Part shown: positions 1-64,000 of the stretch, piece by piece
Layout of the letters: every line of letters starts with the position of its first letter
Numbering within the stretch: the stretch's first letter is position 1
Source: Candidatus Altiarchaeota archaeon
GTDB lineage: Archaea; Altiarchaeota; Altiarchaeia; IMC4; QMZM01
Length of the DNA stretch: 64,000 nucleotides
Assembly: GCA_038891095.1 (NCBI GenBank)
Contig: JAWAEV010000001.1
Coordinates: 297,292-361,291 of the forward strand
Direction of reading: 5' to 3'
Made by a program: the position numbers and the translations under genes
Notes under the pieces: model-generated
Told to the model about the DNA's origin: nothing
The model's database searches: none
The model's input: the letters and a program-made list of their open reading frames with translations, nothing else

Positions 1-450
1 CTTGCCTATAGTGTCAAAAATATCTCTAAAAAGCAGGGTAAAGATTTTAGTGTCCCAAAATTAGAGGGATTATGGTGGGTAGAGCCTGATAGACCTGCTT
101 TGGAGGTGCCTCGCGAAGAATGGCGCTGGAAACTTCTTATTCGTATGCCTGATTTTGTTACTTCAGATATGGTAGAGAAGGCAAAAGAAGAGGTTTTCAA
201 AAAGAAAGGAATAACTCTGGTTAAGGAAATCAAGTTCGAAAAGATTAAGGAAGGTAAATGCATTCAGATATTGCACATAGGGCCATATTCAACAGAGCCA
301 GAGTCGTTATCAAAAATGCGAAAATTGATGGAACAGAAAAATCTTGTTGAAAATGGTCTTCACCATGAAATCTATCTTTCTGACCCACGAAAGGTTGCTC
401 CAGAAAAGATGAAAACTATTTTAAGGCAACCAGTGAAAGAAAGAGGTTAG
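1..450 (+). CDS. GyrI-like small-molecule-binding domain protein, 5'-truncated by the window edge
   Basis: The frame is open from nt 1 with no upstream stop. The C-terminal motif ...HEIYLSDPRKVAPEKMKTIL... is typical of GyrI-like/effector-binding domains. Confidence 0.4.
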   Translation, partial: LAYSVKNISKKQGKDFSVPKLEGLWWVEPDRPALEVPREEWRWKLLIRMPDFVTSDMVEKAKEEVFKKKGITLVKEIKFEKIKEGKCIQILHIGPYSTEPESLSKMRKLMEQKNLVENGLHHEIYLSDPRKVAPEKMKTILRQPVKERG

Positions 451-455
451 AAAAA

Positions 456-1142
456 ATGCAATTTAACAACATCTTAAAAAAACTAAAATCCCTATCTAAT
501 CCCAGAGCCGTTGAAGGCATGGTTAAATACGGGATTACCGCTGAGAGAGCTTATGGCGTGTCAATTCCGAATTTAAGAAAGATTGCCAAAGAAATAGGAA
601 AAGACCATAAACTTGCTCAACAACTTTGGAAATTAAATATTCGAGAAACTCGAATACTTGCAAGTATGATTGATGACCCTGTATTAGTGACCGAGAAGCA
701 AATGGAAAAATGGGTAAAGGAGTTTGATTACTGGGAAATCTGTGACCAGATCTGTCAAAATCTTTTTACTTACTCTAAATTTGCTTATCAAAAAGCCATA
801 GAATGGAGCGAAAGAGACGAAGAATTCGTAAAAAGGGCAGGGTTTGCTTTAATGGCTTGGTTAGCTTTTAAAGATAAGAAAGCAAAAGATGAGCAATTTG
901 AAGTATTCTTTCCAATCATAAAAAGAGAATCTACTGATGATAGAATCCTTGTTAAGAAAGCTGTGAATTGGGCATTAAGACAGATTGGGAAACGAAATAT
1001 TGCCTTGAATACAAAGGCAATTGAAACTGCGAAAGAGATTCAAAAGATAGAATCTAAAAGTGCTAAATGGATTGCTCAAGATGCAGTCAAGGAATTAACG
1101 AGCAATGCAATCCAAGAAAGATTGAAAGAAAGAGGTAAATAA
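456..1142 (+). CDS. DNA alkylation repair enzyme (AlkD/AlkC-like HEAT-repeat glycosylase family)
   Basis: 228 aa. The N-terminus LKKLKSLSNPRAVEGMVKYGI, the Y-G-V-S-IP-LRKIAKEIGKDH stretch and W-AL-RQIGKRN are characteristic of the PF08713 family. Confidence 0.6.
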   Translation: MQFNNILKKLKSLSNPRAVEGMVKYGITAERAYGVSIPNLRKIAKEIGKDHKLAQQLWKLNIRETRILASMIDDPVLVTEKQMEKWVKEFDYWEICDQICQNLFTYSKFAYQKAIEWSERDEEFVKRAGFALMAWLAFKDKKAKDEQFEVFFPIIKRESTDDRILVKKAVNWALRQIGKRNIALNTKAIETAKEIQKIESKSAKWIAQDAVKELTSNAIQERLKERGK

Positions 1143-1421
1143 TATGGATGGACTTGGGCACTCTGCAGTGCTTCGAACCTTGCCCCTATCGGGGTCGCTT
1201 AACACAGCATATACGACTCACTTCGTTCGCCCAAATTTCGGCTACGCCGAAACTTCGTATATGACGGAGCCGTTATGTGAAATTCGAAAACCTGCCTCTC
1301 ACAAAAAGAGATCGTAAATTATGACTATTTTGTTGCATTCGTAAGTTTATATAAGGAAGAGGGCACTAGATTTAATATTAAAAGTTCTAATAAATTTATA
1401 AGAGCTGATTTTACTTTTCTC

Positions 1422-1760
1422 ATGAAAACTTGGATTAAATGCGGTATGATGGGATTAACAATTTGGGTTTTACTCTTTTTAGCATTTTATATTAGTGATT
1501 ATCTAGTAAAATGTTCATTACCAACAAATGACTCTGGGTCTCCATTAGTAGGTAGTAGCTGTTGGAATTCTATTCAGGAGTTAATATTAATGATTTTTGC
1601 AGTTTTAAGTTTTCCTTTTCTTTTAGTTGGGGCAAATCCGAATATGACTACTGTTGGTCCTTTTCGTGTTATGCTTTTTTGGATTGGTAGCATGATATCT
1701 TTTGTTTTGTGGGGAATGTTAACTGGATGGATAATTGAAAAAATACTTGAGGCAAAGTAA
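1422..1760 (+). CDS. Small integral membrane protein (3-4 TM helices), unknown function
   Basis: 112 aa, hydrophobic segments. Lies downstream of the GC-rich non-coding island. Confidence 0.35.
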   Translation: MKTWIKCGMMGLTIWVLLFLAFYISDYLVKCSLPTNDSGSPLVGSSCWNSIQELILMIFAVLSFPFLLVGANPNMTTVGPFRVMLFWIGSMISFVLWGMLTGWIIEKILEAK

Positions 1761-1832
1761 CAGTAGGTTTAAATGTAGTCGTTTATCTTTACATTAGCAT
1801 TTTAATTTCAATTTTCATATAATTTTCTTGCT

Positions 1833-2831
1833 ATGAAAGTTGCAGTTTACTATAGCAACAATGATATTCGCATAGAAGAAAGACCAATTCCAAAAATTAG
1901 CAAAGGTGAAATTTTACTTAAAGTTATTTCTTCAGGAATTTGTGGTAGTGATGTAATGGAATGGTACCGCATTAAGGAAGCTCCGAAAGTTTTAGGACAT
2001 GAAGTTACTGGCATAGTTGAAAAAGTTGCTAAGGATGTGAAAAAATTTAAAGTTGGTGATAGAATTTTTGTGACGCATCATGTTCCTTGTAATAAATGCA
2101 AATATTGTCTTCAAGGAGAAGAGACTGTTTGCAAAACTCTAAGAAGAACAAATTTTTATCCTGGTGGCTTTTCTCAATACATAAGAATTCCAAAAATAAA
2201 TGTAGAAAAAGGCACTTTTTTATTGCCAAGAGAAATTTCATTTGACGAAGGAACTTTTATTGAGCCATTAGCTTGTGTTATTCGCAGCCAAAGAAAAGCA
2301 GGTATAGAAAAAGGTCATAATGTGCTTATAATTGGCTCAGGAGTTTCAGGTTTATTACATATACAGTTAGCTAAATTGAAGAAAGCAAAGAAAATTGCTG
2401 TTATTGACATTAATCCTTACCGCCTTAAAATTGCAAAAAAATTCGGAGCAAATTTTACAGCAAACGCAAATGAGAATTTAGATGAGAAATTTGATAGAGT
2501 TATTGTTTGCACTTCTGCAAAGGAAGCAATAGAGAAATCATTTAAATTTGTTGATAATGCTGGAACAATTTTATTTTTTGCTCCAACAAGTCCAGAGAGC
2601 AAGATAGAAATGCCATTTAATGAGCTATGGTTTAAATGTGTTAAAATTATAAGTTCATATGCTGCTGCAGAAAAAGACATTAAAGAGGCGATAAAAATTT
2701 TGAAGGAAAAGAAGATGAATTTAAAAGGAATGATTACGCATAAACTACCATTACAAGAAACATTAGAAGGCTTTAAAATTGTTTCTAAAGCTGATAGATC
2801 CATGAAAGTTATTATAAAACCACAAGAGTAA
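1833..2831 (+). CDS. Zn-dependent alcohol/threonine dehydrogenase (medium-chain dehydrogenase/reductase family)
   Basis: 332 aa. Has the GICGSD catalytic-Zn motif, GHEVTG, the structural-Zn Cys cluster CNKCKYCLQGEETVC and a Rossmann GSGVSG motif. Confidence 0.75.
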   Translation: MKVAVYYSNNDIRIEERPIPKISKGEILLKVISSGICGSDVMEWYRIKEAPKVLGHEVTGIVEKVAKDVKKFKVGDRIFVTHHVPCNKCKYCLQGEETVCKTLRRTNFYPGGFSQYIRIPKINVEKGTFLLPREISFDEGTFIEPLACVIRSQRKAGIEKGHNVLIIGSGVSGLLHIQLAKLKKAKKIAVIDINPYRLKIAKKFGANFTANANENLDEKFDRVIVCTSAKEAIEKSFKFVDNAGTILFFAPTSPESKIEMPFNELWFKCVKIISSYAAAEKDIKEAIKILKEKKMNLKGMITHKLPLQETLEGFKIVSKADRSMKVIIKPQE

Positions 2832-2864
2832 ATTTTTATTTCTAAAATTTAATATCTATGTGAA

Positions 2865-3455
2865 ATGGATAGCAAAACTCAAAGCAACAAAGTTATGATA
2901 GGAGATTATCTTGGCACAATAGAAGAGTTCCTATTAGGTGAAGGTACTTATGCTGAAAATGGAGAAATTTTTGCTGCAAGAATTGGAGAGAAAGTTGTTG
3001 ATAAAGAAAGACATATTGTTAAAGTTATCGGTAAAAAACCTGTTGAATTACAAGTAGGACAAATTGTTTTTGGAAAAATAATTGATGTGAAAAAAAATTT
3101 CATAACTGTGACAATAAAAAAAATTCAAGGTTTTAATGAGGAGTTAGATATAAATGCAAATTTATATGTTGCAAATATTTCAGATAGCTATGTTAACAAA
3201 CCAGAGGATATGTTTGGGATTGGTGATATAATAAAGGCAAGAGTTATAAAAATTGATATTGATCTTGTAGATATTTCAACAAAAGGCGATTTTGGAGTTG
3301 TAAAAGCATTCTGTAAGAAATGTAGATCTCAATTGGTGAAATCTGAAAAATTCAAAGAACGATTAGTTTGCGAAAGCTGCGGCAGTAAAGAAGTGAGAAA
3401 AATTGCTAGTGATTATGGAAATGTAGTAGAAACGACAACTATGATACATGTCTAA
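2865..3455 (+). CDS. csl4: Exosome complex RNA-binding subunit Csl4 (S1 domain plus C-terminal Zn-ribbon)
   Basis: 196 aa. S1-like stretch GQIVFGKIIDV...ITVTI and C-terminal CKKCRSQL...CESCGS zinc ribbon. The size and domain order match archaeal Csl4. Confidence 0.55.
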   Translation: MDSKTQSNKVMIGDYLGTIEEFLLGEGTYAENGEIFAARIGEKVVDKERHIVKVIGKKPVELQVGQIVFGKIIDVKKNFITVTIKKIQGFNEELDINANLYVANISDSYVNKPEDMFGIGDIIKARVIKIDIDLVDISTKGDFGVVKAFCKKCRSQLVKSEKFKERLVCESCGSKEVRKIASDYGNVVETTTMIHV

Positions 3456-3559
3456 TTCTCGAGTTTATCACATCTTCAGTTTTGTTTAAGATATACCTTG
3501 CAATGTTTTTCCTTGATCAACCAAGATTTTGATATAATAAAAAATTTATTTAAAAAAAT

Positions 3560-4255
3560 TTAAGGTGTAGGTACAACGATATCTCCTTCCATAAACCAGC
3601 TATTAACTTTCCTTGTTGATATAAAAGGGTCAACAGATTTCACTACCGTAGTAGGTGTTTTAACAATCAGTTTTTTAGACAATGACGACCATCCAGCATT
3701 TTTTAAGTGTTCAGCATTTCTGGTTATGAGAAGTTCTTCTGCAGCTTCTCTAGAGGTTAAATCCCTTGAAAAACTAAAACTAAATCTATGACTAGTTGAT
3801 TTAAAACTGTTTGAGAATAATTTGTTTGCAGCTTTAGGTACTGTTACTTTTGTAAACTTGATACCGCCTACCATCATAGTGACGCTATCTAATGCATACT
3901 CCGCTGCACTATTAAACTTTTGCCTATATCTTTTGTATTTATCTTCTTTAGTTTCCCATGTAGCTCCAGCACCACCAATTCTCACAGGATTGTTACTTTT
4001 AAGGGTTGCGCTTTCGATCTTCCGTGACAACTCCTCGTTTAAGTCAATAGTTTTCTTAATACCAAGAGAACTAATAGTAAGTCCATCATCTTTTTTTGAT
4101 AGCATAGAGCTTACGGTCAGTTTAGAAAGTATTAGAGAGCTATCAGAAGAACCTGCAGAAACGAGCAGAGAAAAAACAGATAACACCAAAATCAAAAAAA
4201 CAGATCCAAGAAATAATCGTATAATTTCCATATTCTCAATGCTTTTTATTTTCAT
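3560..4255 (-). CDS. Secreted/membrane-anchored hypothetical protein (N-terminal signal anchor)
   Basis: 231 aa. N-terminal hydrophobic segment LFLGSVFLILVLSVFSLLV followed by a Ser/Thr-rich soluble domain. No recognisable catalytic motif. Confidence 0.3.
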   Translation of the reverse strand: MKIKSIENMEIIRLFLGSVFLILVLSVFSLLVSAGSSDSSLILSKLTVSSMLSKKDDGLTISSLGIKKTIDLNEELSRKIESATLKSNNPVRIGGAGATWETKEDKYKRYRQKFNSAAEYALDSVTMMVGGIKFTKVTVPKAANKLFSNSFKSTSHRFSFSFSRDLTSREAAEELLITRNAEHLKNAGWSSLSKKLIVKTPTTVVKSVDPFISTRKVNSWFMEGDIVVPTP

Positions 4256-4641
4256 CTTTGTAGCACCAACAGGTATATGTCTTTCAAGGATATAAAAACT
4301 TTCTTTCTCAGATTTACGACATTAGTATAATTTCTATGCAAAATTATCTAAGAGAACATTCGTATTTCTTTCAACAATATTAGCTATTCAACTAAATAAT
4401 AAGATAAACTTCTGTAACAATTTAGCTCATGACCTTCTCTTAATATCTTTGGGCTTTTAGACAATTGTTTTATTAATTACTAATCTTATTATCTATCTGA
4501 GCAGAGTACCATTTAAACCTAAGGATAATTAAGTTAACTTATCGTAATATTTTTCAATAGCGCACAATAATTTTGCATTCCCTAAAAAATTTTTAATATA
4601 TTATTCCATTAAAAACGAATAATCTCCTTATGTGAGAGAAA

Positions 4642-5610
4642 ATGGGGGTAAACTTAAAAGATATTTTACCGCATGAAAGAATTGACTTTTCTTTTTTGAA
4701 AGGAAAAATTGTTGCTGTAGATGCACTAAATTCATTATATCAATTTTTGTCTTCAATAAGACAACCTGATGGAACTCCACTGATGGATTCGAAAGGTAGA
4801 ATTACTTCACATCTATCTGGATTGCTCTACCGAACTGTTAGATTATTGAGTTTAGGTATAAAGCCTATTTATGTTTTTGATGGTGAAGCACCAAAGCTAA
4901 AAATGAGGGAATTAGAACAAAGAAAGGAATTTAAGAGGGAGGCAGAAATTGAATGGAAAAAAGCACTCTCTGAAGGTAGAATTGAAGATGCAAAAAAATT
5001 TGCACAAAGAACATCAAGGGTTACAGATTCTATGCTTGAAGATGCTAAAAATTTACTCAACTTTATGGGAATTCCATTTGTTCAAGCTCCAAGCGAAGGT
5101 GAAGCGCAATGCGTTTATTTATGCAAAAAAGGTGATGCTTTCTGTGTCGGCTCTCAGGACTATGACTCATTACTTCTTGGTGCAGAAAAATTAGTTAGAG
5201 GTTTAACCCTTTCTGGTACCTTAGAACTTGAAATGATTAAATTGGAGGATGTCCTTAGAGAGTTAGGGATAACAAGAGAGCAATTAATTGACATTGGAAT
5301 CTTAGTTGGAACTGACTTTAATGATGGTGTTAAAGGTATTGGCCCAAAAAAAGCTCTGAAAATTGTTAAGGAAGGTAAATTAAAAACATTGCAATTGGAT
5401 TTTGATTTAAATGAAATTAGGGAAATTTTTCTGAATCCAAAAGTTTCAGACAACTATAAAGTTGAATTTAAAAGACCAAACACTGAAAAATTAGTGGATT
5501 TCCTTTGTAATGAGCATGACTTCTCGGAGGATAGAGTTAGAAAAGCCTCTGAGAATTTAGAAAATGCTCTGACAGAACTCTCACAAAAAAATTTAAGTGC
5601 TTGGTTTTAG
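4642..5610 (+). CDS. fen: Flap endonuclease 1 (FEN1)
   Basis: 322 aa. N-terminus MGVNLKDILP, the IAVDALNSLYQFL and GIPFVQAPSEGEAQCVYL motifs and the GIGPKKA H3TH motif are the canonical archaeal FEN1/XPG N and I domains. Confidence 0.9.
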   Translation: MGVNLKDILPHERIDFSFLKGKIVAVDALNSLYQFLSSIRQPDGTPLMDSKGRITSHLSGLLYRTVRLLSLGIKPIYVFDGEAPKLKMRELEQRKEFKREAEIEWKKALSEGRIEDAKKFAQRTSRVTDSMLEDAKNLLNFMGIPFVQAPSEGEAQCVYLCKKGDAFCVGSQDYDSLLLGAEKLVRGLTLSGTLELEMIKLEDVLRELGITREQLIDIGILVGTDFNDGVKGIGPKKALKIVKEGKLKTLQLDFDLNEIREIFLNPKVSDNYKVEFKRPNTEKLVDFLCNEHDFSEDRVRKASENLENALTELSQKNLSAWF

Positions 5611-5714
5611 CAGTTATCATTAATCTTAGTGCAATTATTTTATTATTAAATCCTTTCTTTATAAATTTAGACATTTATTATTCAAATTTTAATGTTTAAT
5701 AGGAAAATTTTTAG

Positions 5715-6224
5715 TTGTTTAATATGAATGTTGCTAAAATGGAAAAAATTGATAAAAATTGGAGGGTTGTAAATTTATTGAAAGTTTTTATTTTTGTTTT
5801 TTTCTTAGCAATTTTTATTTATTCTGCCCCATATATATGGAATGCGATTGGTATAGGGACTAATGTTCCATTATTTAACATAAAACAAGAAATTTTTCTT
5901 TTTTTGTTTTCATTAATTACATTTTTTATTCTGCTCTACATAATTTGGATATATCTTTTTTATAGAAATTTTCACTATGAATTAGCTAAGGACTTTGTTA
6001 GGATAAAGAAGGGTATTTTAACAAAGAGCGAGATAATGATACCATACAGCAAGATAAGAGATGTCAAAATTTCTCAGGGAATTTTACAAAGATTTTTTAA
6101 TATATCAACTCTAACAATTGAGTTAATAAGTTATAGCGAAGCTGACATTGTTGAAAGTGAAATTCCAGGAATAGCAAAAGCTGATAAAGTTGCAGAAAAA
6201 ATATTATTAAAGGTAAAAGGTTAA
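5715..6224 (+). CDS. Membrane protein with bacterial PH (bPH_2/YdbT-like) domain
   Basis: 169 aa. Two N-terminal TM helices then VRIKKGILTKSEIMIPYSKIRDVKISQGILQRFF, matching the PF03703 pattern. Confidence 0.45.
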   Translation: MFNMNVAKMEKIDKNWRVVNLLKVFIFVFFLAIFIYSAPYIWNAIGIGTNVPLFNIKQEIFLFLFSLITFFILLYIIWIYLFYRNFHYELAKDFVRIKKGILTKSEIMIPYSKIRDVKISQGILQRFFNISTLTIELISYSEADIVESEIPGIAKADKVAEKILLKVKG

Positions 6225-6277
6225 TTAGGAAAGTTAAAAATTTAATATATTTTCTTTTCTTCTTTAATTATTTTGAT

Positions 6278-7189
6278 ATGAAGATAATTTTTCTTGGTAC
6301 TTCGGGGGCTGTGCCAACTAAGGAAAGAAACCTCTCTTCAATTTTTTTGGAATATCTTGGAAATTATTTTTTGTTTGACTGTGGTGAAGGCACACAAAGA
6401 CAGATGCTTAATGCGAAGATAAATTTTATGAGAATAAATCATATTTTCATTTCACATCTACATGCTGACCACTTTTTGGGCTTAGGTGGTTTAATACAAA
6501 GTATGAATTTTTTAGACAGGAAGAAGGAATTATGTCTCTATGGGCCAAAGGGTTTTAGGAAAACAATGGAACATATGCTCTCTATGGGTACATTTATTTT
6601 AAATTCCTTTTCTATAAAAGTTCATGAAATTTCTGGAGGTATTGTTCTTGAAGATGATCGCTATTTAATTTCCGCAATTAAAAATTCTCACAATATTAAC
6701 TCTTTAGCATATAAATTTGAGGAAAAACCAAAGAGAAAATTTTTGAAAGAGAAAGCTCTTAAGCTTGGAATTCCTGAAGGCCCACTATTCTCAAAATTGC
6801 AAAAAGGGAAAGAGGTTATTATTTCTGGAAGAAAAATTTCACCAGATGAAGTATTATCAGAACCAATTCAAGGCAGAAAAGTTGTTTATTCCGGAGATAC
6901 AAAATTTTGCAAAGAGCTTATTGAATTTGCAAAAAATGCAGATGTTCTAATACATGAATCAACATTCTCTGAAAATGAAAGAGAAAAAGCTGATGATTCA
7001 GGACATTCAACAGCAAAAGATGCTGCAACTATTGCAAAAGAAGCAAATGTAAAAAAACTTTTTTTGACTCATATTTCTCAAAGATACGTCAATCCTGAAA
7101 TTCTAGAAAAAGAGGCAAGAGAGATTTTCCATGAAAGTTATATTGCAAAGGATTTTCTAAAAATAAAAATTGAGAAGCACGATATTTAG
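6278..7189 (+). CDS. rnz: Ribonuclease Z (tRNA 3'-processing endonuclease, metallo-beta-lactamase fold)
   Basis: 303 aa. MKIIFLGTSGAVP N-terminus, HLHADH zinc motif and C-terminal H-containing motifs. Typical RNase Z length. Confidence 0.8.
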   Translation: MKIIFLGTSGAVPTKERNLSSIFLEYLGNYFLFDCGEGTQRQMLNAKINFMRINHIFISHLHADHFLGLGGLIQSMNFLDRKKELCLYGPKGFRKTMEHMLSMGTFILNSFSIKVHEISGGIVLEDDRYLISAIKNSHNINSLAYKFEEKPKRKFLKEKALKLGIPEGPLFSKLQKGKEVIISGRKISPDEVLSEPIQGRKVVYSGDTKFCKELIEFAKNADVLIHESTFSENEREKADDSGHSTAKDAATIAKEANVKKLFLTHISQRYVNPEILEKEAREIFHESYIAKDFLKIKIEKHDI

Positions 7190-7198
7190 TTTTGTTTT

Positions 7199-7208
7199 GA
7201 AATATATT
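7199..7208 (+). promoter_or_regulatory. TATA-like box (aaatatatta) about 25 nt upstream of tRNA-Pro
   Basis: AT-rich TATA-like element at the spacing expected for an archaeal promoter upstream of the tRNA 5' end at 7227. Confidence 0.3.
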
Positions 7209-7226
7209 ATTAATAGTTTTAATTTT

Positions 7227-7300
7227 GGGATCGTGGGGTAGTTTGGTTATCCTTCGAGCTTTGGGAGCTCGCGACCGGAGTTCAAATCTCCGCGATCCCA
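7227..7300 (+). tRNA. tRNA-Pro (anticodon UGG)
   Basis: Hand-folded cloverleaf. Acceptor GGGATCG pairs with CGATCCC. Anticodon stem CGAGC/GCTCG with loop TTTGGGA gives anticodon TGG. T-arm CGGAG-TTCAAAT-CTCCG. Discriminator A, CCA not encoded. GC-rich relative to flanks. Confidence 0.85.
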
Positions 7301-7317
7301 CTATGCTCATTTTTAAA

Positions 7318-8862
7318 ATGGAAGTTAAAGTCAGAACTATTGATCTAGACGCTGGTGGAAAAAATATCGTAATTCTTAATAAGAATGATGCTGAAGAGCT
7401 TGGTGTTTATCCCCTCGATAGAGTTATGTTAGAATATAAAGGAAAGGCTACGACTGCTATTGTGAATACAAGTGAAAAATTTGTAAAAAAAGGGGAGATT
7501 CTTGTTTATAATGAAGTAAAACAAGAGTTGAACTTGCGAGGATATGCTAAGGTTAATGTAAAAAGAAGGGAAAAACTTAGCTCGAAGGAGTTTATAAGAC
7601 AAAAAATAGAGGGTTTACAACTTCGTAAGAATGAATTAGAAAGTATTGTTAACGATGTTGTAGAGAAAAAACTAAATGATCTGGAACTTGCGGCGTTTAT
7701 CACAAGTTTGTATATTCATGGGATTTCAATTGAGGAGGCAGCGTATCTAAGCGAGGTAATAGCTAATGGCGGAGAACAATTAAGATGGGATAAGGAGTAT
7801 GTCATGGATAAACACAGTTTAGGTGGTGTTCCAGGAGATAAAACAACTCTTTTAGTTGTGCCAATAGTTGCTTCTGCTAATCTAACTATTCCAAAAACTT
7901 CTTCAAGAGCAATAACTTCCCCAGCTGGCACAGCAGATAGAGCAGAATGTATAATGCCTGTTAACTTATCAGTCAAAGAAATAAAAAAAGTTGTTGAAAA
8001 AACAAATGCATGTATTGCATGGGGAGGGGCATTAAACATGGCTCCTGCAGATGATCTTTTTATAAGAATAGAATATCCATTAGATTTAGATCCACTATTT
8101 ATGCCATCAATAATGGCAAAGAAAAAAGCTGCTGGCTCAACACATTTAGTTTTAGATTTGCCCACAGGTTCTGGAACAAAAATTGAAAATCTTGAAAATG
8201 CTAAAAAAATTGCTGAAAATTTTCTTGATTTAGGACAAAAGTTAGGAATTAAAGTGCAATGTGCAATAACTTTTGGTGAGGAACCAATTGGAAATTGTAT
8301 TGGTCCAGCTTTAGAAGCAAGAGAAGCTCTGATGGCATTAAAAACAGGCAAGCCAAAAGACTTAGTTGAGAAAGCATGCTCTTTAGCAGGAATTTTATTT
8401 AGCATGGTTGGAAAAGGTGATAAAAAAACAGCTTATAAAATACTGCACTCTGGAAAAGCAGAGAAAAAATTTAGAGAGATTATAGCAGAGCAAGGAGGAG
8501 ATGAAAAAATTCATTTTGAGGATATAAAAGTTGGTGAAAAAACTAAAGACTTCTGTGCTGAATGCTCAGGAGTGATTCTCAGCATAAAGAATCATGAAAT
8601 TGCAAAAACTGCAAAAATTGCTGGAGCACCAAAAGATAAAGAAGCAGGAATTTTGCTGTATAAAAAAATTGGAGAATTTGTTGAAAAAGGTGAACCATTG
8701 TTTAGAATATATGCAAAGAAAGATGAAAAACTAAGAGAAGCTGCTGAATTTGCAACTAAAACAAATCCTTTTGTTATTGTGAGTAAGAACAAAAATATGG
8801 TTATGGAAATTTTGAGTAAAAGAGAAAATAGCTATAGAAAAGTTTTCACAATTGAAAGGTAA
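7318..8862 (+). CDS. AMP phosphorylase (thymidine phosphorylase/DeoA family, archaeal type with N-terminal extension)
   Basis: About 514 aa from the ATG at 7318; the longer ORF from 7225 would overlap the tRNA. Pyrimidine-nucleoside phosphorylase family motifs DKHSLGGVPGDKTT, TSSRAITSPAGTADR. The archaeal N-terminal domain MEVKVRTIDLDAGG..NDAEELGV is typical of AMPpase. Confidence 0.75.
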   Translation: MEVKVRTIDLDAGGKNIVILNKNDAEELGVYPLDRVMLEYKGKATTAIVNTSEKFVKKGEILVYNEVKQELNLRGYAKVNVKRREKLSSKEFIRQKIEGLQLRKNELESIVNDVVEKKLNDLELAAFITSLYIHGISIEEAAYLSEVIANGGEQLRWDKEYVMDKHSLGGVPGDKTTLLVVPIVASANLTIPKTSSRAITSPAGTADRAECIMPVNLSVKEIKKVVEKTNACIAWGGALNMAPADDLFIRIEYPLDLDPLFMPSIMAKKKAAGSTHLVLDLPTGSGTKIENLENAKKIAENFLDLGQKLGIKVQCAITFGEEPIGNCIGPALEAREALMALKTGKPKDLVEKACSLAGILFSMVGKGDKKTAYKILHSGKAEKKFREIIAEQGGDEKIHFEDIKVGEKTKDFCAECSGVILSIKNHEIAKTAKIAGAPKDKEAGILLYKKIGEFVEKGEPLFRIYAKKDEKLREAAEFATKTNPFVIVSKNKNMVMEILSKRENSYRKVFTIER

Positions 8863-8868
8863 CTTAGA

Positions 8869-9669
8869 ATGTATGTGGTGAAAGCATCTGGTAGAAAAGA
8901 AGAATTTGATGAAAAGAAAATTTTTAGAACTTGTATTAGAGCAGGTGCGTCTAAAAAATTTGCAAATGAAGTTGCAAAATCTGTAAAAGAGAAATGCTAT
9001 GAGGGTATTACAACAAGAGAGATCTTGGAGTTAACACTAAAATTTCTAAAAAAGGAAAGGCCAGGAATTTCTTCAAGATATGACTTAAAAAGGGCAATTA
9101 TGTGTCTTGGTCCAACAGGATTTCCATTTGAGCAATTTTTTGCTGAGATTTTGCAGAACTATGGATATGAAACCTGTGTTAGAAAAATTTTCAATGGTAA
9201 ATGTGTTGAACAGGAAGTCGACATTGCAGCAAAAAAAGATTCACTTAAGTATATGATAGAATGTAAGTATCATAACGAACTCGGAATTTATACTGGACTA
9301 AAAGTTGCACTCTATACATATGCAAGATTTCTTGATTTAAGTGATAAATTTGATAAAGCATGGCTTGTTTGTAATACAAAACTCACTAATGAGGCAATAA
9401 AATATTCAAATTGTGTTGGAATAAAAATAACAAGTTGGCACTATCCAAAAGATGAAAGTCTTGAAAAATTGATTGAGAAAAAAAAGCTTTACCCTATAAC
9501 AATTTTAAAATCTTTAAATTTTTGTGAGAAGATAAAGGTAATGCAAGCAAATTTTTTGCTAATTGAAGATTTTCTTAGGTATAGTAAAGAAGAGCTCAGA
9601 AAGAGAACTAAAATAAAAATGGGAAGTTTAGAAAAAGCAATTGAAGAGACAAAGAATATTTTGTTATAA
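8869..9669 (+). CDS. ATP-cone domain fused to PD-(D/E)xK (Mrr-like) restriction-endonuclease-like domain, with C-terminal HhH-like tail
   Basis: 266 aa. The N-terminus MYVVKASGRKEEFDEKKI... resembles the NrdR/RNR ATP-cone. The middle FEQFFAEILQNYGYE..EVDIAAKKDSLKYMIECKYH matches the E..D..EXK nuclease core. Confidence 0.55.
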   Translation: MYVVKASGRKEEFDEKKIFRTCIRAGASKKFANEVAKSVKEKCYEGITTREILELTLKFLKKERPGISSRYDLKRAIMCLGPTGFPFEQFFAEILQNYGYETCVRKIFNGKCVEQEVDIAAKKDSLKYMIECKYHNELGIYTGLKVALYTYARFLDLSDKFDKAWLVCNTKLTNEAIKYSNCVGIKITSWHYPKDESLEKLIEKKKLYPITILKSLNFCEKIKVMQANFLLIEDFLRYSKEELRKRTKIKMGSLEKAIEETKNILL

Positions 9670-9676
9670 TTTAAAT

Positions 9677-10276
9677 TTATTTTCCTTTCCTCTCATGAGC
9701 TTTTATACTGGGTCTTAATTTCTCTGTACCTTTACCCTTCTTTGTTAAGCCGCGAGATTTTTTTCCAGCTGGAGTTAAGCCTCGATAAACTCTTTTTGTA
9801 TGCTGCTTTTCACAAATCCAGTTTATATCTTTATCTGCTTTTATTGCAGGGTGGTGTTTATCAACAAGTATGACCTCGTACCATTTATGTTTTCCATCTT
9901 CTAAAATCCAATAAGAACCAAGAACTTCCAAATTTGGAAATTTTTTTTGAGCACGTTCTTCTGCAATTCTTTGAATTGATTTTTCTGGAGTTATCTTTTC
10001 AACACCCATCCTCTTTGGTCCTCTTCCAGAATTTGGCCTTGATTTTCTCATACCACCTTTTCTTACTCTTACCCTAGCAATAACAAAACCCTGCTTTGAT
10101 TTATAGCCATATCTTCTTGCTTTGTCAATTCTTGTTGGTTTTTCTATTCTCACAACAGATGCTGAATCTCTGAAAATTTTTTTCCTTTCAAGAAGAAGTT
10201 TTTTTAACTCCTTATTTTCCCTGCTTTTCTTTGTTATTCCACGATATAGTTCCTTAACATATTTGTAATAGCCCAT
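9677..10276 (-). CDS. rpl15e: 50S ribosomal protein L15e
   Basis: 199 aa, highly basic. MGYYKYVKELYR N-terminus and RVRVRKGGMRKSRP are the L15e signature. Confidence 0.85.
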   Translation of the reverse strand: MGYYKYVKELYRGITKKSRENKELKKLLLERKKIFRDSASVVRIEKPTRIDKARRYGYKSKQGFVIARVRVRKGGMRKSRPNSGRGPKRMGVEKITPEKSIQRIAEERAQKKFPNLEVLGSYWILEDGKHKWYEVILVDKHHPAIKADKDINWICEKQHTKRVYRGLTPAGKKSRGLTKKGKGTEKLRPSIKAHERKGK

Positions 10277-10347
10277 TTTTATACCCTTGTGGATTCAAGA
10301 TAAGCTCACATTTCCGAACGGGTTTATTAATCTTTCTTCTAATATTC

Positions 10348-10355
10348 TTTTATAT
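10348..10355 (+). promoter_or_regulatory. TATA-like box (ttttatat) about 32-39 nt upstream of the GTPase ATG; consistent with a leaderless or near-leaderless archaeal transcript
   Basis: AT-rich element in the divergent intergenic region between rpl15e and the GTPase gene. Confidence 0.25.
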
Positions 10356-10386
10356 TCTCAGTTAATGAATAAAAATAAGCATTGAA

Positions 10387-11010
10387 ATGCCACTAAGAGC
10401 AATACTAAGATTTCTAAGGAGATTTTTTTGGAGGAAAAAAGTTATAAGATTGGGCTTATATGGCCCACCTAACTCAGGAAAGACAACACTAGCAAACAGA
10501 ATCTCTATTGACTGGACTGGTGAACCAGTTGGAACTGTTTCTGAAATTCCACATGAAACAAGAGAAGTTCAAAAGAAAGAGCGAATAACAGTGAGGTTTG
10601 GAAATAAAAAAATCGTGATGAGTTTAATTGATATGCCGGGAATTGCAACAAAAATCGACTATGAAGAATTCCTTAAATATGGGCTAACAAAAGAAAATGC
10701 AAAACAAAGAGCAAAAGAAGCAACGAAAGGTGTAATAGAAGCAATAAAATGGCTTGAGCATGTTGATACTGCATTAGTTGTTTTAGATTCGACAAAGGAT
10801 CCATACACACAAGTTAATATAACAATAATTGGAAATCTTGAAGCAAGAAAAATTCCAGTTATATTAGTTGCGAATAAAACTGATTTAAAAGATTCAAAAC
10901 CAGAATTGGTTGAAGAAGCATTTCCACAGCATCCGGTTGTGAAAGTTTCAGCTCTTAAGGGATATAATTTAGAAGAATTATACAACGCTATATATAAATA
11001 TTCAAAATGA
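10387..11010 (+). CDS. Small P-loop GTPase (archaeal conserved, first gene of GTPase-DUF2073-Zn-ribbon triad)
   Basis: 207 aa. G1 GPPNSGKTT, G3 DMPG, G4 NKTD. Confidence 0.6.
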   Translation: MPLRAILRFLRRFFWRKKVIRLGLYGPPNSGKTTLANRISIDWTGEPVGTVSEIPHETREVQKKERITVRFGNKKIVMSLIDMPGIATKIDYEEFLKYGLTKENAKQRAKEATKGVIEAIKWLEHVDTALVVLDSTKDPYTQVNITIIGNLEARKIPVILVANKTDLKDSKPELVEEAFPQHPVVKVSALKGYNLEELYNAIYKYSK

Positions 11011-11360
11011 AAATAGAGCTCGAATTTATTTCATCAGATGTTCTTAACCCAATGGGCGAGGACAGTAAAATAGAGTATATCATAGAAAAGATAAAAAAGG
11101 ATAAAATTATCATAACAGATGATAACCTCTCTCATAGAGAAGAAGCTCGGCTTATTGAGGAAACAATGAAAAGGATAAATGAGAATTTTCCAGGAATTGA
11201 AGTTTCAACACTTGGAGAGACAAAACAAGGGATTAGAGAAAAGCTTATAAGACTACTTGGTGGAAAAACAGGCGGGCTTACAATAATTGGACCTTCCAAG
11301 CTAATAAGAAAAATAAAAAAAGAGCCACAACAAATCTTTGTTTTAGCTGAGAAGAAATAA
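11007..11360 (+). CDS. Conserved archaeal protein (DUF2073-like), translationally coupled to upstream GTPase
   Basis: 117 aa. 4-nt overlap with the GTPase stop. Family assignment from memory, not verified. Confidence 0.35.
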   Translation: MKIELEFISSDVLNPMGEDSKIEYIIEKIKKDKIIITDDNLSHREEARLIEETMKRINENFPGIEVSTLGETKQGIREKLIRLLGGKTGGLTIIGPSKLIRKIKKEPQQIFVLAEKK

Positions 11361-11361
11361 A

Positions 11362-11742
11362 ATGCCTCATAAATGTGCTCGTTGCGGAGAAATTTATGAT
11401 GATGGCGCTCCTGAATTAATTCAAGGTTGCAAATGCGGAGCAAGGGTTTTTTTATATATTCGTGTTGGAGAAAACGAAAGTAAAGAGGAGGTTATTGCTA
11501 AGCTGAAGGGAAAAGAAATTTCAAGTTCTGATTTAGAATGGTTAGATAAGGAATTTGGAGATAAATTACAAGCAGAAGGAAAGACAATACATCTTGATGT
11601 TGAGACATTAGAAAGAATTGATGAAGGTAAATTTAAATTAGATGTTGCCTCTTTAATGAGAGGAAAACCAGTGGTTATAAAAGCAAAGGAAGGAGTTTAT
11701 TACATAGATATCCCATATGCATTTAAGAAAAAGAAGAAATAA
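11362..11742 (+). CDS. Zn-ribbon protein (DUF2072-like)
   Basis: 126 aa. N-terminal CxRCG...CKCG zinc ribbon (MPHKCARCGEIYDDGAPELIQGCKCG). Starts 2 nt after the previous stop. Confidence 0.4.
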   Translation: MPHKCARCGEIYDDGAPELIQGCKCGARVFLYIRVGENESKEEVIAKLKGKEISSSDLEWLDKEFGDKLQAEGKTIHLDVETLERIDEGKFKLDVASLMRGKPVVIKAKEGVYYIDIPYAFKKKKK

Positions 11743-11847
11743 CAGATGAAAATTTAGTAGATAAAAAAGTCTAATGTAGGATGCCAGAATATCTCCTTCT
11801 AATATTTACTTTGCAATAGTTATGATACATGAAAGAGAATTTATAAG

Positions 11848-12675
11848 TTAAACTTTCAACTTTGAGGAAATTTCTTTTGCTTGAAAATTTGCTTTTTGAA
11901 GCAAATAAGGAATTGTTTCTTTTGTTGGAATTTCTGTATTTAATGCCAAATTTAAAGTTTCGTTATATGCTCGTTGGATGAACAACTTTACAGTGTATTT
12001 AGTATAGAAATTTAAATTTAGTGATAAATTTATTGCCTCTCTTATTGCAGAATTAATTTTTTGATTAACAACATTTTTATTAATCATGAGAACATCTCTG
12101 CTGTAGATTAAACCATTATTATAAATCGCTCTTATACTGAACGAAATTTCTTTTGGAAAAACATTTAATCTTGGTAAAATTGCTGCAAGTTCTTTTGAAA
12201 TAGAACTATTTGCTTTTGCAACAACTGAATTCTCTGTGACAAAAATTTTTCCACCCTTTATCTGAGCTTTTATGCCAACTTTTTGTAGTTCTGCAAGAAT
12301 AGGTCCTGCTCTCAGACTTGTTTCTCCTGCAGGAATGACTATATCATAAGGTGCTTTATCTCCAGGTTTTAGTGGTGCAAATGTTTTATTTTCTTCAATT
12401 AGACTATTTACTTGTAATGGATCTAATTCTGAGAGCAATAATGCTGTTGAACCTTCAACCTCATTTACAATTTTGCTAAGTTTTGATTTTTCAAGAGCCT
12501 TTTTTATAATGCTTTTCTTACTAACATATATCTGAAGTTTATCCCTTAACTTTTTTCTCATAAGTTGAAATTGCTTTGAAGGAATTCCTAAAATTCCAAC
12601 AACTGCAACTGTTTTTGATTCAGAAATTTTCTTTGATAATTCTTCAACTTGCCTTAGTTTCCAATCTGCAACCAT
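11848..12675 (-). CDS. rpl10: 50S ribosomal protein L10 / acidic ribosomal protein P0 (short form lacking acidic C-terminal tail)
   Basis: 275 aa. MVADWKLRQVEELSKKI...VAVVGILGIPSKQFQ..RKKLR is the P0 N-terminal rRNA-binding domain. No D/E-rich C-terminus. Confidence 0.75.
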   Translation of the reverse strand: MVADWKLRQVEELSKKISESKTVAVVGILGIPSKQFQLMRKKLRDKLQIYVSKKSIIKKALEKSKLSKIVNEVEGSTALLLSELDPLQVNSLIEENKTFAPLKPGDKAPYDIVIPAGETSLRAGPILAELQKVGIKAQIKGGKIFVTENSVVAKANSSISKELAAILPRLNVFPKEISFSIRAIYNNGLIYSRDVLMINKNVVNQKINSAIREAINLSLNLNFYTKYTVKLFIQRAYNETLNLALNTEIPTKETIPYLLQKANFQAKEISSKLKV

Positions 12676-12726
12676 TTTGAGAAATAAAATATATAATAGC
12701 AGTTGTTATTTAAATTAGAATCTAAA

Positions 12727-13431
12727 TTAGGGGCAGTTAACAAAGTAGAACTCTACAAAATCATTATTTTTCATTCCTAAGGCTTTCCATGTACCATCTG
12801 CTAAATCAATCCCTGCCAGATTTTTAACTTTTCTTCCAAAAGTATCTAAACCATTATTATAATTCCAATAAAATGCTGCGTGTGCTTCAGGTAAGCCTCT
12901 TGGTAATGTCGTAAAGGTTTCTCTATCAAAATCCCAATAGTTATCCTTAGTATTCCAAGGCCCAGTGTCTTTAACTCTTTCGATTACACTCTTACCATTT
13001 TTTGGATTTATAACTTTAACGCACTTATTTTTTGCTTTATATGAAGGCAACGCAACAAATCTATCATTCTCCTTGATTATATGGCCAGTTGATGTTTTTT
13101 TGCCAACTAAACCTTCTCTTGTTGCAAATACTGTAAATGGCTTTGCCATATAACTTACTGTTGGTGTAGTTAAAATTTTTCCAGAATAAAAATTTTCTGT
13201 TTTTAATTTATTATTTTGTATACTTACTAAATTTGAAGGTTTTTTAGAGATAGTACTTATACTTAACTTTTGTTGATTACTGTTGTATAGAACGCTATTT
13301 TTATTATTTGCTATTTTTGATATGCTAACTGAAGAAATTGGTAGATTTGAAATTTCAATTTTATCTGCACAACAAATTTGTAAAAAATAAAAAACAAAAA
13401 TTGATATTATAAAAAAACTTATGTTTTTCAT
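12727..13431 (-). CDS. Secreted protein with C-terminal RlpA/3D-like double-psi beta-barrel domain (possible glycan-cleaving or binding domain)
   Basis: 234 aa. N-terminal signal/TM segment, then an Asn/Ser-rich linker. The C-terminal TSTGHIIKENDRFVALPSYKAKNKCVKVINPKNGKSVIERVKDTGPW resembles the RlpA/MltA-3D/expansin DPBB motif ...TASGE...A...LP.G..V.V.N..NG.SV.V.DRGP. Confidence 0.45.
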   Translation of the reverse strand: MKNISFFIISIFVFYFLQICCADKIEISNLPISSVSISKIANNKNSVLYNSNQQKLSISTISKKPSNLVSIQNNKLKTENFYSGKILTTPTVSYMAKPFTVFATREGLVGKKTSTGHIIKENDRFVALPSYKAKNKCVKVINPKNGKSVIERVKDTGPWNTKDNYWDFDRETFTTLPRGLPEAHAAFYWNYNNGLDTFGRKVKNLAGIDLADGTWKALGMKNNDFVEFYFVNCP

Positions 13432-13498
13432 TCTAAATTAAAAATTTTTTATGAATATTATATTAAATTCTATATATAAAAATTGATATTATATCTTT

Positions 13499-14422
13499 TC
13501 ATAAAAAATTTTTGAATAATGCGCATCTGTATGGGTCAGAAGCATTTAGGTTTTTAGTTATGGCATAAGCCCTTGCTTTACAACCTTTTCCACATATATT
13601 CTTTTTTTCACATTTACCGCAAGATTTTTCAAGACCTTCTCTTACTTTCTTTACTACATCTGAATTTAATGATTTTGAAAGTTCTCCGAAATTAAACGCA
13701 TTCCCTACAATTAGTTCTCTTAGCATAGGACAAGGAGTTATTTTTCCATCTGCAAGAACAGCAACTCTTGAATAACCAACTCCGCATGATGGCATTACAA
13801 CTTTGTCATTAGAATTTAAAAATTTTTTTATTATTTTAGCATATTCCTTAGCACAAATACCATTGTTAATTGCCCTTCCTGTCGGGACAACAACATCAAC
13901 TCTATAGTCAGAAACACCAAATTTCTGTAATAATTTTATCATCTTGTCAATCTCATTTTTATTTTTTTTAGAAAGAACTGTGCTAACTCGAACAGGAATT
14001 TCAAATGAATTGCAAATTTTTATAGCATTTACCGCTTTTTTAAAAGAACCTCTTATACCACGAATTTCATCATGAATTTTGGAAGATACAGCATCTAAAC
14101 TTATTTGAACATATTTGATAAATTCTCTTTTTTTAGAGATATCTTCTGCAAATTTATAAAAAAAGAAGCCATTTGTTTCAAGCTCTATTCTCAAGCCCAT
14201 CTCTGCAGCATAGTTAAAAATTTCAATAAAATTTTTATGCAATGTTGGCTCACCACCAGTTAAAGCGATTCTATTTCCTCCGATATCTGAAAACTCATTT
14301 ATAATTCTCAATGCTATGTCTACTGGCATATCAATTCCATTTCTCTTTGAATTTGCATAACAATGTTCACATCTAAGATTGCATTTGCTTGTTAATTCAA
14401 GATCAATTTTTTCAAGTTTCAT
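13499..14422 (-). CDS. Radical SAM enzyme with C-terminal SPASM/twitch domain (peptide/protein-modifying maturase family)
   Basis: 307 aa. CNLRCEHC (Cx3Cx2C) near the N-terminus, GGEPTL, and C-terminal Cys cluster CGVGYSRVAVLADGKITPCP...CGKCEKKNICGKGCKARAY typical of SPASM auxiliary 4Fe-4S sites. Confidence 0.8.
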   Translation of the reverse strand: MKLEKIDLELTSKCNLRCEHCYANSKRNGIDMPVDIALRIINEFSDIGGNRIALTGGEPTLHKNFIEIFNYAAEMGLRIELETNGFFFYKFAEDISKKREFIKYVQISLDAVSSKIHDEIRGIRGSFKKAVNAIKICNSFEIPVRVSTVLSKKNKNEIDKMIKLLQKFGVSDYRVDVVVPTGRAINNGICAKEYAKIIKKFLNSNDKVVMPSCGVGYSRVAVLADGKITPCPMLRELIVGNAFNFGELSKSLNSDVVKKVREGLEKSCGKCEKKNICGKGCKARAYAITKNLNASDPYRCALFKNFL

Positions 14423-14470
14423 TTTTTAGGTAAAATTAATAAAAAGAAGCCTTAACATTGGCGCCTCATG

Positions 14471-14677
14471 TTAAGGCTTAAAAATTTTCCCTATTTTGGA
14501 AGAACTGTTAGGATAACTTTTCTTTCCATTTTTCTCACCTCGCAAATTTTTATCTTGATGCGAATATGAAAAAAACTTTTGCTGAACTGTAGAGAGCATA
14601 AGTAGAAGGTAGAGAGCAAAAAAAGAACACAGAACAGCAAAAGTTATAAGTAAATTTATTGCAATAAAATCAAACAA
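14471..14677 (-). CDS. Small (68 aa) membrane protein immediately upstream of the rSAM/SPASM gene
   Basis: One strong TM helix then a polar Lys/Ser-rich tail. A 48-nt gap separates it from the rSAM start, on the same strand. Confidence 0.3.
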   Translation of the reverse strand: MFDFIAINLLITFAVLCSFFALYLLLMLSTVQQKFFSYSHQDKNLRGEKNGKKSYPNSSSKIGKIFKP

Positions 14678-14830
14678 AATAAAAGCATTATAGATGTAAT
14701 TATTTTAGAAATTTTAGAATTAAGCCTAAGTGAATTTGAAAGTAGTGCATTTTTATTTGCTTTCTTGGACTTTATTTCTGACATTTTAATAATGGTATAA
14801 AATTAGATTTAGTAGATTAAAAATTAGAAT

Positions 14831-15466
14831 TTATAAAACTCTAACTGGCTCTGACATTGTTCTTTTTATGTATATTGAAGAAATTTTATCTTCTGGAATT
14901 TGCCTTTCAATTGCTATCAAAACTGTATTGAAATTCTCTAAAAGATCATCAGCTGACATATCTTCTGTGCCAATCGGAACATGAACTGCTAAACCTTTCT
15001 TTGATTTTATTCTCACAGAATTTTTATACTTTGAAATAATTTGTTCTAAATCTACATTTGATGGTAAAGGCTGAGGCATTTTTCCTCTTGTTCCAAGAAC
15101 AACTCCCCAAAATTTTCCAACAACTGGTAGAAGTTCTGGTTGAGATAGAAACCAATAACATTTACTTGCAATTTTTCTTATCTTTCGTTTATCTCTTGAG
15201 TATTCCTCTATTTCATGTCTGTCAAAAACATAATTGGAAAATTTTTTTGCTTTTAAATTTAAATCACCATCAGCAAAAACCCCAATTTCAGTTTCTTTCC
15301 CTCTGCTTTTTGGTAATTGTACAATAAGATTTAACTTATCTTTTGTTTCCAGATCAACACCATGCTTAAAATTTACTATCATTTCAATACTCTGCTTGAA
15401 TTTGCCTTTCTTTTTTTCTTTTTTCAAAAGTTCTTCCATTTTTTCAGAAATTTTTTTCTTATCCAT
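14831..15466 (-). CDS. rpl1: 50S ribosomal protein L1
   Basis: Start taken at MDKKKISEKMEELLKK (ATG at 15466), which abuts the rpl11 stop with a 1-nt gap; the longer ORF would overlap rpl11 by 50 nt. KFKQSIEMIVNFK and the GVFADGDL/VHVPIG motifs typify L1. Confidence 0.85.
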   Translation of the reverse strand: MDKKKISEKMEELLKKEKKKGKFKQSIEMIVNFKHGVDLETKDKLNLIVQLPKSRGKETEIGVFADGDLNLKAKKFSNYVFDRHEIEEYSRDKRKIRKIASKCYWFLSQPELLPVVGKFWGVVLGTRGKMPQPLPSNVDLEQIISKYKNSVRIKSKKGLAVHVPIGTEDMSADDLLENFNTVLIAIERQIPEDKISSIYIKRTMSEPVRVL

Positions 15467-15467
15467 T

Positions 15468-16208
15468 TTATTTCTTATCTTCCTTAACTGCTTTTTCTTT
15501 TTGTTGAGATACAACATCTACTGGTAATAACTGCTCATAAATTTGCTTTGGAATTCCTTCTTTCTCTAATCTATCTATTATTTGCTCCCTTGTTTTGCCT
15601 TGCATCTCATCAATAATTTTCTTTGTTTTTGCTTCAAGTTCTGCTCTTCTTGTTTCAATTTCCTTTCTTAATTTTTCTCTCTCCTCCTCAAGTTTTTTAA
15701 GTTCCTCTTCTGTTAATTCTGTTTTACTTGCCAATATTTTATCTTTGTATTTACCTCTATTTATTTCTTCAATTATTTCTCTTGCATTTTTTCCTTCAAC
15801 AAGTACTCCTAAGGATTGGCAAGTCCCTAAAACTTCTTTAACTTTTGCTATATTATCTTTTCCTAAGAAAGCATCGCTCTTCATTTTTGCAATTTTTATC
15901 ACTTGCTCTATTGCTAAATCCGCAACTTTTTCTGTTTTTGGGTTAGATGCGCCTTTTTCTATTCCTGCCTCTTTCTTTATTAACGCTGATGTTGGAGGTG
16001 TACCAACTTCTATAGTATAGCTTTTTGTGTCACTATCAACTATTATCCTAACTGGGACTTTCATTCCAACGAAGTCTTTTGTCGCATCATTAACAGCTTT
16101 TATTACTTCATTTATATTTAAACCTAATGGACCTAACATTGGACCAAGTGGTGGTCCAGGTGATGCTTTACCACCATCGATTAATTGCTCTACTATCTCT
16201 TTTGTCAT
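15468..16208 (-). CDS. rpl11: 50S ribosomal protein L11 with ~85-aa charged coiled-coil C-terminal extension
   Basis: 246 aa. The N-terminal 160 aa are canonical L11 (GGKASPGPPLGPMLGPLGLNINEV...). The C-terminal ...TEEELKKLEEEREKLRKEIETRRAELEAKTKK... is not part of standard L11. Confidence 0.8.
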   Translation of the reverse strand: MTKEIVEQLIDGGKASPGPPLGPMLGPLGLNINEVIKAVNDATKDFVGMKVPVRIIVDSDTKSYTIEVGTPPTSALIKKEAGIEKGASNPKTEKVADLAIEQVIKIAKMKSDAFLGKDNIAKVKEVLGTCQSLGVLVEGKNAREIIEEINRGKYKDKILASKTELTEEELKKLEEEREKLRKEIETRRAELEAKTKKIIDEMQGKTREQIIDRLEKEGIPKQIYEQLLPVDVVSQQKEKAVKEDKK

Positions 16209-16210
16209 TT

Positions 16211-16780
16211 TTATTCTTCTTCAATCTCATGAGAGACTTCTTTATTTTCTTCTTCTGTTTTTTGAGAAATTTCAGTTTCCTCCTCTTTTTTTATTAATTT
16301 TATATCATATGCTTTAACAATAACTGGAATTGGAACAGTTGCTTCAATAAGCTCTACAGTAATTTGATTCTTTGTGGTATCTATCCTAGCAACTCTTGCC
16401 TTTTCTCCTTTGAACGGCCCGTTAATCAATTCAACTAAATCTCCTTTGTTAACTCTCTCAACAATTGGTGTTGGTCTTAGTATTTTTTCTAACTCATCTA
16501 AGGTTATAACTCCTGCAGAATCTAAACTTCCTTTCTTTCTTAGTAAAAGTCCCTTTGTATGAGAGATCCCTCTAGCTAAATTATCAACTGCTCCTGGATT
16601 TTCAGCCTCGACTAAAACATAGCCTTTTAGTTCAGGAGCATATAAAATTGAGTAAATCCCACTCTCTGATTCATTATTTTTCTTTCTTGCAATTACTTCC
16701 TCATACATAAGTTGGGATACGATTTTTTCCTGATTTGTTGTTACTTTAACAATATATATCTTTGTATTTTGCTCTGACAT
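16211..16780 (-). CDS. spt5: Transcription elongation factor Spt5 (NusG homolog) with KOW domain and acidic tail
   Basis: 189 aa. NGN domain IYIVKVTTNQEK, KOW GDLVELINGPFKGEKARV, Glu-rich C-terminus. Sits in the conserved position between secE and rpl11. Confidence 0.8.
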   Translation of the reverse strand: MSEQNTKIYIVKVTTNQEKIVSQLMYEEVIARKKNNESESGIYSILYAPELKGYVLVEAENPGAVDNLARGISHTKGLLLRKKGSLDSAGVITLDELEKILRPTPIVERVNKGDLVELINGPFKGEKARVARIDTTKNQITVELIEATVPIPVIVKAYDIKLIKKEEETEISQKTEEENKEVSHEIEEE

Positions 16781-16835
16781 TTTATAGTGAGAGAATTAAG
16801 ATTTGGTTAAATTAAAATAAAAATAGCGCAGATTT

Positions 16836-17024
16836 TTATTTAATTAAATTTGATATGGTCTTGGATATAAGGAACACTAAAAATCCTATAAGACCTATGA
16901 CAATTATTCCAACACCTGTAATTTTTGCAATTTCAAGGTATTCATATCTTTTTGGTTTTCTTGTTAATCTAAGTATCCTTCTAACTTCAAGAAAAATTTC
17001 AACTATCTTATTCTTTATACCCAT
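16836..17024 (-). CDS. secE: Protein translocase subunit SecE (Sec61 gamma)
   Basis: 62 aa. LEVRRILRLTRKPKRYEY followed by a single TM helix. Conserved position upstream of spt5. Confidence 0.7.
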   Translation of the reverse strand: MGIKNKIVEIFLEVRRILRLTRKPKRYEYLEIAKITGVGIIVIGLIGFLVFLISKTISNLIK

Positions 17025-17084
17025 TCTGAGAGATAAAAATAATAGAATTTTAATAAATTTATTGCCTCAGTAGTTAAGAGGATA

Positions 17085-18245
17085 TTACACATATTTAAGT
17101 CCTATGTCTGTAGCATGCTCTGTTTTCCCTTCTTCTATCATCTCTTCAAGTTCCTCTTCATATTTTGGAGTTCTAACACCTGAAAGAATGATTAATGTCT
17201 TTATTATATTTCTATCTAAAGAATCATCAATTTGTGCTCCCCAGATTATTGCTGCATTTGGTGATATACTTTCAGAAACGATTCTTACTATTTCCTCTGA
17301 CTCTTCTAGGGTCATATCTCTTGATCCAATAACATTAACTAATGCTCCAGTTGCTGTACTTATATCTGTATCAAGCAATGGGGACTTTAATGCTTTTTCA
17401 ACACTCTCTCTTGAACGATCTTCCATTGGTGTGTCTTTTGTTGATGAACCCATACCAATTAATGCTGTTCCGCCACCTGACATTATTGCTTTAACATCTG
17501 CAAAATCCAAATTTATCAATCCTGGTTTAGTAACCATTTCTGTAATTCCCTTTACAGCATTTGCAAGCAATTCATCAGCAACTTTAAATGCTGCATTTAG
17601 AGGTAAATTTGGTGCAATTTCTAAAAGTCTATCATTTGGGATAACTATTACAGTATCGGTATATTTTCTCAATTTTTTCAGTCCCATGAGAGCATTTCTT
17701 GCTCTAACTCTGCCTTCAACAGTGAAAGGCAAAGTAACAACACCAATTGTTAGAGCATTTTGCTCTTTAGCGATTTCTGCAATTACAGGCAATGCTCCTG
17801 TACCTGTACCCCCACCAAGGCCACAAGTGACAAAAACCATATCTGCTCCTGTTAGAACTTCTGCTATTTTTTTCGCATCTGCTTCTGCACATTTCTCTCC
17901 AATCTCTGGATTATTGCCAGCACCAATTCCACCAGTAATTGAAGCACCAATTAAAATTTTTGTAGGTGTTTTTGTATACAAAAGATCAAGAGCATCTGTA
18001 TTTACCGCAATTACATCACCACCATGAATCCCCATCTCCATTAACCTGTCAAGAGTATTTGAACCTGCGCCACCTGCACCAACAACTTTTATAGCAGTTC
18101 TTATACCTTCAACAATTCTCCTAAGCTCTTCATCAGAGTCACCAAACTTTCTTTCCATTTCTCCTGTTGGATTTAATTTTTTCTTTTCAGTTTTTTCTTC
18201 ATCTAAATTCGCTCTATGAATAGCATTCTGAATAATTGCTTCCAT
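17085..18245 (-). CDS. ftsZ: Cell division GTPase FtsZ (paralog 1)
   Basis: 386 aa. Has the N-terminal GAGGAGSNTLDRL motif and the tubulin/FtsZ signature GLGGGTGTGALPVIAE. Confidence 0.9.
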   Translation of the reverse strand: MEAIIQNAIHRANLDEEKTEKKKLNPTGEMERKFGDSDEELRRIVEGIRTAIKVVGAGGAGSNTLDRLMEMGIHGGDVIAVNTDALDLLYTKTPTKILIGASITGGIGAGNNPEIGEKCAEADAKKIAEVLTGADMVFVTCGLGGGTGTGALPVIAEIAKEQNALTIGVVTLPFTVEGRVRARNALMGLKKLRKYTDTVIVIPNDRLLEIAPNLPLNAAFKVADELLANAVKGITEMVTKPGLINLDFADVKAIMSGGGTALIGMGSSTKDTPMEDRSRESVEKALKSPLLDTDISTATGALVNVIGSRDMTLEESEEIVRIVSESISPNAAIIWGAQIDDSLDRNIIKTLIILSGVRTPKYEEELEEMIEEGKTEHATDIGLKYV

Positions 18246-18325
18246 TTTAAATCACCTTTTAAATTCTTAAACAGAAAAATTTATAGAATATAATATTGAT
18301 TGCGGGTATAAAAAGTATAAAATTA

Positions 18326-19240
18326 TTAAAATCCTTTGGATGCTAAATCCAAAAGTATCTGCAATTTTTTCTTTGTTGTTTCTTGGATAAATTGCAATTC
18401 TTTCTCTTTTCTTTCAGGTCTAAAAAGATGTCTATATCTGCCCTGAATTTTCAAGTAATCTTCAACCGGTTTTAAATTTTCAATACTTGTTGGTAGATTT
18501 ACAAAATGTTTTCCATTTATAATTTCATATAAAGGAAAAACTCCTGTGAGAACAGCTAACTTTGCTATTTCAACAGTTTTTTCTGTAGGATAACGCCAAC
18601 CAGTTGGGCATGGAGCAAAAAGATTTATAAAAGTTGGTCCTTTTGTTTCAACTGCTTTTCTTATTTTTTTAAATGCATCTAATGGAAAAGCAATTGATGC
18701 CTGAGCTAAATATGCTGAGTTATGCGCTGCCAATATGTGCATTATGTCCTTCTTACATTGCTCTTTTCCTATGGAAAATTTTCCTGCAGGGGAAGTTGTT
18801 GTTGATGCAGCAAAAGGTGTCGCACTACTGCGCTGTACGCCTGTATTCATATAAGCTTCGTTCTCATAACAGATATAGCAAAAATTATGGCCTCTTTCAA
18901 ATGCTCCTGAAAGATGCCCAAAGCCTATATCATAAGTAGCTCCATCACCACCTATAGCAATAACTTTCACATCTTCTTTTCCCTTAAATTTTAAAGCTTC
19001 AGAAATTCCTGATGCTATTGCTGCAGCATTTTCAAAAGCACCGTGAATCCATGGTAATTTCCATGATGTTTCTGGATATGGAGTTGATACAACTTCCATA
19101 CAACCAGTTGCTTCGACTAAGATAGAATTCTTTCCTGCTGCTTTTGTTATTAGCCTAAGTGCTATTGCTGCTCCACATCCAGAACATGCTCTATGCCCTG
19201 AAACAAAATATTCCTCTTCTGGTAAGCTAAATATTGCCAT
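18326..19240 (-). CDS. porB: Pyruvate:ferredoxin (2-oxoacid) oxidoreductase beta subunit
   Basis: 304 aa. TPP-binding motifs CSGCGAAIALR and IGGDGATYDIGFG. Last gene of the por operon. Confidence 0.85.
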   Translation of the reverse strand: MAIFSLPEEEYFVSGHRACSGCGAAIALRLITKAAGKNSILVEATGCMEVVSTPYPETSWKLPWIHGAFENAAAIASGISEALKFKGKEDVKVIAIGGDGATYDIGFGHLSGAFERGHNFCYICYENEAYMNTGVQRSSATPFAASTTTSPAGKFSIGKEQCKKDIMHILAAHNSAYLAQASIAFPLDAFKKIRKAVETKGPTFINLFAPCPTGWRYPTEKTVEIAKLAVLTGVFPLYEIINGKHFVNLPTSIENLKPVEDYLKIQGRYRHLFRPERKEKELQFIQETTKKKLQILLDLASKGF

Positions 19241-19249
19241 TTTAGAATA

Positions 19250-20419
19250 TTAGAATATCCACTCTTGCTTTTTTACTTTTCCTTCCTTTACTAATTTATA
19301 AATTTTTTCTATATTCCCAAAGGTTATATCTCTACCACCTAAGCCAACTATAAAACTGCTTATTTCTGGTTTTTTTTCATTATAAAAAGCAGACCTTATT
19401 TCATCAAATACCGGAGAATTTGCACCTAAGGAAATTGCTCTTTCAATTACAGCAATTTTTTCCATATCTTTTAAATTTTTAACTATTTCTTCCTTTGGAA
19501 ATGGTCTATAGCATAATATCTTCAAAAGCCCTACTTTCTCACCCTTCTCGCGAAATTTATCTATCATGAATTTTAAAGTTCCGCATAAAGAGCCAAGAGC
19601 AACAAATGCAACTTTAGAATCTTCAAGTTTATATGCTTCAACAACATCATAATTTTTTGGCCTTGAATTTTCTATCTTAACTGGAAATTTTTCTGAAAAT
19701 TCTTTAAAGACTTCTTTTATTTTTGTTATAGAATTTTCAATAGCCTTTTGTTGAGAATATTTTATCTCCATAAAATGTGAAGGAAAAGCTATTGGTCCAA
19801 AAGTCATTGGTTTATCAGGATCAAGATATATTTCTGCTTTATATTCTGGTAGAAATTCATCTATTTCCTCTTGTGCAGGGATAAACACTGGCTCATAAAC
19901 ATGCGAAAGTGTAAATCCATCTATACAAACCATTGAAGGTAGCAAAATATCTTTGCTCTCAGAAATTTTATATTGCATTATTGTAAGGTCAAAAGCCTCT
20001 TGTGAAGTTTCAGCATAAAATTGTAACCAGCCAGAATCTCTTACAGAAATAGAATCCTGGTGGTCACCCCAAATATTTATCGGTGCTGATAAAGCTCTAT
20101 TTGCAACTGTCATTCCAATTGGTAAACGCAATCCTGAAACAACAAAAAGAACCTCAAACATTAATGCCAATCCTTGTGAAGATGTAGAAGTGTAAGTTCT
20201 TACTCCTGTAGCTTCTGCACCTAAACAAGCAGATAATGCCGAGAATTCTGACTCAACATTTATATATTTTGCATTAATTTCATGATTTGCAACCATCTCT
20301 GAAAGTCTTTCAACGATATGAGTCTGCGGTGTTATAGGATAAGCTGCAATAACCCCTGGTTTTATCATCTTAACTGCTTCTGCTATAGCATGTGAAGTTT
20401 CCAAAATTTTTTTAGTCAT
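19250..20419 (-). CDS. porA: Pyruvate:ferredoxin oxidoreductase alpha subunit
   Basis: Start taken at MTKKILETSHAIAEAV (ATG at 20419), forming an ATGA overlap with the porD stop. GVIAAYPITPQT is the classic PorA N-terminus. Confidence 0.85.
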   Translation of the reverse strand: MTKKILETSHAIAEAVKMIKPGVIAAYPITPQTHIVERLSEMVANHEINAKYINVESEFSALSACLGAEATGVRTYTSTSSQGLALMFEVLFVVSGLRLPIGMTVANRALSAPINIWGDHQDSISVRDSGWLQFYAETSQEAFDLTIMQYKISESKDILLPSMVCIDGFTLSHVYEPVFIPAQEEIDEFLPEYKAEIYLDPDKPMTFGPIAFPSHFMEIKYSQQKAIENSITKIKEVFKEFSEKFPVKIENSRPKNYDVVEAYKLEDSKVAFVALGSLCGTLKFMIDKFREKGEKVGLLKILCYRPFPKEEIVKNLKDMEKIAVIERAISLGANSPVFDEIRSAFYNEKKPEISSFIVGLGGRDITFGNIEKIYKLVKEGKVKKQEWIF

Positions 20420-20718
20420 TTTTTCTCTTTTATCATAGTTATTGCTTTTTTTGGACACTCATTTGCACAAATTCCACAACCTTTACAATAATCTAAATTT
20501 GCATCGAATTTCCCATTATTTTTTTTGAAAATACAACCCTCGGGACAAAAAACCCAACAAAGACCGCAAGATATGCATTTATCAAAATCAAAAACAGGTC
20601 TATATGCTCTCCATGCTCCTGTTTTTGTTATCACTGTTGAACCATTACTTTCCAAAATTCCAGCAAGTGTTATTTCTTTTTCATTAACATTTATCTTTAT
20701 TTTTTCAAATTCAGTCAT
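20416..20718 (-). CDS. porD: Pyruvate:ferredoxin oxidoreductase delta subunit (2x[4Fe-4S] ferredoxin)
   Basis: 100 aa. Two CxxCxxCxxxCP motifs (CISCGLCWVFCPEGC, CKGCGICANECP). Confidence 0.8.
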   Translation of the reverse strand: MTEFEKIKINVNEKEITLAGILESNGSTVITKTGAWRAYRPVFDFDKCISCGLCWVFCPEGCIFKKNNGKFDANLDYCKGCGICANECPKKAITMIKEKK

Positions 20719-21259
20719 TTTTAGATTTTATAGCTTTCTCATAAGTTTTTTCAACTAATAAAATATTTTTATTTGCAATCTCTTCTGGAAATTGTTCTTT
20801 AATAGCTTTACAAATTGATTCTTTACTTACTAAATTTGTAAAAGCAGAAAATGCTCCTAAAATTCCTGTGTTTACTATATCTGCACCTAAAATTTCTAAT
20901 GCTGAAGAGGAGACATCAACTGTAAAAATTTTTACATTTATATTTTTAAATTCGCTTGGCTTTTTTTCTGTGTTTATTATTGCCATACCATTTTCTTTTA
21001 AGCCTTCAAATATATTTGATACATAAAACAAAGTTGGGTCCATAACAACCAATATGTCTGGCTCATAAACTGCTGTTCTCTCTTTTATAAATTTGTCAGA
21101 AATTCTTGTGAAAGCCTGTACTGGAGCACCTCGTCTTTCAACACCAAATATTGGAAATGCCTGTGAAAATTTACCATCATAGAATGCTGCTATTGCTAAG
21201 ATTGTTGCAGCAGTAACAGCACCCTGACCACCTCTACCATGAAACCTTATCTCTTTCAA
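20711..21259 (-). CDS. porG: Pyruvate:ferredoxin oxidoreductase gamma subunit; probable TTG start
   Basis: The conserved PorG N-terminus (M)KEIRFHGRGGQGAVTAA begins at an in-frame TTG at 21259. The longer ATG-initiated ORF adds a hydrophobic non-homologous leader and would collide with the divergent rpl35ae start. Confidence 0.7.
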   Translation of the reverse strand: MKEIRFHGRGGQGAVTAATILAIAAFYDGKFSQAFPIFGVERRGAPVQAFTRISDKFIKERTAVYEPDILVVMDPTLFYVSNIFEGLKENGMAIINTEKKPSEFKNINVKIFTVDVSSSALEILGADIVNTGILGAFSAFTNLVSKESICKAIKEQFPEEIANKNILLVEKTYEKAIKSKND

Positions 21260-21329
21260 TTTTTTATGATTGAATATTAATATGATTTTAAGTTTAAGTT
21301 TAAGCATATATGTAAAGTACAGAAGAAAA

Positions 21330-21593
21330 ATGATAGGCATTATAGCAAATTATCGTGGGAGTAAAAGAACTCAACATAAAAGTCAGATTATTGTAATTCC
21401 AGAAGGGATAACAAAAAGGGAAGATGCTAAAAAACTCTTAGGTAAAAGAGTTGAATGGATAAGTAAAACAGGTAAAAAAATTTCAGGAAAAATTTTAAGA
21501 GTTCATGGTAATAGAGGTGCAGTAATAGTGAAATTTGAAAGAGGACTTCCAGGACAAGCATTAACAACAAGTGTAGAAATTTTTGATAAATAA
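21330..21593 (+). CDS. rpl35ae: 50S ribosomal protein L35Ae
   Basis: About 87 aa from MIGIIANYRGSKRTQH. IVIPEGI...GKKISGKILRVHGNRGAVIVKFERGLPGQA matches the L35Ae beta-barrel family. Confidence 0.8.
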   Translation: MIGIIANYRGSKRTQHKSQIIVIPEGITKREDAKKLLGKRVEWISKTGKKISGKILRVHGNRGAVIVKFERGLPGQALTTSVEIFDK

Positions 21594-21594
21594 T

Positions 21595-21728
21595 GCCGCT
21601 GTAGCGCAGACTGGGAGCGCAATCGGCTGAAGACCGCAAAATTCAAAAAATTTTTAAAGTTGCAGAATAATTCTTTTCCATTGCGGTCTGTTACCGATGT
21701 GTCGTGGGTTCAAATCCCACCGGCGGCA
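21595..21728 (+). tRNA. tRNA-Phe (anticodon GAA) interrupted by a ~60-nt intron at the canonical 37/38 position
   Basis: Hand fold. Acceptor GCCGCTG pairs with CGGCGGC (one G-U), discriminator A. D-arm GCGC-AGACTGGGA-GCGC. Anticodon stem ATCGG with loop CTGAAGA. The 3' half of the stem (CCGAT) occurs only after a ~60-nt insert whose ends GACCGCAA and TTGCGGTC are exact reverse complements, forming a BHB-type helix. T-arm GTGGG-TTCAAAT-CCCAC. Confidence 0.75.
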
Positions 21729-21834
21729 TTTTTCTAATTTAGAGTTAAAGATTTAGCTATAAGAATGCTGCGTCTCCTTCTGCATTTTTATTTAATTTAT
21801 AAAACTGAAATGTAATTTTTAACAATTTGGAAAA

Positions 21835-23157
21835 ATGAAAAAGAAGGTTTTAATTTTAGGAGCTGCTGGAATGGATTACCATGTGTTTAATACTGTTTTT
21901 CGTGATAATCCTAACTATGAAGTTGTTGGATTTACAATGGCTGCAGAGCAAAATCTTGGAACTGTTGGAGAGCTGAGAAATTATCCAAAAGAGTTAGCTG
22001 GTAAATTATATCCTAATGGAATACCCACTTATAGAGAGGAGGATATGGAGAAAGTTATAAAAGAAAAAAATGTAGATATGGTTGTGCTTGCTTATTCTGA
22101 TATTTCTCATAACTATGTTATGCATTTAGCTTCAAGGGCATTAGCAAGTGGTTCTGACTTTAAGTTAATTGGCACAAAACATGCAATGCTAAAATCAAAA
22201 AAGCCCATTGTCGCAGTTTGTGCTGTTCGTACAGGTTGTGGTAAAAGCCAATTTTCACAAAAAATTACTGAAATTTTAAAGAAAGAATTTGGTAAGAAGG
22301 TTGTTGCCATTAGAGAGCCAATGCCGTATGGAAATTTAATTGAACAGAAATGTATGAGATTTTCATCTTATGAAGATTTAGATAAGTATAAATGCACAAT
22401 TGAAGAGAGAGAAGAATATGAGGCATATATTGAAAAAGGCTTAACAATTTATAGTGGAGTTGACTATGGAGAAATTTTGAAAGAAGCTGAAAAAGAAGCT
22501 GAAATTATTGTTTGGGATGGTGGTAATAATGAAATTTCATTTTATGTTCCAAATTTACAGATTGTAATTGCTGATCCACATCGCGCAGGACATGAGTTGC
22601 TTTATCACCCTGGTGAAGTAAATGCAAGAATTGCAAATGTTGTTATTATAAACAAAGTTAATACTGCTAAAAAAGAGAATGTTAAAATTGTTAAGGAGAA
22701 TATAAGAAAGATTAATCCAAGAGCTGAAATTATTGAGGCTTCTTCTGTTGTGAAAGTAGAACAACCTGAGAAGGTAAAAGGTAAAAAAGTTCTGGTTATT
22801 GAGGATGGGCCAACTTTAACTCATGGAGATATGCCCTATGGAGCAGCAACAGTTGCAGCAAGAGAACTTAACTGCGAGATAGTTGATCCAAGAGAAAATG
22901 CAGTTGGCTCAATAAAAGAAACTTATAAAAATTTCCCACATCTTGATAAGATATTACCAGCAATGGGGTATAGCAAAGAGCAAATGAAAGAGCTTGAAGA
23001 TACCATAAATAAAACTGAATGTGATTTTGTTCTTGTTGGAACTCCAATAAATTTATCAAAATTACTTAAGATTAATAAACCTGCTGTAAGAGTTAGGTAT
23101 GGCCCAGATGAAAAAACAGTAGATAGATTGAGAGAAATTCTTAAAAGAGTCATATAG
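21835..23157 (+). CDS. P-loop protein of the cyclic 2,3-diphosphoglycerate synthetase-like / COG2403 'predicted GTPase' family (tentative)
   Basis: 440 aa. N-terminal Rossmann-like LILGAAGMDYH, central P-loop AVRTGCGKSQ, C-terminal VLVIEDGPTLTHG. Family assignment from memory, not verified. Confidence 0.35.
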   Translation: MKKKVLILGAAGMDYHVFNTVFRDNPNYEVVGFTMAAEQNLGTVGELRNYPKELAGKLYPNGIPTYREEDMEKVIKEKNVDMVVLAYSDISHNYVMHLASRALASGSDFKLIGTKHAMLKSKKPIVAVCAVRTGCGKSQFSQKITEILKKEFGKKVVAIREPMPYGNLIEQKCMRFSSYEDLDKYKCTIEEREEYEAYIEKGLTIYSGVDYGEILKEAEKEAEIIVWDGGNNEISFYVPNLQIVIADPHRAGHELLYHPGEVNARIANVVIINKVNTAKKENVKIVKENIRKINPRAEIIEASSVVKVEQPEKVKGKKVLVIEDGPTLTHGDMPYGAATVAARELNCEIVDPRENAVGSIKETYKNFPHLDKILPAMGYSKEQMKELEDTINKTECDFVLVGTPINLSKLLKINKPAVRVRYGPDEKTVDRLREILKRVI

Positions 23158-23255
23158 CTGTAATTTATATACATCCAAACCCATTAATATTATACACTGA
23201 AGTTAATGCTGAAAATATAACTAAAAATTCTTTATTTTAAATGAGGTGACTCCTT

Positions 23256-23801
23256 ATGCTCAAGAAAAAAAGCAAGAAAGAGGATCTAATGCACTTATCA
23301 AAAGTTGATGAAAAATCTAAAGAGAAAACTGATGAAAAAAATTTGGAGGAAAAGTTAAAGGAGTGTGAAGATCAGCTACTTAGACTAAGGGCAGAATTTG
23401 AAAATTATAAAAAACAGCTTGATACACAATACATGGAAAATGTAAAAAATGCAAATGCTTCCCTAATAAAAGAAATTTTGCCAGTTATTGATGAATTTGA
23501 AATTGCAATTGAAAATATAAGGAAAAAGGATGAAAAAACCGCAGAGGGTATTGAATTGATCTACAAAAAAATGATGAAAATTCTCGAGCAAAATGGTTTA
23601 AAAGCAATTGACTCTGTTGGAAAAAAATTTGATCCTTACTACCATGAGGTATTAATGAATGAAAATTCAGAAAAGGAAGATGGCATAATTCTTGAGGAAT
23701 TCCAGAAAGGTTATCTATTTAATGGAAAAGTTATAAGACATTCTAAGGTTAAAATTTCTTGTCATATAGAGGATCAAAAAGGAGGTAATAAAAATGGCTG
23801 A
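23256..23801 (+). CDS. grpE: Nucleotide exchange factor GrpE
   Basis: 181 aa. [13 protein letters not shown] signature and coiled-coil N-terminus. GGTGA Shine-Dalgarno 8 nt upstream. Confidence 0.85.
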
Positions 23802-25659
23802 AAAAATTAAAAAAGAAAAGATTATTGGTATCGATTTAGGGACATCGAACTCTCAAGCAGCAGTTATTTTAGGTGGAAAACCAACGATAATACCATCAGC
23901 TGAAGGAGCAACTTATGCTGGGAAAATGTTTCCTTCTGTTGTTGCATTTACAAAAGATGGTCAAATTTTAGTTGGTGAACCAGCGAGAAGACAAGCAGTT
24001 AGTAATCCTGAAGGCACTGTAACTGAAGCAAAAAGAAAGATGGGTCAGGATTACAAATACAAAATTTTTGGTAAAGAGTATACACCACAACAAATTTCTG
24101 CATTTATTCTACAAAAGATAAAAACTGATGCTGAGACATTTCTTGGAGAAAAAATTAGAAAAGCAGTAATAACAGTTCCTGCATATTTCAATGACAACCA
24201 AAGGCAAGCAACAAAAGATGCTGGAGCAATAGCTGGCTTGGAGGTTGTTCGTATCATCAACGAGCCTACTGCTGCATCTCTTGCATATGGAATTGATAAA
24301 GCTGAAGAAGAACATAAAATTCTTGTTTTTGATTTAGGTGGTGGTACACTTGATGTAACAATTCTTGAGTTTGGGAATGGTGTTTTTGAAGTGAAAGCAA
24401 CTTCTGGGGATACACAATTAGGTGGCACAGATATGGATAGAGTACTCATGAAATGGCTAACAAGTGAATTTGAAAAAGAAACAGGAATTGATCTGAGTAA
24501 GGATAAAGTTGCAATTCAGCGTGTTAAAGAAGCTGTTGAAAAAGCAAAAATAGAGTTATCAACTGTTATGGAAACTGAGATAAATTTACCATATATAACT
24601 GCTGATGCTTCTGGGCCAAAACACTTAATTAAGAAACTAACAAGAGCAAAATTAGAGGAGCTGGTAATGCCAATTATCGAACGCTGCAAAAAACCAATGG
24701 AACAAGCATTGAAAGATGCAAAATTAAGTAAGGAGGAAATAACTAAGGTAATTCTTGTAGGAGGTCCAACAAGAATGCCAATAGTTCAAAAATTTGTTGA
24801 GGATTTTATTGGCAAGAAAGTTGAAAGAGGGGTTGATCCAATGGAATGTGTTGCTATTGGAGCTGCAATTCAGGGTGGTGTTCTTGCAGGTGAAGTTAAA
24901 GATATAGTTCTTTTAGATGTCACACCTTTAACATTAGGTGTTGAAACCCTAGGTGGAATTGCAACTCCTTTAATTCCAAGGAATACGACCATACCAACAA
25001 GAAAATCCCAAATTTTTACAACTGCTGAAGATTTTCAAACAGCAGTTACAATCCATGTCGTTCAAGGTGAAAGACCTCTAGCTAAGGATAATACATCCTT
25101 AGGACAATTTAATTTAGTTGGGATTCCACCAGCTCCAAGAGGTGTTCCACAAATAGAAGTAACATTTGATATTGATGCGAATGGAATTTTGAATGTAACT
25201 GCAAAGGATTTAGGAACTGGAAAAGAGCAAAAGATAACTATAACAGCATCGACAAAACTTTCAAAAGATGAAATAGAAAGGATGATAAAAGAGGCAGAAA
25301 AATATGCTGAAGAGGACAGGAAGAGAAAGGAGATAATTGAAACTAAAAATAATGCAGAGTCATTAATTTATGCAACAGAGAAGACACTATCAGAATTTTC
25401 AGATAAAATTTCTAAAGAACAAAAAGAAAGCATAAATGAGAGGATTAAAGAGCTGAAGGATGCTATCTCTAAGGACAATATAGGTGAGATAAAGAAGAAA
25501 ATGGATGAATTAAGTAAAGAGGTGCAAAGAGTTGGAGCAAGTATATATCAACAAGTACAACAAACAAAAGAATCACAAAAACAAGAAGTAGATGATGGAA
25601 AAGAAAAAGAAAAAAATGTTGTTGATGCAGAATATGAAGTTGAAGATGAAAAAAAGTAA
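23794..25659 (+). CDS. dnaK: Molecular chaperone DnaK (Hsp70)
   Basis: 621 aa. Has [22 protein letters not shown] and [11 protein letters not shown]. Confidence 0.95.
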
Positions 25660-25670
25660 AAATTTGAAGA

Positions 25671-26798
25671 ATGGTAAAAAGGGATTACTATGAAATTCTT
25701 GGAGTTAGGAGAAATGCAACCACTGATGAAATAAAAAAAGCTTATAGAGAACTTGCAAAGAAGTATCATCCTGATGTTAACAAAAATCCTGATGCTGAGG
25801 AAAAATTTAAAGAAATTTCTGAAGCTTATGAGGTTCTTTCTGATGAAAATAAAAGAAGGCAATATGATATTTATGGTCATTCTGTTACAGAAGATTTCTT
25901 TGGCAAGGGTGGATTTTCATGGGAAAATTTCACACATTTTTCTGATATTGAAGATATCTTTGGTGAGGATATTTTTGATATGTTCTTTGGAGGTTTTGGA
26001 AGTAGATTTAAGAGAGATAGCAAAAGAAAAGGTAGAGATTTAAGATATGACTTAGAGATAAGTCTTGAAGATGCCGCCTCTGGAGTAAAAACTGAGATAA
26101 ATGTTCCAAGAACTGAAATTTGTAAAGCATGTAATGGCACAGGTGCAAGTTCTTTAGAAAAGATAAAAACATGTCCAAAATGTAATGGAACTGGCCAAGA
26201 AAAACATGAAAGAAGAACGCCATTTGGATTTTTTTCATCAATAACTCTATGTAATAGATGTGGTGGTGAAGGTAAAATAATTGAAGAAGCTTGTAAAATT
26301 TGTGATGGCTCAGGAAGAGTGCAAAAAACAAGAAAAATAATGGTAAAAATTCCTGCAGGTGTTGATTCTGGCTCAAGATTGAGAATTCCAAATGAAGGCG
26401 AGCCCGGTTATAAAGGCGGACCAAATGGTGATTTATACATTGTAATTCATGTAATGCCACATGAATTTTTCAAAAGGGATAATGATAACTTAATATGTGA
26501 AGTGCCTTTGACATTCTCGCAAGCAGCACTTGGGGATGAAATAGAGGTACCAACACTAAAGAAAAAAATTAAGGTTAAAATTCCATCAGGCACACAAACA
26601 GGGACAATTTTTAGGTTAAGAGGCGAAGGAATGCCAAATATTGAAACTAAAGAAAAAGGAGATTTACTTGTCAAGGTAAGGGTTGAAACACCAAGAAAAC
26701 TTAGCAAAGAAGAGAGAGAAATCTTCGAAAGACTAAGAGAAATTGAGAAAAAAAGTAGAAAAGATTTTTTCAGTAAATTTAAAGAGAAATTTTTTTAA
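25671..26798 (+). CDS. dnaJ: Co-chaperone DnaJ (Hsp40)
   Basis: 375 aa. J-domain DYYEILGV...YHPDVNK, Gly/Phe region, and four CxxCxGxG zinc-finger repeats. Confidence 0.9.
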
Positions 26799-26827
26799 CT
26801 TTTAACTTTAAAATTTAATTTTTTTAT

Positions 26828-26992
26828 ATGCTAAAACATCCAAGTATAAGGGGGGAGATAGAAAAAGACAACACTGACAGAATTATTCTGATTACTGCAG
26901 CGATTTTGATATTTTTTGTTTTCTTAATATGGTTTTTCTTTGGCTACAAATATGTTTGGATTCCATCAGAGCAAAGCTTCAGTTCAATTTAG
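26828..26992 (+). CDS. Small (54 aa) single-TM membrane protein (tentative)
   Basis: ATG-initiated ORF, MLKHPSIRGEIEKDNTDRIILITAAILIFFVFLIWFFFGYKYVWIPSEQSFSSI. Not in the supplied track because it is under 60 aa. Its 3' end overlaps the padR stop by 9 nt. Confidence 0.25.
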   Translation: MLKHPSIRGEIEKDNTDRIILITAAILIFFVFLIWFFFGYKYVWIPSEQSFSSI

Positions 26993-27295
26993 TTTTTTTA
27001 GTAAATTCGAGACAAATGAAATTCCCTCATTAAGGATAGCCTCTCCTTTTTTTGTTATTACATAGTATCGACGAGGCCTTCCACTCTTGTCATTTAGCTT
27101 TGATGTTACATATCCGGAGCTTTGTAATCTGTATAGAACAACATAAGAAGAAATTTTTCCAATTTTAAAGCCAAATTTTCTCTCTATTTCATTTGGAATT
27201 TCATATGCGTACATTGGCTTCTTTTTCAGTAAAGCCAGTATATAAAGCCACAGTGTTTCTTTTGTAATTTTCCTTCTCAATCTGTTTAACGGCAT
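26984..27295 (-). CDS. PadR-family winged-helix transcriptional regulator
   Basis: 103 aa. KPMYAYEI...YVVLYRLQSSGYV...RRYYVITKKGE matches the PadR pattern. Confidence 0.75.
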   Translation of the reverse strand: MPLNRLRRKITKETLWLYILALLKKKPMYAYEIPNEIERKFGFKIGKISSYVVLYRLQSSGYVTSKLNDKSGRPRRYYVITKKGEAILNEGISFVSNLLKKLN

Positions 27296-27362
27296 TTTAT
27301 TTATTAATTTGTTTTATGAATATATAATATTTTATATCTGTGAAATATATAATTAGAATAAA

Positions 27363-28451
27363 ATGGTAAAAGAAATAAGAGTTGCGATTATAGGAGTTGG
27401 TAATTGTGCATCATCTCTTGTTCAAGGTGTTTGCTATTATAAAAACATTGATGGTAATTCTCCACCAGTTTCTGGTCTTATGCATAATGTTCTTGGAGGT
27501 TATAAAATTTCTGATATAAAATTTGTTGCTGCATTTGATGTCGATAAGAAAAAAGTTGGTAAAGATCTAAGTGAAGCTATCTTCTCTAAACCAAATTGCA
27601 CAAAAAAATTTTCAGATGTTCCAAAGCTAAATGTCATTGTTAATAAAGGACCAGTGCTTGATGGAATTTCAGAAACAACAAGAAAAATTTTTGAAATTGA
27701 TGAAAAACAAAAGCCAGTTGATGTTGCTGATGTTCTTAAAAAAAGCAAGGCAGAAATTGCAATAAATTATCTTCCTGTTGGTTCAGAAGAAGCAACTCGC
27801 TACTATGCAAATGAATGTTTGAAAGCAAATGTTGCATTTATAAATGCTATGCCTGTTTTTATAGCATCTTCAAATGAATGGGTAAAAAAATTTCAAGATA
27901 GAAAGTTACCATTAATTGGCGATGACATTAAATCACAAGTAGGAGCAACAATTTTGCACAGAAGTTTAGTAAAATTATTCTCTGATAGGGGTGTAAAAAT
28001 TGAAAATACTTATCAACTAAATTTTGGCGGAAATACTGACTTTTTAAATATGTTAGAAAGACAAAGATTAAAATCAAAAAAAATTTCAAAAACTGAAGCA
28101 GTGCAATCTCAACTCCCAAAAAGAATTTCAGAAGAAAATATTCATATAGGCCCAAGTGATTATGTTCCTTGGTTAAAAGACAAAAAAATTGCTTTTATAA
28201 GAATTGAAGGTAAAAAATTTGGGGATATACCGATAACTCTTGAATGTAGGCTCGAGGTTGAAGATTCACCTAACTCTGCTGGGGTTATGGTAGATGCAAT
28301 AAGATGTGCAAAATTAGCACTAGATAGAGGAGTGGGCGGTGTGTTAATATCTGCATCGGCATATTTCATGAAACATCCACCACAACAATTCTCTGATTCA
28401 GTTGCAAGAGAGATGTTAGAAGAATTTATAAATGGCGAAAGAGAAAGATAA
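27363..28451 (+). CDS. myo-Inositol-1-phosphate synthase (archaeal type)
   Basis: 362 aa. N-terminal [18 protein letters not shown] Rossmann motif and the archaeal MIPS core ([15 protein letters not shown]). Confidence 0.85.
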
Positions 28452-28465
28452 ATAGAAAAGCAAAA

Positions 28466-29053
28466 ATGCTGAAATCAAAAACAGATATTGAAAAATTGAC
28501 TGTAAAATTAGGTATAGTATTTTCTCAATTTAGATTATCACCAAATACATGGACTCTCTTGTCTTTAATTTTTGCTTTTTTTGGATTTCTTAGCTTAACT
28601 GTTTGTCATGATATTATAAAAGGATTAACTTTCTTTGCACTTTCTGGATTTTTAGATATGGTAGATGGCGCAGTTGCAAGAGTTACTGGAAGAGCAACAA
28701 ATTTTGGAGCTTTTTTAGATGGTATAACGGATAGATATGTAGAATTTTTTCTTTATTTTGGACTTTTGATTTTTGGGGTTAATGGCTTATATATAGCACT
28801 TTTGATTTTCGGTGCAATAATGCCAAGTTTTGTGACAGCATACTCATGTTATAGAAATGTCATAACAGAAAAAGATGAGCACAAAAAAATGGCTGGTTTA
28901 ATCGAAAGAGCAGAAAGGCTTATGTTGATTTATTTTTCTATGCTGCTTGGAATTTTCGATTTAATTTTTTTAGATTATGGAACTTTAATTACTGCTATAC
29001 TAAGCAATATTACTGCACTTCAAAGAATTTTATTTGTTTTTAGGCATAGGTAG
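28466..29053 (+). CDS. CDP-alcohol phosphatidyltransferase (archaetidylinositol-phosphate synthase-like)
   Basis: 195 aa, multi-TM. Has the CDP-OH transferase motif DGAVARVTGRATNFGAFLDGITD (D-G-x2-A-R-x8-G-x3-D-x3-D). Confidence 0.7.
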   Translation: MLKSKTDIEKLTVKLGIVFSQFRLSPNTWTLLSLIFAFFGFLSLTVCHDIIKGLTFFALSGFLDMVDGAVARVTGRATNFGAFLDGITDRYVEFFLYFGLLIFGVNGLYIALLIFGAIMPSFVTAYSCYRNVITEKDEHKKMAGLIERAERLMLIYFSMLLGIFDLIFLDYGTLITAILSNITALQRILFVFRHR

Positions 29054-29089
29054 AGATATATTTAAAGAAAATTACAATAGTTCTATGAT

Positions 29090-29461
29090 ATGATAACTCC
29101 TGAAAGACTTACTAAGGAAAGATTAGTAAGAGAACTAATAAAGAAACACAAAAATTTTTTAGAAGAATATAGGAAAAGATTTGAGTTTTTGGAGAGGATG
29201 AGAATTTTGAAAGATAAGCAAGAACAGATAGAGCATTGGCTGAGCAAAAGTAAAAATTCTGAAGAAGAGGAAAAATATATAAAAGAACTTCAGGATGTTG
29301 ATAAGGAATTAGAAATTTTAAGAAAAGAATTAAATTTAGAAGATAAAACAAATGAAAAAATAAGTGAGCACTCGATACTAAAAAACAAGATTGTTAATGA
29401 AGAGAATGCAATTGCTTACTGGGAAGAAAAATTAAAAAGTTTTAGCAAAGAGAATGGATGA
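29090..29461 (+). CDS. Coiled-coil protein, K/E-rich
   Basis: 123 aa. Heptad-like charged composition. Overlaps the next coiled-coil gene by 8 nt. Confidence 0.3.
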   Translation: MITPERLTKERLVRELIKKHKNFLEEYRKRFEFLERMRILKDKQEQIEHWLSKSKNSEEEEKYIKELQDVDKELEILRKELNLEDKTNEKISEHSILKNKIVNEENAIAYWEEKLKSFSKENG

Positions 29462-30362
29462 AGCTAAATTAAAAAAAGATATAAAAGCTCTAAGAGATGA
29501 GATAGCAAAGGAAAACAAACAGATAAAAAATATTTACTATGAGATGCGAGTTTATAATAAGAAGGCTAATGAATTCAGAGAAGCAAGGGATAACGCAAAT
29601 AAAAAAAGTAAAGAATTAAGAGAAAAAGTAAAGAGTATAATTGACGAGCGAAAGGAAATAGAAAAAAAAATTAAAGAGTTAAAAGAGAGTAAAAATAAGC
29701 TGATAGAGAAAGTGAAATTCTTAAGCAAGGAGCTAAGCGATAAAAAAGATGTGCGAAATTCTCTAAATAAATTCGCTAAAGGAAATTTTATACTGCTTAT
29801 GGATGCGTATGTTGAGAGATATGAAAAAATTCTGAAAAAAAATATGCCGCTTGAAGATGAGATAAAACTCTTTGAAAAAATTTTTGATATTAGGGAGAGA
29901 CTCATAAAGGCAAAAGAGGCTGATTCTTTACATAAGGAGATTCTTGAAGAATACAAAAAGGCAAAGTCTATTGATGAGGAAATTTCTGTTATAAATGAAA
30001 AGATTAGAGACTATGTAAATGAGTCAAAGAAGAAACATGAAGAAGCAAAAAATATATTTTCAGAAATTGATAAATTGCGAGAGATTGGCGATGAAAATCA
30101 CAAAAAGTTAATTGCAGTATATGAAGAAATGAAACCATTTAAAGAGAAAATAAGAAGTATAAAAGAGAGAATAAGGAAAATTCAATCTGAGTTAGAACCA
30201 TTAAATGAGCAATTAAGAGAACTTCATAAGAGCAAACAAGAAGCTGAAAAAGAAGAAACTCTTATGGAAGCAAAAAAGAAAATAAAGGAAAGTAGGAGAT
30301 TAGATATAAGAGAATTTAGACTTCTTCTTGAAAGAGGGGAAATAAATCTTGGAGAATCATGA
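29454..30362 (+). CDS. Archaeal coiled-coil protein (COG1340-like, tentative)
   Basis: 302 aa, almost entirely predicted coiled coil with no enzymatic motif. Confidence 0.35.
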   Translation: MDEAKLKKDIKALRDEIAKENKQIKNIYYEMRVYNKKANEFREARDNANKKSKELREKVKSIIDERKEIEKKIKELKESKNKLIEKVKFLSKELSDKKDVRNSLNKFAKGNFILLMDAYVERYEKILKKNMPLEDEIKLFEKIFDIRERLIKAKEADSLHKEILEEYKKAKSIDEEISVINEKIRDYVNESKKKHEEAKNIFSEIDKLREIGDENHKKLIAVYEEMKPFKEKIRSIKERIRKIQSELEPLNEQLRELHKSKQEAEKEETLMEAKKKIKESRRLDIREFRLLLERGEINLGES

Positions 30363-31493
30363 CATAAGAAATTGTATTTCTTCCTCAGTTAAATTGAAAT
30401 GCTCCATTAGTTCCTCTTTTTTAATTTTATTTTTTTCTATAAGAATTTTATAAAGTGGTAAAAATTTCTCTATTATTGCTTTTTCAGAATCATGAATTTC
30501 TTTTGAAAGCTTTTCTGCAATGCTCTTTTTTAAATTTCTCTCACTTTTTGTTTGTGCCATATGAATTATATAAAAGGGAAATCTATATCTCGCAAAGTGT
30601 ATTTTATCACCCCTTGAAACATTAACACCAGCACTCATTAGAGTATTTGCATAGCCCAAAAATCCCCAATGCTGCCTCTCTTGAATTCTTCCAATGAAGA
30701 TATCTGCCTTTGAGATATAGTTATAAACTTTTGCTAAATTTTCTTTTTCAAATACAAAGGATGGCACATTTTCATCAATCCACAGTAAGATATCTCTTGG
30801 CTGCTGATCAACATCATAAACTGACCTAATGGCTTCTTTTATATCTTTTCTTATCAGAATTTTACTTAGTAGAGAGTATATATCGGTGATTTTATCTCTT
30901 TGTACTAATAAAGACAAATCTTTATCAGAAATTCTATTTTTTCCTTTCGTTATCATTTCCAAATCAATAACTGCTGCCCTTATATCGCCCTGAGAATTTT
31001 CTGCTATTTTGCTCAATAAATTTTTCTCTACATATATGCCCTCACTTTTACAAATTTTTTCAAGTAATGCAGTAATTGAACTTGACATTGGTTTTCTCAT
31101 TTGGACTTTTTCACAAATTTTTTTTATTGTTGATAATCTCTTTGATCCAATGTCAGATGTTATCACAACCGTTGGAGCATTTGTTTCTTTGAGAAAATTA
31201 GTAACTTTGCTTATATCATCTATATTCTCAACATCATCAAAAACTATAAGTCTTTTCTTCCCGAACAAATTCTGAGTTTCTGAAACATTTAGCAAATTTG
31301 GTAAATCTTCATTTTTTACAAAAAATGGTTCGAATTTTTCTGAGAGCAGTTGCACAAGGGTTGTTTTTCCACAACCATGCGGGCCATAAAGAAGAATTGG
31401 CTTCTTCCAGTGATAACTCTGTAATTTTTTCACAACAGATGAATTTCCAATAAATTCATTAAAGTTTTTTGGTCTATATTTCTCTATCCACAT
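30357..31493 (-). CDS. rfcL: Replication factor C subunit (clamp loader), most consistent with divergent large subunit RfcL
   Basis: 378 aa. Has the RFC hallmark N-terminus MWIEKYRPKNFNEFIGN and Walker A LLYGPHGCGKTT, but lacks the small-subunit DEAD/SRC motifs. Confidence 0.6.
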   Translation of the reverse strand: MWIEKYRPKNFNEFIGNSSVVKKLQSYHWKKPILLYGPHGCGKTTLVQLLSEKFEPFFVKNEDLPNLLNVSETQNLFGKKRLIVFDDVENIDDISKVTNFLKETNAPTVVITSDIGSKRLSTIKKICEKVQMRKPMSSSITALLEKICKSEGIYVEKNLLSKIAENSQGDIRAAVIDLEMITKGKNRISDKDLSLLVQRDKITDIYSLLSKILIRKDIKEAIRSVYDVDQQPRDILLWIDENVPSFVFEKENLAKVYNYISKADIFIGRIQERQHWGFLGYANTLMSAGVNVSRGDKIHFARYRFPFYIIHMAQTKSERNLKKSIAEKLSKEIHDSEKAIIEKFLPLYKILIEKNKIKKEELMEHFNLTEEEIQFLMS

Positions 31494-31586
31494 TCTTAAA
31501 AAACGAAACTATTTTATATATTAAAAACATATGTTTTAAAGGAGAATTAATCAAAATTTAGCATAAAATCTAAGAGGTGATAAGAA

Positions 31587-32495
31587 ATGTTTACGCCTGA
31601 ATTTTTATTGCGAAATTTTGTATATGAGTTGAGAATTTTTACATGGAATGTATTTCAGTTATTTGTTGCTGTTGTTGTTGGCTTGATTCTTGGCTGGCTT
31701 GTCTCAAAGGTTGTTAATAGGTTATTAAAACTGGCAGAACTCCAAAGAACATTACTTAGATATGGAGCAATAACAACCATCTTCTGGGATTCTGCTGTTG
31801 GCTTTCTATCGCATTATTTTATGTGGCTAACACTCATACTAATTATATATGCTGTATTTCCAGGAAATTTATTAATAAAAGCACTTGCTGAATTCTTTGT
31901 GAAATTATTTGGCTTTATCATATTTACATTAGTTGGAATACTACTTAGTGGTGTTCTCTACAAGATATCAAAGCATACATTAATTGCAATTGGTTTGGAA
32001 GAGGAACTAGAAAAACATAAAATTGCTGATAAACTTGGGGGAGTCTCATTGATAAACATACTTGCAGGGATTCTCAAGTGGTTTGTAATTATAGTTTTTG
32101 TAAAGCAAGGGGTAGAACTTCTTGGATTGGGAGCACTTACTGATGTAACGCATCAGCTCTATAATTACATTCCACAGGCAATTTTGGGAATTTTAATTTT
32201 GTTAGCAACTCTAATTCTCGCTGATTTAGCATCTTCAAACATAAGGAAAAGAGCATATGGTTTTGCAGATGCTCTTGGTATGGCTACTGAAGTTGTGATA
32301 ATTTTCTTTGGAATCATAATCGCTCTCCCAAGATTGTTAGGTGTGTCAGATCCACAAGGTCAGATATTTCTACAATCAATATCAGTAATGACAGATTCTT
32401 TTAAACTTTTAATGTTAGGAGTTTCAGCAGGAATAGCACTTGCGATTGGTTTGGGTTTAAAGGATTATGTGGCAAAGATGAGCAAGAAGTTGTAA
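31587..32495 (+). CDS. Polytopic membrane protein with repeated conserved-TM-helix units (MscS-associated PF05552-like, tentative)
   Basis: 302 aa with 6-8 hydrophobic helices and internally repeated LxxLxxVTxxxxxxIP-like segments. Confidence 0.3.
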   Translation: MFTPEFLLRNFVYELRIFTWNVFQLFVAVVVGLILGWLVSKVVNRLLKLAELQRTLLRYGAITTIFWDSAVGFLSHYFMWLTLILIIYAVFPGNLLIKALAEFFVKLFGFIIFTLVGILLSGVLYKISKHTLIAIGLEEELEKHKIADKLGGVSLINILAGILKWFVIIVFVKQGVELLGLGALTDVTHQLYNYIPQAILGILILLATLILADLASSNIRKRAYGFADALGMATEVVIIFFGIIIALPRLLGVSDPQGQIFLQSISVMTDSFKLLMLGVSAGIALAIGLGLKDYVAKMSKKL

Positions 32496-32554
32496 GGAAA
32501 CAGTTCTCTACTTTTTTATTTTTTAATGAACTTAATGCGTATATTTCTTTTAGA

Positions 32555-33082
32555 TTAAATCATAAAAATTTTTTCTATCTCCTCTAAATTTTTCACAACT
32601 TTTATGCCTTGCACTTTTGAAATTTTTTTTACATTGTAAATGTCAATATCTCTTATTTGCAATGTAATCTTTCTGCCATCTGGAGCTTTGGTTCTTTCAA
32701 CTTTTCTGAAATCTGTAGGTAAGAGAATTACCTCTAAAGAATTTTTTAGTCCTTGTGAGACAATATTACTTATCAGAGAATCTGCTATTCCATAAGCAAT
32801 TTTTGCTGTTGTATTTGCTGAGCAAGGCATAACAAAAATTTTATCAAATTCTCTATTTGCAATTTTTCCTATAAAAGGAAAACTATGGCCTTGATCTTTC
32901 TCAAGAATAATCCTCTCTGAAATTTTTTTTATTTTCTCATAAAAGCCATACATTCTTAAAACTTCAAAACCAGCATTTGAGATTGCAATTGTTATCTCAT
33001 TATTTTTTGAAATTTTTTCCATTAACTCAATTGTCTCTTCAAGTAAATGCCCTGAACCAGTTATACACCATAAAATCTTCAT
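32555..33082 (-). CDS. Flavoprotein (PF02441; archaeoflavoprotein AfpA / PPC-decarboxylase-like fold)
   Basis: 175 aa. Has ILWCITGSG and MPCSANTTAKIAYGIADSL, the FMN-binding signature of this family. Confidence 0.55.
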   Translation of the reverse strand: MKILWCITGSGHLLEETIELMEKISKNNEITIAISNAGFEVLRMYGFYEKIKKISERIILEKDQGHSFPFIGKIANREFDKIFVMPCSANTTAKIAYGIADSLISNIVSQGLKNSLEVILLPTDFRKVERTKAPDGRKITLQIRDIDIYNVKKISKVQGIKVVKNLEEIEKIFMI

Positions 33083-33117
33083 TTTTATATATTAGTTGAG
33101 CATATCATATATTCAAA

Positions 33118-34542
33118 ATGAAGGATATTAATGAAAATTTTTTAAGAAAAGCAAATGAAATTGCAAGGGAGATTATAAAAAGGAATAATTTTCTTGTTGT
33201 AAGTCATTATGATGCTGATGGTGTTTCAGCATGCGCAATAATAATTGATCTCCTAAAAAATTTAAAAAAAGATGTTGACTTTAGGATAATAAAACAATTG
33301 GACTCAACAACGATAGATGAATTTAAAAACAGTAGGGATAAGACGATAATTTTTACTGATATGGGATCTGGCCAGATTTCGCTTATAGAAAAATCAGGAA
33401 TAGGAGATTTTTTTATTTTAGATCATCATATGCCAGAAAAAGAGAATGAGAGGCAATTAAATCCAATGTTTTATGGCTATGATGGTGGTTTAGAAATAAG
33501 TGGCTCAGGTGTTGCATATATGGTAGTAAGAGCATTAAATTTTAGGAATATGGCACATATTGCAGTTGTTGGATCTGTTGGAGATATGCAAGACTCGCAA
33601 GGAAAATTAGAGTCTTTAAATAGAGTTATAGCCATGGATGCTATAAATGAAGGAACTTTAAAAATTGAAAAAGATATAAGACTCTTTGGTAGGCAATCCA
33701 GACCATTAGCGCAGATGTTAGCATATGCGTCTGATCCTCTATTGCCTGGGATTTGTGGTGATGAAACTGCTGCTTTTAATTTTCTTCAAAATTTAGGTAT
33801 AAAATTGAAAAGAGATGATGGCTTGTGGAAACATTATATTGACCTTAACAAAGAAGAAAAGGAAAAAATAATTTCTGGAATTTATATGTATCTACTTGAC
33901 TGTGATGTTCCAGAGTATATAATACAAGGAATTTTTGGTGAGGTTTATACTCTTCTGAAAGAAGAAGAAAGGACAGAGTTAAGAGATGCTAAAGAATTTG
34001 CAACTTTGTTAAATGCATGTGGCAGACAAAACAGCTCTGAAACAGGAGTATATATCTGTTTAGGTGATAGAAAAGAATATCTAAAAAAAGCAAAGAATCT
34101 TCTTGAAAAGCACAGAAAAGCATTAAGACAAGGAATTACATATATGAAAGAGAAGGGTGTTTCTGAAATGTCCCACTTATACTACTTTGATGCTTCGGGT
34201 ATTATAGATGAGAATATCGTTGGTGTTATCTCCGGCATGGGCTATGGAGCAAAAATCTTTCCTCCTGATAAACCAATAATCTCATTTGCAGATGATAAAG
34301 ACAATGAATCAATGGCAAAAGTTTCTGCAAGAGCGAACTGGTCCTTAGTGAGAGAGGGCATCCATTTAGGAAATGCTCTTAGAGTTGCAAGTAGATTTAT
34401 CGGAGGTGAAGGTGGTGGCCATAACATTGCAGCTGGTGCAAAAATACCAAAGGATAAAAAGGGTGAGTTTCTAGAAAAATTGAATGAAATTTTTAAAGAG
34501 CAAATTAGTAAAAAAATTAGGAAATGTAATTTATATAGCTGA
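33118..34542 (+). CDS. DHH-family phosphoesterase, archaeal RecJ/Cdc45-like (GAN-type nuclease)
   Basis: 474 aa. Has VVSHYDADGVSACAII (motif I), DHH (FFILDHHMP) and a C-terminal DHHA1-like GGGH motif (GGEGGGHNIAAGA). Confidence 0.7.
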   Translation: MKDINENFLRKANEIAREIIKRNNFLVVSHYDADGVSACAIIIDLLKNLKKDVDFRIIKQLDSTTIDEFKNSRDKTIIFTDMGSGQISLIEKSGIGDFFILDHHMPEKENERQLNPMFYGYDGGLEISGSGVAYMVVRALNFRNMAHIAVVGSVGDMQDSQGKLESLNRVIAMDAINEGTLKIEKDIRLFGRQSRPLAQMLAYASDPLLPGICGDETAAFNFLQNLGIKLKRDDGLWKHYIDLNKEEKEKIISGIYMYLLDCDVPEYIIQGIFGEVYTLLKEEERTELRDAKEFATLLNACGRQNSSETGVYICLGDRKEYLKKAKNLLEKHRKALRQGITYMKEKGVSEMSHLYYFDASGIIDENIVGVISGMGYGAKIFPPDKPIISFADDKDNESMAKVSARANWSLVREGIHLGNALRVASRFIGGEGGGHNIAAGAKIPKDKKGEFLEKLNEIFKEQISKKIRKCNLYS

Positions 34543-34688
34543 AATCTAATTAAAGTTTACTAATTCTGGATGGTTTGTCCATATGGACTACCATGCCAAT
34601 TAGGCTCCAGAGTAGATTAAATTTACCATTCCAATTAATTAGTATGCATTATTAGCGTTTTTATTAAAATTTATTTTACTTAGTTAAA

Positions 34689-35141
34689 TTGGCACGGATG
34701 CACATAAGAAGGAAGGGTAAATCTGGCTCAAAAAGACCAGGAATTAAGGGTAGGTTAGCTTTTGTTAATTATACTAAGGAGGAAATTGAAGAGCTTATAT
34801 TAAAATTAAGAAAAGAGGGAAACTCCCCTTCAAAAATAGGATTAATTTTAAGAGATACTTACGGTATACCTTCAGTTAAAGATATTACTGGTAAAAAAAT
34901 TAGTTTCTTTTTAGAGAAAAATTCACTAAGTCCTGAATTACCAGAGAATCTTGAAAATTTAATTAAGAAAGCTGTAAATTTGAGAAAACACTTAGAAAAA
35001 AATAAAAAGGACATTCACAACAGAAGAAGTCTGCAATTGATTGAGTCTAAGATTCATAGATTAGTGAAGTATTATAAGAGAGAAGGTAAACTCCCAGGTG
35101 ATTGGGTCTATGAACCTGAAAAAGTTAAATTGAAGGTATAA
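34689..35141 (+). CDS. rps15: 30S ribosomal protein S15 (S13e)
   Basis: 150 aa. [18 protein letters not shown]-terminus and S15 C-terminal fold ([22 protein letters not shown]). Confidence 0.85.
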
Positions 35142-35142
35142 A

Positions 35143-35373
35143 ATGCACAAAGCATTGCTTTTAACAGAATCAAAAGATGCTAAAAATATAGCAAAATCAT
35201 TAGATATTGACAATTTAAACAGAGAGAATTTAAAGGTAAGTACAAAACTTTTCAAAGGTAGAATAAGAACAAAGGTTAAAGCAGATAAGATATCAACGCT
35301 GCTAAGCACATTGGATGACATTATAAGATGCCAAATAATTGCTGAAAAAAATATAAAGAATGGCAACTGTTAA
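35143..35373 (+). CDS. Small protein, possibly KEOPS subunit Pcc1-like (tentative)
   Basis: 76 aa. Alternating hydrophobic pattern and the C-terminal KISTLLSTLDDIIRCQIIAEK weakly resemble the Pcc1 family. Confidence 0.3.
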   Translation: MHKALLLTESKDAKNIAKSLDIDNLNRENLKVSTKLFKGRIRTKVKADKISTLLSTLDDIIRCQIIAEKNIKNGNC

Positions 35374-35914
35374 GAAAGGGTGGAAAGAAAAGAAAATTTA
35401 CAGAATAATTGCTCCGGATAGCTTTAATCAGCAAGAAATAGGTGCAACTTTTTCTTCTGATGAAAAAAAACTTATAGGTAGAAATATTGAAGTTTCTCTG
35501 CGAGATTTAACAGATGATAAAACAAAACAGCACATTAAGGTTGTTTTTGAGATTTTTAATGTTGAAAATGGAGTTGCAAAAACAAAATTCAAGAAATTTT
35601 ATACAAGTGCTCAGTATTCAAGATCTAAAATAAAAAAAGGTATAAGCAAAATAGAGACAAAAATGAAGTTAAAACTCTTAGATGCCAATATTTGGTTGAG
35701 AAGTGTAATTGCAACAAATAAAAAAATTCAGACATCAAAAGCTACTGATATGAATAAAAAAGCTATTGAAATTATTGAAAAAAACAAGGATATGAAATTC
35801 AACGATTTTCTGCACATTGCTTTGTTTGGAAAATTAGCAAGTGAAATTTATTATAGTGTAAAGAAAATTTCGCCTGTGAAAAGAGTTGAAATTGAAGAAC
35901 TTAGGTTGATATGA
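35360..35914 (+). CDS. rps3ae: 30S ribosomal protein S3Ae (S1e)
   Basis: 184 aa. KKGWKEKKIYRIIAPDSF...LIGRNIEVSLRDLT matches the S3Ae N-terminus. 14-nt overlap with the upstream small ORF. Confidence 0.8.
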   Translation: MATVKKGWKEKKIYRIIAPDSFNQQEIGATFSSDEKKLIGRNIEVSLRDLTDDKTKQHIKVVFEIFNVENGVAKTKFKKFYTSAQYSRSKIKKGISKIETKMKLKLLDANIWLRSVIATNKKIQTSKATDMNKKAIEIIEKNKDMKFNDFLHIALFGKLASEIYYSVKKISPVKRVEIEELRLI

Positions 35915-36246
35915 GTTGCTTTTCTGCTAAATCTAAAATAACAACTCTTCCAGGCTATTCTTGAAAAAATTTTGAGTTTTAAATTAACTTTTTTATATCT
36001 TTTGGTTTGCACCCTGAAGAAGATGAAACAATTAAAACTGTTAAATTAGTATAAATTCTATAATTTTGAAAAATTTGCCAATCAAATTTTCTAAACTACT
36101 AACTCTACAGTGAAGACAATATTTAGCCCAAAAAGAAGTTCAATCTTTCCAAGGTTTAAAACCATATTTCAAAACTGAAAAATTTTCCATGACTGTAAAG
36201 TTAAGAGTTTTGCCTATTTTTTTATTTAACAAATTTTTATAGTTCT

Positions 36247-37674
36247 TCAAAATTTTTGATCTCCTTTGGAATTTTCATCCTCAAAACTTTCGCAGAACTT
36301 TATTGCCTTTGGAATTCTCTCAATTACATCTGTTGCAGTGAAATAATAACTAAAATCTTTCAGTGCAATATCGCCAGCAAGACCATTTATAAATGCTCCT
36401 GCAGATGCAGCATAAAATCTATCTGCTTTAACTGATAAAGCTGCAATAACTCCCGCGAGCACATCACCTGTGCCACCAACAGTCATTCCTGGATTTCCTG
36501 TTCTATTGAGTTTTGTTCTATGCCCATCAGAAATTATGTCAATATTGCCTTTTAAAACAATTATAGCTTTGAATTTTTTTGCAAACTTTTCAACTAATTT
36601 AACTCTCTCAGAAAAATTTTCACTAAATTCAGAAAAAAGAATTTTAAATTCATTAGCATGTGGCGTAAGTATCATGTTTTCCTTTATCTCTCTTGGATTG
36701 ATTAATTTTAGGGCGTCTGCATCCACGATAACGGTTTTTTTTGTTTCATTTAAAAATTTTTTCACTGCAATTCTTGTCTTTTCTTCTAAGCCTAAACCAT
36801 TTCCAATAACCGCAACATCAAAGTCTATTTCTGAAATTAAATCTAAGTCATCAGAATATAAAAAAAATTCTGAATTTAAAGTGTTGATAATGATATTTTC
36901 ATCATATGGAATTTTTTCAGCAACATATTTTGGGCATGCTACAATTGAGATATCAGCACCTGCTTTTAATGCTGCTTTTGCAACTAAAATTGGAGCTCCA
37001 ATAAAATTTTTACTGCCACCTATAATGAGAATTCTACCAAAGTCTCCCTTATGCTCATCTCCCTTTCTTTTTGGTAGTGCATAAAGAACATCTCCAGGAC
37101 CAACAAATGTCTCTGCCTCCTTTGGAATTCCTATTGAAACAACTTTTGCATTCTCTGTCTTTTTTATATGAAATGAAATGACCTTATCAGCCTTAATTCC
37201 TGGCGTTGGAATATCTGCAGATATTTTGAAAATTTTTAGAGAGTTTATAAAGTTAACTAATGTTTTTACTGGCTCTCTGAGCTCGCCTTTTGCTCCAACT
37301 CCAAGAATTGCATCTATTATAGCATCACAGTTGTAAAGTTTTTCCTTTAATTTAAAAACATCTGATGAATCTGAAATTTCAAAAATTTCTATGCTTGGCA
37401 GCTTTATTAATAATTCAAAATTTTTTTGGGCTTCTTTTGTTCTTTCTCCTTTAATTGCAAATACTTTTACTTTCTTGCCAAAAGATGCTAAATGCCTTGC
37501 AGCAACAAAACCATCACCGCCATTATTCCCAGTACCACAAAATATCGCAACTGAAGAGAAATTCTCAGCTTCTTTCGCAAGTTCTCTACCAGCATTTTCC
37601 ATTAATAACTCAGTAGAAATTCCTAAATATTTGGAATTTATATCAATGATTTTTGTAAGTTCTGAGATTTCCAT
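36247..37674 (-). CDS. nnr: Bifunctional NAD(P)H-hydrate repair enzyme Nnr (YjeF-N epimerase plus YjeF-C dehydratase)
   Basis: 475 aa. N-domain LMENAGRELAK...VAIFCGTGNNGGDGFVAARHL. C-domain carbohydrate-kinase-like GTGDVLAGVIAAL. Confidence 0.8.
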   Translation of the reverse strand: MEISELTKIIDINSKYLGISTELLMENAGRELAKEAENFSSVAIFCGTGNNGGDGFVAARHLASFGKKVKVFAIKGERTKEAQKNFELLIKLPSIEIFEISDSSDVFKLKEKLYNCDAIIDAILGVGAKGELREPVKTLVNFINSLKIFKISADIPTPGIKADKVISFHIKKTENAKVVSIGIPKEAETFVGPGDVLYALPKRKGDEHKGDFGRILIIGGSKNFIGAPILVAKAALKAGADISIVACPKYVAEKIPYDENIIINTLNSEFFLYSDDLDLISEIDFDVAVIGNGLGLEEKTRIAVKKFLNETKKTVIVDADALKLINPREIKENMILTPHANEFKILFSEFSENFSERVKLVEKFAKKFKAIIVLKGNIDIISDGHRTKLNRTGNPGMTVGGTGDVLAGVIAALSVKADRFYAASAGAFINGLAGDIALKDFSYYFTATDVIERIPKAIKFCESFEDENSKGDQKF

Positions 37675-37680
37675 TATGGA

Positions 37681-39858
37681 TTAAATATAAGCTGGGACTT
37701 TTTTCTTTTCTTCATCCTTAGATTTTTCTTTAAAAAACTCAAATTGCTTTATATCTTGTTCTGAAATAGATGGCTTTATCTTCTCTAATGCCTTTTCAAA
37801 ATGTTCCATGGTAACTTTTGATGCTTTTATATCTTCTCTCAAAGCAATCATTGCAGCTTCTCTACAAACTGCTTCAATATCAGCTCCACTATAACCATGA
37901 GTTCTCTTTGCAAGTTCTTCAAGTTTTACATTCTCAATTGGCATTTTTCTTGTATGAACTTTGAATATTGAAAGCCTTGCTTTTTCATCTGGCGCTGGCA
38001 CAAGTATTTTTGAGTCAAATCTTCCAGGCCTTAGTAATGATGGATCAAGAATATCTGGCCTATTAGTTGCACCAATAATAACAACATTTTCAATATTTTC
38101 AATTCCATCCATTTCTGTAAGAAGCTGATTTACAACTGTTTCAGTTACATGAGAGCCTGCGTAAATACCTCTTCTTGGAGCTAAAGCATCAATTTCATCA
38201 AATAAAACTATGCAAGGAGCAACTTGCTTTGCCTTTTTAAAAACTTCCCTAACTCCGCGCTCGCTTTCACCTACCCACATTGAAAGCAACTCAGGACCCT
38301 TAACAGCAATAAAATTTGACTCTGATTCAGATGCAACTGCCTTTGCAAGAAGAGTTTTTCCACAACCTGGTGGCCCATATAAGAGTATTGCCTTAGGAGC
38401 TCTTATTCCCATTCTCTTAAAAACATTAGGATGCTTTAATGGCCATTCTATTGCCTCTCTAAGTTCTCTCTTAACATCCTCTAAGCCACCAATGTCATTC
38501 CATTTAACTTCAGGGACTTCAATTAAAACTTCTCTTAATGCTGATGGTGTAACAATTTTTAATGCTTCCATAAAATCTCTCCTTTCAACTCTTAGCTTAT
38601 CTAAAATTTCTGCAGGGATTGTATCTTTTTCAAGATCAATTTTTGGCAAAATTCTTTTCAATGTCTGCATTGCTGCTTCTCTTGCCAAAGCAGCTAAATC
38701 CGCCCCAACAAAGCCATGAGTTATCTTGGCTATTTCTGCTAAGGAGACATCATCTGCTAATGGCATACCTCTTGTATGAATTTGCAAAATTTCCTTTCTT
38801 CCATTTCTATCTGGAACACCTATCTCAATTTCTCTATCAAATCTTCCTGGTCGGCGAAGAGCAGGGTCAATTGAATTTGGTTGATTTGTTGCTGCTATCA
38901 CAATAACATTCCCTCTAGTTGTAAGTCCGTCCATTAAAGCTAAAAGTTGAGCAACAACTCGCCTTTCAACCTCTCCACGAGTTTCTTCTCTCTTAGGAGC
39001 AATTGAATCGATTTCATCTATGAAAATTATTGCTGGAGCATTATCTTGAGCTTCCTTGAATATGTCTCTTAACTTTCTTTCTGATTCCCCATAAAATTTA
39101 TCCATAATTTCAGGCCCATTAATTGGTATGAAATAAGCATTTGATTCAGACGCAACAGCTTTTGCTATTAGAGTTTTTCCTGTGCCAGGAGGGCCAAAAA
39201 GCAAAACACCTTTGGGAGGAGTTATTCCAAGTTTTTCAAAAAGCTCAGGATGCTTCATTGGCAATTCAACCATTTCTCTAATACGAGAAATCTCCTCTTT
39301 TAAGCCACCAATATCTTCATATCTAACAGTTGGAATTCTTTTTAACTCAACTGGTTTTGATTTTATTTCTATTTTTGTCTCTTCTTGAACTTGAACTATA
39401 CCTTTAGGAGAAGTGTCTGCAACAACAAATGGGATAGCATCACCTAAAATTCCAATTGATAAGTTATCTTCCAAAACTAAAGGCCTACCTAAGAGTCTTT
39501 GTTTTAAATGAATTGAGAAATCCTCACCAAATCTTATCTCATGTCTTACAGGAGCAATAACAACCTTCTTTGCTGGCTCAACTTTTGCTTTCTTAACAGT
39601 CACTTTATCTCCAAGTGAAACACCGGAGTTTTGCCTTATCAAACCGTCCATTCTTATAATTCCTTCACCATAATCCTGTGGATGCAAAGGCCAAACTATT
39701 GCACTTGTTATTTTTTTACCAGAAATTTCAATTATATCGCCAGATGTTATCTTTAGCTTTTCCATTGAGTCACTATCAATTCTCACGATACCACGACCAA
39801 CATCACTTTGTAGTGCTTCAGCAACCTTTAGTTCAATTTTTTCAAATTTTTCAACCAT
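37681..39858 (-). CDS. cdc48: AAA+ ATPase Cdc48/VCP (two AAA domains)
   Basis: Start taken at [15 protein letters not shown] (ATG at 39858) to avoid overlapping truD. Two Walker A motifs [16 protein letters not shown], two DEID/FDEID Walker B motifs and SRH regions. Confidence 0.9.
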
Positions 39859-39899
39859 ATTAATTATAATACAGATTAGATAAAGATAAATTTGATGTT

Positions 39900-41123
39900 T
39901 CACCAATATTCATTCTTCATTAGCTCTCTTAACAAAATTGTTGCATATGCCCCTTTCGGTATTGAGAATTTAATTACAACTTTTTTACAATCTTTTGAGA
40001 ATTCATCATCTGCTATAGCTAAAATTTCAAAATCTTTAAATTCAAAGAAACTATCTCTTTCACTACCTTCAGAACTCATTTCAGGTATTTCCTTGATAAG
40101 GAAATCCTCCTTTTTTATTCCTTCATTCTCAAGAATTTTTTCTGTTATTTCATCAATATTACTCTTATACCCAACTAAAGGTAACTTCTCAGGATAGATT
40201 TCTTTCTTTATGCAAAAACTTAAGGCTTTGTTAAAAATATATGCCTGATAAGCATGGATGAACATCAACCTGAGTTTTTTTGGAAGTTTTCTTAGAGCAC
40301 CAATATAATCGTTCTTTGCTTTTATAAGATGGTTTAGCATTGTTATCTCGTAGCTTAAATTTTTGGGAAAAATTTTTATAGCCTCTCTAAAATCTTGTTT
40401 CTCTGAAAGAAATTTTCTTGCATTTCTTGATTTTTCAGATTCAGACTGAGAATACTCTGCGAGATATAGCATTACAGCTTCTTTAAAATTTTTCTTTAAA
40501 ATTTCTTTGCCAACAAGATGTGTTATTGGTCTTTGTATTCCAAATCTCTGCAAACCAAAAAAACCTGGAATTTTAAAATTTAATTCTTTTATTGTGGCAT
40601 TTATATTTTCTTTTATTTCATTCTCACTTTTATGAATTTCTCTTATAGTTATTGTAAATCTATTTCCAAGCAGGTCCCCAAGATTAATTCTTTCTTTCTC
40701 ATATTTTGGATCTCTTATTTCAATATCTTTAATTTTGATCTTCATTAAATTTTCAATTGGAACATTCCATAATGAAACTCTCTGTGTTGTTATCGCTCTT
40801 TTATCTTTTGTTCCTGAAAAGCCAAATCTTTTCCTACTAACTCTTAACCTCTTTGAAATTTCCCTTATGGCTCTTAGAGTATCCCAATTATATTTCCACA
40901 AAGTGAAGTGCACATAGCTTGTTATTTCTTTTTTATCATTAGAATTTTTATCTTCTGTATTCAAAGAAAGAATTTTATCCTCAGGATAAATTTCTTCAAC
41001 TATAAAATCTTCAGGCAATTTTTTTATTTTTCCTCCAATACCTTCTGTTTTTGTAGCATAAACTTCTAAACCTACAATTTTTTCAAGTTTTGGCGGTGTA
41101 TTTTCTATTATTTCTGCAATCAT
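39900..41123 (-). CDS. truD: tRNA pseudouridine(13) synthase TruD (Pus7-like)
   Basis: 407 aa. N-terminal [16 protein letters not shown] matches the TruD/Pus7 signature (..iK..PEDF.VeE.). Typical archaeal TruD length. Confidence 0.6.
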
Positions 41124-41150
41124 TCTAAATTACATTAATAATATAATAAT

Positions 41151-41453
41151 ATGGAAGAATTTTCTAAATTACAAAAGCAAGTTTTTGAGTATGATGAGAA
41201 AAATAATTGGCTAGCAGACGATAGCAGAGAAATTGTTTTGCATATGCAAGAAGAACTTGGAGAAATAGCAAGAGAAATTTTAAGATTTTGTGAATATAAA
41301 AAGGATAAAATTTTTTTAAAGGAGAAATTATCAGAAGAAATCTCTGACCTTTTTTACTTAACTCTAAAATTGGCAAACAAATTTCAAATTCAATTAGATG
41401 AATCCTGGAGCAATATGTGGGAGAGATATAAAGCGAAAGTTAGTAGAAAGTAG
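41151..41453 (+). CDS. MazG-like nucleotide pyrophosphohydrolase (small all-alpha NTP-PPase)
   Basis: 100 aa. Has the EExxE metal-binding pattern HMQEELGEIAREIL and a second acidic helix EEISDLFYL. Confidence 0.5.
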   Translation: MEEFSKLQKQVFEYDEKNNWLADDSREIVLHMQEELGEIAREILRFCEYKKDKIFLKEKLSEEISDLFYLTLKLANKFQIQLDESWSNMWERYKAKVSRK

Positions 41454-41454
41454 A

Positions 41455-42141
41455 ATGCCACAAAAATCTTTACTGATTTCGGAGGAACAATTTGAAAAAT
41501 TAAAAAAATCAAAAATTGTTAGGAAAGGAAATTTAAAATCAGAATATGAAAAGTTAAGGGGCAAAATTGATAAATCAACAGTTGTTGTTTATGAAGGTAA
41601 ACATGGGCTCACATTGCTTATACAAAATTTAACTCCTTTAGTTGAAAAGAAGGTCGATGATATAATTGGAAAAGAAAAAAAGAGGGTTATTGAGATTGAT
41701 GATAGCGGCTGGGGCGAGCCAATTGGTGGAGTTTTTATTGTAGGTAGGGATTTAGAAACTGGTAAAATTTCAAAGCAAGAAATTCCAGTAAATTTTTTTC
41801 AAGAGCCAAATTTTAAGGCAGGTAAGTACTATATCGAAACGATACGCGCTGTAAATGCTATACTCTATGAGCTTGATGCAGAACCAACAAAAACACTTAT
41901 AAAAATTTGCCCAGGAGAAATTTTTTCACATGTTTATAGATTTCTTGAAAATAATGGATATGAATGTAAAAAAGTTAAAATTCGTGGCGAAACGCAAAGA
42001 ATTGCAGAAAAGGCCTTTGATTCTTATCTAAAAAAAATAGGTTGTCCCAGAGGCTATAAAAAGATGAAAAAATGGTTGGAAGAAAATAGAGAAGAAAGAG
42101 AAAAATTTGCAAAAACTGGTTGGAAAGAATTCAGAAAATGA
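41455..42141 (+). CDS. Conserved hypothetical protein with I-E-I-D-D-S-G-W-G-E-P-I-G-G motif
   Basis: About 228 aa from MPQKSLL. The upstream ATG at 41398 would overlap the MazG-like gene. 4-nt ATGA overlap with the trpS start. Confidence 0.35.
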   Translation: MPQKSLLISEEQFEKLKKSKIVRKGNLKSEYEKLRGKIDKSTVVVYEGKHGLTLLIQNLTPLVEKKVDDIIGKEKKRVIEIDDSGWGEPIGGVFIVGRDLETGKISKQEIPVNFFQEPNFKAGKYYIETIRAVNAILYELDAEPTKTLIKICPGEIFSHVYRFLENNGYECKKVKIRGETQRIAEKAFDSYLKKIGCPRGYKKMKKWLEENREEREKFAKTGWKEFRK

Positions 42142-43235
42142 ATGAAAAACTTGATCCCTGGGAAGTTGAAAGTATAGAGAATTATGAAAAACTATTTAAG
42201 GAATTTGGTATAGAGCCTTTTAGTAAATTTAAAGAGAAATTTTCTGAGAATAAGTATATGAGGCGTGGTATAATTTTTGGTCATAGAAACTTTGAAAGAA
42301 TAGCAAATGCTATAGAAAATAAAAATAAATTTTGTATGATAACAGGACTCATGCCATCTGGGAAATTTCATTTTGGGCATAAGATTGTTGCTGAGCAGAT
42401 AATATGGTATCAAAAGCTAAATGCTAAGATTTATGTATGTGCTGCCGACATTGAATCATATCTAATGAGAAATGTAAAATTTGATGAAGCAAGAAAAATT
42501 GCAATTAATGAATATCTAAGAAATTACATTGCTTTAGGTTTAACTGAAAAAAATTTGACTTTTTGGTTTCAATCAGATTATAAAGTTCCTTATTACAGAC
42601 TTAGAGATGTTTTCTCTAAAAAAGTCACATTCAATGAGTTAAATGCTGTATATGGCTCTTTAGAGCCAAGAAAAATTTTTTCTTCCCTTACACAAGTTGC
42701 TGACATACTACATATGCAATTAAAAGAATTTGAAGGTCCCATGCCAACTGTAGTCCCTGTTGGCGCAGATCAAGATCCACATATAAGACTTACAAGAGAT
42801 ATAGCAGCAAGATTTAGCAAAGAATATGAATTTATTTTACCATCTTCAACATATCATAAATTTATGCCTGGTTTGCAAGGAGGTAAGATGTCATCATCTG
42901 ATGAGAAATCTTACATTGCTCTCACTGACAAACCAGAAAAAGCAAGAAAAAAAATTATGGAAGCAAAAACTGGTGGTAGAGCAACAATTGAAGAGCAAAG
43001 GAAAAAAGGCGGCATCCCTGAGCAATGTATGATTTTTGAAATTTACAAATTCCACTTAATTGAAGATGATAAAGAACTTGAGAAAATTTATAATGAATGT
43101 AAAACTGGAAAATTACTTTGCGGAGAAGATAAAAAAAGATGCTCTGAACTTATGGAAAAATTCTTAAAGGAACATCAAAAAAAATTGAAAAGTCAAAAAA
43201 CTGAAAAAATTGTTGAGAAAATTTTAAATATTTAA
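42138..43235 (+). CDS. trpS: Tryptophanyl-tRNA synthetase (archaeal/eukaryotic type class I)
   Basis: About 365 aa from MNEKLDPWEV. Has the TrpRS-typical DPW N-terminus, HIGH-variant GKFHFGH and KMSKS-variant KMSSS. Confidence 0.85.
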   Translation: MNEKLDPWEVESIENYEKLFKEFGIEPFSKFKEKFSENKYMRRGIIFGHRNFERIANAIENKNKFCMITGLMPSGKFHFGHKIVAEQIIWYQKLNAKIYVCAADIESYLMRNVKFDEARKIAINEYLRNYIALGLTEKNLTFWFQSDYKVPYYRLRDVFSKKVTFNELNAVYGSLEPRKIFSSLTQVADILHMQLKEFEGPMPTVVPVGADQDPHIRLTRDIAARFSKEYEFILPSSTYHKFMPGLQGGKMSSSDEKSYIALTDKPEKARKKIMEAKTGGRATIEEQRKKGGIPEQCMIFEIYKFHLIEDDKELEKIYNECKTGKLLCGEDKKRCSELMEKFLKEHQKKLKSQKTEKIVEKILNI

Positions 43236-43436
43236 TTCAGATTATGTATAGATTCTTCTGATGGATAAACTTGTATAGACCAAACAAATGACTTTGCAAG
43301 TTGTTTACTTAATTCTACATTCAGTTCTCAATGTTAATTCCTAATTATTTAAGGGCTTCTTTTTCTATAGCCCATGCGCGATTATTTTAATCTCTATGTC
43401 ATCAAACTTAGATTGAAGAAAATTAAGAAAATGAAG

Positions 43437-44039
43437 TTATGTAAATATTCCTTGCTCTCTGCATTCAAATTTTTCAATGCCCGTTGTTGTTTTAGTTATT
43501 TTCTCATATAACGAATTTCCTTTTGAATCAATAGCAACTATTAAAGGACCAAAATTTTTAACTTCAAGCTCATAAACAGCTTCTGCTAAGCCTAAATCCT
43601 CCCAATAAACATTTTTTATTTTTTTAATCTGTTTAGTTGTAATAGCTCCACAACCACCAGTCATTGCTAAATAAACACAAGAATTCTTCATTGCTTTTAC
43701 AACTTCTCCACTCATACCACCTTTACCAATTATTGCTCTAATTTTGAATTTTTTTATTATCTTCTTAGCATAGGGGTTTAGCCTTGTTGAAGTTGTAGGT
43801 CCAATTGAGAAAATTCTAAAATTGTTTTTTTCTTTTTTTGCTATTGGTCCAGAATGGAGAATAACAGAATTTTTCAATTTGAAAGGCAGTTCTTTTCTTT
43901 TTTCCAAAAATTTTAAAATTCTGATGTGTGCTTTATCTCTTGCTGTAAAAATTATTCCTGAAATATATACTATATCAGCAACTTTTAGCTCTTTTATTCT
44001 TTCTTCGTTTATAGGAACATTTAATTTGAATTTTTTCAT
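43437..44039 (-). CDS. fumB: Fumarate hydratase class I (Fe-S hydro-lyase) beta/C-terminal subunit
   Basis: Start at MKKFKLNVPINEERIKELKVADIVYISGIIFTARDKAH, the classic beta-subunit N-terminus. 1-nt gap from the alpha-subunit stop. Confidence 0.8.
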   Translation of the reverse strand: MKKFKLNVPINEERIKELKVADIVYISGIIFTARDKAHIRILKFLEKRKELPFKLKNSVILHSGPIAKKEKNNFRIFSIGPTTSTRLNPYAKKIIKKFKIRAIIGKGGMSGEVVKAMKNSCVYLAMTGGCGAITTKQIKKIKNVYWEDLGLAEAVYELEVKNFGPLIVAIDSKGNSLYEKITKTTTGIEKFECREQGIFT

Positions 44040-44040
44040 T

Positions 44041-44904
44041 CTATGAAAATTTAACTTTTCCATTTGAGGAGATTCTAACATTTGCTCTTCTCATTGCCCA
44101 ACATCCAAAAGAAATAGCAATTGGCAAACTTGCTATATGAGTATCTGCAGTTTCTATCGCAACTTTCAAACAAGTTATATCACCACCTAAACCCATTGTA
44201 CCAATTCCTAATTTATTTATCTCATTTAAAATTTCTTCTTCAAGTTTTGCAATCTCTCTATTCTTATTTTTTTCATCTAATTTCCTTAGTAATGCTATCT
44301 TAGCTAACTTCATTGCTTGTTCTGAGCTGCCACCAATACCAACTCCGAGAATTATTGGCGGACAAGAATTTTTTGATTTCTCTTTAACTTTTTCAAGAAT
44401 GAATTTTTTTATTCCTTCAGTAGTTTCATTTGGACTTAGATTTTTATAGGAATTCATATTTTCAGAACCAGCACCTTTAGCAATTAAACTTATTTCAATT
44501 TCTCTTTTATTTGGGATAAATTCGAAATTTATCTCTGGCTGCTTATTTCCCAAATTTGAATTTCTTGGCTTTCTATTTATTGCATCAACTAAATTTTCTC
44601 TCAGTGGAATTTTTTTTGTTGCGATTACTATTGCACTTTTTATTGCTCTCTCAATCTCTGTAATCTTTGTTTCATCACCAAGTCTTACATAAAATGTAAG
44701 AAGTCCTGTATCCTGACAAATTGGTAAAGAATTTTTCCTTGCAAATTTTACATTCTTTAAAATTTCTCCTAATTGGATTCTCGCTAATTCATTTGTTTCT
44801 CTTTTATAAGCCTCTCTTAACTTTTTTTCAACATCTCTTGGTAATGAAGTTTCCACTCTCTTAATCAATTCAAAAATTTCATTAACAAGCTTTGTCTTTT
44901 TCAT
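44041..44904 (-). CDS. fumA: Fumarate hydratase class I (Fe-S hydro-lyase) alpha/N-terminal subunit
   Basis: 287 aa. Has LPICQDTG (the CQDTG cluster-ligand motif) and GGDITCLK. Confidence 0.85.
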   Translation of the reverse strand: MKKTKLVNEIFELIKRVETSLPRDVEKKLREAYKRETNELARIQLGEILKNVKFARKNSLPICQDTGLLTFYVRLGDETKITEIERAIKSAIVIATKKIPLRENLVDAINRKPRNSNLGNKQPEINFEFIPNKREIEISLIAKGAGSENMNSYKNLSPNETTEGIKKFILEKVKEKSKNSCPPIILGVGIGGSSEQAMKLAKIALLRKLDEKNKNREIAKLEEEILNEINKLGIGTMGLGGDITCLKVAIETADTHIASLPIAISFGCWAMRRANVRISSNGKVKFS

Positions 44905-46520
44905 GGATATTCTATACTACTTCTGTATAAAATTGAAAATATTGGTAATATGAAGAATAGTATTGCAAAGACAAATTTAATTTCATATGTAAGGCCTAAA
45001 ATGTTCTCTTTCAAGAGATAAAACCCATTGACTGCCCCTAAGATAAAGCCAATTAATGCTCCACCAAGTACATCCACAATAGAGTGAACTCTTAGCTTAA
45101 CTCTTGAATAAACATAGAGAACTCCTAATGGCAAAAGAATTAAAGATAAAAAAGGCCCTGCTCTTGGGATAAAGTAAACAAATGTTATTGCACCAATTGA
45201 AGTAAGGGAATGTAAAGAAGGGAATCCATACTTTACTATTGGTGTGTTAATATAAGGCACTTTCCTTTCTGTTTTGAATATATACTTTAGAATAAGACCT
45301 ATTATCACTGAGGAAATTATGAATATTAAAGCTGAAGAGAATATATGAAAAATTTCATCAATTTTTGGATAGAGATATGAAGCGTACATAAGAGCAATTA
45401 AAAGAAATGGTACCTCTGGCATTTTGTCTATAAAGTTGTAAATAGCAAAATTTTTACTTTCTTTATCAACAAATTTTTTAAATTTTATTGTAAAAATCTG
45501 CTCACTCTTTTCTTTATCTCCTTTTTTTATTATGCGCTCATAGTATGGTAAGTAAATAAAATGGCTAAATGAAACTTCAGCATTAAAAGTTTTACTTAGC
45601 ATGTCTCTTACTTTTTCAGGATCATAATTTTTTTTCTCAGGTTTAAAATTTTCTGGCAAGTTATTTGATTTTTGTAGATATGCATCTAGATTATATGAAC
45701 TTTTAATTTTTGTTAATTTTCTATTTAGAATAACATACTTTTTTGTAGCAATTTTAGAGGCATAAGAAATTTCAGTTGGTTTCATCTTTAGAATCTCTGC
45801 AAAAGAATCTGTTAGTATTATAATTATCGAGAGAAGTTCATCAGCTATAACCTGGAGAATGCCTCTTCCATATGTTTTTACTTTAATAAGTTCATTGCTT
45901 TCCAAAATAGAAAGCTCCTCCTTAGGAATTTCTTCATAACTCAAAGCTTTTTTAACTGAAATGTCAAAAAGAATTTTTCTTGCTGATTCTGGAAGCTGTA
46001 AAACTCTTTTCAAGTATTCTTCCTTTGAAATTTTATTTCCATCCAACTTATAAATTTCAGCTGTAGTTAGATCAACATAAAGCTTATCTTTTCTGTCTTT
46101 TTCTCTTATTTCGTAAACTCCAAGAACTCTTGCTTTTCTTTCTATTTTCTCATCCGCTGTTGGGAGTATATCAGTAGAAAAACATTCAGAAATTTCCTCC
46201 TCTTTCTCTTCAACTTCAAGTTCACTTTCATTAAGAACTGCAATAAAATGCTCTCTTGCAAATTTTTCTAAATTCTCTTTCAATGGAAATTTAGTTATAA
46301 TTAGACCTTTATCTGCTTTATTTGTATTTATGAATAAAAGGAAATTTTCAAGTTCTTCTATAGATAAGTCCTGTTCATTTACTAATATAGCAACTTTTGA
46401 TATGGCTCCAAAAGCATCTTCACATTCAGCAATGTACCTATGCTCAGGAAAATTGTTTATTGATATTAAGAATAGATTAAATTTTTCTTTAAGTAAATTT
46501 TTGATAGAATTTTCATCCAT
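44901..46520 (-). CDS. Fusion protein: large N-terminal cytoplasmic domain of unknown function plus C-terminal PAP2 (type-2 phosphatidic acid/undecaprenyl-PP phosphatase) membrane domain
   Basis: 539 aa. The C-terminal 190 aa carry the PAP2 motifs KxxxxxxRP-like (KYGFPS), PSLHS(L) and SRVKLRVHSIVDVLGG (SRxxxxxHxxxD) within 5-6 TM helices. The N-terminal ~350 aa are soluble and charged with no recognised motif. Confidence 0.55.
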   Translation of the reverse strand: MDENSIKNLLKEKFNLFLISINNFPEHRYIAECEDAFGAISKVAILVNEQDLSIEELENFLLFINTNKADKGLIITKFPLKENLEKFAREHFIAVLNESELEVEEKEEEISECFSTDILPTADEKIERKARVLGVYEIREKDRKDKLYVDLTTAEIYKLDGNKISKEEYLKRVLQLPESARKILFDISVKKALSYEEIPKEELSILESNELIKVKTYGRGILQVIADELLSIIIILTDSFAEILKMKPTEISYASKIATKKYVILNRKLTKIKSSYNLDAYLQKSNNLPENFKPEKKNYDPEKVRDMLSKTFNAEVSFSHFIYLPYYERIIKKGDKEKSEQIFTIKFKKFVDKESKNFAIYNFIDKMPEVPFLLIALMYASYLYPKIDEIFHIFSSALIFIISSVIIGLILKYIFKTERKVPYINTPIVKYGFPSLHSLTSIGAITFVYFIPRAGPFLSLILLPLGVLYVYSRVKLRVHSIVDVLGGALIGFILGAVNGFYLLKENILGLTYEIKFVFAILFFILPIFSILYRSSIEYP

Positions 46521-46569
46521 TGTTAGAAATTATGTTCAGAAGTTAAATATAGTATCAAGAGCGTTAATA

Positions 46570-47418
46570 TTACTTTTCAGAAAAAATCTCTCTTATCTTT
46601 GCAATACTTCCAAGTATGCTGGATGTTTCAATTGGAAGGAAAATTTTTGTTGCTTTTCCATCTGCTATCTTTTCCAAAGTTTCAAGATATTTAACTGCTA
46701 TTAAATCATTTGTTGGGACTCCCCTATGAATAGCATCATATACCATATGAATTGCTTTGCTTTTTCCTTCTGCTTCTAATATCGCAGCTTGCTTTTCACC
46801 TTCTGCTTTTAAAATTGCTGCTTGTTTAAAACCTTCTGCTTCTAATATTGCTGCTCTTCGCATTCTTTCAGCTTTCATTTGTTTAGTCATTGCATCTGCG
46901 ATATCTTTTGGTGGTTCAATTTTCTTTATTTCAACCTTAGTAATTTTTAAACCCCATTCATCAGTTACTTTCTCTAAGGTTTGTGTTAGAGTTAAATTTA
47001 TTGAATCTCTTGAAGATAGTGTTTGATCCAAATCCATTGCACCAATAGTATTCCTTAAGGCAGTTTGAGCTAACATAGATGTCGCAAGAGAAAAATTTTC
47101 TATATTGTATATTGACTTTTTAGGATCAAATATTCTGAAATAGATAACTGCATCAGCAATAACAGTTGCGTTGTCCTTAGTAATAACCTCTTGTGGAGGC
47201 ACATCAATAATTCTCTCTCTTATATCAACAACATATAGCTTCTCTATAAACGGGAGAACAAAAACAATTCCTTGATCAACTGTTTTTTTATATTTACCAA
47301 AACGCTCTATAATGCCTCTCTCAAAAGGGCGTATAACTTTAATATTTCTCACTACCAAAAATACTAAAACAATTGTTAATATAAGAAAAAAAAATATGAA
47401 TAATTGTAAAAGTGCCAT
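46570..47418 (-). CDS. SPFH/Band-7 (stomatin/prohibitin-like) membrane protein
   Basis: 282 aa. N-terminal TM, then SPFH core (VDIRERIIDVPPQEVITKDNATV...) and C-terminal AAILEAEG repeats. Confidence 0.8.
   Translation of the reverse strand: MALLQLFIFFFLILTIVLVFLVVRNIKVIRPFERGIIERFGKYKKTVDQGIVFVLPFIEKLYVVDIRERIIDVPPQEVITKDNATVIADAVIYFRIFDPKKSIYNIENFSLATSMLAQTALRNTIGAMDLDQTLSSRDSINLTLTQTLEKVTDEWGLKITKVEIKKIEPPKDIADAMTKQMKAERMRRAAILEAEGFKQAAILKAEGEKQAAILEAEGKSKAIHMVYDAIHRGVPTNDLIAVKYLETLEKIADGKATKIFLPIETSSILGSIAKIREIFSEK
46766..46862. repeat. Three imperfect tandem ~33-nt repeats inside the stomatin-like gene (encode the EAEGxKQAAIL heptad region)
   Basis: Direct repeats ccttctgcttctaatat(c/t)gc(a/t)gct... 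are visible in the sequence. Confidence 0.5.
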
Positions 47419-47549
47419 TTTTTATATTAACATGTGACAATTTATATAGAGAATTGATGAATAAAAATTAAATTTTTATATGCTTTTAAGATTTAGCTTA
47501 TTAATTTCTGCTTCAATAGATTTTATATCCACATAAGATTAATTAAAAA

Positions 47550-47975
47550 ATGAGGATAGAGTTGAGATATAGAAACATAGAAGCCAGGAGATTTTCATTT
47601 GCAAATATGCCAGTCGACATAAATAATAACTCTACTGTTGTTTCTGTTTTGGAAGATGAAGGGAATCTAAAGGTTGACTTTGTTTTCACTTCAAATTATG
47701 AACCAAATGTAGGACTTATAAGAATTGAAGGGGAGTTAATAGTCAACGATACTAAAGAGAATATAAAGAAAGTTATTGAAGAATGGAAAAAGTCAAATAA
47801 CAAAAACTTACCTGAAAATTTTGCTGAAGAGATACATAATGCCATACTTACAAATTGTATTGTTGAAGCGACAATACTTTCAAGAGATGTCCAATTGCCA
47901 ATACCAATACCTACTCCAAAAATATCAATAAAAGAAAAAAAGCAAAAAAATGAGGAAAGAGTTTATATAAGGTAA
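47550..47975 (+). CDS. Hypothetical protein in the rpl31e-eif6 superoperon position (possibly COG1325-like RNA-binding/exosome-associated protein; tentative)
   Basis: 141 aa with no clear motif. Sits immediately upstream of rpl31e with a 1-nt gap. Confidence 0.25.
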   Translation: MRIELRYRNIEARRFSFANMPVDINNNSTVVSVLEDEGNLKVDFVFTSNYEPNVGLIRIEGELIVNDTKENIKKVIEEWKKSNNKNLPENFAEEIHNAILTNCIVEATILSRDVQLPIPIPTPKISIKEKKQKNEERVYIR

Positions 47976-47976
47976 A

Positions 47977-48249
47977 ATGAAAAAGAAGGAAAAAACGCAA
48001 AAGGAAGATGAAAGGGTTTATATGGTACCATTAGGTAATGCATTTCAAACTCCAAAAACAAGGAGAGCAAGAAAAGCGATAAATATGATTAGAGAATTTC
48101 TGAAAAGACACACAAAAACAGAAAATATAAAAATTGACGCTTCACTAAATGAAAAAATTTGGGAGAGGGGTATAAAAAAACCTCCAAGAAGAATAAAAGT
48201 GAAGGTTATAAAAAAAGATACTGAAACAATTGCAAGTCTTGCTGAATAA
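47977..48249 (+). CDS. rpl31e: 50S ribosomal protein L31e
   Basis: 90 aa. ERVYMVPLGNAF...RRARKAINMIREFLKRHTK...IKIDASLNEKIWERGI is the L31e pattern. Confidence 0.8.
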   Translation: MKKKEKTQKEDERVYMVPLGNAFQTPKTRRARKAINMIREFLKRHTKTENIKIDASLNEKIWERGIKKPPRRIKVKVIKKDTETIASLAE

Positions 48250-48250
48250 A

Positions 48251-48901
48251 ATGCATTTTCAACAATTAAGTATTAATGGTGAAGACTTTATTGGTTTATT
48301 TGGATTAGCAACTGACAGCTATGCTTTACTCTCTGTAAATTTTCCAAAAATTTTTGTTTTAGATGTCCCAGAAATTAGGACAAAAATTTATGGTAGTGGT
48401 CTAATAGGGCTTTTTTGCGCTGGTAATTCTAATGGTTTGTTATTGCCATACTTTGTATCAAGGGAAAATTTATCATTTTTCAAAAAATCTCTGAAAGATG
48501 TAAATATAGCTCTTCTAAATTCTGAGTATACTGCAATTGGAAATTTAATTGCCTGTAATGATAAAGCAGCAATTGTTAGTGATAGACTTGACAAGAAAGA
48601 TATTGATTTAATTTCAAATGTGCTAAATGTTGAGGTTTTTCAGAGAAAAATTTCTGAGCATAGTGAAGTTGGCTCTTGTTGTGTTGCTACAAATAAGGGC
48701 TTTATTGCTCATTGGAACGCTGAGAATGAAATAAAAGAGCTAGAAGAAATTTTTAAGGTCCCTGGAAGTGTTAGTACTGTAAATTTTGGTTTTCCATTCC
48801 CAAGAGCAGGGATAATAGCAAATTCTAATGGCTATATAGTAGGTAAAACCACATCTGGAATTGAGTTAGGTCGCATAGATGAAGCCTTAGGTTTTTTGTA
48901 G
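48251..48901 (+). CDS. eif6: Translation initiation factor 6 (aIF6)
   Basis: About 217 aa from MHFQQLSINGEDFIGLFGLATDSYALL. Pentein-repeat family. Conserved neighbour of rpl31e. Confidence 0.85.
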   Translation: MHFQQLSINGEDFIGLFGLATDSYALLSVNFPKIFVLDVPEIRTKIYGSGLIGLFCAGNSNGLLLPYFVSRENLSFFKKSLKDVNIALLNSEYTAIGNLIACNDKAAIVSDRLDKKDIDLISNVLNVEVFQRKISEHSEVGSCCVATNKGFIAHWNAENEIKELEEIFKVPGSVSTVNFGFPFPRAGIIANSNGYIVGKTTSGIELGRIDEALGFL

Positions 48902-48906
48902 ATGAA

Positions 48907-49998
48907 ATGCAAAAAACTGGAATAGCAAACTTACCATTGCATTATGGAAAAGCTCCAAAATGGCTTTTTCAAAGGATGGTAGAACTCTCTGCGAAAATTT
49001 CCGAAATTATAATCTATGAATATTCACAAGAAGAATTTTTAAAAAGACTTTCGGATCCTTACTGGTTTCAGGCATTTTCTTGTGTTTTGGGTTATGACTG
49101 GCACAGCTCTGGAACAACTACTGTGACATGTGGTGCACTAAAAGAAGCACTTAAAAAAGAAAATTTAGGAGTTGCTGTCTGCGGAGGAAAAGGAAAGGTA
49201 TCAAGAAAAACTCCTGATGAAATAATTTTAAATGCAGAAAATTTTTCATTATCTACAGAAAAAATAGATAAGTTAAAATATGCAAGTAAAATGGCTGCAA
49301 AAGTTGATAACTGTTGCATTCAAGATTGCTATCAACTTTATCATCATTCATTTTTCTTTGATGAAAAAGGAAATTGGGCTGTTGTTCAGCAAGGTATGAA
49401 TGATAACTTTGCAAGAAGATATCATTGGCTTTCTTCTGACTTAGGTAGCTTTGTAAATGAGCCTCATACTGCTATATGCTGTGAAAGAAAAGAAAAAGAT
49501 GTGTTAGATATGACTGCCAAAAACTCTGAAGAAGCAAGAAAAATTTCTGTTGATCTTGTTAATGAAAATCCGGAGAAATTACTAAAATTTTCAGGAAAAC
49601 AAAAAACTCTTTCTTGCTATGAAGAACTTACAATGCCTCGTCATCACGAAATTTATAGAATTGATCTAAAAAAGCAAGATATTGAAGCCTTAAAGAAAGC
49701 TTATGAAATTCAACCAAAAAATTATGAAGAGCTAGTTTCATTGCAAGGGATTGGAGCTAAAAGAATTAGAGCTCTTGCGTTAATCTCAGAATTGATTTAT
49801 GGTGCTAAGCCATCATGGCAAGATCCTGTGAAATTTTCATTTTCGCATGGCGGAAAAGATGGCTCTCCTTTCCCAGTAAAGAGAAAAATTTATGATAAGT
49901 CAATCTCAACTTTAAAAGAAGCAATAGAGCAAGCAAAAATTGGGAATAAGGAAAAACTCTATGCTATAAAAAGACTAAATGAATTTTTACATTGCTGA
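48907..49998 (+). CDS. Conserved hypothetical protein with C-terminal helix-hairpin-helix (LVSLQGIGAKRIRALALI)
   Basis: 363 aa. The HhH motif suggests nucleic-acid binding. No catalytic motif recognised. Confidence 0.3.
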   Translation: MQKTGIANLPLHYGKAPKWLFQRMVELSAKISEIIIYEYSQEEFLKRLSDPYWFQAFSCVLGYDWHSSGTTTVTCGALKEALKKENLGVAVCGGKGKVSRKTPDEIILNAENFSLSTEKIDKLKYASKMAAKVDNCCIQDCYQLYHHSFFFDEKGNWAVVQQGMNDNFARRYHWLSSDLGSFVNEPHTAICCERKEKDVLDMTAKNSEEARKISVDLVNENPEKLLKFSGKQKTLSCYEELTMPRHHEIYRIDLKKQDIEALKKAYEIQPKNYEELVSLQGIGAKRIRALALISELIYGAKPSWQDPVKFSFSHGGKDGSPFPVKRKIYDKSISTLKEAIEQAKIGNKEKLYAIKRLNEFLHC

Positions 49999-50253
49999 CT
50001 ATTCTAAAATTTTGTAAACAACATCATTTGGTCTGACTCTTTCATTTACTTTAATACCAATTTCTTGTCCGGCTTTTGCTACTTGGACTGGATTTCTTTC
50101 AATTTGCATCGACTCAACAACTTGCTCTATATTAGTTGTATGCCCCTCAATTGAAATTTTATCCCCAACTCTAAGCTCTTCTTCAAGTTTTATCCCAGCA
50201 ACTCCAACTTTGGAAAAATATGTAAAAACAACTCCAACTCTTTTCTTTTCCAT
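49999..50253 (-). CDS. Small beta-barrel protein resembling translation-factor domain 2 (EFTu-D2-like), tentative
   Basis: About 84 aa from MEKKRVGVVFTYF. GDKISIEGHTT...VAKAGQEIGIKV resembles the PF03144 barrel. Confidence 0.3.
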   Translation of the reverse strand: MEKKRVGVVFTYFSKVGVAGIKLEEELRVGDKISIEGHTTNIEQVVESMQIERNPVQVAKAGQEIGIKVNERVRPNDVVYKILE

Positions 50254-50300
50254 TTTTATTTTTAATTTGTTATAGTTAAAATAGGGATAGAAAATATAAA

Positions 50301-50570
50301 ATGCAAATTGAAATTGCAGATATATTAAATTTTGTTTATTTAATTTATAACGCCCTCCGCAAAGGAATTCAATTAATTCTTGAAGAAACAATAATAAAGG
50401 CTTCTCCTAAATTAGCAGAAAAATATGCAGACGCTCTCTCATTGTTAATAACAATAACTGCAATTTGGCTCATAATAGAATTCTCAACAAGTTTGAAGAA
50501 TATTGTAAAGGCGGTTGTTATTTTTGGTTGGATTTTACTTATAATTAGTATTGCAATAAGTATTTTTTAA
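50301..50570 (+). CDS. Small membrane protein (2 TM), unknown
   Basis: 89 aa, hydrophobic C-terminal half. Confidence 0.25.
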   Translation: MQIEIADILNFVYLIYNALRKGIQLILEETIIKASPKLAEKYADALSLLITITAIWLIIEFSTSLKNIVKAVVIFGWILLIISIAISIF

Positions 50571-50902
50571 ATTTAGCACCTCGATATATTTTTTGACCCA
50601 TCTATTCAAAGACTTAAAACATTTTATCAGTTCTTTTCCTGAGATTGTTAAAGAGTACTCGACTCGGGAATCCTATTAAAACCTCTCTAAAAGATTTCCA
50701 TTTCTTTCCTAAAATTTTTATTATATTAGTTAGAGGGCATGTTTTTTCCATCTTTGTTATTTTTCTTTTTTTGAGATATTTTCATGATATATGCTCTTCA
50801 TTTTTTGTTGTTAATATTTAAGTATACATTATATATTTACTTTAAAAAGGTAATTAACAATACTATAAAAAGTTACTATTAGGTATTAGGGGGAATTAAA
50901 AA

Positions 50903-51307
50903 ATGGGAACAGGAAATTTGATAAAAGGAATTTTGGTATTTGCAGTTGTTATAATTGTTGGATTAGGTATTTGGTTTTTTGTTATAAACACAGGAAACAC
51001 TTCAAAAACATCTCCTCCCGAAACAGACCTTAGTGAAGTGAAATTCTACACTTTGCAAGATGTCTCAAAGCATAACACGAAGGAAGATTGTTGGATGGTG
51101 ATTGATAAGAGGGTATATGATGTCACAAATTTTATTGCTCTTGGGAAGCATGGTCCTGCAATACTAGAAGGCTGCGGAAAAGATGCAACTAAATTATTTA
51201 ACAGTAGGACAAGGGATGATGGAACAAAAATTGGTTCTGGAACACCACACTCAGAAACTGCAAGAAATCTCACAAGAAATTATTACATTGGAAACTTGAA
51301 AGAATAG
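50903..51307 (+). CDS. Membrane-anchored cytochrome b5-like heme-binding domain protein
   Basis: 134 aa. N-terminal TM helix, then FYTLQDVSKHNTKEDCWMVIDKRVYDVTNF...GKHGPAILEGCGKDATKLF...GTPHSETARNL..YYIGNL. The cyt b5 fold pattern has both axial His positions present (KHG in place of HPGG, and the HS motif). Confidence 0.55.
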   Translation: MGTGNLIKGILVFAVVIIVGLGIWFFVINTGNTSKTSPPETDLSEVKFYTLQDVSKHNTKEDCWMVIDKRVYDVTNFIALGKHGPAILEGCGKDATKLFNSRTRDDGTKIGSGTPHSETARNLTRNYYIGNLKE

Positions 51308-51335
51308 ATGGAAAGAATATGATATTTTTTATACA

Positions 51336-52658
51336 ATGAAAAGAGAGGATAAAAACAAAATAGTAAAAACAATCATATTTGTTTCCATATCTTTTTCTCT
51401 ATTTTTTATTTTTTATACTGTTTTTGCCCATACAAATTCCAGTAGGGTCTCAGCAAACTATTTTTTGTATTTAATGGGAAGATTAATGGGCCTTATCAGT
51501 TTTCTTTTTTTGTCTATTCTTATAATTTCTGGTGACACAGCAAGATTCTTTGATAGATTTTTTGGGATGGATAGGATAATAAAATTTCAGAGAAAATTTT
51601 CTTTGATAATTTGTATATTTGTTGTACTGCATCCTGTATTTTTTATTGCAGCAGAGAGTGTACCTGCTCTTGATTATCTGCTGCCAAACTTCTCAGTACT
51701 TCCTTTAGCTTTGGGCACATTGTCTTTTTATATTTTTATTGTTATACTGATAGCATCAAGACTATATAAGAGAATATCATATGATGGATGGCAATATCTC
51801 CATGTTCTGACATATATTCTTTTCTTTTTCGTTTTGTATCATGCTGTAAATATTGGTTCTTCTTACAATTCCTCGGCACTTGTAAAAACAATTTATTTTT
51901 TCATGTTGATTTTTGTGTTGATAGGTATAGTATATAGAACAAATTATAAGCTCAAGCAAAGAGGTTTGAAATTTTTTGTTAAAAATATTGAATGGGAAAC
52001 AAAAGACGCTTTTACTTTAACTTTAAAGCCAAACAAACAATTTTCATTCAAAGCAGGACAATTTTGTTTTTTGAGACTGAAAAAAGATAAGTTGTATGCA
52101 AGACATCCATTTACAATATCTAGCTCTCCAAAGGAAGAAAATTTGAGCTTTACAATGAAGTTGACAGGTAGATTTACAAAAGCGGCTTCGGAGTTAAAAA
52201 AAGGGGAAGAAGTTATTGTAGACGGTCCTTTTGGTATATTCACAATTGAAGATCATGAAAAAGACTTAGTATTCATTGCAGGCGGTGTTGGAATTGCTCC
52301 TTTTATGAGTATGATAAAAAATCAACTTGAGAGTGAGAAAAAACAGAACGTCCTTTTGTTGTATGGCTCAAAAACGAAAGACGATATAATATTCAAAAAA
52401 CAATTGGATAGTGTAAAAAAGGTTTGGTTTAAGAAAGTGTATGTGTTGGATAAAGTTGATAGTAATGATACTTCTACAGAAAAATTTGAAAAAGGGCCTA
52501 TAAGAAAAGAAATGATAGAAAGTTATGTTAAAGATGTGAAAAATTCATTGTTTTACATTTGTGGTCCAGAACCTATGAAGGAATATGTGAAAAAAATATT
52601 GCTATCCGAACTAAAAGTCAGTAAAAATAACATAAGGATTGAAAGTTTCTTTTGGTGA
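51336..52658 (+). CDS. NOX/ferric-reductase-like flavocytochrome (FRD transmembrane di-heme domain plus FAD/NAD(P)-binding FNR-like domain)
   Basis: 440 aa. The TM region has paired His (HPVFF..., YLHVLTYILFFFVLYHAV). FAD motif RHPFTISSSP, NAD motif VFIAGGVGIAPF, C-terminal ICGPEPM. Confidence 0.7.
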   Translation: MKREDKNKIVKTIIFVSISFSLFFIFYTVFAHTNSSRVSANYFLYLMGRLMGLISFLFLSILIISGDTARFFDRFFGMDRIIKFQRKFSLIICIFVVLHPVFFIAAESVPALDYLLPNFSVLPLALGTLSFYIFIVILIASRLYKRISYDGWQYLHVLTYILFFFVLYHAVNIGSSYNSSALVKTIYFFMLIFVLIGIVYRTNYKLKQRGLKFFVKNIEWETKDAFTLTLKPNKQFSFKAGQFCFLRLKKDKLYARHPFTISSSPKEENLSFTMKLTGRFTKAASELKKGEEVIVDGPFGIFTIEDHEKDLVFIAGGVGIAPFMSMIKNQLESEKKQNVLLLYGSKTKDDIIFKKQLDSVKKVWFKKVYVLDKVDSNDTSTEKFEKGPIRKEMIESYVKDVKNSLFYICGPEPMKEYVKKILLSELKVSKNNIRIESFFW

Positions 52659-52675
52659 GTTCCATATCTTAAAAA

Positions 52676-53194
52676 TCATTTACTTGAATGTAAAGATTTG
52701 ATTCGCTCCTCGCCATTTATCTTTTCTATGACTTCTAATGTTCCTTTTGGAACTAAATTTTTCCATTTTCTTCCTGATATGATTCTTTTTCTTATCTCTG
52801 TGCCAGAATAGTTCTTTCTGTTGAAAAGAGGAGTTGTTCTAACCTCGTAATTTCTATCTTTGAATAGTCTTTTTTCTAATTTTCCATTTGTGTAAACAAC
52901 ATCAAATTTTCCAACAATTTTCTCGACATGAGAGACCCATTTTTTGTCATCTCCAATGTCTGGAATTTCGAAAATTTCATAAGGAATAGAGATATTTCCT
53001 CGCAATGATTTTTCAATCATCTCCCCTCTCTCAAAAGCTGAGAAAGGATTTTCTTCTGTATTTTTAAATTGCGAACTACCTATACCAATTTTTATCTTTA
53101 TTATATCTTTTGAATTTGATGCTTTTTTTATCAACATTAAATGTCCTAAGTGAAATGGTTGAAACCTTCCTATGATCAATGCTATTTTTTTCAT
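52676..53194 (-). CDS. nadM: Nicotinamide-nucleotide adenylyltransferase (archaeal NadM type)
   Basis: About 173 aa from MKKIALIIGRFQPFHLGHL, the (H/T)xGH nucleotidyltransferase motif in its archaeal NMNAT context. The longer ORF adds a Cys-rich non-homologous leader. Confidence 0.85.
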   Translation of the reverse strand: MKKIALIIGRFQPFHLGHLMLIKKASNSKDIIKIKIGIGSSQFKNTEENPFSAFERGEMIEKSLRGNISIPYEIFEIPDIGDDKKWVSHVEKIVGKFDVVYTNGKLEKRLFKDRNYEVRTTPLFNRKNYSGTEIRKRIISGRKWKNLVPKGTLEVIEKINGEERIKSLHSSK

Positions 53195-53284
53195 ACAATT
53201 TAACTTCTGAATATTATATATAAGTGAGATTCCGGAGAAAATTAATTGGAAGCACTCGTTTTTAGGTATATAAAAACACTTAAG

Positions 53285-54799
53285 ATGGAAATTGGTCAAG
53301 TAATTGGAGCAACAACATTGAGAGCATTTCGCTTTGTTATAAAAGAGGGCCAAGAAAAATATGCTAAGAGAGATGAATTTGTTTCTGTAAAAGAATCCGT
53401 AACTGGAAAGGAAGTTTTAGGTGTAATAAAAGAGATCACAATCTCAAATGAACTCTTGCCGGAAGAATTTGGTAGAGATTTAAGGTTGGAGGAAATTGCT
53501 CTTAATGAGGGCGAGTATCCTGTGCCAACAGTCAAAATTCTTGGCTATGAGGAAGATGGTAGCATAGAGCTTCCAAGATATGGTATTAAGCCTGGAACAA
53601 GCGTTGAATTAGCAAGTGATGAAACTCTGAGAAAAATTTTAAGGCAAAATGAAAAAAAATCTGCATTTATTGGCACTTTATCAACAAGAAAGTCTGTGCC
53701 AGTTTACATTTCACTGAATGATATGATCTCAAGACATTGCGCAATTCTTGCGATGACAGGAGCTGGAAAAAGTTACACTGTTGGTGTTATCATTGAAGAA
53801 ATAATGAAAAAGAAGGGCTCAGTGATTGTTGTTGATCCTCATGGTGAATATAAAAATATAAAAATTGAAGGTTCAAAAACAAAAGTCTATAACATTAAAG
53901 GTGAGAATAAGATAAAGGTTGAGGCTTCTTCTCTAAGAATAGGTGATTTTTCAAATTTAATTCCAGACATTACTGATCCTCAAAGAGACCTCTTAGATGA
54001 AATACTTAGCAGAATTTCAAAATTCTATGAAAAATTTAATTTAGATGCAATCATAAAAATTTTAAATTTGCTTTATGATATTAAGGAGGGCCTACCCTCT
54101 TCTGGAGAGGAGATAATTCCTGATAGGGGACTTAAAGATTTAGCAAAAAAAGTTTCTACTGCGACGATTGGAGCATTACTTAGGAGAGTTGAAAGGTTAA
54201 GAAGAATGGAAATTTTTGATGTAGAAGGCACAGCAATTGAAGAAATTGTTGCAAGAAATCAATTAACTGTTTTAGATCTTTCTGATGCAGATGAGAGAGT
54301 TTCTGAGACAATAGTTGCATCTATTGCAAGAAAAATTTTTGATATGCGAAGGAGATATGTTAAGGATAATGAAGGTGGTTTGGATATACCAACTTTTCTA
54401 ATAATTGAGGAAGCACATAATTTTGCTCCAAGAGTTACTGAAGAGAGAGAGGTTTTATCAAAGTATGTATTGAGAAAAATTGCAAGAGAAGGAAGAAAAT
54501 TTGGCGTAGGCCTTTGTATAGTCTCACAGCGTCCTGGGAAATTAGATTCTGACATTCTTTCCCAATGTAACACACAGATAATAATGAAAATTGTAAATCC
54601 TTCTGATCAGGAATATATAAGGCAATCTGTAGAGAGTGTAACAGAAGATATAGTTAGAGATTTACCTTCTTTGGCAAGAGGGGAAGCAATAATTGTTGGC
54701 TCTGCAATAAAATTGCCAGTGACTGTTAAAATAAGAAAAAGAGAGACTGAAGTTTTGGGTAATGATATTGATATAGTTGATGCTTGGAGTAAAGAATGA
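53285..54799 (+). CDS. herA: HerA-like ATPase (COG0433; HAS-barrel plus FtsK/HerA P-loop domain)
   Basis: About 505 aa from MEIGQVIGATTLRAFRFV (HAS-barrel-like N-terminus). Walker A AILAMTGAGKSYTVGV, Walker B LIIEEAHNF, C-terminal VSQRPGKLD arginine-finger region. Confidence 0.7.
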   Translation: MEIGQVIGATTLRAFRFVIKEGQEKYAKRDEFVSVKESVTGKEVLGVIKEITISNELLPEEFGRDLRLEEIALNEGEYPVPTVKILGYEEDGSIELPRYGIKPGTSVELASDETLRKILRQNEKKSAFIGTLSTRKSVPVYISLNDMISRHCAILAMTGAGKSYTVGVIIEEIMKKKGSVIVVDPHGEYKNIKIEGSKTKVYNIKGENKIKVEASSLRIGDFSNLIPDITDPQRDLLDEILSRISKFYEKFNLDAIIKILNLLYDIKEGLPSSGEEIIPDRGLKDLAKKVSTATIGALLRRVERLRRMEIFDVEGTAIEEIVARNQLTVLDLSDADERVSETIVASIARKIFDMRRRYVKDNEGGLDIPTFLIIEEAHNFAPRVTEEREVLSKYVLRKIAREGRKFGVGLCIVSQRPGKLDSDILSQCNTQIIMKIVNPSDQEYIRQSVESVTEDIVRDLPSLARGEAIIVGSAIKLPVTVKIRKRETEVLGNDIDIVDAWSKE

Positions 54800-55077
54800 A
54801 CTATATTTCTAAATTTAAAAGTAAAACCAACTTACTAAGTAGGAACATAGAAAAGATCTTCGATATAGTTCTAGTTACTCCTACTTTTATCATTTAGAAA
54901 TTTCTTTTTCTTTTGTGAATGAAAGCACTTTATTTTTTAAAAAAAAGGCTTCTAATGATAAAAAATTAAGAATGTAATGCGCTTATATCTCAAGTAAAAA
55001 GATATAAAGAAGGGATAGCGTTAGTGATCTCTATTTCTTTCCCTCAATTTTCTCTATTTAAAAAGAAATAGAAAGTT

Positions 55078-55165
55078 CGCCGAGGTTGGGATTTGAACCC
55101 AAGCCCCCCAGTTGGAGGACAAGCTCTCAAGGCTTGCGCGTTAGTCCGAACTCCGCCACCTCGGC
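55078..55165 (-). tRNA. tRNA-Ser (anticodon UGA), class II tRNA with long variable arm and G73 discriminator
   Basis: The reverse complement folds with acceptor GCCGAGG paired to CCTCGGC, anticodon stem CAAGC/GCTTG with loop CTTGAGA (anticodon TGA), a long variable arm (CCTCCAACTGGGGGG), T-arm CTTGGG-TTCAAAT-CCCAAC and discriminator G. The long arm plus G73 fit Ser identity. Confidence 0.8.
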
Positions 55166-55235
55166 ATTTAAACTTATGACTACATTAAAAAATCAAACTT
55201 CAATTTAATATTATGAAATTATATGAAAATATGAA

Positions 55236-55868
55236 ATGATTTCAGAGATAATAAATAACTCGCTCTCTTCGAATACATATATTTTGTTTGATGAAAAAAC
55301 AGCAATAATTGATCCAGGAATTTCAGAGAAAAAATTGTTAGGTAAAATTAATGAAACAGCTGTGAGTTATATAATTTTAACACATTGTCATTATGACCAT
55401 ATCGCTTGTGCAAAAAAATTAAAAGAAATTACAAATGCAAAAGTTTTAGCTCATTACTTCTCTGAGGAAATTTTTAGAAGTTCTCTCAGGAAAAAAATTA
55501 TACTTTCCGAACTTTTTAGTGCAGAGGATATTAAACTTGAAATTGACATAAAATTGAAAGAAGGTGACGAAATAAATTTAGGTTATATGAAATTAAAAAT
55601 TCTTCATACTCCAGGACATACAAAAGATAGCATTTGCCTCTATGAAGAAAAAACAAAGTCATTATTTTCTGGAGATACTGTCTTTAAAGACAGTATCGGT
55701 AGAGCGGACTTTCCAACTGGTAATTTTAAAGAGCTTAAAATTTCAATAGAAAAATTGATTAATTTAGATGAAAATTGTGGCATAGAAAAAATTTATCCCG
55801 GACATGGAGAAACTTTCACTTCCAGAGATATAAAAGAAATTTACAAATACTTTTTCAAAGATGGTTAG
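55236..55868 (+). CDS. MBL-fold metallo-hydrolase (hydroxyacylglutathione hydrolase-like)
   Basis: 210 aa. HCHYDH (HxHxDH), HTPGHT and D/H in later motifs. Confidence 0.75.
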   Translation: MISEIINNSLSSNTYILFDEKTAIIDPGISEKKLLGKINETAVSYIILTHCHYDHIACAKKLKEITNAKVLAHYFSEEIFRSSLRKKIILSELFSAEDIKLEIDIKLKEGDEINLGYMKLKILHTPGHTKDSICLYEEKTKSLFSGDTVFKDSIGRADFPTGNFKELKISIEKLINLDENCGIEKIYPGHGETFTSRDIKEIYKYFFKDG

Positions 55869-57573
55869 AATTGCGGTTTTGGATAAGGACAGATGCAATA
55901 GCAAAGATTGTGGATTTCTTTGCATAAAAATTTGCCCAAAAGTTAAAACAGGTAATGAAACTATTGTTGTTGATAAAGAAACAAACAAACCAATAATTTA
56001 TGAGTCATTATGTTCCGGATGTGGAATTTGCGTTAAGAAATGCCCTTATGAAGCAATACAGATAATAAACCTTCCTGAAGAACTTTCAGAACCAGTACAC
56101 CAATATGGAGTTAATGGATTTAGGCTTTATAATTTACCTTCGCCAAGAGAAGGCATTGTCGGAATTCTTGGAAGCAATGGGATTGGAAAAACAACATTGC
56201 TTAGGATTCTTGCTGGTGAAATAAAGCCTAACTTAGGCAAAGAAATTGCAACTTGGGATGAGATTATTGATAAATTTCGTGGCAAGGAAATTCAAGACTA
56301 TCTAAAGAAACTCTCTGAAAAGAAAATAAGAGTTGTGCATAAACCACAATTCGTTGACATTATAGCAAGAAAATTAAAAGGTGAAGTCTCTGAAATTCTA
56401 AGCAAAGTTGATGAAAATTCTAAACTAAATGAAATTGCAGAGAAGCTAAACATGGAAAATTCTCTAAGAAAAAAAATTTCTGAACTTAGTGGTGGTGAGC
56501 TTCAAAAAGTTGCAATTGCAGCTGCACTGCTAAGAGATGCTGATGTTTATCTTTTTGATGAACCTTCTGCTTATCTTGATATAAAAGAAAGATTGAATAT
56601 TGCAAAGGTCATTCGTGAGTTAAATGGAGTAGTTTTTGTTGTTGAGCATGATCTAGTTATTCTTGACTATTTATCAGATTATGTGCATGTTGTTTATGGC
56701 TCACCAAGAGCTTATGGAATTGTCTCAAATATAAAAAGCGTGAGAGTAGGGATAAATGAGTATCTTCTCGGATTTTTAAAGTCAGAAAGAATTCGATTTA
56801 GAGATGAGGTAAAATTTGATGTGACACCAAGAAAAATTAAAAAAGAACTTCTGCCATTAGTTTCATATCCAAAATTATCTAAGAAATATGAAAATTTTGA
56901 GCTAGAAATTTCAGAAGGAGAATTACATATGAAAGAGACTATTGGAATTCTCGGCCAAAATGCAACAGGAAAAACAACATTCATGAAAATTCTTGCATCT
57001 GAAATTGAGCATGAAAATGGAAAACTTGAACTTGGACTTAAAATTGCTTATAAACCACAATACATATCAACATCTGAAAATTTAGTTTCAAATTTGAGTA
57101 TAAAAGAGGAAATAGCACAGCATTTTAATCTAAAATTCCTTATGAATAAAAAAATTTCTGAGCTTAGTGGTGGCGAGCTTCAAAAAGTTGCAATTGCAGA
57201 TTGTCTATCAAAAGATGCAGACATTTACTTGCTTGACGAACCATCTGCTTATCTTGACATTGAAGAGCGCTTAAAACTTTCAAAATATTTAGAAAAATTT
57301 TCAGAAGAAAAATCTGTAGCAATGCTTATAGTTGACCATGATATCTTGCTAATTGACACACTCTCAAATAAGTTGATTATATTCTCAAAGGAATCTCAGA
57401 ATAAAGGTAAGGCCTCTAAACCAATGGAGCTAAGAGATGGTATGAACACTTTTCTCAAGGAAATGAATTTGACATTTAGAAGAGATCCTGAAACAGGAAG
57501 ACCAAGAGCAAATAAACCTGATAGTGTTAAAGACAGAGAGCAGAGAGAAATTGGCGAATATTACTATGTTTAA
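55861..57573 (+). CDS. abcE1: ABCE1 (RNase L inhibitor homolog; ribosome recycling ATPase) with N-terminal 2x[4Fe-4S] domain and twin ABC cassettes
   Basis: 570 aa. N-terminal CNSKDCGFLCIKICP and CSGCGICVKKCP. Two Walker A motifs (GSNGIGKTT, GQNATGKTT), two LSGGELQ signatures, Walker B DEPSAYLD twice. Confidence 0.9.
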   Translation: MVRIAVLDKDRCNSKDCGFLCIKICPKVKTGNETIVVDKETNKPIIYESLCSGCGICVKKCPYEAIQIINLPEELSEPVHQYGVNGFRLYNLPSPREGIVGILGSNGIGKTTLLRILAGEIKPNLGKEIATWDEIIDKFRGKEIQDYLKKLSEKKIRVVHKPQFVDIIARKLKGEVSEILSKVDENSKLNEIAEKLNMENSLRKKISELSGGELQKVAIAAALLRDADVYLFDEPSAYLDIKERLNIAKVIRELNGVVFVVEHDLVILDYLSDYVHVVYGSPRAYGIVSNIKSVRVGINEYLLGFLKSERIRFRDEVKFDVTPRKIKKELLPLVSYPKLSKKYENFELEISEGELHMKETIGILGQNATGKTTFMKILASEIEHENGKLELGLKIAYKPQYISTSENLVSNLSIKEEIAQHFNLKFLMNKKISELSGGELQKVAIADCLSKDADIYLLDEPSAYLDIEERLKLSKYLEKFSEEKSVAMLIVDHDILLIDTLSNKLIIFSKESQNKGKASKPMELRDGMNTFLKEMNLTFRRDPETGRPRANKPDSVKDREQREIGEYYYV

Positions 57574-57794
57574 ATTTCAACTTCAAATCCTTTCTCTTTT
57601 AAAATTCTAATTAATTCTTCTAAATTTTTTCCTTGCTTTTTGATTCCTTGCCTTAATGTTGTTATTCTACCAAGAGTATTTCTCATAACAGGATTTTTTA
57701 CACCTAAAAAACCTCGTTCATAAAGTATTTCAATTAGCTCAGGGTATTGATCTGTGAGTTCAAAAATGCTCTTATCAATACTTATCTTTTTCAT
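57570..57794 (-). CDS. DUF1858-like small protein (hemerythrin/hybrid-cluster-associated domain family, tentative)
   Basis: 74 aa. Distal gene of a three-gene overlapping operon with the DUF438-like and hemerythrin genes. Confidence 0.4.
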   Translation of the reverse strand: MKKISIDKSIFELTDQYPELIEILYERGFLGVKNPVMRNTLGRITTLRQGIKKQGKNLEELIRILKEKGFEVEI

Positions 57795-58951
57795 AGCAAT
57801 CTTTTTTCACCTTCAAGTTTTCTTATCTCTGTGATATCTTGTATTACTTCTAATGTGCCTAAATACACTCCATTTTGGTCTCTTATAGCGAAATATCTTA
57901 TATGCACAAATCTACCTTTAAAATTTATCCAAAATTCTGCAACATCTCTTTTGCCTGATTTAAAATCATTTAATATTTCTTCAACTTTATCTAAGCTTTG
58001 TGGTGGATGACAATTCCTTACATTTCTCTTAAGAACTGCTCTTGGTCTTAGGAATATTCTATTTTTTGTTTCTGAGAAATATGCAACTGTGTCATTTTTA
58101 TCAATGAATGTTATATCAACTGGTAAATTATTCAATATGTTCACCAACTCTTCTAATGATAATTCTCCTGAAGGAAATTCTATTATTCCGTCATGGTAAA
58201 CTGGCTCCTCAACTGTTGTTCTTTTGATTTCTTCAACAAGTTTTTCTATGTCTTTTGGAGCTTCTATATAACAGTAGCCAACATCCCTACTCTGTTTTAG
58301 AATTTCTATCCAATCATCAATTTTTAGTTTTTCTAAAGACACTGGAAACAAAATGTTCTCTTCTTTGAAAATCATCCCCTCAATTTCTTCAATTAGAGGT
58401 TTTAAAAAATGTGTTAGGTCTTCAGTTTCAACAATGTCAACTTTATTAATCGCATCTCTTAACATCTGCCTTATATCATTGTGCTTACCCCACATAACTT
58501 TTGATGGTCCATAAAATCCCGCTCTCTCTAAGTAGGGGAAAAGCAATTGCTCTTTTCTTGTATAATGCTTATCTATATCTCTGAGTTTGTATAACAATTC
58601 TCTAATTTTCTCTTTTTTTCTTTCTCCCTTTAGTTGAGATAAAATTTTTTCTATTTCTCTATTCTCAAGTTTAAAAATGTATATTGGATGCGCATTTGAA
58701 ACTTCTTTTAGCTCCTGCTTTAATGCTGTTTCGAAAAGCAGTGCATGTACATTACAAAATTTTTTTATTTCCTCAACTGTGATGCCTTCATTTATCAATG
58801 ATTGCTCAATTTCAGCGATTTCATGAGAGGTTATTGTGCCAATTTCTTTAAGTAGGATTTCTTCTGCTTTTTCAAAACTTAAGCCTTGATGTAGTTGCTT
58901 TATTATTTCTTTTACAACTTCTTTCTTTTTGTTTTTAAGAATTTCGGCCAT
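57791..58951 (-). CDS. DUF438-like protein (PAS-like/hemerythrin-like multi-domain sensor family, tentative)
   Basis: 386 aa. 4-nt overlaps on both sides. This gene order with DUF1858 and hemerythrin recurs in anaerobes (from memory). Confidence 0.4.
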   Translation of the reverse strand: MAEILKNKKKEVVKEIIKQLHQGLSFEKAEEILLKEIGTITSHEIAEIEQSLINEGITVEEIKKFCNVHALLFETALKQELKEVSNAHPIYIFKLENREIEKILSQLKGERKKEKIRELLYKLRDIDKHYTRKEQLLFPYLERAGFYGPSKVMWGKHNDIRQMLRDAINKVDIVETEDLTHFLKPLIEEIEGMIFKEENILFPVSLEKLKIDDWIEILKQSRDVGYCYIEAPKDIEKLVEEIKRTTVEEPVYHDGIIEFPSGELSLEELVNILNNLPVDITFIDKNDTVAYFSETKNRIFLRPRAVLKRNVRNCHPPQSLDKVEEILNDFKSGKRDVAEFWINFKGRFVHIRYFAIRDQNGVYLGTLEVIQDITEIRKLEGEKRLL

Positions 58952-59489
58952 TTCTTCTAAGATAAATTTTTCCTAATTTTTCAACTAAGTTGTGATATTT
59001 CCTATGAACACCTTCGCCAATTTCTTCTCTTTCAAATTTTTTAAATTTATTAAAAAGCTCATTTTGAGTTTTATCTGAGAGATGTGCATCTGCCACCATG
59101 TAGAGAATATTATTCTCCTTAGATATATGTTCCCTCAGAAGAGTTATATAGCTAATTGCATTTTTTTCTATCTTTTCTTTATCTTTTTGTTCAATACCAC
59201 TTGCTATTTCTCTCACATATGCTCTACCAATTTCATGTTCAGTGAGCATTACACCTATTGGACCATCTTCCTTTGGAATTCCTGCTCTCTCCATTGCAGG
59301 AAATAATAAATCTTCCTCTTTATGATGATGACACTTATCAGCAAATGTTCTAATGAAATCAACTATTTCAGCTAAATGCTCGTAGTTAACTTCTTTTTCT
59401 ATTTTTGAATTTTCAGAAATTTTTTCTAAGATATCCAACATTTTTTCTATAATTTTATGCTCCTCCTTGAGTATTTTTGTAATTTTCAT
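58935..59489 (-). CDS. Hemerythrin HHE cation-binding domain protein
   Basis: 184 aa. Three H/E-rich di-iron ligand motifs: ILKEEHKIIEK, CHHHKEEDLLFP and EHEIGR...EHISKENNILY. Confidence 0.7.
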   Translation of the reverse strand: MKITKILKEEHKIIEKMLDILEKISENSKIEKEVNYEHLAEIVDFIRTFADKCHHHKEEDLLFPAMERAGIPKEDGPIGVMLTEHEIGRAYVREIASGIEQKDKEKIEKNAISYITLLREHISKENNILYMVADAHLSDKTQNELFNKFKKFEREEIGEGVHRKYHNLVEKLGKIYLRRNGRNS

Positions 59490-59868
59490 TTTTGTATTTA
59501 AGTATACTTTGTATACCTAAGCTTATACTATTAAGAATTTCACATTTATAAATTAAATCTTTCTAAACTTTTCTTAGGATAAAATTATCATTTAAAATAT
59601 TGCCAAAGAACTCTAACAAAGATATGTTTTTGGCTATCTCATCAACATTAATTGAAATTTTAAGGGGATAATAAAGACAGAGACTACATATGATCGATAT
59701 TGCGAGAAATTAGAAAGGTGCCTTTTAATAAAATTCAAAAAGAGATCAACTTTTGGGGAGAACTTATATATAGCTACTTAAACATTTAGATGCTCGATAC
59801 TAAGAAAATTCTAATTTATAAAGGCATCTGCTTAATAAAATACTAAATTTTCTTAGAGAGGTGAAGCA

Positions 59869-59989
59869 AATGAAGAAATTTGAAGATGAAGAGGAAGATG
59901 AGGAAACATATGATGAAGAGGAAACATATGATGAAGAAGAGGTAGACGAAGATTTAAGCGAAGAAGACGAAGAAAGCGACTGGGAATAA
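59869..59989 (+). pseudogene. Tiny Asp/Glu-rich ORF (MKKF|EDEEEDEETYDEEETYDEEEVDEDLSEEDEESDWE) interrupted by a +1 frameshift in a T4 run after codon 4
   Basis: GGTGA Shine-Dalgarno 7 nt upstream of ATG 59869. ATG AAG AAA TTT then TGA. Skipping one T of tttt restores a 39-codon acidic ORF ending at TAA 59987-59989. Contains an 18-nt tandem duplication (gaggaaacatatgatgaa x2). Confidence 0.35.
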
Positions 59990-60067
59990 ATTATGTGAGT
60001 TCTTCTCATAAGAAAATTGTAGCTATTTCCTCTCTTCTTTTTTATTTTTTAGCATTTTCCTCTTCAT

Positions 60068-60520
60068 ATGGAATTTGTAAAAGAAAAAAATATTTGCATA
60101 AGGAAATTTAAATATTCTGATTTATTTGATGTTGTTAACATAGAGTATTCTGTATTCAAAGAGTATGAACACTTTGGACTTTATGACTTTCATTTTTATC
60201 ATAAATATTACCCTTCTTGTTTTCTTGTTGCTCAGAATTTAAAGACAAAAAAGATCATTGGATATGTTATATTTACTCCATATGGACATATAATTTCAAT
60301 TGCAGTTGATCGAAAATACCAACACACTGGTGTTGGTAGGAGATTACTTCTAAAGGCTTTTAGTATTTCAAGAAGAGTATGGCTCGAGGTTGATGAACAC
60401 AATAAAAAAGCGATAAATTTTTATAAACATCTTGGGTTTCGGGAGAGAAAAATTGTTCAAAATTACTATAAAGAAGGTGAGAATGCTATTATTATGGAAA
60501 AAATTCTCAATAAGTTCTGA
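60068..60520 (+). CDS. GNAT-family N-acetyltransferase (RimI-like)
   Basis: 150 aa. Has IAVDRKYQHTGVGRRLL (acetyl-CoA motif A, Q/RxxGxG/A). Confidence 0.75.
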   Translation: MEFVKEKNICIRKFKYSDLFDVVNIEYSVFKEYEHFGLYDFHFYHKYYPSCFLVAQNLKTKKIIGYVIFTPYGHIISIAVDRKYQHTGVGRRLLLKAFSISRRVWLEVDEHNKKAINFYKHLGFRERKIVQNYYKEGENAIIMEKILNKF

Positions 60521-61799
60521 GGTAGCCCCAGTTGTGTAATTTGTCGCTGTCTTCATACCATCTATCCCCAATGTCTTTTCTATAAAACATATTTGGAATT
60601 ATTATATTGTTAATTTTACTATACATTCTATGTTGCGCCTCTCTCATAGTAGAGCCACAACCAACTACTACAAGGACAACTCCGCAATGACCAGTGATAA
60701 CCCACTCGTTATTAACTTTCTTTACATCCTCAATATGAATTCCGCACATGTCAGGTTTTTTGAAAATTATAACTGCATCTTTTGAATGGGTTTCAAAACT
60801 TTCTTTATCATTAAATGGAAAAGGCGGCACAACAATCCTCGCACCGACTTGAAAACCACTTCTTGTTTTTAATTGAAATTTCTCACCTTTTGCTAACTTA
60901 TAAAGAAATTCTCCCATTTGAGTTAACATGCCTTCTCTTTGGATACTTATTGTCGGATATCCAAATCTTGATGTAAATTCTAAAGGATAGATACCATAGT
61001 TATTCACAATGCAGTTTATATCAATATACCCAACATAATGCTCTTCTCTCAGTTTTGGCTCCATTTTTTTTAATGTTGCATTGAATAGTTTATTTGGCTC
61101 TGACCAAAACATACTTGTGCCCATTTCACCAGTTGATGGTCCGAGATTTCCAGGAAACAATTTTTTATGCTCAAAATTTACATTTATTGGATAAATAAAT
61201 TCATTACCATTGAAAAATGCTCCAACAGCAACTTCGACACCTGAAATTTTTTTCTGAAGTTGAAACTCCTTTATTTTGTTAGACCATTGCCTTTTATAGT
61301 GCTCCAAAACCTGGAGTACATCTCTGCCATCTTCTTCTTCGCCAACAAAGAGCATCTGTTTGAAATTTTGAGCTTCACCACTTGGCTTTATGACATATTT
61401 TCCAGGATTATTTTGCACAAATGAAATTGCATCTTCAAATGAATTAAAACTTTGATATGGAATTATTGGCACGCCTGCATTTTTTAATTCTTCTTGTCCA
61501 AAATTTCTATCATCTTCTAACTTATCTGTATAAGGAGTCCCACCAACAACAAGTTTGCCTTCTTCTCTCAATTTTTTTGCTTTAGTTCCCTGTCCTAAAA
61601 CATCATCAAATACAATAACATCTGCCCAAGCAACTTCTTTCTGCCAGTCATCAGTCTTTGGAACAAAACCGTCGCCAATATCTTTCTCTGACTCTGTTTC
61701 GATGAAATACTTTACATTATGTCCTTCTTTTGCAACTTCCCATGCAATATCAGTAATCAACGCATCAATTGAGATAAAGAGAAAATTTTTTGGCTCCAT
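60507..61799 (-). CDS. ATP-grasp enzyme related to phosphoribosylamine-glycine ligase (PurD-like), divergent
   Basis: 430 aa. VIKPSGEAQNFKQMLFV resembles the PurD ATP-grasp B-loop. FEHKKLFPGNLGPSTGEMGTSMFW aligns with the PurD QDHKR..GD.GPNTGGMGAYSP loop. Confidence 0.45.
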   Translation of the reverse strand: MEPKNFLFISIDALITDIAWEVAKEGHNVKYFIETESEKDIGDGFVPKTDDWQKEVAWADVIVFDDVLGQGTKAKKLREEGKLVVGGTPYTDKLEDDRNFGQEELKNAGVPIIPYQSFNSFEDAISFVQNNPGKYVIKPSGEAQNFKQMLFVGEEEDGRDVLQVLEHYKRQWSNKIKEFQLQKKISGVEVAVGAFFNGNEFIYPINVNFEHKKLFPGNLGPSTGEMGTSMFWSEPNKLFNATLKKMEPKLREEHYVGYIDINCIVNNYGIYPLEFTSRFGYPTISIQREGMLTQMGEFLYKLAKGEKFQLKTRSGFQVGARIVVPPFPFNDKESFETHSKDAVIIFKKPDMCGIHIEDVKKVNNEWVITGHCGVVLVVVGCGSTMREAQHRMYSKINNIIIPNMFYRKDIGDRWYEDSDKLHNWGYLRTY

Positions 61800-61953
61800 A
61801 GAAATTTAAATTTTATATTTATTTATTATACTAGAAAATAAAAAAATTATCCAAAAATCTTAATCAAAAATAAATTGCAATAAAAAATTATTGTGTGATT
61901 TAAAAATTTCCCTTTTTATATTCAGCTACATAAATTTAATTTAATGAGGTAAA

Positions 61954-63042
61954 ATGTTAAAATCTCTGATAAATGAAGTATTTAAGAAGGATGATGAAAA
62001 AGCAAGTGGTGAATCTCAGGAATTTTTTGGATCTGAGAGGATTAGGATAACGATTCTTGGAACTGGGGGTGCAGGAAATAATACTGTTAATAGACTTTGT
62101 AGAATTGGAATTTCAGGTGTTGATTTAGTGGCTTGTAATACAGATATGCAAGATCTGAAGAAAATTGATGATAAAATCCAGAAAGTTCTTATTGGGGAGA
62201 AGCTTACTCATGGCTTAGGAGCAGGAGGCTTTCCAGATATTGGAGAAAAAGCAGCTGAAATGTCAAAAGAGAAAATTGCAAAAGCACTTGAAGGGACTCA
62301 CCTTCTTTTTTTAACTGCAGGCATGGGTGGTGGTACTGGCACAGGGTCTGCACCGGTTATAGCACAAATCGCTCATGACTTAGGAGCAATTGTTGTTGCA
62401 GTTGTGACATTTCCGTTTAAACTTGAGCGTGCTAGGCTTGAGAAAGCAAGACAAGGAATTGACAACTTAAGAAAGGTCTCAGATACTGTGATAATAATTG
62501 ATAATAATAAACTAGTTGAGTATGTACCGAATTTACCAATAGATAAAGCATTTATGGTTGCTGATGAAGTTATCGCAAGAGCAGTTAAGGGAATTAGCGA
62601 TACTATTCTTGAACCCTCACTTATAAATTTGGATTTTGCAGATATAAAAGCAGTTATGAGCCATGGAAAAATAGCGATGATGAGTATTGGTGATGGTCAA
62701 GGACCAAATAGGGTTGAGATGGCAGTTAAAAATACTCTCTCCCAGCCATTGTTAGATGTTGACTATACTGGGGCAAAAGGTGCACTTATCCATGTTACTG
62801 GTGGTGAGAGCATGACAATTGGAGAAGCAACAATGGTAGGGAAGCTATTGACTAAGGATATGAGCCATGATGCAAATGTAACATTTGGTGCGAGAGTTGA
62901 TCCTAAGCTGAAGGATAAGTTAGAAGTTTTTGGGATTTTCACAGGTGTTAGGTCACCAAACATTCTTGGGCGAGAAGAAATTTTAGCAGGTCAAGAGCTA
63001 TACACTCCTAAGATTGATAGCTGGGATATAGAAACCCTTTAA
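61954..63042 (+). CDS. ftsZ2: FtsZ paralog 2 (tubulin/FtsZ GTPase)
   Basis: 362 aa. ITILGTGGAGNNTVNRL and GMGGGTGTGSAPVIAQ signatures. Distinct from paralog 1; the catalytic T7-loop region is present (NLDFADIKAVM). Confidence 0.85.
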   Translation: MLKSLINEVFKKDDEKASGESQEFFGSERIRITILGTGGAGNNTVNRLCRIGISGVDLVACNTDMQDLKKIDDKIQKVLIGEKLTHGLGAGGFPDIGEKAAEMSKEKIAKALEGTHLLFLTAGMGGGTGTGSAPVIAQIAHDLGAIVVAVVTFPFKLERARLEKARQGIDNLRKVSDTVIIIDNNKLVEYVPNLPIDKAFMVADEVIARAVKGISDTILEPSLINLDFADIKAVMSHGKIAMMSIGDGQGPNRVEMAVKNTLSQPLLDVDYTGAKGALIHVTGGESMTIGEATMVGKLLTKDMSHDANVTFGARVDPKLKDKLEVFGIFTGVRSPNILGREEILAGQELYTPKIDSWDIETL

Positions 63043-63191
63043 TTTCTATAATGAAAAAGAAGAAAAAGCCAAAACAAGAGTCGGAAGAAGACATTTTAGA
63101 TGACAATTTACCCGAGAGGGAAGAAGAGGAAGATGATGCTATAAAAGGTATATGAAGTACTATAAAAAATTTATTCCTAATTTTCTTTTTT

Positions 63192-64000
63192 ATGACTCTA
63201 AAGGTTTTTAATACTTTAACAAGGCAGAAGGAAAAATTTATTCCTTTAAAGGGAAAGAGAGTTAACATGTTTGTTTGTGGTCCTACTGTTTATGATTTCT
63301 CACATTTAGGACATGCAAGAACTTATGTTGCATTTGATGTAATCGCAAGATATCTTCGTTATAAAGGCTATAGTGTTTTCTATTTGATGAATATAACTGA
63401 CATCGATGATAAAATTATCAATAGAGCAAATGAGAAAAAAATTTCAGCAGAAAAACTTGCAGAAGAGTTTTTAATTGAATTTTTCAAAGATATAAAAGCT
63501 CTGAAAATTGAATCAGTTAATTTATATCAAAAAGCAACAGATTTTATTCCAGAAATAATATCACAAGTCAATGGCCTTGTAGAAAAAGGTTATGCCTATG
63601 AAGTTAATGGTGATGTTTATTATGAAGTGAAAAAATTTTCTGAGTTTGGAAAACTCTCTAAGCAGTCATTAGAAGAGCTAATTGCAGGCGCAAGGGTAGA
63701 AGTTGATAAAAAAAAGAAGAATCCTGAAGATTTTGTTTTATGGAAAAAACAAAAAAAGGGGGAGCCATTCTGGAACTCACCTTGGAGTAATGGCAGACCA
63801 GGTTGGCATATTGAGGATACTGCAATTTCAATTACGCATTTTGGAGAGCAATATGATATCCATGGTGGAGCAATTGATTTAATTTTTCCACATCATGAAG
63901 CGGAAATTGCAATTGCTGAATCACTCACTGGAAAAAAACCATTTGTTAAATATTGGCTTCATACTGGATTTTTAAAAGTAAATGGGGAAAAAATGTCAAA
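63192..64000 (+). CDS. cysS: Cysteinyl-tRNA synthetase, 3'-truncated by the window edge
   Basis: ATG at 63192. MFVCGPTVYDFSHLGHAR (HIGH motif region), WHIEDTAIS, and KMSKS beginning at the window end (GEKMS). Not in the ORF track because there is no stop within the window. Confidence 0.85.
   Translation, partial: MTLKVFNTLTRQKEKFIPLKGKRVNMFVCGPTVYDFSHLGHARTYVAFDVIARYLRYKGYSVFYLMNITDIDDKIINRANEKKISAEKLAEEFLIEFFKDIKALKIESVNLYQKATDFIPEIISQVNGLVEKGYAYEVNGDVYYEVKKFSEFGKLSKQSLEELIAGARVEVDKKKKNPEDFVLWKKQKKGEPFWNSPWSNGRPGWHIEDTAISITHFGEQYDIHGGAIDLIFPHHEAEIAIAESLTGKKPFVKYWLHTGFLKVNGEKMS

What the first reader, a model, noticed from the sequence alone, without database searches (positions are those of the whole stretch)
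8869..9669. ATP-cone domain fused to a PD-(D/E)xK Mrr-like nuclease core
The N-terminal ~90 aa look like an ATP-cone, the allosteric (d)ATP-sensing module of NrdR/RNR. The centre carries an E..D..E-C-K motif block typical of Mrr/restriction endonuclease catalytic domains. The C-terminus has an HhH-like segment. A nucleotide-sensing module wired to a nuclease is the logic of several recently described anti-phage effectors. No methyltransferase or other partner is adjacent, so it could be a stand-alone nucleotide-gated nuclease. It might act in defence, or in nucleotide or RNA turnover next to AMP phosphorylase.
Basis: partly seen in the sequence, partly recalled or inferred. Interest (0 to 1): 0.5.

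Follow-up and report, generated by a model that had tools for sequence, protein, structure and literature searches.

The report
ATP-cone nuclease linked to AMP phosphorylase
This archaeal gene encodes an uncharacterised but very widespread protein in which an ATP/dATP-sensing module is fused to an intact DNA-cutting enzyme core, and its repeated placement next to AMP phosphorylase and other nucleotide-metabolism genes points to nucleotide-pool housekeeping rather than virus defence.

Summary
ORF 8869-9669 (+, 266 aa) has an ATP-cone (Pfam E 8e-9), an Mrr-like PD-(D/E)xK core (E 1.9e-5) and a C-terminal (HhH)2 domain. It matches crystal structure 1Y88 (AF1548) at E 2.8e-43, and the AlphaFold model scores pLDDT 94.6. 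E88, E116, D118, E131 and K133 are invariant in 382 homologues, and the adenine-pocket residues of NrdR are conserved in the cone.

The family is large: over 2,000 archaeal/CPR and over 7,500 bacterial proteins. It has a uniform architecture, was not found in virus or phage collections, and has no methyltransferase or recurrent defence-gene partner. The stand-alone defence reading is therefore poorly supported.

The gene starts 6 nt after AMP phosphorylase. That pairing recurs:
- In its closest relatives it closes a row of R15P isomerase, RuBisCO and AMP phosphorylase.
- It recurs in one Hadarchaeota genome.
- In Bacteroidota and Chlamydiota it recurs as nuclease, beta-CASP RNase, AMP-phosphorylase-like gene and PRPP-synthetase-like gene.

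Other recurrent neighbours are nrdR-nrdJ and heavy-metal P-type ATPases.

Best reading (about 0.45): an adenine-nucleotide-gated nuclease in nucleic-acid and nucleotide-pool turnover. No biochemistry exists. The domain architecture is already catalogued, but I found no report of the metabolic linkage.

The parts
8869..9669 (+). Complete gene, 266 aa plus stop codon: a member of the AF1548-like family (ATP-cone + Mrr-like PD-(D/E)xK nuclease + (HhH)2 domain).
   Evidence: ORF. Pfam domains. 1Y88 match at E 2.8e-43. A 98% identical protein, P0001, is named 'ATP cone domain-containing protein [Candidatus Altiarchaeota archaeon]'. Model pLDDT 94.6.
8869..9102 (+). ATP-cone domain, aa 1-78: a beta-hairpin lid followed by a helical bundle. 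It carries the motif V3-x-K5-A-S-G8-x-x-E11-x-F13-x-x-x-K17-I18, plus T49, I52, Y71 and K74.
9103..9132 (+). Near-invariant junction L-G-P-T-G-F-P-F-E (aa 80-88), which joins the last cone helix to the first helix of the nuclease core and ends in the acidic residue E88.
   Evidence: G81, G84, F87 and E88 are invariant in all 382 sequences; P82 is invariant in the bacterial set and present in 259 of 264 archaeal/CPR sequences. A role as allosteric relay is inference.
9118..9459 (+). Mrr-like PD-(D/E)xK nuclease core, about aa 84-197. Catalytic codons are E88 (9130-9132), E116 (9214-9216), D118 (9220-9222), E131 (9259-9261) and K133 (9265-9267).
9481..9666 (+). C-terminal (HhH)2-type helical domain (AF1548-like_C), about aa 205-266, probably a clamp that binds duplex nucleic acid without sequence specificity.
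7318..8862 (+). AMP phosphorylase gene immediately upstream, with 6 nt between its stop codon and the nuclease ATG. It is the conserved partner in the closest relatives.
   Evidence: NCBIfam TIGR03327 AMP_phos, 608.9 bits against a cut-off of 535. Junction sequence. The pairing is conserved in L081, L082, L083, L084, L086 and L176, at one gene's distance in L085, and adjacent but convergent in L014.

Best explanation
The gene encodes an intact member of the AF1548-like family.

**How it works (inferred from the parts).** It is a soluble nuclease with a metal-dependent Mrr-type PD-(D/E)xK active site formed by E88, D118, E131 and K133. A C-terminal (HhH)2 domain holds duplex nucleic acid. An N-terminal ATP-cone binds adenine nucleotides (ATP, dATP, possibly ADP or AMP). 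By changing oligomeric state or the geometry of the invariant cone-to-core junction, the cone switches cleavage on or off.

**What it is for (inferred from context).** It works in nucleic-acid and nucleotide-pool turnover, not in restriction. Here it is probably co-transcribed with AMP phosphorylase. It plausibly supplies, or gates the supply of, nucleotides that AMP phosphorylase converts to ribose-1,5-bisphosphate for the pentose-bisphosphate (AMP) pathway, in response to cellular adenylate or dATP status.

**Shown:** the domain architecture, the conservation of catalytic and adenine-pocket residues, and the gene linkage.

**Inferred:** nuclease activity, the ligand, the direction of regulation, the substrate (DNA or RNA) and the physiological role.
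For: **Architecture and fold:**

**Catalytic competence:** E88, E116, D118, E131 and K133 are invariant in 264 archaeal/CPR and 118 bacterial sequences.

**Ligand-competent cone:** K5, G8, F13, K17, T49, I52, Y71 and K74 are conserved and line up with the E. coli NrdR adenine-pocket residues.

**Linkage to AMP phosphorolysis, in independent settings:**
- Window and its close relatives at 87-98% identity: AMP phosphorylase, a 5-6 nt spacer, then the nuclease.
- Relatives at 60-63% identity (L083, L084, L086): R15P isomerase, form III RuBisCO, AMP phosphorylase, nuclease, with gaps of 1-24 nt. The genes on the far side differ between loci. In the 65% relative L085, an unrelated 449-aa gene lies between an intein-containing AMP phosphorylase and the nuclease, and the contig holds no isomerase or RuBisCO.
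- Hadarchaeota L014: the nuclease is adjacent to AMP phosphorylase, RuBisCO and the isomerase in a different arrangement.
- Pontibacter plasmid, Criblamydia plasmid and a marine metagenome scaffold whose nuclease NCBI names uncultured Cyclobacterium sp. (L171): nuclease, beta-CASP/RMMBL RNase, AMP-phosphorylase-type gene (37% identical over its full length to the window enzyme; TIGR02645 above cut-off), then a PRPP-synthetase-like gene.
- Saprospiraceae: nuclease followed by the beta-CASP gene.

**A second nucleotide-metabolism link:** nrdR-nrdJ lies downstream in 18-19 of 177 family loci. These fall in two Woesearchaeota/Pacearchaeota clades, and one Aenigmatarchaeota locus has the RNR gene directly adjacent.

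**A cellular, largely vertically inherited gene:** there were no viral or phage hits, and the tree roughly tracks taxonomy.
Against: - No member has been assayed, so activity, ligand and substrate are all inferred.
- AMP phosphorylase is near the gene in only 11 of 177 family loci. Of the 129 loci of 6 kb or more, 65% show none of the recurrent contexts.
- Many linked loci are related, so the number of independent events is small, roughly 4-5 for AMP phosphorylase.
- In the reverse test, the AMP-phosphorylase-like gene is on 127 plasmids but the nuclease is on only 2. The cassette therefore does not need the nuclease.
- The commonest neighbour is a heavy-metal P-type ATPase (27 of 177 loci), which this model does not explain.
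- A PD-(D/E)xK endonuclease yields oligonucleotides, not the mononucleotides that AMP phosphorylase uses. An exonuclease partner would be needed. The beta-CASP enzyme could fill that role in bacteria, but none was identified beside the window gene.
- The (HhH)2 domain suggests DNA, whereas the beta-CASP/RMMBL partner suggests RNA.
Confidence: 0.45

Rival explanations
1. It is a nuclease for DNA repair, the damage response or replication stress. It would process damaged or branched DNA, with the ATP-cone coupling cleavage to dNTP or ATP availability so that cutting occurs only when repair synthesis is possible.
For: - A nuclease core followed by a C-terminal (HhH)2 domain is the layout of structure-specific DNA nucleases (own knowledge).
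- nrdR-nrdJ linkage was seen.
- The gene lies next to dnaA in five CPR genomes.
- Stress-type neighbours occur: DJ-1/PfpI and a thioredoxin-reductase-like gene, rubrerythrin/ferritin, RmuC, NUDIX and thioredoxin, and Cu/heavy-metal ATPases.
- FEN1 lies 3.3 kb upstream in the window.
Against: - No canonical repair gene recurs next to it.
- The stress-type neighbours are mostly lineage-specific synteny.
- This reading does not explain the tight operon-like pairing with AMP phosphorylase and RuBisCO, or the beta-CASP, AMP-phosphorylase-like, PRPP-synthetase-like cassette.
Confidence: 0.2
2. It is a stand-alone anti-phage effector. The ATP-cone would sense infection-induced changes in the ATP/dNTP pools and unleash an Mrr-type nuclease on phage or host DNA.
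For: - The core is an Mrr_cat domain.
- The nuclease core resembles type IV enzymes (AspBHI, MspJI) and the ligand-activated CRISPR ancillary nucleases Can2, Card1, Cdn1 and NucC.
- There are weak PADLOC matches to the ZorD nuclease tail (E 4.4e-5) and to PDC-S02.
- A sensor fused to a nuclease is the logic of known defence effectors.
- The family occurs in both domains, including two bacterial plasmids, which indicates some horizontal transfer.
Against: - No PADLOC model covers the protein as a whole.
- No methyltransferase or recurrent defence gene appears among 143 immediate neighbours.
- There is no domain that reads DNA modification.
- No relative was found in IMG/VR or in the phage records.
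- Identity is 47-65% across archaeal phyla, with 382 of 382 sequences invariant at the catalytic positions and one uniform architecture. Own knowledge: this is unlike fast-evolving, patchy defence genes.
- The tree roughly follows taxonomy.
- The gene sits among ribosomal-protein, FEN1 and AMP-pathway genes.
- It is kept in very small DPANN and CPR genomes.
Confidence: 0.1
3. It is a nucleotide-responsive DNA-binding regulator, a functional analogue of NrdR. ATP/dATP loading of the cone would control binding of the nuclease-like and (HhH)2 domains to promoters of neighbouring ATP- or nucleotide-related operons (AMP pathway, nrdJ, P-type ATPases).
For: - The set of neighbours is variable but thematically related, and the gene often comes first or last in a co-directional row. 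This is typical of local regulators.
- An ATP-cone joined to a DNA-binding module is exactly the logic of NrdR.
Against: - All PD-(D/E)xK catalytic residues are invariant across 382 sequences from both domains, which is not expected for a purely binding role.
- A bona fide NrdR is encoded right next to it in 18 loci, so an analogue would be redundant there.
- (HhH)2 domains bind the DNA backbone without sequence specificity (own knowledge).
Confidence: 0.1

Closest known systems
AF1548 of Archaeoglobus fulgidus (PDB 1Y88; Pfam Mrr_cat + AF1548-like_C), a structural-genomics protein of unknown function
   Different: The crystallised AF1548 chain starts at about residue 80 of the window protein and has no ATP-cone. 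I could not check whether that reflects a real loss or a mis-called start. Neither protein has been assayed.
Mrr and type IV modification-dependent restriction enzymes (Mrr_cat PF04471; nuclease domains of MspJI and AspBHI)
   Different: There is no winged-helix or SRA-like reader of modified DNA; the N-terminal domain is an ATP-cone instead. There is no defence context, and sequence conservation is much stronger.
NrdR (Zn-ribbon + ATP-cone repressor of ribonucleotide reductase genes) and the ATP-cones of RNR subunits
   Different: The output domain is a catalytically intact nuclease rather than a Zn-ribbon DNA binder or a reductase. The canonical K-R-D-G motif reads K-A-S-G here, and E. coli NrdR also lacks the Arg (own reading of that sequence).
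Ligand-gated PD-(D/E)xK effectors Can2 and Card1 (CARF + nuclease) and NucC
   Different: The sensor is an ATP-cone that reads ordinary adenine nucleotides, not a CARF domain that reads cyclic oligoadenylates. The gene is not associated with CRISPR or CBASS loci, and its context is metabolic or housekeeping.
XPF/Mus81/Hef-type nucleases (restriction-fold nuclease + C-terminal (HhH)2)
   Same: The order of modules is the same: a nuclease core followed by an (HhH)2 DNA-binding domain (own knowledge of XPF architecture; the (HhH)2 assignment comes).

Membership tests
ATP-cone (Pfam PF03477) | The sequence matches the family profile above the curated threshold. | tested here: met
   36.4 bits against a gathering score of 25.8, E 8e-9, residues 1-63.
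ATP-cone (Pfam PF03477) | A beta-hairpin lid plus helical-bundle fold, as in the cones of RNR and NrdR. | tested here: met
ATP-cone (Pfam PF03477) | Conserved adenine-nucleotide pocket residues. | tested here: met
   V3, K5, E11, F13, K17, I18 and I52 align with E. coli NrdR V51, K53, E59, F61, K65, L66 and I108. K5, F13, K17 and I52 are conserved in both subfamilies. E11 is replaced by V or A in the bacterial subfamily.
ATP-cone (Pfam PF03477) | Actual binding of ATP or dATP with an allosteric effect. | not testable with these tools
   Needs ITC, DSF and activity assays.
Mrr_cat / PD-(D/E)xK nucleases (PF04471) | A profile match above threshold and a restriction-endonuclease-like alpha-beta-alpha core. 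| tested here: met
Mrr_cat / PD-(D/E)xK nucleases (PF04471) | The catalytic signature: E (helix 1) ... D ... (D/E)-x-K. | tested here: met
   E88, D118 and E131-C-K133 are invariant in 382 homologues.
Type IV (modification-dependent) restriction enzymes of the Mrr, MspJI and AspBHI kind | An N-terminal domain that recognises modified DNA (winged helix or SRA-like). | tested here: not met
   The N-terminal domain is an ATP-cone, and no other domain fits in 266 aa.
Restriction-modification system | A cognate DNA methyltransferase encoded next to the nuclease. | tested here: not met
   The window neighbours are AMP phosphorylase and ribosomal protein L15e. No methyltransferase family is among the 25 commonest Pfam families of 143 immediate neighbours in 80 genomes.
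Known or candidate anti-phage defence systems (PADLOC-DB v2) | A match to a defence-protein model over the whole protein, or a conserved defence neighbourhood. | tested here: not met
   Only partial matches to nuclease cores were found: ZorD tail E 4.4e-5 and PDC-S02 E 0.0019. Neighbours show no recurrent defence family.
AF1548-like family (Mrr_cat + AF1548-like_C, PF22357) | A C-terminal AF1548-type helical domain following the nuclease core. | tested here: met
NrdR | An N-terminal Zn-ribbon DNA-binding domain preceding the ATP-cone. | tested here: not met
   The protein starts directly with the cone, with no Zn_ribbon_NrdR match. True NrdR genes are separate neighbours in some loci.
Archaeal AMP / pentose-bisphosphate pathway gene set (AMP phosphorylase, R15P isomerase, form III RuBisCO) | Consistent co-occurrence and co-location with the three pathway genes. 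| tested here: inconclusive
   The nuclease is adjacent to AMP phosphorylase in the window, L081-L084, L086, L176 and L014, and one gene away in L085. It sits with all three pathway genes in L083, L084, L086 and L014. Overall, AMP phosphorylase is near in only 11 of 177 family loci, and RuBisCO and the isomerase are absent from this 64-kb window.

The most novel reading that the evidence does not exclude
The AF1548-like ATP-cone nuclease is a missing, regulated entry step of nucleotide catabolism. It would be an energy-charge or dATP-sensing nuclease that releases nucleic-acid-derived nucleotides into two routes. One is the archaeal AMP-phosphorylase / RuBisCO (pentose-bisphosphate) pathway. 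The other is a widespread bacterial stress cassette of beta-CASP RNase, AMP-phosphorylase-like and PRPP-synthetase-like genes. It would be the first ATP-cone shown to control a nuclease, and the first metabolite-gated 'self-digestion' nuclease of this kind in archaea, CPR/DPANN organisms and Bacteroidota.
Probability: 0.3. Interest if true: 0.7.

Novelty: new variant of a known kind. Interest (0 to 1): 0.5.

Why it matters
ATP-cones are known experimentally only as allosteric switches of ribonucleotide reductases and of the repressor NrdR. A cone that gates a nuclease would extend that switch to nucleic-acid cleavage.

The family is large: at least 2,093 archaeal/CPR-type proteins and at least 7,522 bacterial proteins. 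It has had a crystal structure since 2004, yet I found no functional study. There are no papers for its NCBI name, and only computational mentions of 1Y88.

Its linkage to AMP phosphorylase bears on an open question: where the nucleoside monophosphates that feed the archaeal and CPR/DPANN RuBisCO 'AMP pathway' come from (background: PMC5113843, PMC6389311). The linkage makes that question directly testable with a small soluble protein.

If instead the protein is a dNTP-coupled repair nuclease, it would still be a new regulatory principle.

Tried and rejected
1. **Conservation of the window's own neighbourhood across 80 GTDB genomes.** FEN1, L15e, the GTPase and P0 were never near the gene, and AMP phosphorylase was near it once. 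The broad synteny is therefore not conserved. The AMP phosphorylase link appeared only when close relatives and bacteria were examined.

2. **An obligatory operon partner.** All-against-all clustering of neighbours found none. The best cluster occurs in 16 of 104 lineage groups.

3. **Defence context.** PADLOC on the protein and on 143 neighbours gave nothing recurrent.

4. **Viral or mobile origin.** There were no hits in IMG/VR or in the phage records, and only 2 plasmid hits.

6. **Cone-less family members as evidence that the cone is optional.** The short sequences P0155, P0203 and P0207 begin inside the last cone helix. They look like truncated gene calls, so this is inconclusive.

7. **Literature.** No paper in the library links the ATP-cone with a nuclease, Mrr, AMP phosphorylase or RuBisCO.

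8. **The Bradyrhizobium microoxia data set.** It shows induction of an MBL, PRPP-synthetase and thymidine-phosphorylase-family cluster. It contains no mention of an ATP-cone protein in the text or supplements.

9. **Foldseek against AFDB50.** The library was unavailable.

10. **The bacterial-type promoter and terminator scan.** Uninformative for an archaeon.
Full report
**1. What is in the sequence**

Positions 8869-9669 (+) hold one ATG-to-stop ORF of 266 aa. No competing ORF of 60 aa or more lies on either strand. The window is AT-rich, with GC about 0.29-0.35. A 98% identical protein from a 124.6-kb contig is named by NCBI as 'ATP cone domain-containing protein [Candidatus Altiarchaeota archaeon]'. 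That contig is syntenic with the window over at least 16.8 kb.

The surrounding genes are housekeeping:
- FEN1 (4642-5610)
- a bPH membrane protein
- RNase Z (6278-7189)
- tRNA-Pro (7227-7301)
- AMP phosphorylase (7318-8862; TIGR03327, 608.9 bits against a cut-off of 535)
- the gene of interest
- ribosomal protein L15e, convergent, starting 7 nt after the stop codon
- a GTPase with OapB and OapC
- ribosomal proteins L10, L1 and L11, then NusG and FtsZ

Only 6 nt ('cttaga') separate the AMP phosphorylase stop codon from the ATG, and a purine-rich GAAAGG overlaps that stop. Co-transcription and coupled translation are likely, but this is inferred.

**2.

Pfam finds all three segments:

| Segment | Residues | E-value | Bits vs cut-off |
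|---|---|---|---|
| ATP-cone | 1-63 | 8e-9 | above cut-off |
| Mrr_cat | 84-182 | 1.9e-5 | above cut-off |
| AF1548-like_C | 208-265 | 6.4e-4 | 20.2 vs 23.9 (below) |

- AspBHI 12.3, NucS 11.5, Can2 10.6, MspJI 10.1
- NrdR 10.5 and 10.0, the NrdB cone 10.4
- RAD51-family N-terminal (HhH)2 domains 8-9.5, and NusA AR2 about 7

E131-C132-K133. D118, E131 and K133 correspond to D38, E51 and K53 of AF1548. Two 2007 papers predicted these to be catalytic on structural grounds (PMC1821046, PMC1874628). Steczkiewicz et al. 2012 file 1Y88 under Mrr_cat (PMC3424549).

**3. Are the parts functional?**

I aligned 264 archaeal/CPR-type and 118 bacterial homologues. E88, E116, D118, E131 and K133 are invariant in all 382. 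So are G81, G84, F87, D156 and P209. This is the pattern of an active enzyme, not a degenerate binding module.

In the cone, the family motif is V-x-K-A-S-G-x-x-E-x-F-x-x-x-K-(I/L), with T49, I52, Y71 and K74. It aligns residue for residue with the adenine-pocket residues described for E. coli NrdR: V51, K53, E59, F61, K65, L66 and I108 (bioRxiv 10.1101/2025.03.28.645925). K5, F13, K17 and I52 are conserved in both subfamilies. E11 is replaced by V or A in the bacterial one. The canonical K-R-D-G has lost its Arg. E. coli NrdR reads K-S-N-D at the same place (my reading of that sequence), so the loss does not argue against binding.

The near-invariant junction L-G-P-x-G-F-x-F-E88 ties the last cone helix directly to the first catalytic helix. 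I infer that this is the allosteric relay.

**4. Size and spread of the family**

- The word-indexed protein search gave 2,093 proteins at E <= 1e-3. The top 120 are all 263-281 aa with the same architecture.
- The exhaustive profile search of 50%-identity representatives gave 1,812 clusters at E <= 1e-3 and 571 at E <= 1e-30. Nearly all are 265-295 aa.
Taxa include Hadarchaeota, Woese-, Pace-, Nano- and Aenigmatarchaeota, Diapherotrites, Thermofilaceae, Nitrososphaerota, Hydrothermarchaeota and Altiarchaeota. Two groups of CPR/Patescibacteria also carry it.
- A second search, seeded with a bacterial member, showed at least 7,522 further proteins at E <= 1e-20. The named ones are from Bacteroidota: Pontibacter, Sporocytophaga, Flavobacterium, Cyclobacterium and Saprospiraceae.
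- An NJ tree groups sequences roughly by taxon, with two CPR clades. It has no bootstrap support, so treat it as rough.
- No relative was found in 2.9 million IMG/VR contigs or 50,697 phage records.

**5. Genomic context: the informative part**

*No universal partner.* Clustering the neighbours in 162 loci (104 lineage groups at 80% identity) gives no family present in more than 16 groups. The 143 immediate neighbours in 80 genomes include no recurrent methyltransferase or defence protein. They include DnaA, SRP54, POR, chaperonin and NrdR.

*AMP phosphorylase.* This pairing recurs in several settings:
- Relatives at 87-98% identity (L176, L081, L082) have AMP phosphorylase, a 5-6 nt spacer, then the nuclease.
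- Relatives at 60-63% identity (L083, L084, L086) have R15P isomerase, form III RuBisCO, AMP phosphorylase and the nuclease, with gaps of 24 nt (L083, L084) and 1 nt (L086). The genes beyond differ: a Na/H exchanger, small ORFs, or L15e.
- In L085 (65% identity) an SLFN/AlbA_2-HATPase-wHTH gene is inserted between an intein-containing AMP phosphorylase and the nuclease.
- A Hadarchaeota genome (L014), which branches elsewhere in the tree, has the nuclease 71 nt from a convergent AMP phosphorylase, followed by RuBisCO and the isomerase.
- The only two plasmid hits are Pontibacter actiniarum (Bacteroidota) and Criblamydia sequanensis (Chlamydiota), both about 38% identical. They share a co-directional cassette, with the genes tightly spaced or overlapping: nuclease, beta-CASP/RMMBL metallo-hydrolase (aCPSF1/Cas14-like), an archaeal-type 'thymidine phosphorylase family' protein, and a PRPP-synthetase-like protein. 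The phosphorylase passes TIGR02645, scores 480-506 bits on AMP_phos, and is 37% identical over its full length to the window enzyme.
- The same cassette, plus PPK2, occurs on a marine metagenome scaffold whose nuclease NCBI names uncultured Cyclobacterium sp. (L171). A Saprospiraceae genome has nuclease followed by the beta-CASP gene.
- Sporocytophaga and two other Bacteroidota lack the cassette.

*nrdR-nrdJ.* NrdR lies downstream on the same strand in 18 loci, and NrdR or RNR in 19 of 177. These fall in two Woese/Pace clades. In Aenigmatarchaeota locus L049 the RNR gene overlaps the nuclease stop codon.

*Heavy-metal-type P-type ATPase.* It is near the gene in 27 of 177 loci, in archaea and in Bacteroidota/Chlamydiota. 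Cupredoxin, YHS, HMA or Cus-RND genes often accompany it.

*CPR bacteria.* Five genomes have dnaA, the nuclease and a GspE/PilB-like ATPase in a row.

*Totals.* Among 129 loci of 6 kb or more, 45 (35%) show at least one of the AMP phosphorylase, beta-CASP, NrdR/RNR or P-type-ATPase contexts. For a single-copy gene in a genome of 1-2 Mb, I roughly estimate chance placement within about 10 kb at about 1% per family. The enrichment therefore looks real, but the loci are phylogenetically related and the independent events are few.

**6. Reverse test and a caution**

The AMP-phosphorylase-like gene is on 127 plasmids or chromids, mostly Proteobacteria. The nuclease is on only 2. In Legionella and Ralstonia the cassette of beta-CASP, phosphorylase and PRPP-synthetase lacks the nuclease. 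There it sits in copper or heavy-metal islands.

In Bradyrhizobium diazoefficiens the equivalent trio, bll3115-bll3117, is induced in microoxia at both protein and transcript level (PMC6515984). No ATP-cone protein is mentioned there.

So the nuclease is an optional, lineage-dependent addition to a module for nucleotide metabolism under stress. The three-way neighbourhood of nuclease, AMP phosphorylase cassette and P-type ATPase remains unexplained.

**7. Interpretation**

*Shown:* the protein is a sensor-nuclease fusion with a ligand-competent-looking ATP-cone, an intact Mrr-type active site and an (HhH)2 clamp. It belongs to a large cellular family that is not found in viruses. In several independent lineages of both domains it is physically linked to AMP-phosphorylase-centred nucleotide catabolism, and in others to nrdR-nrdJ.

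*Inferred:* adenine-nucleotide occupancy of the cone sets nuclease activity, probably through oligomerisation as in RNR and NrdR. The enzyme would take part in nucleic-acid and nucleotide-pool turnover upstream of AMP phosphorylase.

I put this at about 0.45. The rivals are:

| Rival | Probability | Basis |
|---|---|---|
| dNTP- or ATP-coupled DNA repair or stress nuclease | 0.2 | (HhH)2 layout, NucS and Hjc similarity, RNR, dnaA and oxidative- or metal-stress neighbours |
| Stand-alone defence effector | 0.1 | Mrr_cat core, sensor-nuclease logic |
| NrdR-like regulator | 0.1 | Contradicted by invariant catalytic residues |

The rest is unassigned.

Weak points of the main explanation:
- An endonuclease does not by itself yield the mononucleotides that AMP phosphorylase uses.
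- The (HhH)2 domain suggests DNA, while the beta-CASP/RMMBL partner suggests RNA.
- Most family loci lack these neighbours.

**8. Comparison with known systems, and novelty**

The protein is a clear member of the catalogued AF1548-like family (ATP-cone, Mrr_cat and PF22357 domains). Databases already name it 'ATP cone domain-containing protein' or 'restriction endonuclease', so the architecture itself is not new.

It is not a type IV restriction enzyme, because it has no reader of modified DNA. It is not an R-M nuclease, because there is no methyltransferase. It is not a PADLOC defence protein, and it is not NrdR, because it has no Zn-ribbon. Mechanistically it resembles ligand-gated PD-(D/E)xK effectors such as Can2 and Card1, but with a different sensor and a metabolic context.

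I found no experimental work on any member. I also found no paper noting the fusion's function or its link to AMP phosphorylase.

I rate it a new variant of a known kind (a sensor-gated restriction-fold nuclease) with interest 0.5. It is a solid, testable lead on an abundant uncharacterised family, but the function remains inferential.

Noticed in passing
window 7227-7301 (+): A tRNA-Pro (anticodon TGG) lies between RNase Z and AMP phosphorylase. The mechanical 545-aa ORF 7225-8862 (TTG start) runs through it. The real AMP phosphorylase start is probably 7318 (MEVKV...), as called in the syntenic contig L081.
   Followed up: partly
L174 (Legionella pneumophila plasmid) 5619-9393; L175 (Ralstonia pickettii plasmid) 5613-9390; 127 plasmids in all: A cassette of a beta-CASP MBL hydrolase, an archaeal-type AMP-phosphorylase-like 'thymidine phosphorylase family' protein and a PRPP-synthetase-like protein is common on proteobacterial plasmids and chromids. 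It sits in copper or heavy-metal resistance islands. The equivalent Bradyrhizobium genes bll3115-3117 are induced in microoxia (PMC6515984). I know of no described function for it.
   Followed up: partly
27 of 177 family loci, e.g. L021 3742-5943, L065 3868-5874, L170 1658-4282, L173 7056-9107, L178 3416-5632: Heavy-metal-type P-type ATPases are the single most frequent neighbour of the ATP-cone nuclease, in both Archaea and Bacteria. Cupredoxin, YHS, HMA or Cus-RND genes often accompany them. No mechanistic link is evident.
   Followed up: partly
L085 502-3486 and 3598-4947: In a 65%-identical relative the AMP phosphorylase gene carries an intein (Intein_splicing + LAGLIDADG; 994 aa). A gene of the Schlafen/AlbA_2-HATPase_c_4-wHTH type is inserted between it and the nuclease gene.
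   Followed up: no
L029, L052, L054, L056, L074 (CPR/Patescibacteria-like genomes): In five bacterial genomes the nuclease gene sits between dnaA and a GspE/PilB-type secretion ATPase, presumably near the replication origin. Three of these records are labelled 'Gammaproteobacteria' but cluster with CPR sequences in the tree.
   Followed up: no
window 10387-11742 (+): A GTPase (MMR_HSR1) is followed by OapB- and OapC-family genes with overlapping or abutting stop and start codons. The trio is wedged between the ribosomal protein genes L15e and L10/P0, and the arrangement is conserved in the syntenic contigs L081, L082 and L176.
   Followed up: no
L008 976-1767 and L012 4004-4795: One Hadarchaeota MAG (CAYSRF01) carries two copies of the family on different contigs. 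They fall in different sub-branches of the Hadarchaeota group in the NJ tree, so paralogues exist in at least some genomes.
   Followed up: no
PDB 1Y88 compared with window residues 1-80: The crystallised AF1548 begins at about residue 80 of the window protein and so lacks the ATP-cone. Short database members (P0155, P0203, P0207) start inside the last cone helix and look like truncated gene calls. AF1548 itself may have a mis-annotated start.
   Followed up: partly

Follow-up and report, generated by a model that had tools for sequence, protein, structure and literature searches.

Radical-SAM (rSAM)/SPASM enzymes that mature peptides in RiPP or peptide-cofactor pathways include SkfB, CteB, SuiB/StrB, PqqE, MftC, EpeE/YydG, and TvgB/TigE, and among the known cases a leaderless precursor of 12 aa would be extreme. 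Some rSAM enzymes act leader-independently, and PqqE has no RRE of its own (PMC8326336). Val and Ile are modified by known SPASM enzymes, and in the cyclopropyl synthases a GYW motif ligates auxiliary cluster I (PMC10878394). The enzyme encoded in the window (the whole 64-kb stretch of DNA analyzed) differs from these maturases in having neither an RRE domain (no PF05402 match) nor a separate PqqD-like gene at its locus, and its candidate peptide is leaderless and only 12-15 aa long. No protease, transporter, or immunity gene accompanies the pair, no curated family cutoff is reached, and the locus is part of an operon for ribosomal proteins in a DPANN-type archaeon. Because the peptide contains no Cys, Tyr, or Trp and no Glu-Tyr or Val-Tyr pair, all known cross-links are ruled out for it. 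Assignment to the cyclopropyl synthases TvgB/TigE was rejected, as the family lacks GYW and carries GVGYS, GIAET, GVGET, and GVGEN at that position.

The curated models that score highest on the enzyme are those of AhbD and NirJ, which are of similar length (about 330 aa) and also RRE-less. The region ahead of the enzyme gene resembles the attenuators of the bacterial ilv, leu, and thr operons, where a Val/Ile/Leu/Thr-rich mini-ORF, a stem-loop, and a T-run precede the gene; ilv and leu leader peptides are rich in codons of this type. In contrast to those operons, the host is archaeal and the downstream gene does not belong to amino-acid biosynthesis.

For the second protein encoded in the interval, the closest described systems are the RlpA-like, expansin, and barwin double-psi beta-barrel (DPBB) proteins (PA4485 4AVR, RlpA, EXLX1, and loosenins). 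The window protein falls outside every curated model of these, and about 45 extra residues (WNTKDNYW...FGRKVKN) separate the psi-loops of its domain. Archaea make use of bacterial-type peptidoglycan hydrolases, such as the GH25 lysozyme of Aciduliprofundum and the GH23 transglycosylases of Woesearchaeota (PMC4241558, PMC9723730, PMC12352652). The window protein resembles these hydrolases as a predicted exported archaeal protein whose domain relatives are bacterial and are there fused to peptidoglycan-binding modules. It differs from them in being a DPBB protein and not a GH25, GH23, or amidase enzyme, with peptidoglycan as a presumed target, and in that its gene interrupts a ribosomal-protein operon. 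The text of a 2025 survey of archaeal peptidoglycan hydrolases mentions neither DPBB nor RlpA.

Gene order between rpl1 and rpl10

The canonical archaeal operon consists of rpl11, rpl1, rpl10, and rpl12 as four contiguous genes. The string was contiguous and uninterrupted at the control locus L009, whereas rpl1 and rpl10 of the window are separated by 2155 nt (Table 1). The rpl1 product scored 227 bits against NF003244 (cutoff 203). A lineage-specific break in the rpl11-rpl1-rpl10 string and the lack of rpl12 after rpl10 had been claimed in the preliminary description, and both were confirmed, the search for a P1/rpl12 gene throughout the 64-kb window being negative. The P0 protein encoded by rpl10 lacks the acidic tail.

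Table 1. Features of the interrupted rpl1-rpl10 interval (positions in the window)
Feature	Position	Strand	Remarks
rpl10 (uL10/P0), 275 aa	11848..12675	-	Downstream edge of the interruption; Pfam Ribosomal_L10 and RL10P_insert
Double-psi beta-barrel domain, aa 95-234 of the 234-aa protein	12730..13149	-	Apparent bacterial origin
Ser/Asn/Ile-rich low-complexity linker, aa 24-94	13150..13362	-	pLDDT 28-35; GC 0.22-0.24
Signal peptide of the 234-aa protein, aa 1-23, MKNISFFIISIFVFYFLQICCA/D	13363..13431	-	Assigned by inspection; helix 5-20 in model
Radical-SAM/SPASM enzyme, 307 aa	13499..14422	-	No RRE domain
T-tract (CTTTTTATT, 14438-14446) followed by A/T-rich sequence reaching the rSAM ATG	14423..14446	-	Possible terminator, promoter, or both
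12-bp hairpin, AAGCCUUAACAU / AUGUUAAGGCUU, 9-nt loop	14447..14479	-	Folding z-score -4.55
68-aa "TM" ORF, TTG start	14471..14677	-	Judged spurious
Mini-ORF, MERKVILTVLPK and stop	14491..14529	-	12 codons; candidate substrate peptide or regulatory leader
Shine-Dalgarno (SD) site GAGGTGA	14535..14541	-	5 nt ahead of the mini-ORF ATG; read from sequence
42-aa ORF, hydrophobic C-terminus, possible tail-anchored protein	14656..14784	-	Coding status doubtful
rpl1 (uL1)	14831..15517	-	Upstream edge of the interruption; Pfam Ribosomal_L1, 134 bits

The rSAM and DPBB genes have separate synteny histories. In the related loci L005 and L006, whose rSAM proteins are 59 and 53% identical to the window enzyme, the rSAM gene is followed directly by rpl10 and the DPBB gene is absent. 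A DPBB gene between the two was found only in the window, L001-L004, and L008. Adjacency of the rSAM gene and rpl10 was seen in 4/4 lineages, even where the upstream rpl1 is gone (the 300-650 nt upstream contained no rpl1 in either L005 or L006). In L004, an 82%-identity relative of the window, the first 27 nt correspond to the rpl1 3' end. A search of genome contigs with rpl10 patterns returned a single locus, from Nanohaloarchaea. Constant placement of the whole cassette had been proposed earlier as a check; it was borne out for the rSAM gene upstream of rpl10 but not for its DPBB partner. The rSAM, DPBB, and rpl10 genes are under purifying selection (dN/dS 0.11-0.18), with 38% of synonymous sites differing between the window and L004. 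Near-identical proteins carry the NCBI label Candidatus Altiarchaeota.

The interval is best described, in our tentative judgment and just short of what we would call probable, as two independent acquisitions, one an rSAM/mini-peptide pair and the other a putative antibacterial or cell-wall-binding protein of bacterial origin. The older module would comprise the SD-led mini-gene, the hairpin, the T-tract (3/4 lineages), the RRE-less rSAM/SPASM gene, and rpl10, a set common to four lineages with rSAM proteins 53-100% identical. The younger insertion would be the DPBB gene, confined to the window's species and its 82-85% relatives. A later horizontal insertion of this gene is suggested because the rSAM gene adjoins rpl10 without it in two relatives, because more than 1000 bacterial homologues exist, and because no rSAM gene was found in the two bacterial DPBB neighborhoods checked.

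The same data bear on the single-cassette interpretation of the preliminary description, in which a modified surface or lytic factor arises when the rSAM/SPASM enzyme acts on the exported DPBB protein or on the product of the 68-aa ORF. We regard it as highly improbable and have abandoned it. The synteny of L005 and L006 contradicts it, the DPBB family is bacterial and occurs in two neighborhoods without rSAM, and the 68-aa frame is not conserved. Moreover, the DPBB domain has no conserved motif of the Cys/Ser-x-Pro-x-Arg type, and neither C136 (the only Cys of the domain) nor the C-terminal C233 is an invariant column in the family alignment. Adjacency within a conserved operon is thus not by itself indicative of function.

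Alternatively, the enzyme could modify a component of translation, be it uL10/P0, another stalk protein, rRNA, or tRNA, which would explain why its gene always travels with rpl10; the mini-ORF would then be incidental or regulatory. The adjacency to rpl10 in 4/4 lineages, with or without rpl1, is consistent with such a role, as is the unusual stalk, with a tailless P0 and no P1 gene nearby. We consider a translation target improbable.

The 68-aa ORF, previously taken for a small membrane protein, was rejected as a gene. It was not called by gene callers on any related contig, matched no family in Pfam or the curated models, and overlaps the conserved 12-codon ORF out of frame, extending into the conserved hairpin. 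No ORF of at least 35 aa occupies its position in L004, from which the region differs by frame-breaking indels of 4, 5, 2, and 10 nt. For the 42-aa ORF the indications from sequence are divided. ORFs of similar layout lie at the equivalent place in L004, L005, and L006, and all indels relative to L004 are multiples of 3; its dN/dS is about 1.06, and its DNA identity of 76% equals that of the non-coding spacer, so that its status as a coding gene is doubtful. Identification as Sec61-beta or another known small protein was rejected, as Pfam returned nothing even at E≤10.

The radical-SAM/SPASM enzyme

The enzyme belongs to the rSAM/SPASM class, as the preliminary description had stated. The radical SAM domain (PF04055) scored 94.4 bits against a threshold of 29.5, and Cys residues C14, C18, and C21 of the CX3CX2C motif are invariant. 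The SPASM domain (PF13186) scored 25.7 against 21.5. The seven-Cys pattern C-x9-15-G-x4-C ... C-x2-C-x5-C-x3-C ... C, used as the criterion for two auxiliary 4Fe-4S clusters, was present as C213-x12-G226-x4-C231, C268/271/277/281, and C300, and these residues are conserved in 4/4 family members. In the structure model the rSAM core begins at residue 5. The closest solved relatives by sequence and fold are SkfB, CteB, PqqE, SuiB, and anSME, all of which modify peptides or proteins.

The family is isolated. At 50% identity its members make up one cluster in a set of 15 billion proteins, neither profile searching nor an exhaustive HMM search added to them, and the nearest outgroup is 39% identical. 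The metagenome matches listed for the rSAM patterns were all at ≤33% identity, and none stood beside rpl10, rpl1, or a DPBB gene. Among the best database relatives outside the family are a Margulisiibacteriota protein, accompanied by an upstream gene for 55 aa and by an ABC transporter, and archaeal forms of 460-490 aa, some with PqqD/RRE domains. The contexts of the outgroup rSAMs P0242 and P0125 were uninformative.

Membership in the AhbD, NirJ, anSME, MoaA, mycofactocin, PqqE, and sactisynthase families was rejected, all scores being far under the curated cutoffs. The best curated match was AhbD (TIGR04545), with 162.9 bits for the best of the four members against a cutoff of 500; the NirJ-type models TIGR04055 and TIGR04051 gave 139 and 116 bits against 500 and 515. 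anSME reached 40.8 bits by profile and was missing from the top NCBIfam matches, and no sulfatase, the C/S-x-P-x-R partner of anSME, is encoded in the 64-kb window. By these cutoffs the enzyme is neither AhbD nor anSME, in agreement with its earlier treatment. An anti-phage viperin was likewise set aside, since the similarity is limited to the rSAM core (89 bits to pVip); viperins have no SPASM domain.

That the best curated matches are the heme enzymes AhbD and NirJ2, however far under cutoff, speaks against a peptide substrate. The enzyme could instead have a housekeeping function, with a cofactor (a tetrapyrrole) or a distant protein as its substrate. The mini-ORF would then serve as a cis-regulatory leader (uORF) whose translation melts or permits the hairpin and T-tract, thereby controlling expression of the rSAM gene and perhaps of rpl10. 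A role in heme synthesis would fit the relative P0248 (33% identity), whose gene adjoins AhbA/B-like and AhbC-like genes, and the presence in the window of a protein with a heme-type ferric-reductase domain. Against it, every heme-family score is below one third of its cutoff, no ahbA/B/C or siroheme genes were found either in the 64-kb window or at related loci, hem and nir genes are absent from the window, and the isolated rSAM cluster lies outside the widespread AhbD clade. Taken as a whole, with its regulatory half weighed below, this explanation is a serious possibility, though an unlikely one.

The mini-ORF and hairpin ahead of the enzyme gene

A mini-ORF occupies the same position in 4/4 lineages, encoding MKEKVIITVLPK in L004, MKKTLKLLVTLLPK in L005, and MKIKEGKVLVILLPK in L006/L007, each closed by a stop codon. 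It always has 12-15 codons and a strong SD and lies on the rSAM strand. The SD is 100% conserved between the window and L004 and reads GGAGGTG in L005 and AGGTG in L006; an SD-like motif of any sort precedes only about 9/59 long ORFs in the window. The C-terminal core of the peptide is K-Φ-Φ-Φ-(T/I)-Φ-L-P-K-stop, in which 4/4 lineages share K(-9), L(-3), P(-2), and K(-1), and it has been kept even though in L005 and L006 the flanking DNA can no longer be aligned. Relative to L004 there are no indels and the core substitutions are synonymous or conservative; relative to a 98% relative there is a single, synonymous substitution. Among ATG-started ORFs of 8-31 aa in the window, 1/846 ends in LPK-stop, namely the mini-ORF itself. 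The mini-ORF is below the size reach of any gene caller, informative as it is for annotation.

The window hairpin was not matched in folding by any of 200 shuffles. Hairpins of different sequence occur at the same place in L005 (z -3.3) and L006 (z -2.7), while in L004 an 8-bp core is kept with a non-significant z of -1.0. In the window and L006 the hairpin starts 9-11 nt after the mini-ORF stop, and in L005 its 5' arm overlaps the last codons and stop. Comparison of the window with L004 shows 100% conservation of the hairpin flanks and, except for 2 gap columns, an identical T-tract stretch; a T-tract follows the hairpin in 3/4 lineages. The rSAM ATG has no SD. A sigma-70/intrinsic-terminator scan, which is not meaningful for archaea, left the site unflagged with shuffles not exceeded, and no known RNA family was found in the spacer at gathering thresholds or at E≤1.

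These features could have arisen by chance in an AT-rich spacer, with the rSAM gene an orphan lacking a local partner. The sequences are short, the lineages only four, and the L004 hairpin is not significant. However, LPK-stop mini-ORFs occur at a background of 1/9055 in 1.49 Mb of unrelated loci, yet each spacer of the 4/4 lineages contains one, with an SD and on the rSAM strand, and the SD and hairpin flanks are unchanged in L004 where synonymous sites have diverged. We find coincidence scarcely credible.

A regulatory leader is harder to set apart from a substrate, since regulatory leader peptides show exactly this layout of mini-ORF, hairpin, and T-tract. The strong SD, the 12-15 codons dominated by Val, Ile, Leu, and Thr, the hairpin, the T-tract, and the SD-less downstream gene together form a classical attenuator arrangement, and a terminating ribosome could reach the hairpin given its position at or just past the stop. 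On the other side, the identity of the flanking Lys and terminal Leu-Pro-Lys in 4/4 lineages within unalignable DNA, which sets the peptide apart from the ilv, leu, and thr leaders, exceeds what a leader acting through codon composition needs, and no alternative antiterminator pairing was identified. To our knowledge, no archaeal case of ribosome-mediated attenuation has been established. The hairpin and mini-ORF would be a rare candidate for translation-coupled control in this domain.

A conserved small ORF adjoining the enzyme gene, as expected of the precursor of a RiPP-type maturase, is present in 4/4 lineages. The earlier proposal of a small neighboring substrate for the SPASM enzyme may hold for the 12-15-aa mini-ORF, but it fails for the 68-aa ORF. 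In the two-acquisition reading, the mini-peptide would be the substrate of the enzyme, the two forming a minimal leaderless RiPP-like or peptide-derived-metabolite pair, and the hairpin and T-tract may act as an attenuator that keeps the peptide transcript above the enzyme transcript. Only four independent lineages, all represented by short contigs or one species, underlie this reading, so the shared gene order may come from inheritance and not from function. Since the peptide contains neither Cys nor aromatic residues, thioether and aromatic cross-links are excluded. The remaining chemistry would be abstraction of H from C-alpha or from the side chains of Lys or aliphatic residues, and candidate outcomes are epimerization, formation of an aliphatic C-C bond, or a reaction at the C-terminus like that in mycofactocin. 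The full scheme, in which an RRE-less SPASM enzyme matures a leaderless 12-15-residue K-Φ4-5-LPK peptide to an aliphatic- or Lys-modified product, co-regulated with the stalk operon through a translation-sensitive hairpin, is conceivable but on balance unlikely.

If the pairing is true, the 307-aa enzyme and 12-aa peptide, lacking both leader and recognition domain, would be among the smallest rSAM/SPASM-substrate systems known and a compact target for enzymology. Their chemistry, on aliphatic residues, Lys, or Pro, would lie outside the thioether/aromatic cross-link repertoire. It would also be the first RiPP-like system of a DPANN/Altiarchaeota archaeon; we know of no characterized natural products from the phylum Altiarchaeota.

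The exported double-psi beta-barrel protein

The 234-aa protein had been described as exported, with a DPBB/3D-like domain. The DPBB fold was upheld by structural superposition on DPBB proteins, but no match to Pfam DPBB_1 (PF03330) or 3D (PF06725) was obtained at E≤0.1, and TIGR00413 (rlpA) scored 26.4 against a cutoff of 82.15, which places the protein outside the RlpA family. The barrel is therefore established by fold and not by family membership. Neither the single sequence nor the family profile linked the domain to solved structures by sequence.

More than 1000 bacterial proteins are 50-55% identical to the domain, and the homologues beyond the window clade carry bacterial names or are unnamed. 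Fusions to PG_binding_1, PG_binding_3, SH3_3, LGFP, and Golvesin_C occur among them. The linker (aa 24-94) has no counterpart in the bacterial homologues. Acquisition of the domain from bacteria, with peptidoglycan as its target, would account for these relationships. The catalytic residues could not be placed, and binding, not cleavage, is what many proteins of this fold do (expansins, loosenins, kiwellin, and papain inhibitor). We infer that at the archaeal surface the protein binds or cleaves a glycan of bacterial cell walls, with no part played by the rSAM enzyme. It would add a new fold class to the few bacterial cell-wall-targeting proteins captured by archaea, a capture that bears on archaeal-bacterial antagonism or attachment. 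Judged from its N-terminus, the protein is predicted to be Sec-exported and is possibly lipid-anchored; the Cys of LQIC in the signal region is conserved in the 85% relatives.

Interruption of the ribosomal protein operon

The preliminary description had placed three genes between rpl1 and rpl10, for a 68-aa transmembrane protein, a 307-aa radical SAM/SPASM enzyme (rSAM) and a 234-aa exported protein with a domain resembling double-psi beta-barrels (DPBB), and had proposed that the enzyme matures the exported protein or the small ORF. This observation was largely right; one of its three ORFs is unreal, and its central functional link is wrong. Because the canonical spt5-rpl11-rpl1-rpl10-rpl12 string was contiguous in L009, a Nanohaloarchaea control locus from the DPANN, the interruption is genuine. 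The 68-aa ORF was rejected as a gene. It was not called by gene callers on any related contig, had no corresponding ORF in L004 (the locus of a relative with an 82% identical rSAM), and its region carries frame-breaking indels of 4, 5, 2, and 10 nt relative to L004. The coding status of a 42-aa ORF in the spacer is doubtful, judged from its dN/dS of 1.06, which indicates no purifying selection, and a DNA identity equal to that of the spacer.

Features of the rpl1-rpl10 interval and the genes preceding it
Feature	Position	Strand	Remarks
ftsZ	17085-18245	minus	
secE	16836-17024	minus	
spt5	16211-16780	minus	
rpl11	15468-16208	minus	
rpl1	14831-15517	minus	
Spacer			408 nt, between rpl1 and rSAM
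42-aa ORF	14656-14784		hydrophobic tail; positional counterparts in all lineages
Mini-ORF	14529-14491	minus	MERKVILTVLPK, then stop; GAGGTGA upstream, 5-nt spacing
rSAM	13499-14422	minus	307 aa
DPBB protein	12727-13431	minus	234 aa
rpl10	11848-12675	minus	

As listed, the rpl1 ORF shares 50 nt with the 3′ end of rpl11 (15468-15517). The NCBI call in L002, a 98% relative, is shorter (211 aa), and the true start is therefore probably the internal Met of MDKKKISEK. Genes for the origin-associated OapA-like GTPase, OapB, and OapC lie downstream of rpl10 on the opposite strand and converge on it (10387-11742, plus). The sign of the GC skew flips near 11.8 kb, where the coding strand also switches. 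Near-identical proteins carry the NCBI label Candidatus Altiarchaeota archaeon; the current taxonomy name of the group is Candidatus Altarchaeota, kingdom Nanobdellati.

The DPBB gene between rSAM and rpl10

Gene order was compared across loci from relatives. L001-L003, from the same species (rSAM 99-100% identical), had the order of the window. L004 showed the end of rpl1, the spacer, rSAM, DPBB, and rpl10, and L008 (DPBB 85% identical) had the same order. In L005 (rSAM 59% identical) and L006/L007 (53%), rpl10 followed rSAM directly, with gaps of 107 and 71 nt, respectively. The DPBB gene was absent from L005 and L006, and no rpl1 was found within 300-650 nt upstream in either. Among the matches listed, 80 metagenomic loci whose rSAMs are ≤33% identical all lacked rpl10, rpl1, and DPBB nearby, and no rSAM was present in two bacterial DPBB neighborhoods (Limnocylindrales and Pedosphaera). 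The conserved unit is therefore spacer elements-rSAM-rpl10, and the DPBB gene is a later arrival between rSAM and rpl10 in one sub-lineage. Consequently, there is no basis for pairing the two proteins as enzyme and substrate.

The predicted fold of the 234-aa protein was confirmed. A hydrophobic N-terminal signal, MKNISFFIISIFVFYFLQICCA followed by Asp, precedes a Ser/Asn-rich disordered linker of ∼70 residues and a domain that is well predicted in the structure model (aa 95-234); by sequence, the protein belongs to no curated family. The domain is 50-55% identical to >1000 proteins, with named matches beyond its own clade in Chloroflexota, Verrucomicrobiota, and Actinomycetota, where it is fused to PG_binding_1, PG_binding_3, SH3_3, LGFP, Golvesin_C, or CarboxypepD_reg. 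The alignment has 40 invariant columns; several are Asp, one of which belongs to an IDLADG motif. Given the bacterial homologues, purifying selection (dN/dS 0.11), and host-like base composition, this is an established gene of bacterial ancestry. Many DPBB proteins bind without cleaving. Based on this ancestry and the peptidoglycan-binding fusions, the protein may be exposed at the surface and bind or cleave glycan of bacterial cell walls, a role that would accord with the bacterial-type peptidoglycan hydrolases already known in archaea (PMC4241558, PMC9723730, PMC12352652). The gene is an ordinary example of a cell-wall-type protein transferred from bacteria to archaea.

The rSAM enzyme and the upstream mini-ORF

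The assignment of the 307-aa ORF was confirmed: Radical_SAM, Fer4_12, and SPASM all scored above the Pfam threshold, and every family member keeps the CX3CX2C motif and the full set of seven SPASM cysteines. None of the four family members passed any curated NCBIfam cutoff. The top score, for the heme-pathway enzyme AhbD, was 163 of 500 bits. Similarity searches set the family strikingly apart. Of 5.8 billion clusters covered by a word-indexed search, four scored 599-627 bits before a fall to 213 bits; in an exhaustive HMM scan, one of 1.84 billion representatives scored 627 bits, the next reaching 271 bits (39% identity). The closest solved structures are enzymes that modify peptides or proteins. 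The GYW motif is absent, which disfavors a TvgB-type cyclopropyl synthase. The nearest named outgroup (33% identity; L090 3790-7335, Margulisiibacteriota MAG GCA_034723395.1) is encoded in a typical uncharacterized RiPP-like cluster, together with an upstream 55-aa ORF, a DUF512-like protein, an ABC transporter, and another rSAM that carries a PDZ domain.

A mini-ORF precedes rSAM in the window, with counterparts MKEKVIITVLPK (L004), MKKTLKLLVTLLPK (L005), and MKIKEGKVLVILLPK (L006/L007), each ending at a stop codon and preceded by a Shine-Dalgarno (SD) sequence of the GGAGGTG or AGGTG type. Aligned from the C terminus, the four peptides have the pattern K-[VL]-[IL]-[LIV]-[TI]-[VL]-L-P-K-stop in common. 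Mini-ORFs ending in LPK-stop numbered 1 of 846 in the window and 1 of 9055 in 1.49 Mb from unrelated loci. Identity to L004 was 100% for the SD plus spacer, 82% without indels for the mini-ORF, and 100% both from stop codon to hairpin and from T-tract to the rSAM ATG, with 38% difference at synonymous sites in the adjoining genes. The 98% relative differed once in the mini-ORF (AGA to AGG, synonymous). An SD-like motif lay within 18 nt of the start in only ∼9 of 59 long ORFs of the window, rSAM not among them, and A/T-rich sequence precedes most starts; initiation would then be for the most part leaderless or independent of an SD. The ftsZ gene, positions 23256 and 31587, and the mini-ORF have strong GAGGTGA sites. 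The spacer segment that separates the 42-aa ORF from the SD of the mini-ORF (14542-14655, minus; L004 193-317) contains blocks well conserved against L004, TTATAACTTTTGCTG.TCTGTGTT and ACAGTTCAGCAAAAG, which might be the promoter or the 5′ UTR of the transcript carrying the mini-ORF.

A stable hairpin lies 3′ of each mini-ORF, its sequence differing between lineages (folding z-scores −4.55 in the window, −3.31 in L005, −2.73 in L006, and −0.98 in L004). It overlaps the mini-ORF stop codon in L005, retains an 8-bp core in L004, and is followed by a T-tract in three of four lineages. No Rfam match was found in the spacer.

A mini-gene, a hairpin, and a SPASM enzyme are the standard layout of rSAM-dependent RiPP and peptide-cofactor loci, and the order here matches it. 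This layout, the solved relatives, the outgroup with its 55-aa gene and ABC transporter, and the precedents of leader-independent rSAM enzymes or ones lacking their own RRE (PMC8326336) and of Val- and Ile-modifying SPASM enzymes (PMC10878394) lead us to favor, tentatively and at slightly less than even chances, a minimal maturase-peptide pair. The main rival, a regulatory leader, is somewhat less likely in our estimate. The region has the anatomy of an attenuator, with abundant branched-chain codons and a hairpin within reach of a terminating ribosome. That the flanking Lys and the terminal Leu-Pro-Lys never vary speaks for a role that depends on the peptide sequence, but an arrest peptide would fit this too. 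If the peptide is a maturase substrate, thioether and aromatic cross-links are impossible because it contains neither Cys nor aromatic residues; the chemistry could be epimerization, aliphatic or Lys C-C chemistry, or C-terminal chemistry. The mini-ORF, hairpin, and orphan SPASM enzyme form a previously unannotated module, known from only four lineages, which is of more interest than the DPBB transfer.

Ribosomal stalk and other genes in the window

No P1/rpl12-like ORF was found anywhere in the 64 kb, extending the reported lack of rpl12 after rpl10, and none follows rpl10 in L006. uL10/P0 (11848-12675, minus) has only 275 aa and no acidic tail; L006 P0 (1994-3067) has a long acidic tail without the terminal GLxALFG motif. 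In L009 (6001-7175), rpl12 is normal and ends in AAAGLSALFG. This group may have an unusual ribosomal stalk, or a P1 gene at another site. uL11 (15468-16208, minus; 246 aa) carries two L11 domains at aa 9-137 and a Lys/Glu-rich, coiled-coil-like C-terminal extension of ∼100 aa, also present in the Nanohaloarchaea MAG (L009 4607-5356; 249 aa, 54% identity over 229 aa), which looks like a lineage-specific extension of the stalk-base protein. A 134-nt tRNA at 21595-21728 (plus; Rfam, 50 bits), not reported by ARAGORN, probably contains an intron, as some archaeal tRNAs do. A NOX/ferric-reductase-type membrane flavocytochrome (Ferric_reduct, FAD_binding_8, and NAD_binding_1; 51336-52658, plus) and a DUF438-hemerythrin-PAS sensor (57791-58951, minus) may indicate that this archaeon uses heme and senses oxygen or redox state.

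Follow-up and report, generated by a model that had tools for sequence, protein, structure and literature searches.

A three-histidine ferric-reductase-type protein encoded next to a membrane-anchored cytochrome b5 in an altiarchaeal genome: a candidate module for transmembrane electron export

Introduction

According to a 2013 superfamily survey, the long ferric reductases that carry a dehydrogenase domain keep four His residues and two hemes, and the three-His forms are stand-alone MsrQ or STEAP proteins. SpNOX of Streptococcus pneumoniae (PDB 8qq7, 8qt6) is a single polypeptide with six transmembrane (TM) helices and an FAD/NAD(P)H domain. It has His at both TM3 positions and two hemes, and no dedicated carrier gene has been described for it. 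[quoted passage not shown] The STEAP1-4 metalloreductases are eukaryotic, have an N-terminal F420-type oxidoreductase domain and Gln at the TM5 inner position, and pass electrons from NADPH to an extracellular acceptor, reducing metal ions directly. In both MsrQ and STEAP, a single heme occupies the outer site and a flavin the inner one (PMC12525009, PMC3591440). MsrQ was first reported as a two-heme protein.

A role in supplying extracytosolic carriers has been suggested for proteins that combine PF01794 and PF00175 (PMC8238504; Meheust et al. 2021, eLife). In the MsrQ-like/ApbE-flavinylated FMN-binding systems of Meheust et al. 2021, whose hosts are mainly Actinobacteria, the proposed scheme runs from NAD(P)H to a small flavinylated extracytosolic redox carrier encoded next door. 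In CPR bacteria, ferric-reductase-domain (pFre) genes adjoin cytb5 genes (Hehenberger et al. 2021, bioRxiv 10.1101/2021.11.17.468889). That preprint reported the module in 1427 of 7645 CPR genomes, described the proteins as all membrane-associated and their function as unknown, stated that the pairing is absent outside CPR, and focused on Tyr-ligating MAPR-like b5 proteins and two-component regulators. The cytochrome b558 of Ectothiorhodospira vacuolata (1cxy) is a soluble b5-type protein. In this study, we compared a cytochrome b5/reductase gene pair from an archaeon with these systems.

Results

Gene content of the locus

The window analysed here is a stretch of 64,000 nt from a Candidatus Altiarchaeota archaeon (contig JAWAEV010000001.1). 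The interval 50614-52658 holds all three open reading frames (ORFs) in question, which encode a cytochrome b5 (b5), a reductase and a 45-aa product on the minus strand. The features of the locus are as follows:

50586-50751, minus strand: pseudogene of an HxlR-family regulator, located by tblastn with intact HxlR proteins; the 45-aa ORF is 50614-50751
50903-51307, plus strand: cytochrome b5 of the bacterial b558 type, 134 aa (Pfam Cyt-b5, AF2, Foldseek)
50927-50995, plus strand: hydrophobic N-terminal anchor of b5, about residues 9-31 (AF2 helix residues 6-32)
51044-51304, plus strand: heme domain of b5, residues 48-134, with predicted ligands His83 and His116
51336-52658, plus strand: reductase, 440 aa, an FRD fused to an FAD/NAD(P)H dehydrogenase domain
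51336-51950, plus strand: six-helix FRD of the reductase, residues 1-205 (Pfam Ferric_reduct, 1.3e-10)
51588-51590, plus strand: Gln85, in place of the inner TM3 His
51630-51632, plus strand: His99 (TM3)
51801-51803, plus strand: His156 (TM5)
51840-51842, plus strand: His169 (TM5)
Ser141 and Trp152, plus strand: further key residues of the membrane domain, from conservation in 173 sequences and the MsrQ alignment
51972-52250, plus strand: FAD-binding beta-barrel, residues 213-305 (FAD_binding_8, 9.4e-11; FAD_binding_6, 1.5e-5; alignable to the dehydrogenase domain of SpNOX)
52263-52658, plus strand: NAD(P)H-binding Rossmann-type domain, residues 310-440, and stop codon (NAD_binding_1, 3.8e-20)

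The b5 and reductase genes are separated by 28 nt, and 332 nt lie between b5 and the upstream plus-strand ORF. A promoter and terminator scan gave no terminator-like site in the 28-nt gap, an observation of weak weight; its promoter part used a sigma-70 model and is not meaningful for an archaeal host. As part of the export-module reading set out in the Discussion, the two genes probably form an operon.

The b5 partner is of the b558 type

The b5 protein matched Pfam Cyt-b5 (PF00173) with E = 5.5e-18 and 65.2 bits, against a cutoff of 23.7 bits. Its AF2 model (pLDDT 87) had 1cxy as the best structural match in Foldseek (TM 0.88, rmsd 1.6 A), and many eukaryotic b5 structures also matched. 1cxy was likewise the best sequence match of the b5 family profile (E = 1.7e-23), with both Cys and both His residues aligned. 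His83 (GKHGP) and His116 (TPHS) align with the axial ligands (HPGG, GHS) of solved b5 structures. The earlier note had proposed a membrane-anchored b5 with both axial His retained, and the HMM match, the b5 fold, the N-terminal helix and the two aligned His residues all bear this out. In the subclade of the window protein, unlike in b558, the first axial-His motif is altered from HPGG to GKHGP and a 13-residue insertion precedes the second His.

Cys63 and Cys91, which correspond in the alignment to the DDCW and WCG motifs of 1cxy, are invariant in our b5 alignment (A2). This b558-type Cys pair is kept in 110 of 120 b5 homologues, and cytosolic eukaryotic b5 lacks it. In the 1999 structure paper of 1cxy, the two Cys residues reportedly form a disulfide. 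Among the 112 homologues with a complete N terminus, 108 have a hydrophobic N-terminal segment and 39 a lipobox-like motif. At one archaeal locus (L010), the b5 domain is the C-terminal end of a 604-aa protein with an N-terminal signal peptide. The charge bias of the window anchor is weak when taken alone: a single Lys precedes the helix, and the residues after it are mixed in charge, negative on balance. Because of the conserved Cys pair and the N-terminal anchor or lipobox, b5 most likely faces outward and serves as the electron acceptor; it would differ from the soluble b558 in its membrane anchor.

The reductase has three membrane histidines

The matches of the reductase to Ferric_reduct, FAD_binding_8 and NAD_binding_1 were all above the Pfam cutoffs. 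Its AF2 model (pLDDT 90.3) contains helices at residues 3-30, 40-67, 78-106, 122-143, 149-172 and 181-209, followed by an FNR fold. SpNOX was the best Foldseek match (TM 0.72), followed by DUOX and NOX2, and was also the best sequence match among solved structures (E = 5.5e-34), at an identity of only about 21%. The dehydrogenase domain gave fold matches to FNR, b5R and NqrF domains. The RHPFTISSSP motif lies at residues 256-265, where H257 is present in 170 of 173 sequences and P258 and F259 in 173 of 173; GGVGIAPF lies at residues 316-323 with G316, G317 and G319 invariant, and a conserved ExFFW ends the protein. The FAD and NAD(P)H motifs and the NOX-like architecture described in the earlier note were thus found, with SpNOX as the closest solved structure. 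The loops of the reductase obey the positive-inside rule, which predicts that the N terminus and the dehydrogenase domain are inside.

We then compared the protein with the bacterial NOX criteria of Hajjar et al. 2017 (PMC5676040). The FAD motif H[PSA]F[TS][LIMV] is present as HPFTI (residues 257-261), the NADPH motif as GVGIAP (residues 317-322), and the AF2 model shows six TM helices with a C-terminal dehydrogenase domain. The four-His pattern of NOX is incomplete: TM5 has H156-x12-H169, but TM3 has only H99. H99, H156 and H169 are invariant in 173 of 173 reductase sequences, and the membrane domain has no other His column. Position 85 is never His, being Gln in 170 and Asn in 3 of the 173 sequences. 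In SpNOX, the inner TM3 His stands at the place of Q85, a match that rests on the printed SpNOX sequence and an identical 14-residue spacing, since of the TM helices only TM4-TM6 aligned significantly to SpNOX with HMMER. The TM5 His-x12-His, the HPFT motif and the GxGxxP motif are common to SpNOX and the reductase, and SpNOX has Ala where the reductase family has Ser141.

The comparison with MsrQ/YedZ followed Zhang et al. 2013 and Caux et al., as summarised in PMC12525009. The outer TM3 His and the TM5 pair of MsrQ are all present in the reductase (H99 and H156-x12-H169). The highly conserved Arg that MsrQ has for the first canonical His is replaced by Gln85 (Asn in three sequences), and the FRD-only form with a separate reductase differs from the fused dehydrogenase domain found here. 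The inner-site residues S141, W152, H156 and R86 are conserved and compatible with one b heme plus a flavin. In a profile alignment, S135, W147, H151 and H164 of E. coli MsrQ pair with S141, W152, H156 and H169 of the reductase, and the R77-H91 spacing of MsrQ equals the Q85-H99 spacing. Position 86, which corresponds to Arg78 of MsrQ, is Arg in 164 and Lys in 9 of the 173 sequences. An MsrP-like neighbour was found neither in the window nor at the 56 loci described below, where b5, cupredoxin or CcdA stands instead.

Because the inner TM3 His is Gln or Asn in all 173 relatives, the reductase is, on sequence grounds, not a canonical di-heme NOX/FRE; its pattern is the three-histidine one of MsrQ/YedZ. 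The description of a di-heme FRD in the earlier note has to be dropped. That note had also named loss of the His ligands as grounds for refutation; one of the four is indeed lost and the other three are kept. A single heme close to the outer face is expected to have His99 of TM3 and His169 of TM5 as its ligands. For the inner site (His156, Trp152, Ser141, Arg86, Gln85), the analogy with MsrQ and with STEAP, which likewise has an FRD without the inner TM3 His, makes a flavin more likely than a bis-His heme. Two points speak against an inner flavin: Gln85 differs from the flavin-phosphate-binding Arg of MsrQ and STEAP, and the dehydrogenase domain has its own FAD, which would make a second flavin unusual. 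The inner site could also contain a heme that is ligated by one His or in some other way.

The module recurs in DPANN archaea and CPR bacteria

The module was found to be widespread in DPANN archaea and CPR bacteria, with 55-65% identity between the two domains, and the reductase family is essentially confined to these episymbiotic lineages. In a neighbour-joining (NJ) tree, which carries no support values, the domains of life interleave and the partner type switches. Far from being unexpected in such a genome, as the earlier note had it, the module recurs in DPANN and CPR and is shared horizontally between them; the b5 pairing was already known in CPR.

We examined 56 reductase loci. The b5 gene lies directly upstream of the reductase gene on the same strand in 21 of them; the same slot holds a cupredoxin gene in 20 and CcdA/DsbD_2 in 3. 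Cupredoxins are a typically extracytoplasmic class. At about 8 loci, the reductase has no recognisable adjacent carrier gene, which would also allow direct action of the enzyme on a substrate. Trx-like genes occur upstream at 10 loci and DsbB-like genes at 6. When the neighbours within three genes on either side were clustered, only b5, cupredoxin, Trx-like, DsbB-like, HxlR and CcdA recurred; no third conserved gene (MsrP-like, oxidase, VIT1, ApbE or FMN-binding protein) recurred at the 56 loci.

The window resembles the CPR pFre/cytb5 clusters, in which PF01794 and PF00173 genes lie no more than 10 kb apart; here the distance is 28 nt. With 55-62% identity between CPR members and the window protein, the clusters of Hehenberger et al. 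2021 are very probably of the same family. The window is archaeal, and so are at least four further loci that pair b5 with the reductase (L010, L013, L022 and L041). These five loci contradict, and correct, the published statement that the ferric reductase/b5 pairing is restricted to CPR. Our literature search found no report of the module in DPANN, and the three-His pattern, the cupredoxin alternative and the outward topology are not reported in Hehenberger et al. 2021.

A divergent HxlR gene survives as a pseudogene

The 45-aa minus-strand ORF does not contain an intact winged-helix HxlR domain (PF01638). Alone, it had no Pfam or NCBIfam match, and its only PDB match was the HxlR-type protein YybR, with E = 1.3. 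A tblastn search with intact HxlR proteins from loci L018, L002 and L009 gave E = 3e-10 and 3e-5 (801-bp search space); the intact L018 gene itself matches Pfam HxlR at 2e-25. The segment 50751-50698 corresponds to HxlR residues 1-18, including the conserved Cys-Pro; residues 74-100 follow in another frame, at 50666-50586. About 55 central codons, the recognition helix among them, are deleted and a frameshift is present, and both ends survive.

Since both HxlR ends are recovered, in two frames, we consider 50586-50751 a real HxlR pseudogene, divergent upstream of b5. The idea that the ORF is a stand-alone gene was rejected, as it lacks Pfam and NCBIfam matches and tblastn with the syntenic HxlR settles the case. 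The earlier note had proposed a truncated pseudogene; the pseudogene stands, but simple truncation gives way to an internal deletion with a frameshift. An intact divergent HxlR gene is present at 8 of the 56 loci. In the relatives, the module appears to be controlled by a divergent, Cys-containing HxlR regulator resembling HypR/YodB, and in the window genome this regulator is evidently dead.

Discussion

We favour the reading that the two genes are an operon for a transmembrane electron-export module, and consider it probable. The analysis shows which domains are present, how the histidines are arranged, the folds, the gene order and the topology signals; which cofactors are bound, which way the electrons run and what accepts them are inferred. 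Cytoplasmic NAD(P)H would reduce the FAD of the C-terminal FNR-type domain, and the electrons would traverse the membrane via the FRD. From there they would pass to the heme of b5, tethered to the outer membrane face by its N-terminal helix, and then to a putative extracytoplasmic acceptor. The relatives' divergent HxlR genes and frequent extracytoplasmic thiol-redox neighbours suggest that the module most likely responds to stress by supplying the cell surface with reducing power, which would act against oxidants or oxidised components of the envelope, or reduce metals. Against this, the DsbB neighbours point to oxidative and not reductive thiol chemistry, and the HxlR evidence for a stress link comes from cupredoxin-type loci and from a gene that is dead here. 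Reverse flow, from outside to NAD(P)+, was rejected on thermodynamic grounds, as the potentials of b5 and cupredoxin relative to NAD(P)+ disfavour it.

Three other readings were weighed against electron export. In the first of these, the protein is a canonical NOX or ferric reductase with two bis-His hemes, the outer heme directly reduces Fe(III), or O2 to superoxide, and b5 is accessory. The closeness to SpNOX in sequence and fold, the FAD and NADPH filters of Hajjar et al. and the six TM helices agree with this, and since FRE and STEAP reduce metals, direct metal reduction at the outer heme is conceivable. The fourth His, however, is replaced throughout the family. Cupredoxins stand in the partner slot at 20 loci, and typical cupredoxin potentials are too high for superoxide production. 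A conserved co-transcribed carrier at about 44 of the 56 loci argues that this carrier, and not O2 or iron, is the immediate acceptor. We regard a canonical NOX as quite unlikely. A cytoplasmic b5 reductase/b5 pair of the ER kind, serving a desaturase or oxygenase with the membrane domain mainly as an anchor, is very improbable. Its partner would indeed be a genuine b5, NADH-cytochrome b5 reductases are among the matches of the dehydrogenase domain (E about 1e-19 to 1e-21; TM about 0.75), and the charge bias of the b5 anchor does not decide the orientation. But many b5 homologues have lipobox or signal-peptide N termini, the Cys pair is shared with b558, the L010 domain is fused to a secreted protein, and cupredoxins replace b5 in the same slot. 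A mere anchor would not need invariant heme-ligating residues, and neither a desaturase nor a P450 recurs near the 56 loci.

The module could also re-oxidise NAD(P)H to an external acceptor or the host-cell surface as an outlet that balances fermentation, a minimal respiration-like pathway. The wiring would be the same as for export, the archaeon has PFOR and fumarase, and the family is essentially one of CPR and DPANN episymbionts and exchanged between them, lineages reported to lack complete electron transport chains (PMC7507113). On the other side, the module has no linked acceptor, quinone or component for energy coupling, it is missing from many genomes of CPR and DPANN (as the CPR count given above illustrates), and HxlR-type stress sensors in relatives and two-component systems in CPR fit an inducible response better. 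We hold this outlet to be unlikely. A more speculative proposal, to which we give a similarly low probability, is a cross-domain-transferred one-heme-plus-flavin wire, a fused MsrQ type, that feeds b5 or cupredoxin as interchangeable one-electron carriers tethered to the surface. Ultra-small episymbionts would use it to unload reducing equivalents from fermentation onto acceptors outside the cell or on the host surface, in a rudimentary, heme-scavenging extracellular respiration peculiar to them.

Several features are common to the reductase and MsrQ. The three His residues recur with equal spacing, as do the Ser and Trp that surround the inner site, and the proposed logic, from cytoplasmic NAD(P)H to an extracytoplasmic protein acceptor, is the same. 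Stress regulation is a further likeness, as HxlR accompanies the reductase family. The reductase family differs from MsrQ in its fused dehydrogenase domain, in Gln for the signature Arg77, and in a b5 or cupredoxin acceptor with no MsrP gene nearby. From SpNOX it differs in Gln85 at the inner position and in having a dedicated carrier gene, and from STEAP in its domain architecture, in His at the TM5 inner position and in its hosts. The systems of Meheust et al. 2021 share the two Pfam domains in a membrane protein and a carrier encoded next door, but here the carrier is a heme b5 or a copper cupredoxin, and the module occurs in CPR and DPANN, which rarely have flavinylation systems.

With a three-histidine pattern fused to a dehydrogenase domain, the reductase family breaks the rule of the 2013 survey. 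As a natural fusion of "MsrQ plus Fre", it lends itself to comparing a flavin-heme with a heme-heme wire. The module is also one of very few membrane redox systems common to CPR and DPANN. The identity of the acceptor would tell surface oxidant defence from reductive metal acquisition and from electron exchange with the host.

The window is archaeal, as its eIF-6, L31e, FEN1, RFC, CDC48 and TruD genes show. It encodes the alpha, beta and gamma subunits of PFOR (18326-21340) and a class I fumarase (43437-44904), in agreement with the host physiology given in the earlier note. No second reductase paralogue was found in the window; another ORF of 440 aa, located at 21835-23157, matched no Pfam family and is unrelated. 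The module needs heme, and copper where it is cupredoxin-paired, in lineages reported to make no heme. Since heme biosynthesis is reportedly missing from DPANN and Patescibacteria, and none of the approximately 45 annotated ORFs of the window is a heme-biosynthesis or uptake gene, heme would have to be scavenged by the archaeon, which is consistent with the need for a heme supply that the earlier note had foreseen.

Genes of the b5-reductase locus

The three ORFs of the earlier note were all found where it had placed them. They are listed here with three genes that lie at most 7 kb from the module, that is, from the reductase gene and its upstream partner.

50614-50751 (-), ORF of 45 codons
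50903-51307 (+), b5 gene, 134 aa; Pfam Cyt-b5, E = 5.5e-18
51336-52658 (+), reductase gene, 440 aa; Pfam Ferric_reduct, FAD_binding_8 and NAD_binding_1, each over the curated threshold
55236-55868 (+), ODP-type metallo-beta-lactamase-fold protein
57791-58951 (-), DUF438-hemerythrin-PAS protein
58935-59489 (-), stand-alone hemerythrin

The reductase gene lies 28 nt downstream of the b5 gene, and its product contains both nucleotide-binding motifs reported earlier, RHPFTISSSP and GGVGIAPF. The gene neighbourhood is archaeal (eIF-6, L31e, FEN1, RFC, CDC48, TruD and two FtsZ), the G+C content of the window is ~31%, and the PFOR alpha, beta and gamma subunits and class I fumarase, the metabolic context described before, are encoded in it. 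The same locus is present in the NCBI MAG GCA_038850485.1, labelled Candidatus Altiarchaeota. In an NCBI MAG contig (L059), the gene call at 3584-4756 sets the reductase start 50 codons too far downstream (390 aa vs 440 aa) and loses TM1, as seen against the full-length genes at L060 3434-4756 and window 51336. Many CPR orthologues are genuinely ~390-400 aa without TM1, because the b5 stop codon sits 0-5 nt upstream.

Heme and copper partners share one operon slot

More than 1,300 relatives of the reductase were detectable. The best 120 were 54-66% identical, and the named sources among them were DPANN archaea (Nano-, Woese- and Pacearchaeota) and CPR bacteria (Nealson-, Staskawicz- and Peregrinibacteria, WWE3). 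A scan of GTDB species representatives gave 56 loci, almost all CPR or DPANN, and partners were classed by the gene directly upstream of the reductase on the same strand. This gene encoded b5 in 21 loci, a small N-terminally anchored cupredoxin in 20 and a CcdA/DsbD_2 membrane protein in 3; the contig ended first in 4. The other 8 had none of these, one of them having a divergent HxlR gene and one a CDGSH protein. Most partner cupredoxins carry a type-1-like C-x4-H-x4-Q/H/M motif, and two a CuA-like CxxxCxxxHxxM motif. In a rough NJ tree, archaeal and bacterial reductases were interleaved with several partner switches, and the window reductase grouped with one Woesearchaeote and one Patescibacterium. 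Heme and copper one-electron carriers are interchangeable in one operon slot. Among comparative arguments for the carrier being the extracytoplasmic acceptor of the reductase, this interchange is the strongest.

A fuller cluster was found in cupredoxin-type loci: a divergent HxlR gene, then Trx-like, DsbB-like, cupredoxin and reductase genes. Co-directional Trx-like (CxxC), DsbB-like, cupredoxin and reductase genes occur in L002, L003, L004, L007, L052 and L056, which include both CPR and DPANN. DsbB is normally quinone-dependent, and these lineages are thought to be without quinone. The CDGSH-type iron-sulfur protein (65 aa, CxC...CDGSH) lies directly upstream of the reductase in a Parcubacteria locus (L052 5700-5897) and may be a third kind of partner. 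Both CuA-like cupredoxins are archaeal partners (L039 5571-5981 and L048 5545-5913); that of L048 also matches Pfam COX2, and no cytochrome oxidase was found near either.

The b5 partner is most likely outward-facing

The b5 model (pLDDT 87) shows an N-terminal helix, a linker and a b5 fold. Ectothiorhodospira cytochrome b558 (1cxy) was its best structural match by both TM-score and rmsd (TM 0.88, 1.6 A) and also its top sequence match (E = 1.7e-23). His83 and His116 align with both axial ligands, as the earlier note had claimed. Cys63 and Cys91 are invariant in the b5 family and align with both b558 cysteines; in the alignment, both are absent from eukaryotic cytosolic b5 proteins. A hydrophobic N-terminal segment was present in 108 of the 112 b5 homologues with a complete N-terminus, with a lipobox-like motif in 39. 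In the Woesearchaeote locus L010, the b5 domain forms the C-terminus of a 604-aa protein that starts with a signal peptide. The reductase loops obey the positive-inside rule, with both N-terminus and dehydrogenase domain on the cytoplasmic side and with H99 and H169 toward the outer face. Taken together, these features would set the heme of b5 facing the outer reductase heme. The b5 domain is of the b558 type and most likely outward-facing.

The secreted fusion protein of L010 (4159-5973) also contains DUF5667. Its neighbours lie at 1813-3747 and 7203-7535, and among the genes of the locus are those for a heavy-metal P-type ATPase and a regulator of the ArsR type, a hint of some connection with metals.

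The reductase has three membrane histidines

In the AlphaFold model of the reductase (pLDDT 90.3), an FNR fold comes after six TM helices. The model superposed best on the Streptococcus pneumoniae NADPH oxidase SpNOX (TM 0.72), then on DUOX1 and NOX2. SpNOX was also the best solved relative of the family profile (E = 5.5e-34), in a match spanning TM4-TM6 and the dehydrogenase domain. The membrane domain contains only three histidines, H99, H156 and H169, which are invariant among the 173 aligned family members, and no further histidine column was found there. TM3 of SpNOX reads VYTV-H-KFTAFLSIILLIF-H-NF and that of the reductase IIKF-Q-RKFSLIICIFVVL-H-PVF. Therefore, although the two proteins share the six-TM plus FNR shape, Gln85 takes the position of the inner-heme TM3 ligand. 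Residue 85 is Gln in 170 family sequences and Asn in 3, so the "di-heme" label of the earlier note is unsupported. Its observations of genes, motifs and context were confirmed, and its interpretation holds in part.

Bacterial NOX proteins have been defined by four histidines plus FAD and NADPH motifs (Hajjar et al., PMC5676040); the reductase passed both motif filters but failed the four-histidine filter. It has been reported that the four histidines are all retained in bacterial long forms, and that three-histidine patterns are those of YedZ and STEAP1, stand-alone proteins in which Arg takes the first position (Zhang et al., PMC3591440). MsrQ (YedZ) has been assigned one outer heme on His91/His164 and FMN in an inner site lined by His151, Trp147, Ser135, Arg77 and Arg78 (PMC12525009). 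When the family profile was aligned with genuine E. coli MsrQ, Ser135, Trp147 and both TM5 histidines (His151, His164) matched Ser141, Trp152, His156 and His169. The Arg77-His91 spacing equals that of Gln85-His99, and SpNOX has Ala at the Ser141 position. Given the aligned residues and equal TM3 spacing, the family is a fused "MsrQ-type FRD plus FNR" protein. By analogy with MsrQ and STEAP, a flavin is favoured for its inner site, an unusually ligated heme being the other possibility.

The HxlR gene is a remnant

In 8 related loci the module has an intact, divergent HxlR gene upstream of it (Pfam 2e-25 for the L018 copy). The 45-codon ORF gave no match when searched alone against families. With intact HxlR queries, tblastn matched residues 1-18 at 50751-50698, the start of this ORF including the conserved Cys-Pro, and, in a different reading frame, residues 74-100 at 50666-50586 (63% identity, E = 3e-10). 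The central ~55 codons have been lost, and the recognition helix with them. The earlier reading as an HxlR pseudogene was correct, but the gene is not simply truncated: both ends are kept, and the damage is an internal deletion plus frameshift. The sole PDB match of the ORF was B. subtilis YybR/HypR. The alignment spans the Cys-Pro motif, whose cysteine we take to be the one that senses redox state in HypR. In that case, thiol-based control by oxidants or electrophiles is probable for relatives of the module and has probably been lost in the window genome.

Proposed electron path and role

From the domains, residues, folds, topology signals and synteny observed, we infer cofactor occupancy, flow direction and acceptor as follows. 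Electrons would pass from NAD(P)H to the FAD of the dehydrogenase domain, to the cofactor of the inner H156 site (probably a flavin, possibly a heme), to the outer b heme on H99/H169 and to the b5 heme at the cell surface, which would pass them to a further acceptor. The module is a predicted FRD-based system of transmembrane electron export to an extracytoplasmic carrier. PF01794 plus PF00175 "MsrQ-like" proteins have been proposed to feed flavinylated extracytosolic carriers (eLife, PMC8238504); the module follows the same logic with other carriers.

We favour stress-linked reductant delivery to the cell surface, because the module is found with HxlR regulators in relatives, genes for Trx, DsbB and CcdA recur as neighbours, and the window encodes the hemerythrin-PAS, hemerythrin and ODP-type proteins. 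These three are candidate sensors or scavengers of O2, NO or iron in a presumed anaerobe and suggest exposure to O2. Reductive acquisition of metals is a live alternative to stress-linked delivery, and so is NAD(P)H re-oxidation with an external or host acceptor. NOX-like superoxide production is unlikely, since half of the family members use cupredoxins, judging by typical cupredoxin potentials. The module would be of greater interest if its acceptor proves external or host-derived.

A 2021 preprint described 185 CPR genomes in which putative ferric reductase genes lie close to genes for cytochrome b5 domains; its authors called the function unknown and reported no such pairing beyond CPR (bioRxiv 10.1101/2021.11.17.468889). 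The pairing in DPANN archaea (the window locus, L010, L013, L022 and L041) contradicts this. We found no mention of the module in the DPANN genomics literature, and no published description of a three-histidine FRD long form, of an interchangeable b5 or cupredoxin partner of an FRD protein, or of the cross-domain distribution including archaea. Complete electron transport chains (PMC7507113) and heme biosynthesis have been reported absent in DPANN and Patescibacteria, so heme for at least two module sites must be scavenged; no heme-related genes were seen within the window.

Other genes of the window

A cytidylyltransferase-like gene with a GRFQPFHLGH motif (52676-53353 (-)) is convergent with the reductase gene and probably encodes an archaeal NMN adenylyltransferase. 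Its start is ambiguous (225 aa as a mechanical ORF, 153 or 172 aa in gene calls), and its adjacency is not conserved in other module loci. Between DUF763 and the HxlR remnant lie two small genes, 49999-50253 (-) and 50301-50570 (+), both predicted on all three contig copies. One product (84 aa) has weak similarity to EF-Tu domain 2 or the U32 C-terminal beta-barrel, and the other (89 aa), a predicted membrane protein, has no family. The FtsZ paralogues lie at 17085-18245 (-) and 61954-63042 (+) of the 64-kb window. Another 440-aa ORF (21835-23157 (+)) equals the reductase in length, yet is unrelated to it and has no Pfam match at E <= 1e-5. The 5' end of a mechanical ORF at 7225-8862 (+), AMP or thymidine phosphorylase-like (Glycos_transf_3, PYNP_C), overlaps tRNA-Pro (7227-7301), and its true start must therefore be further downstream.
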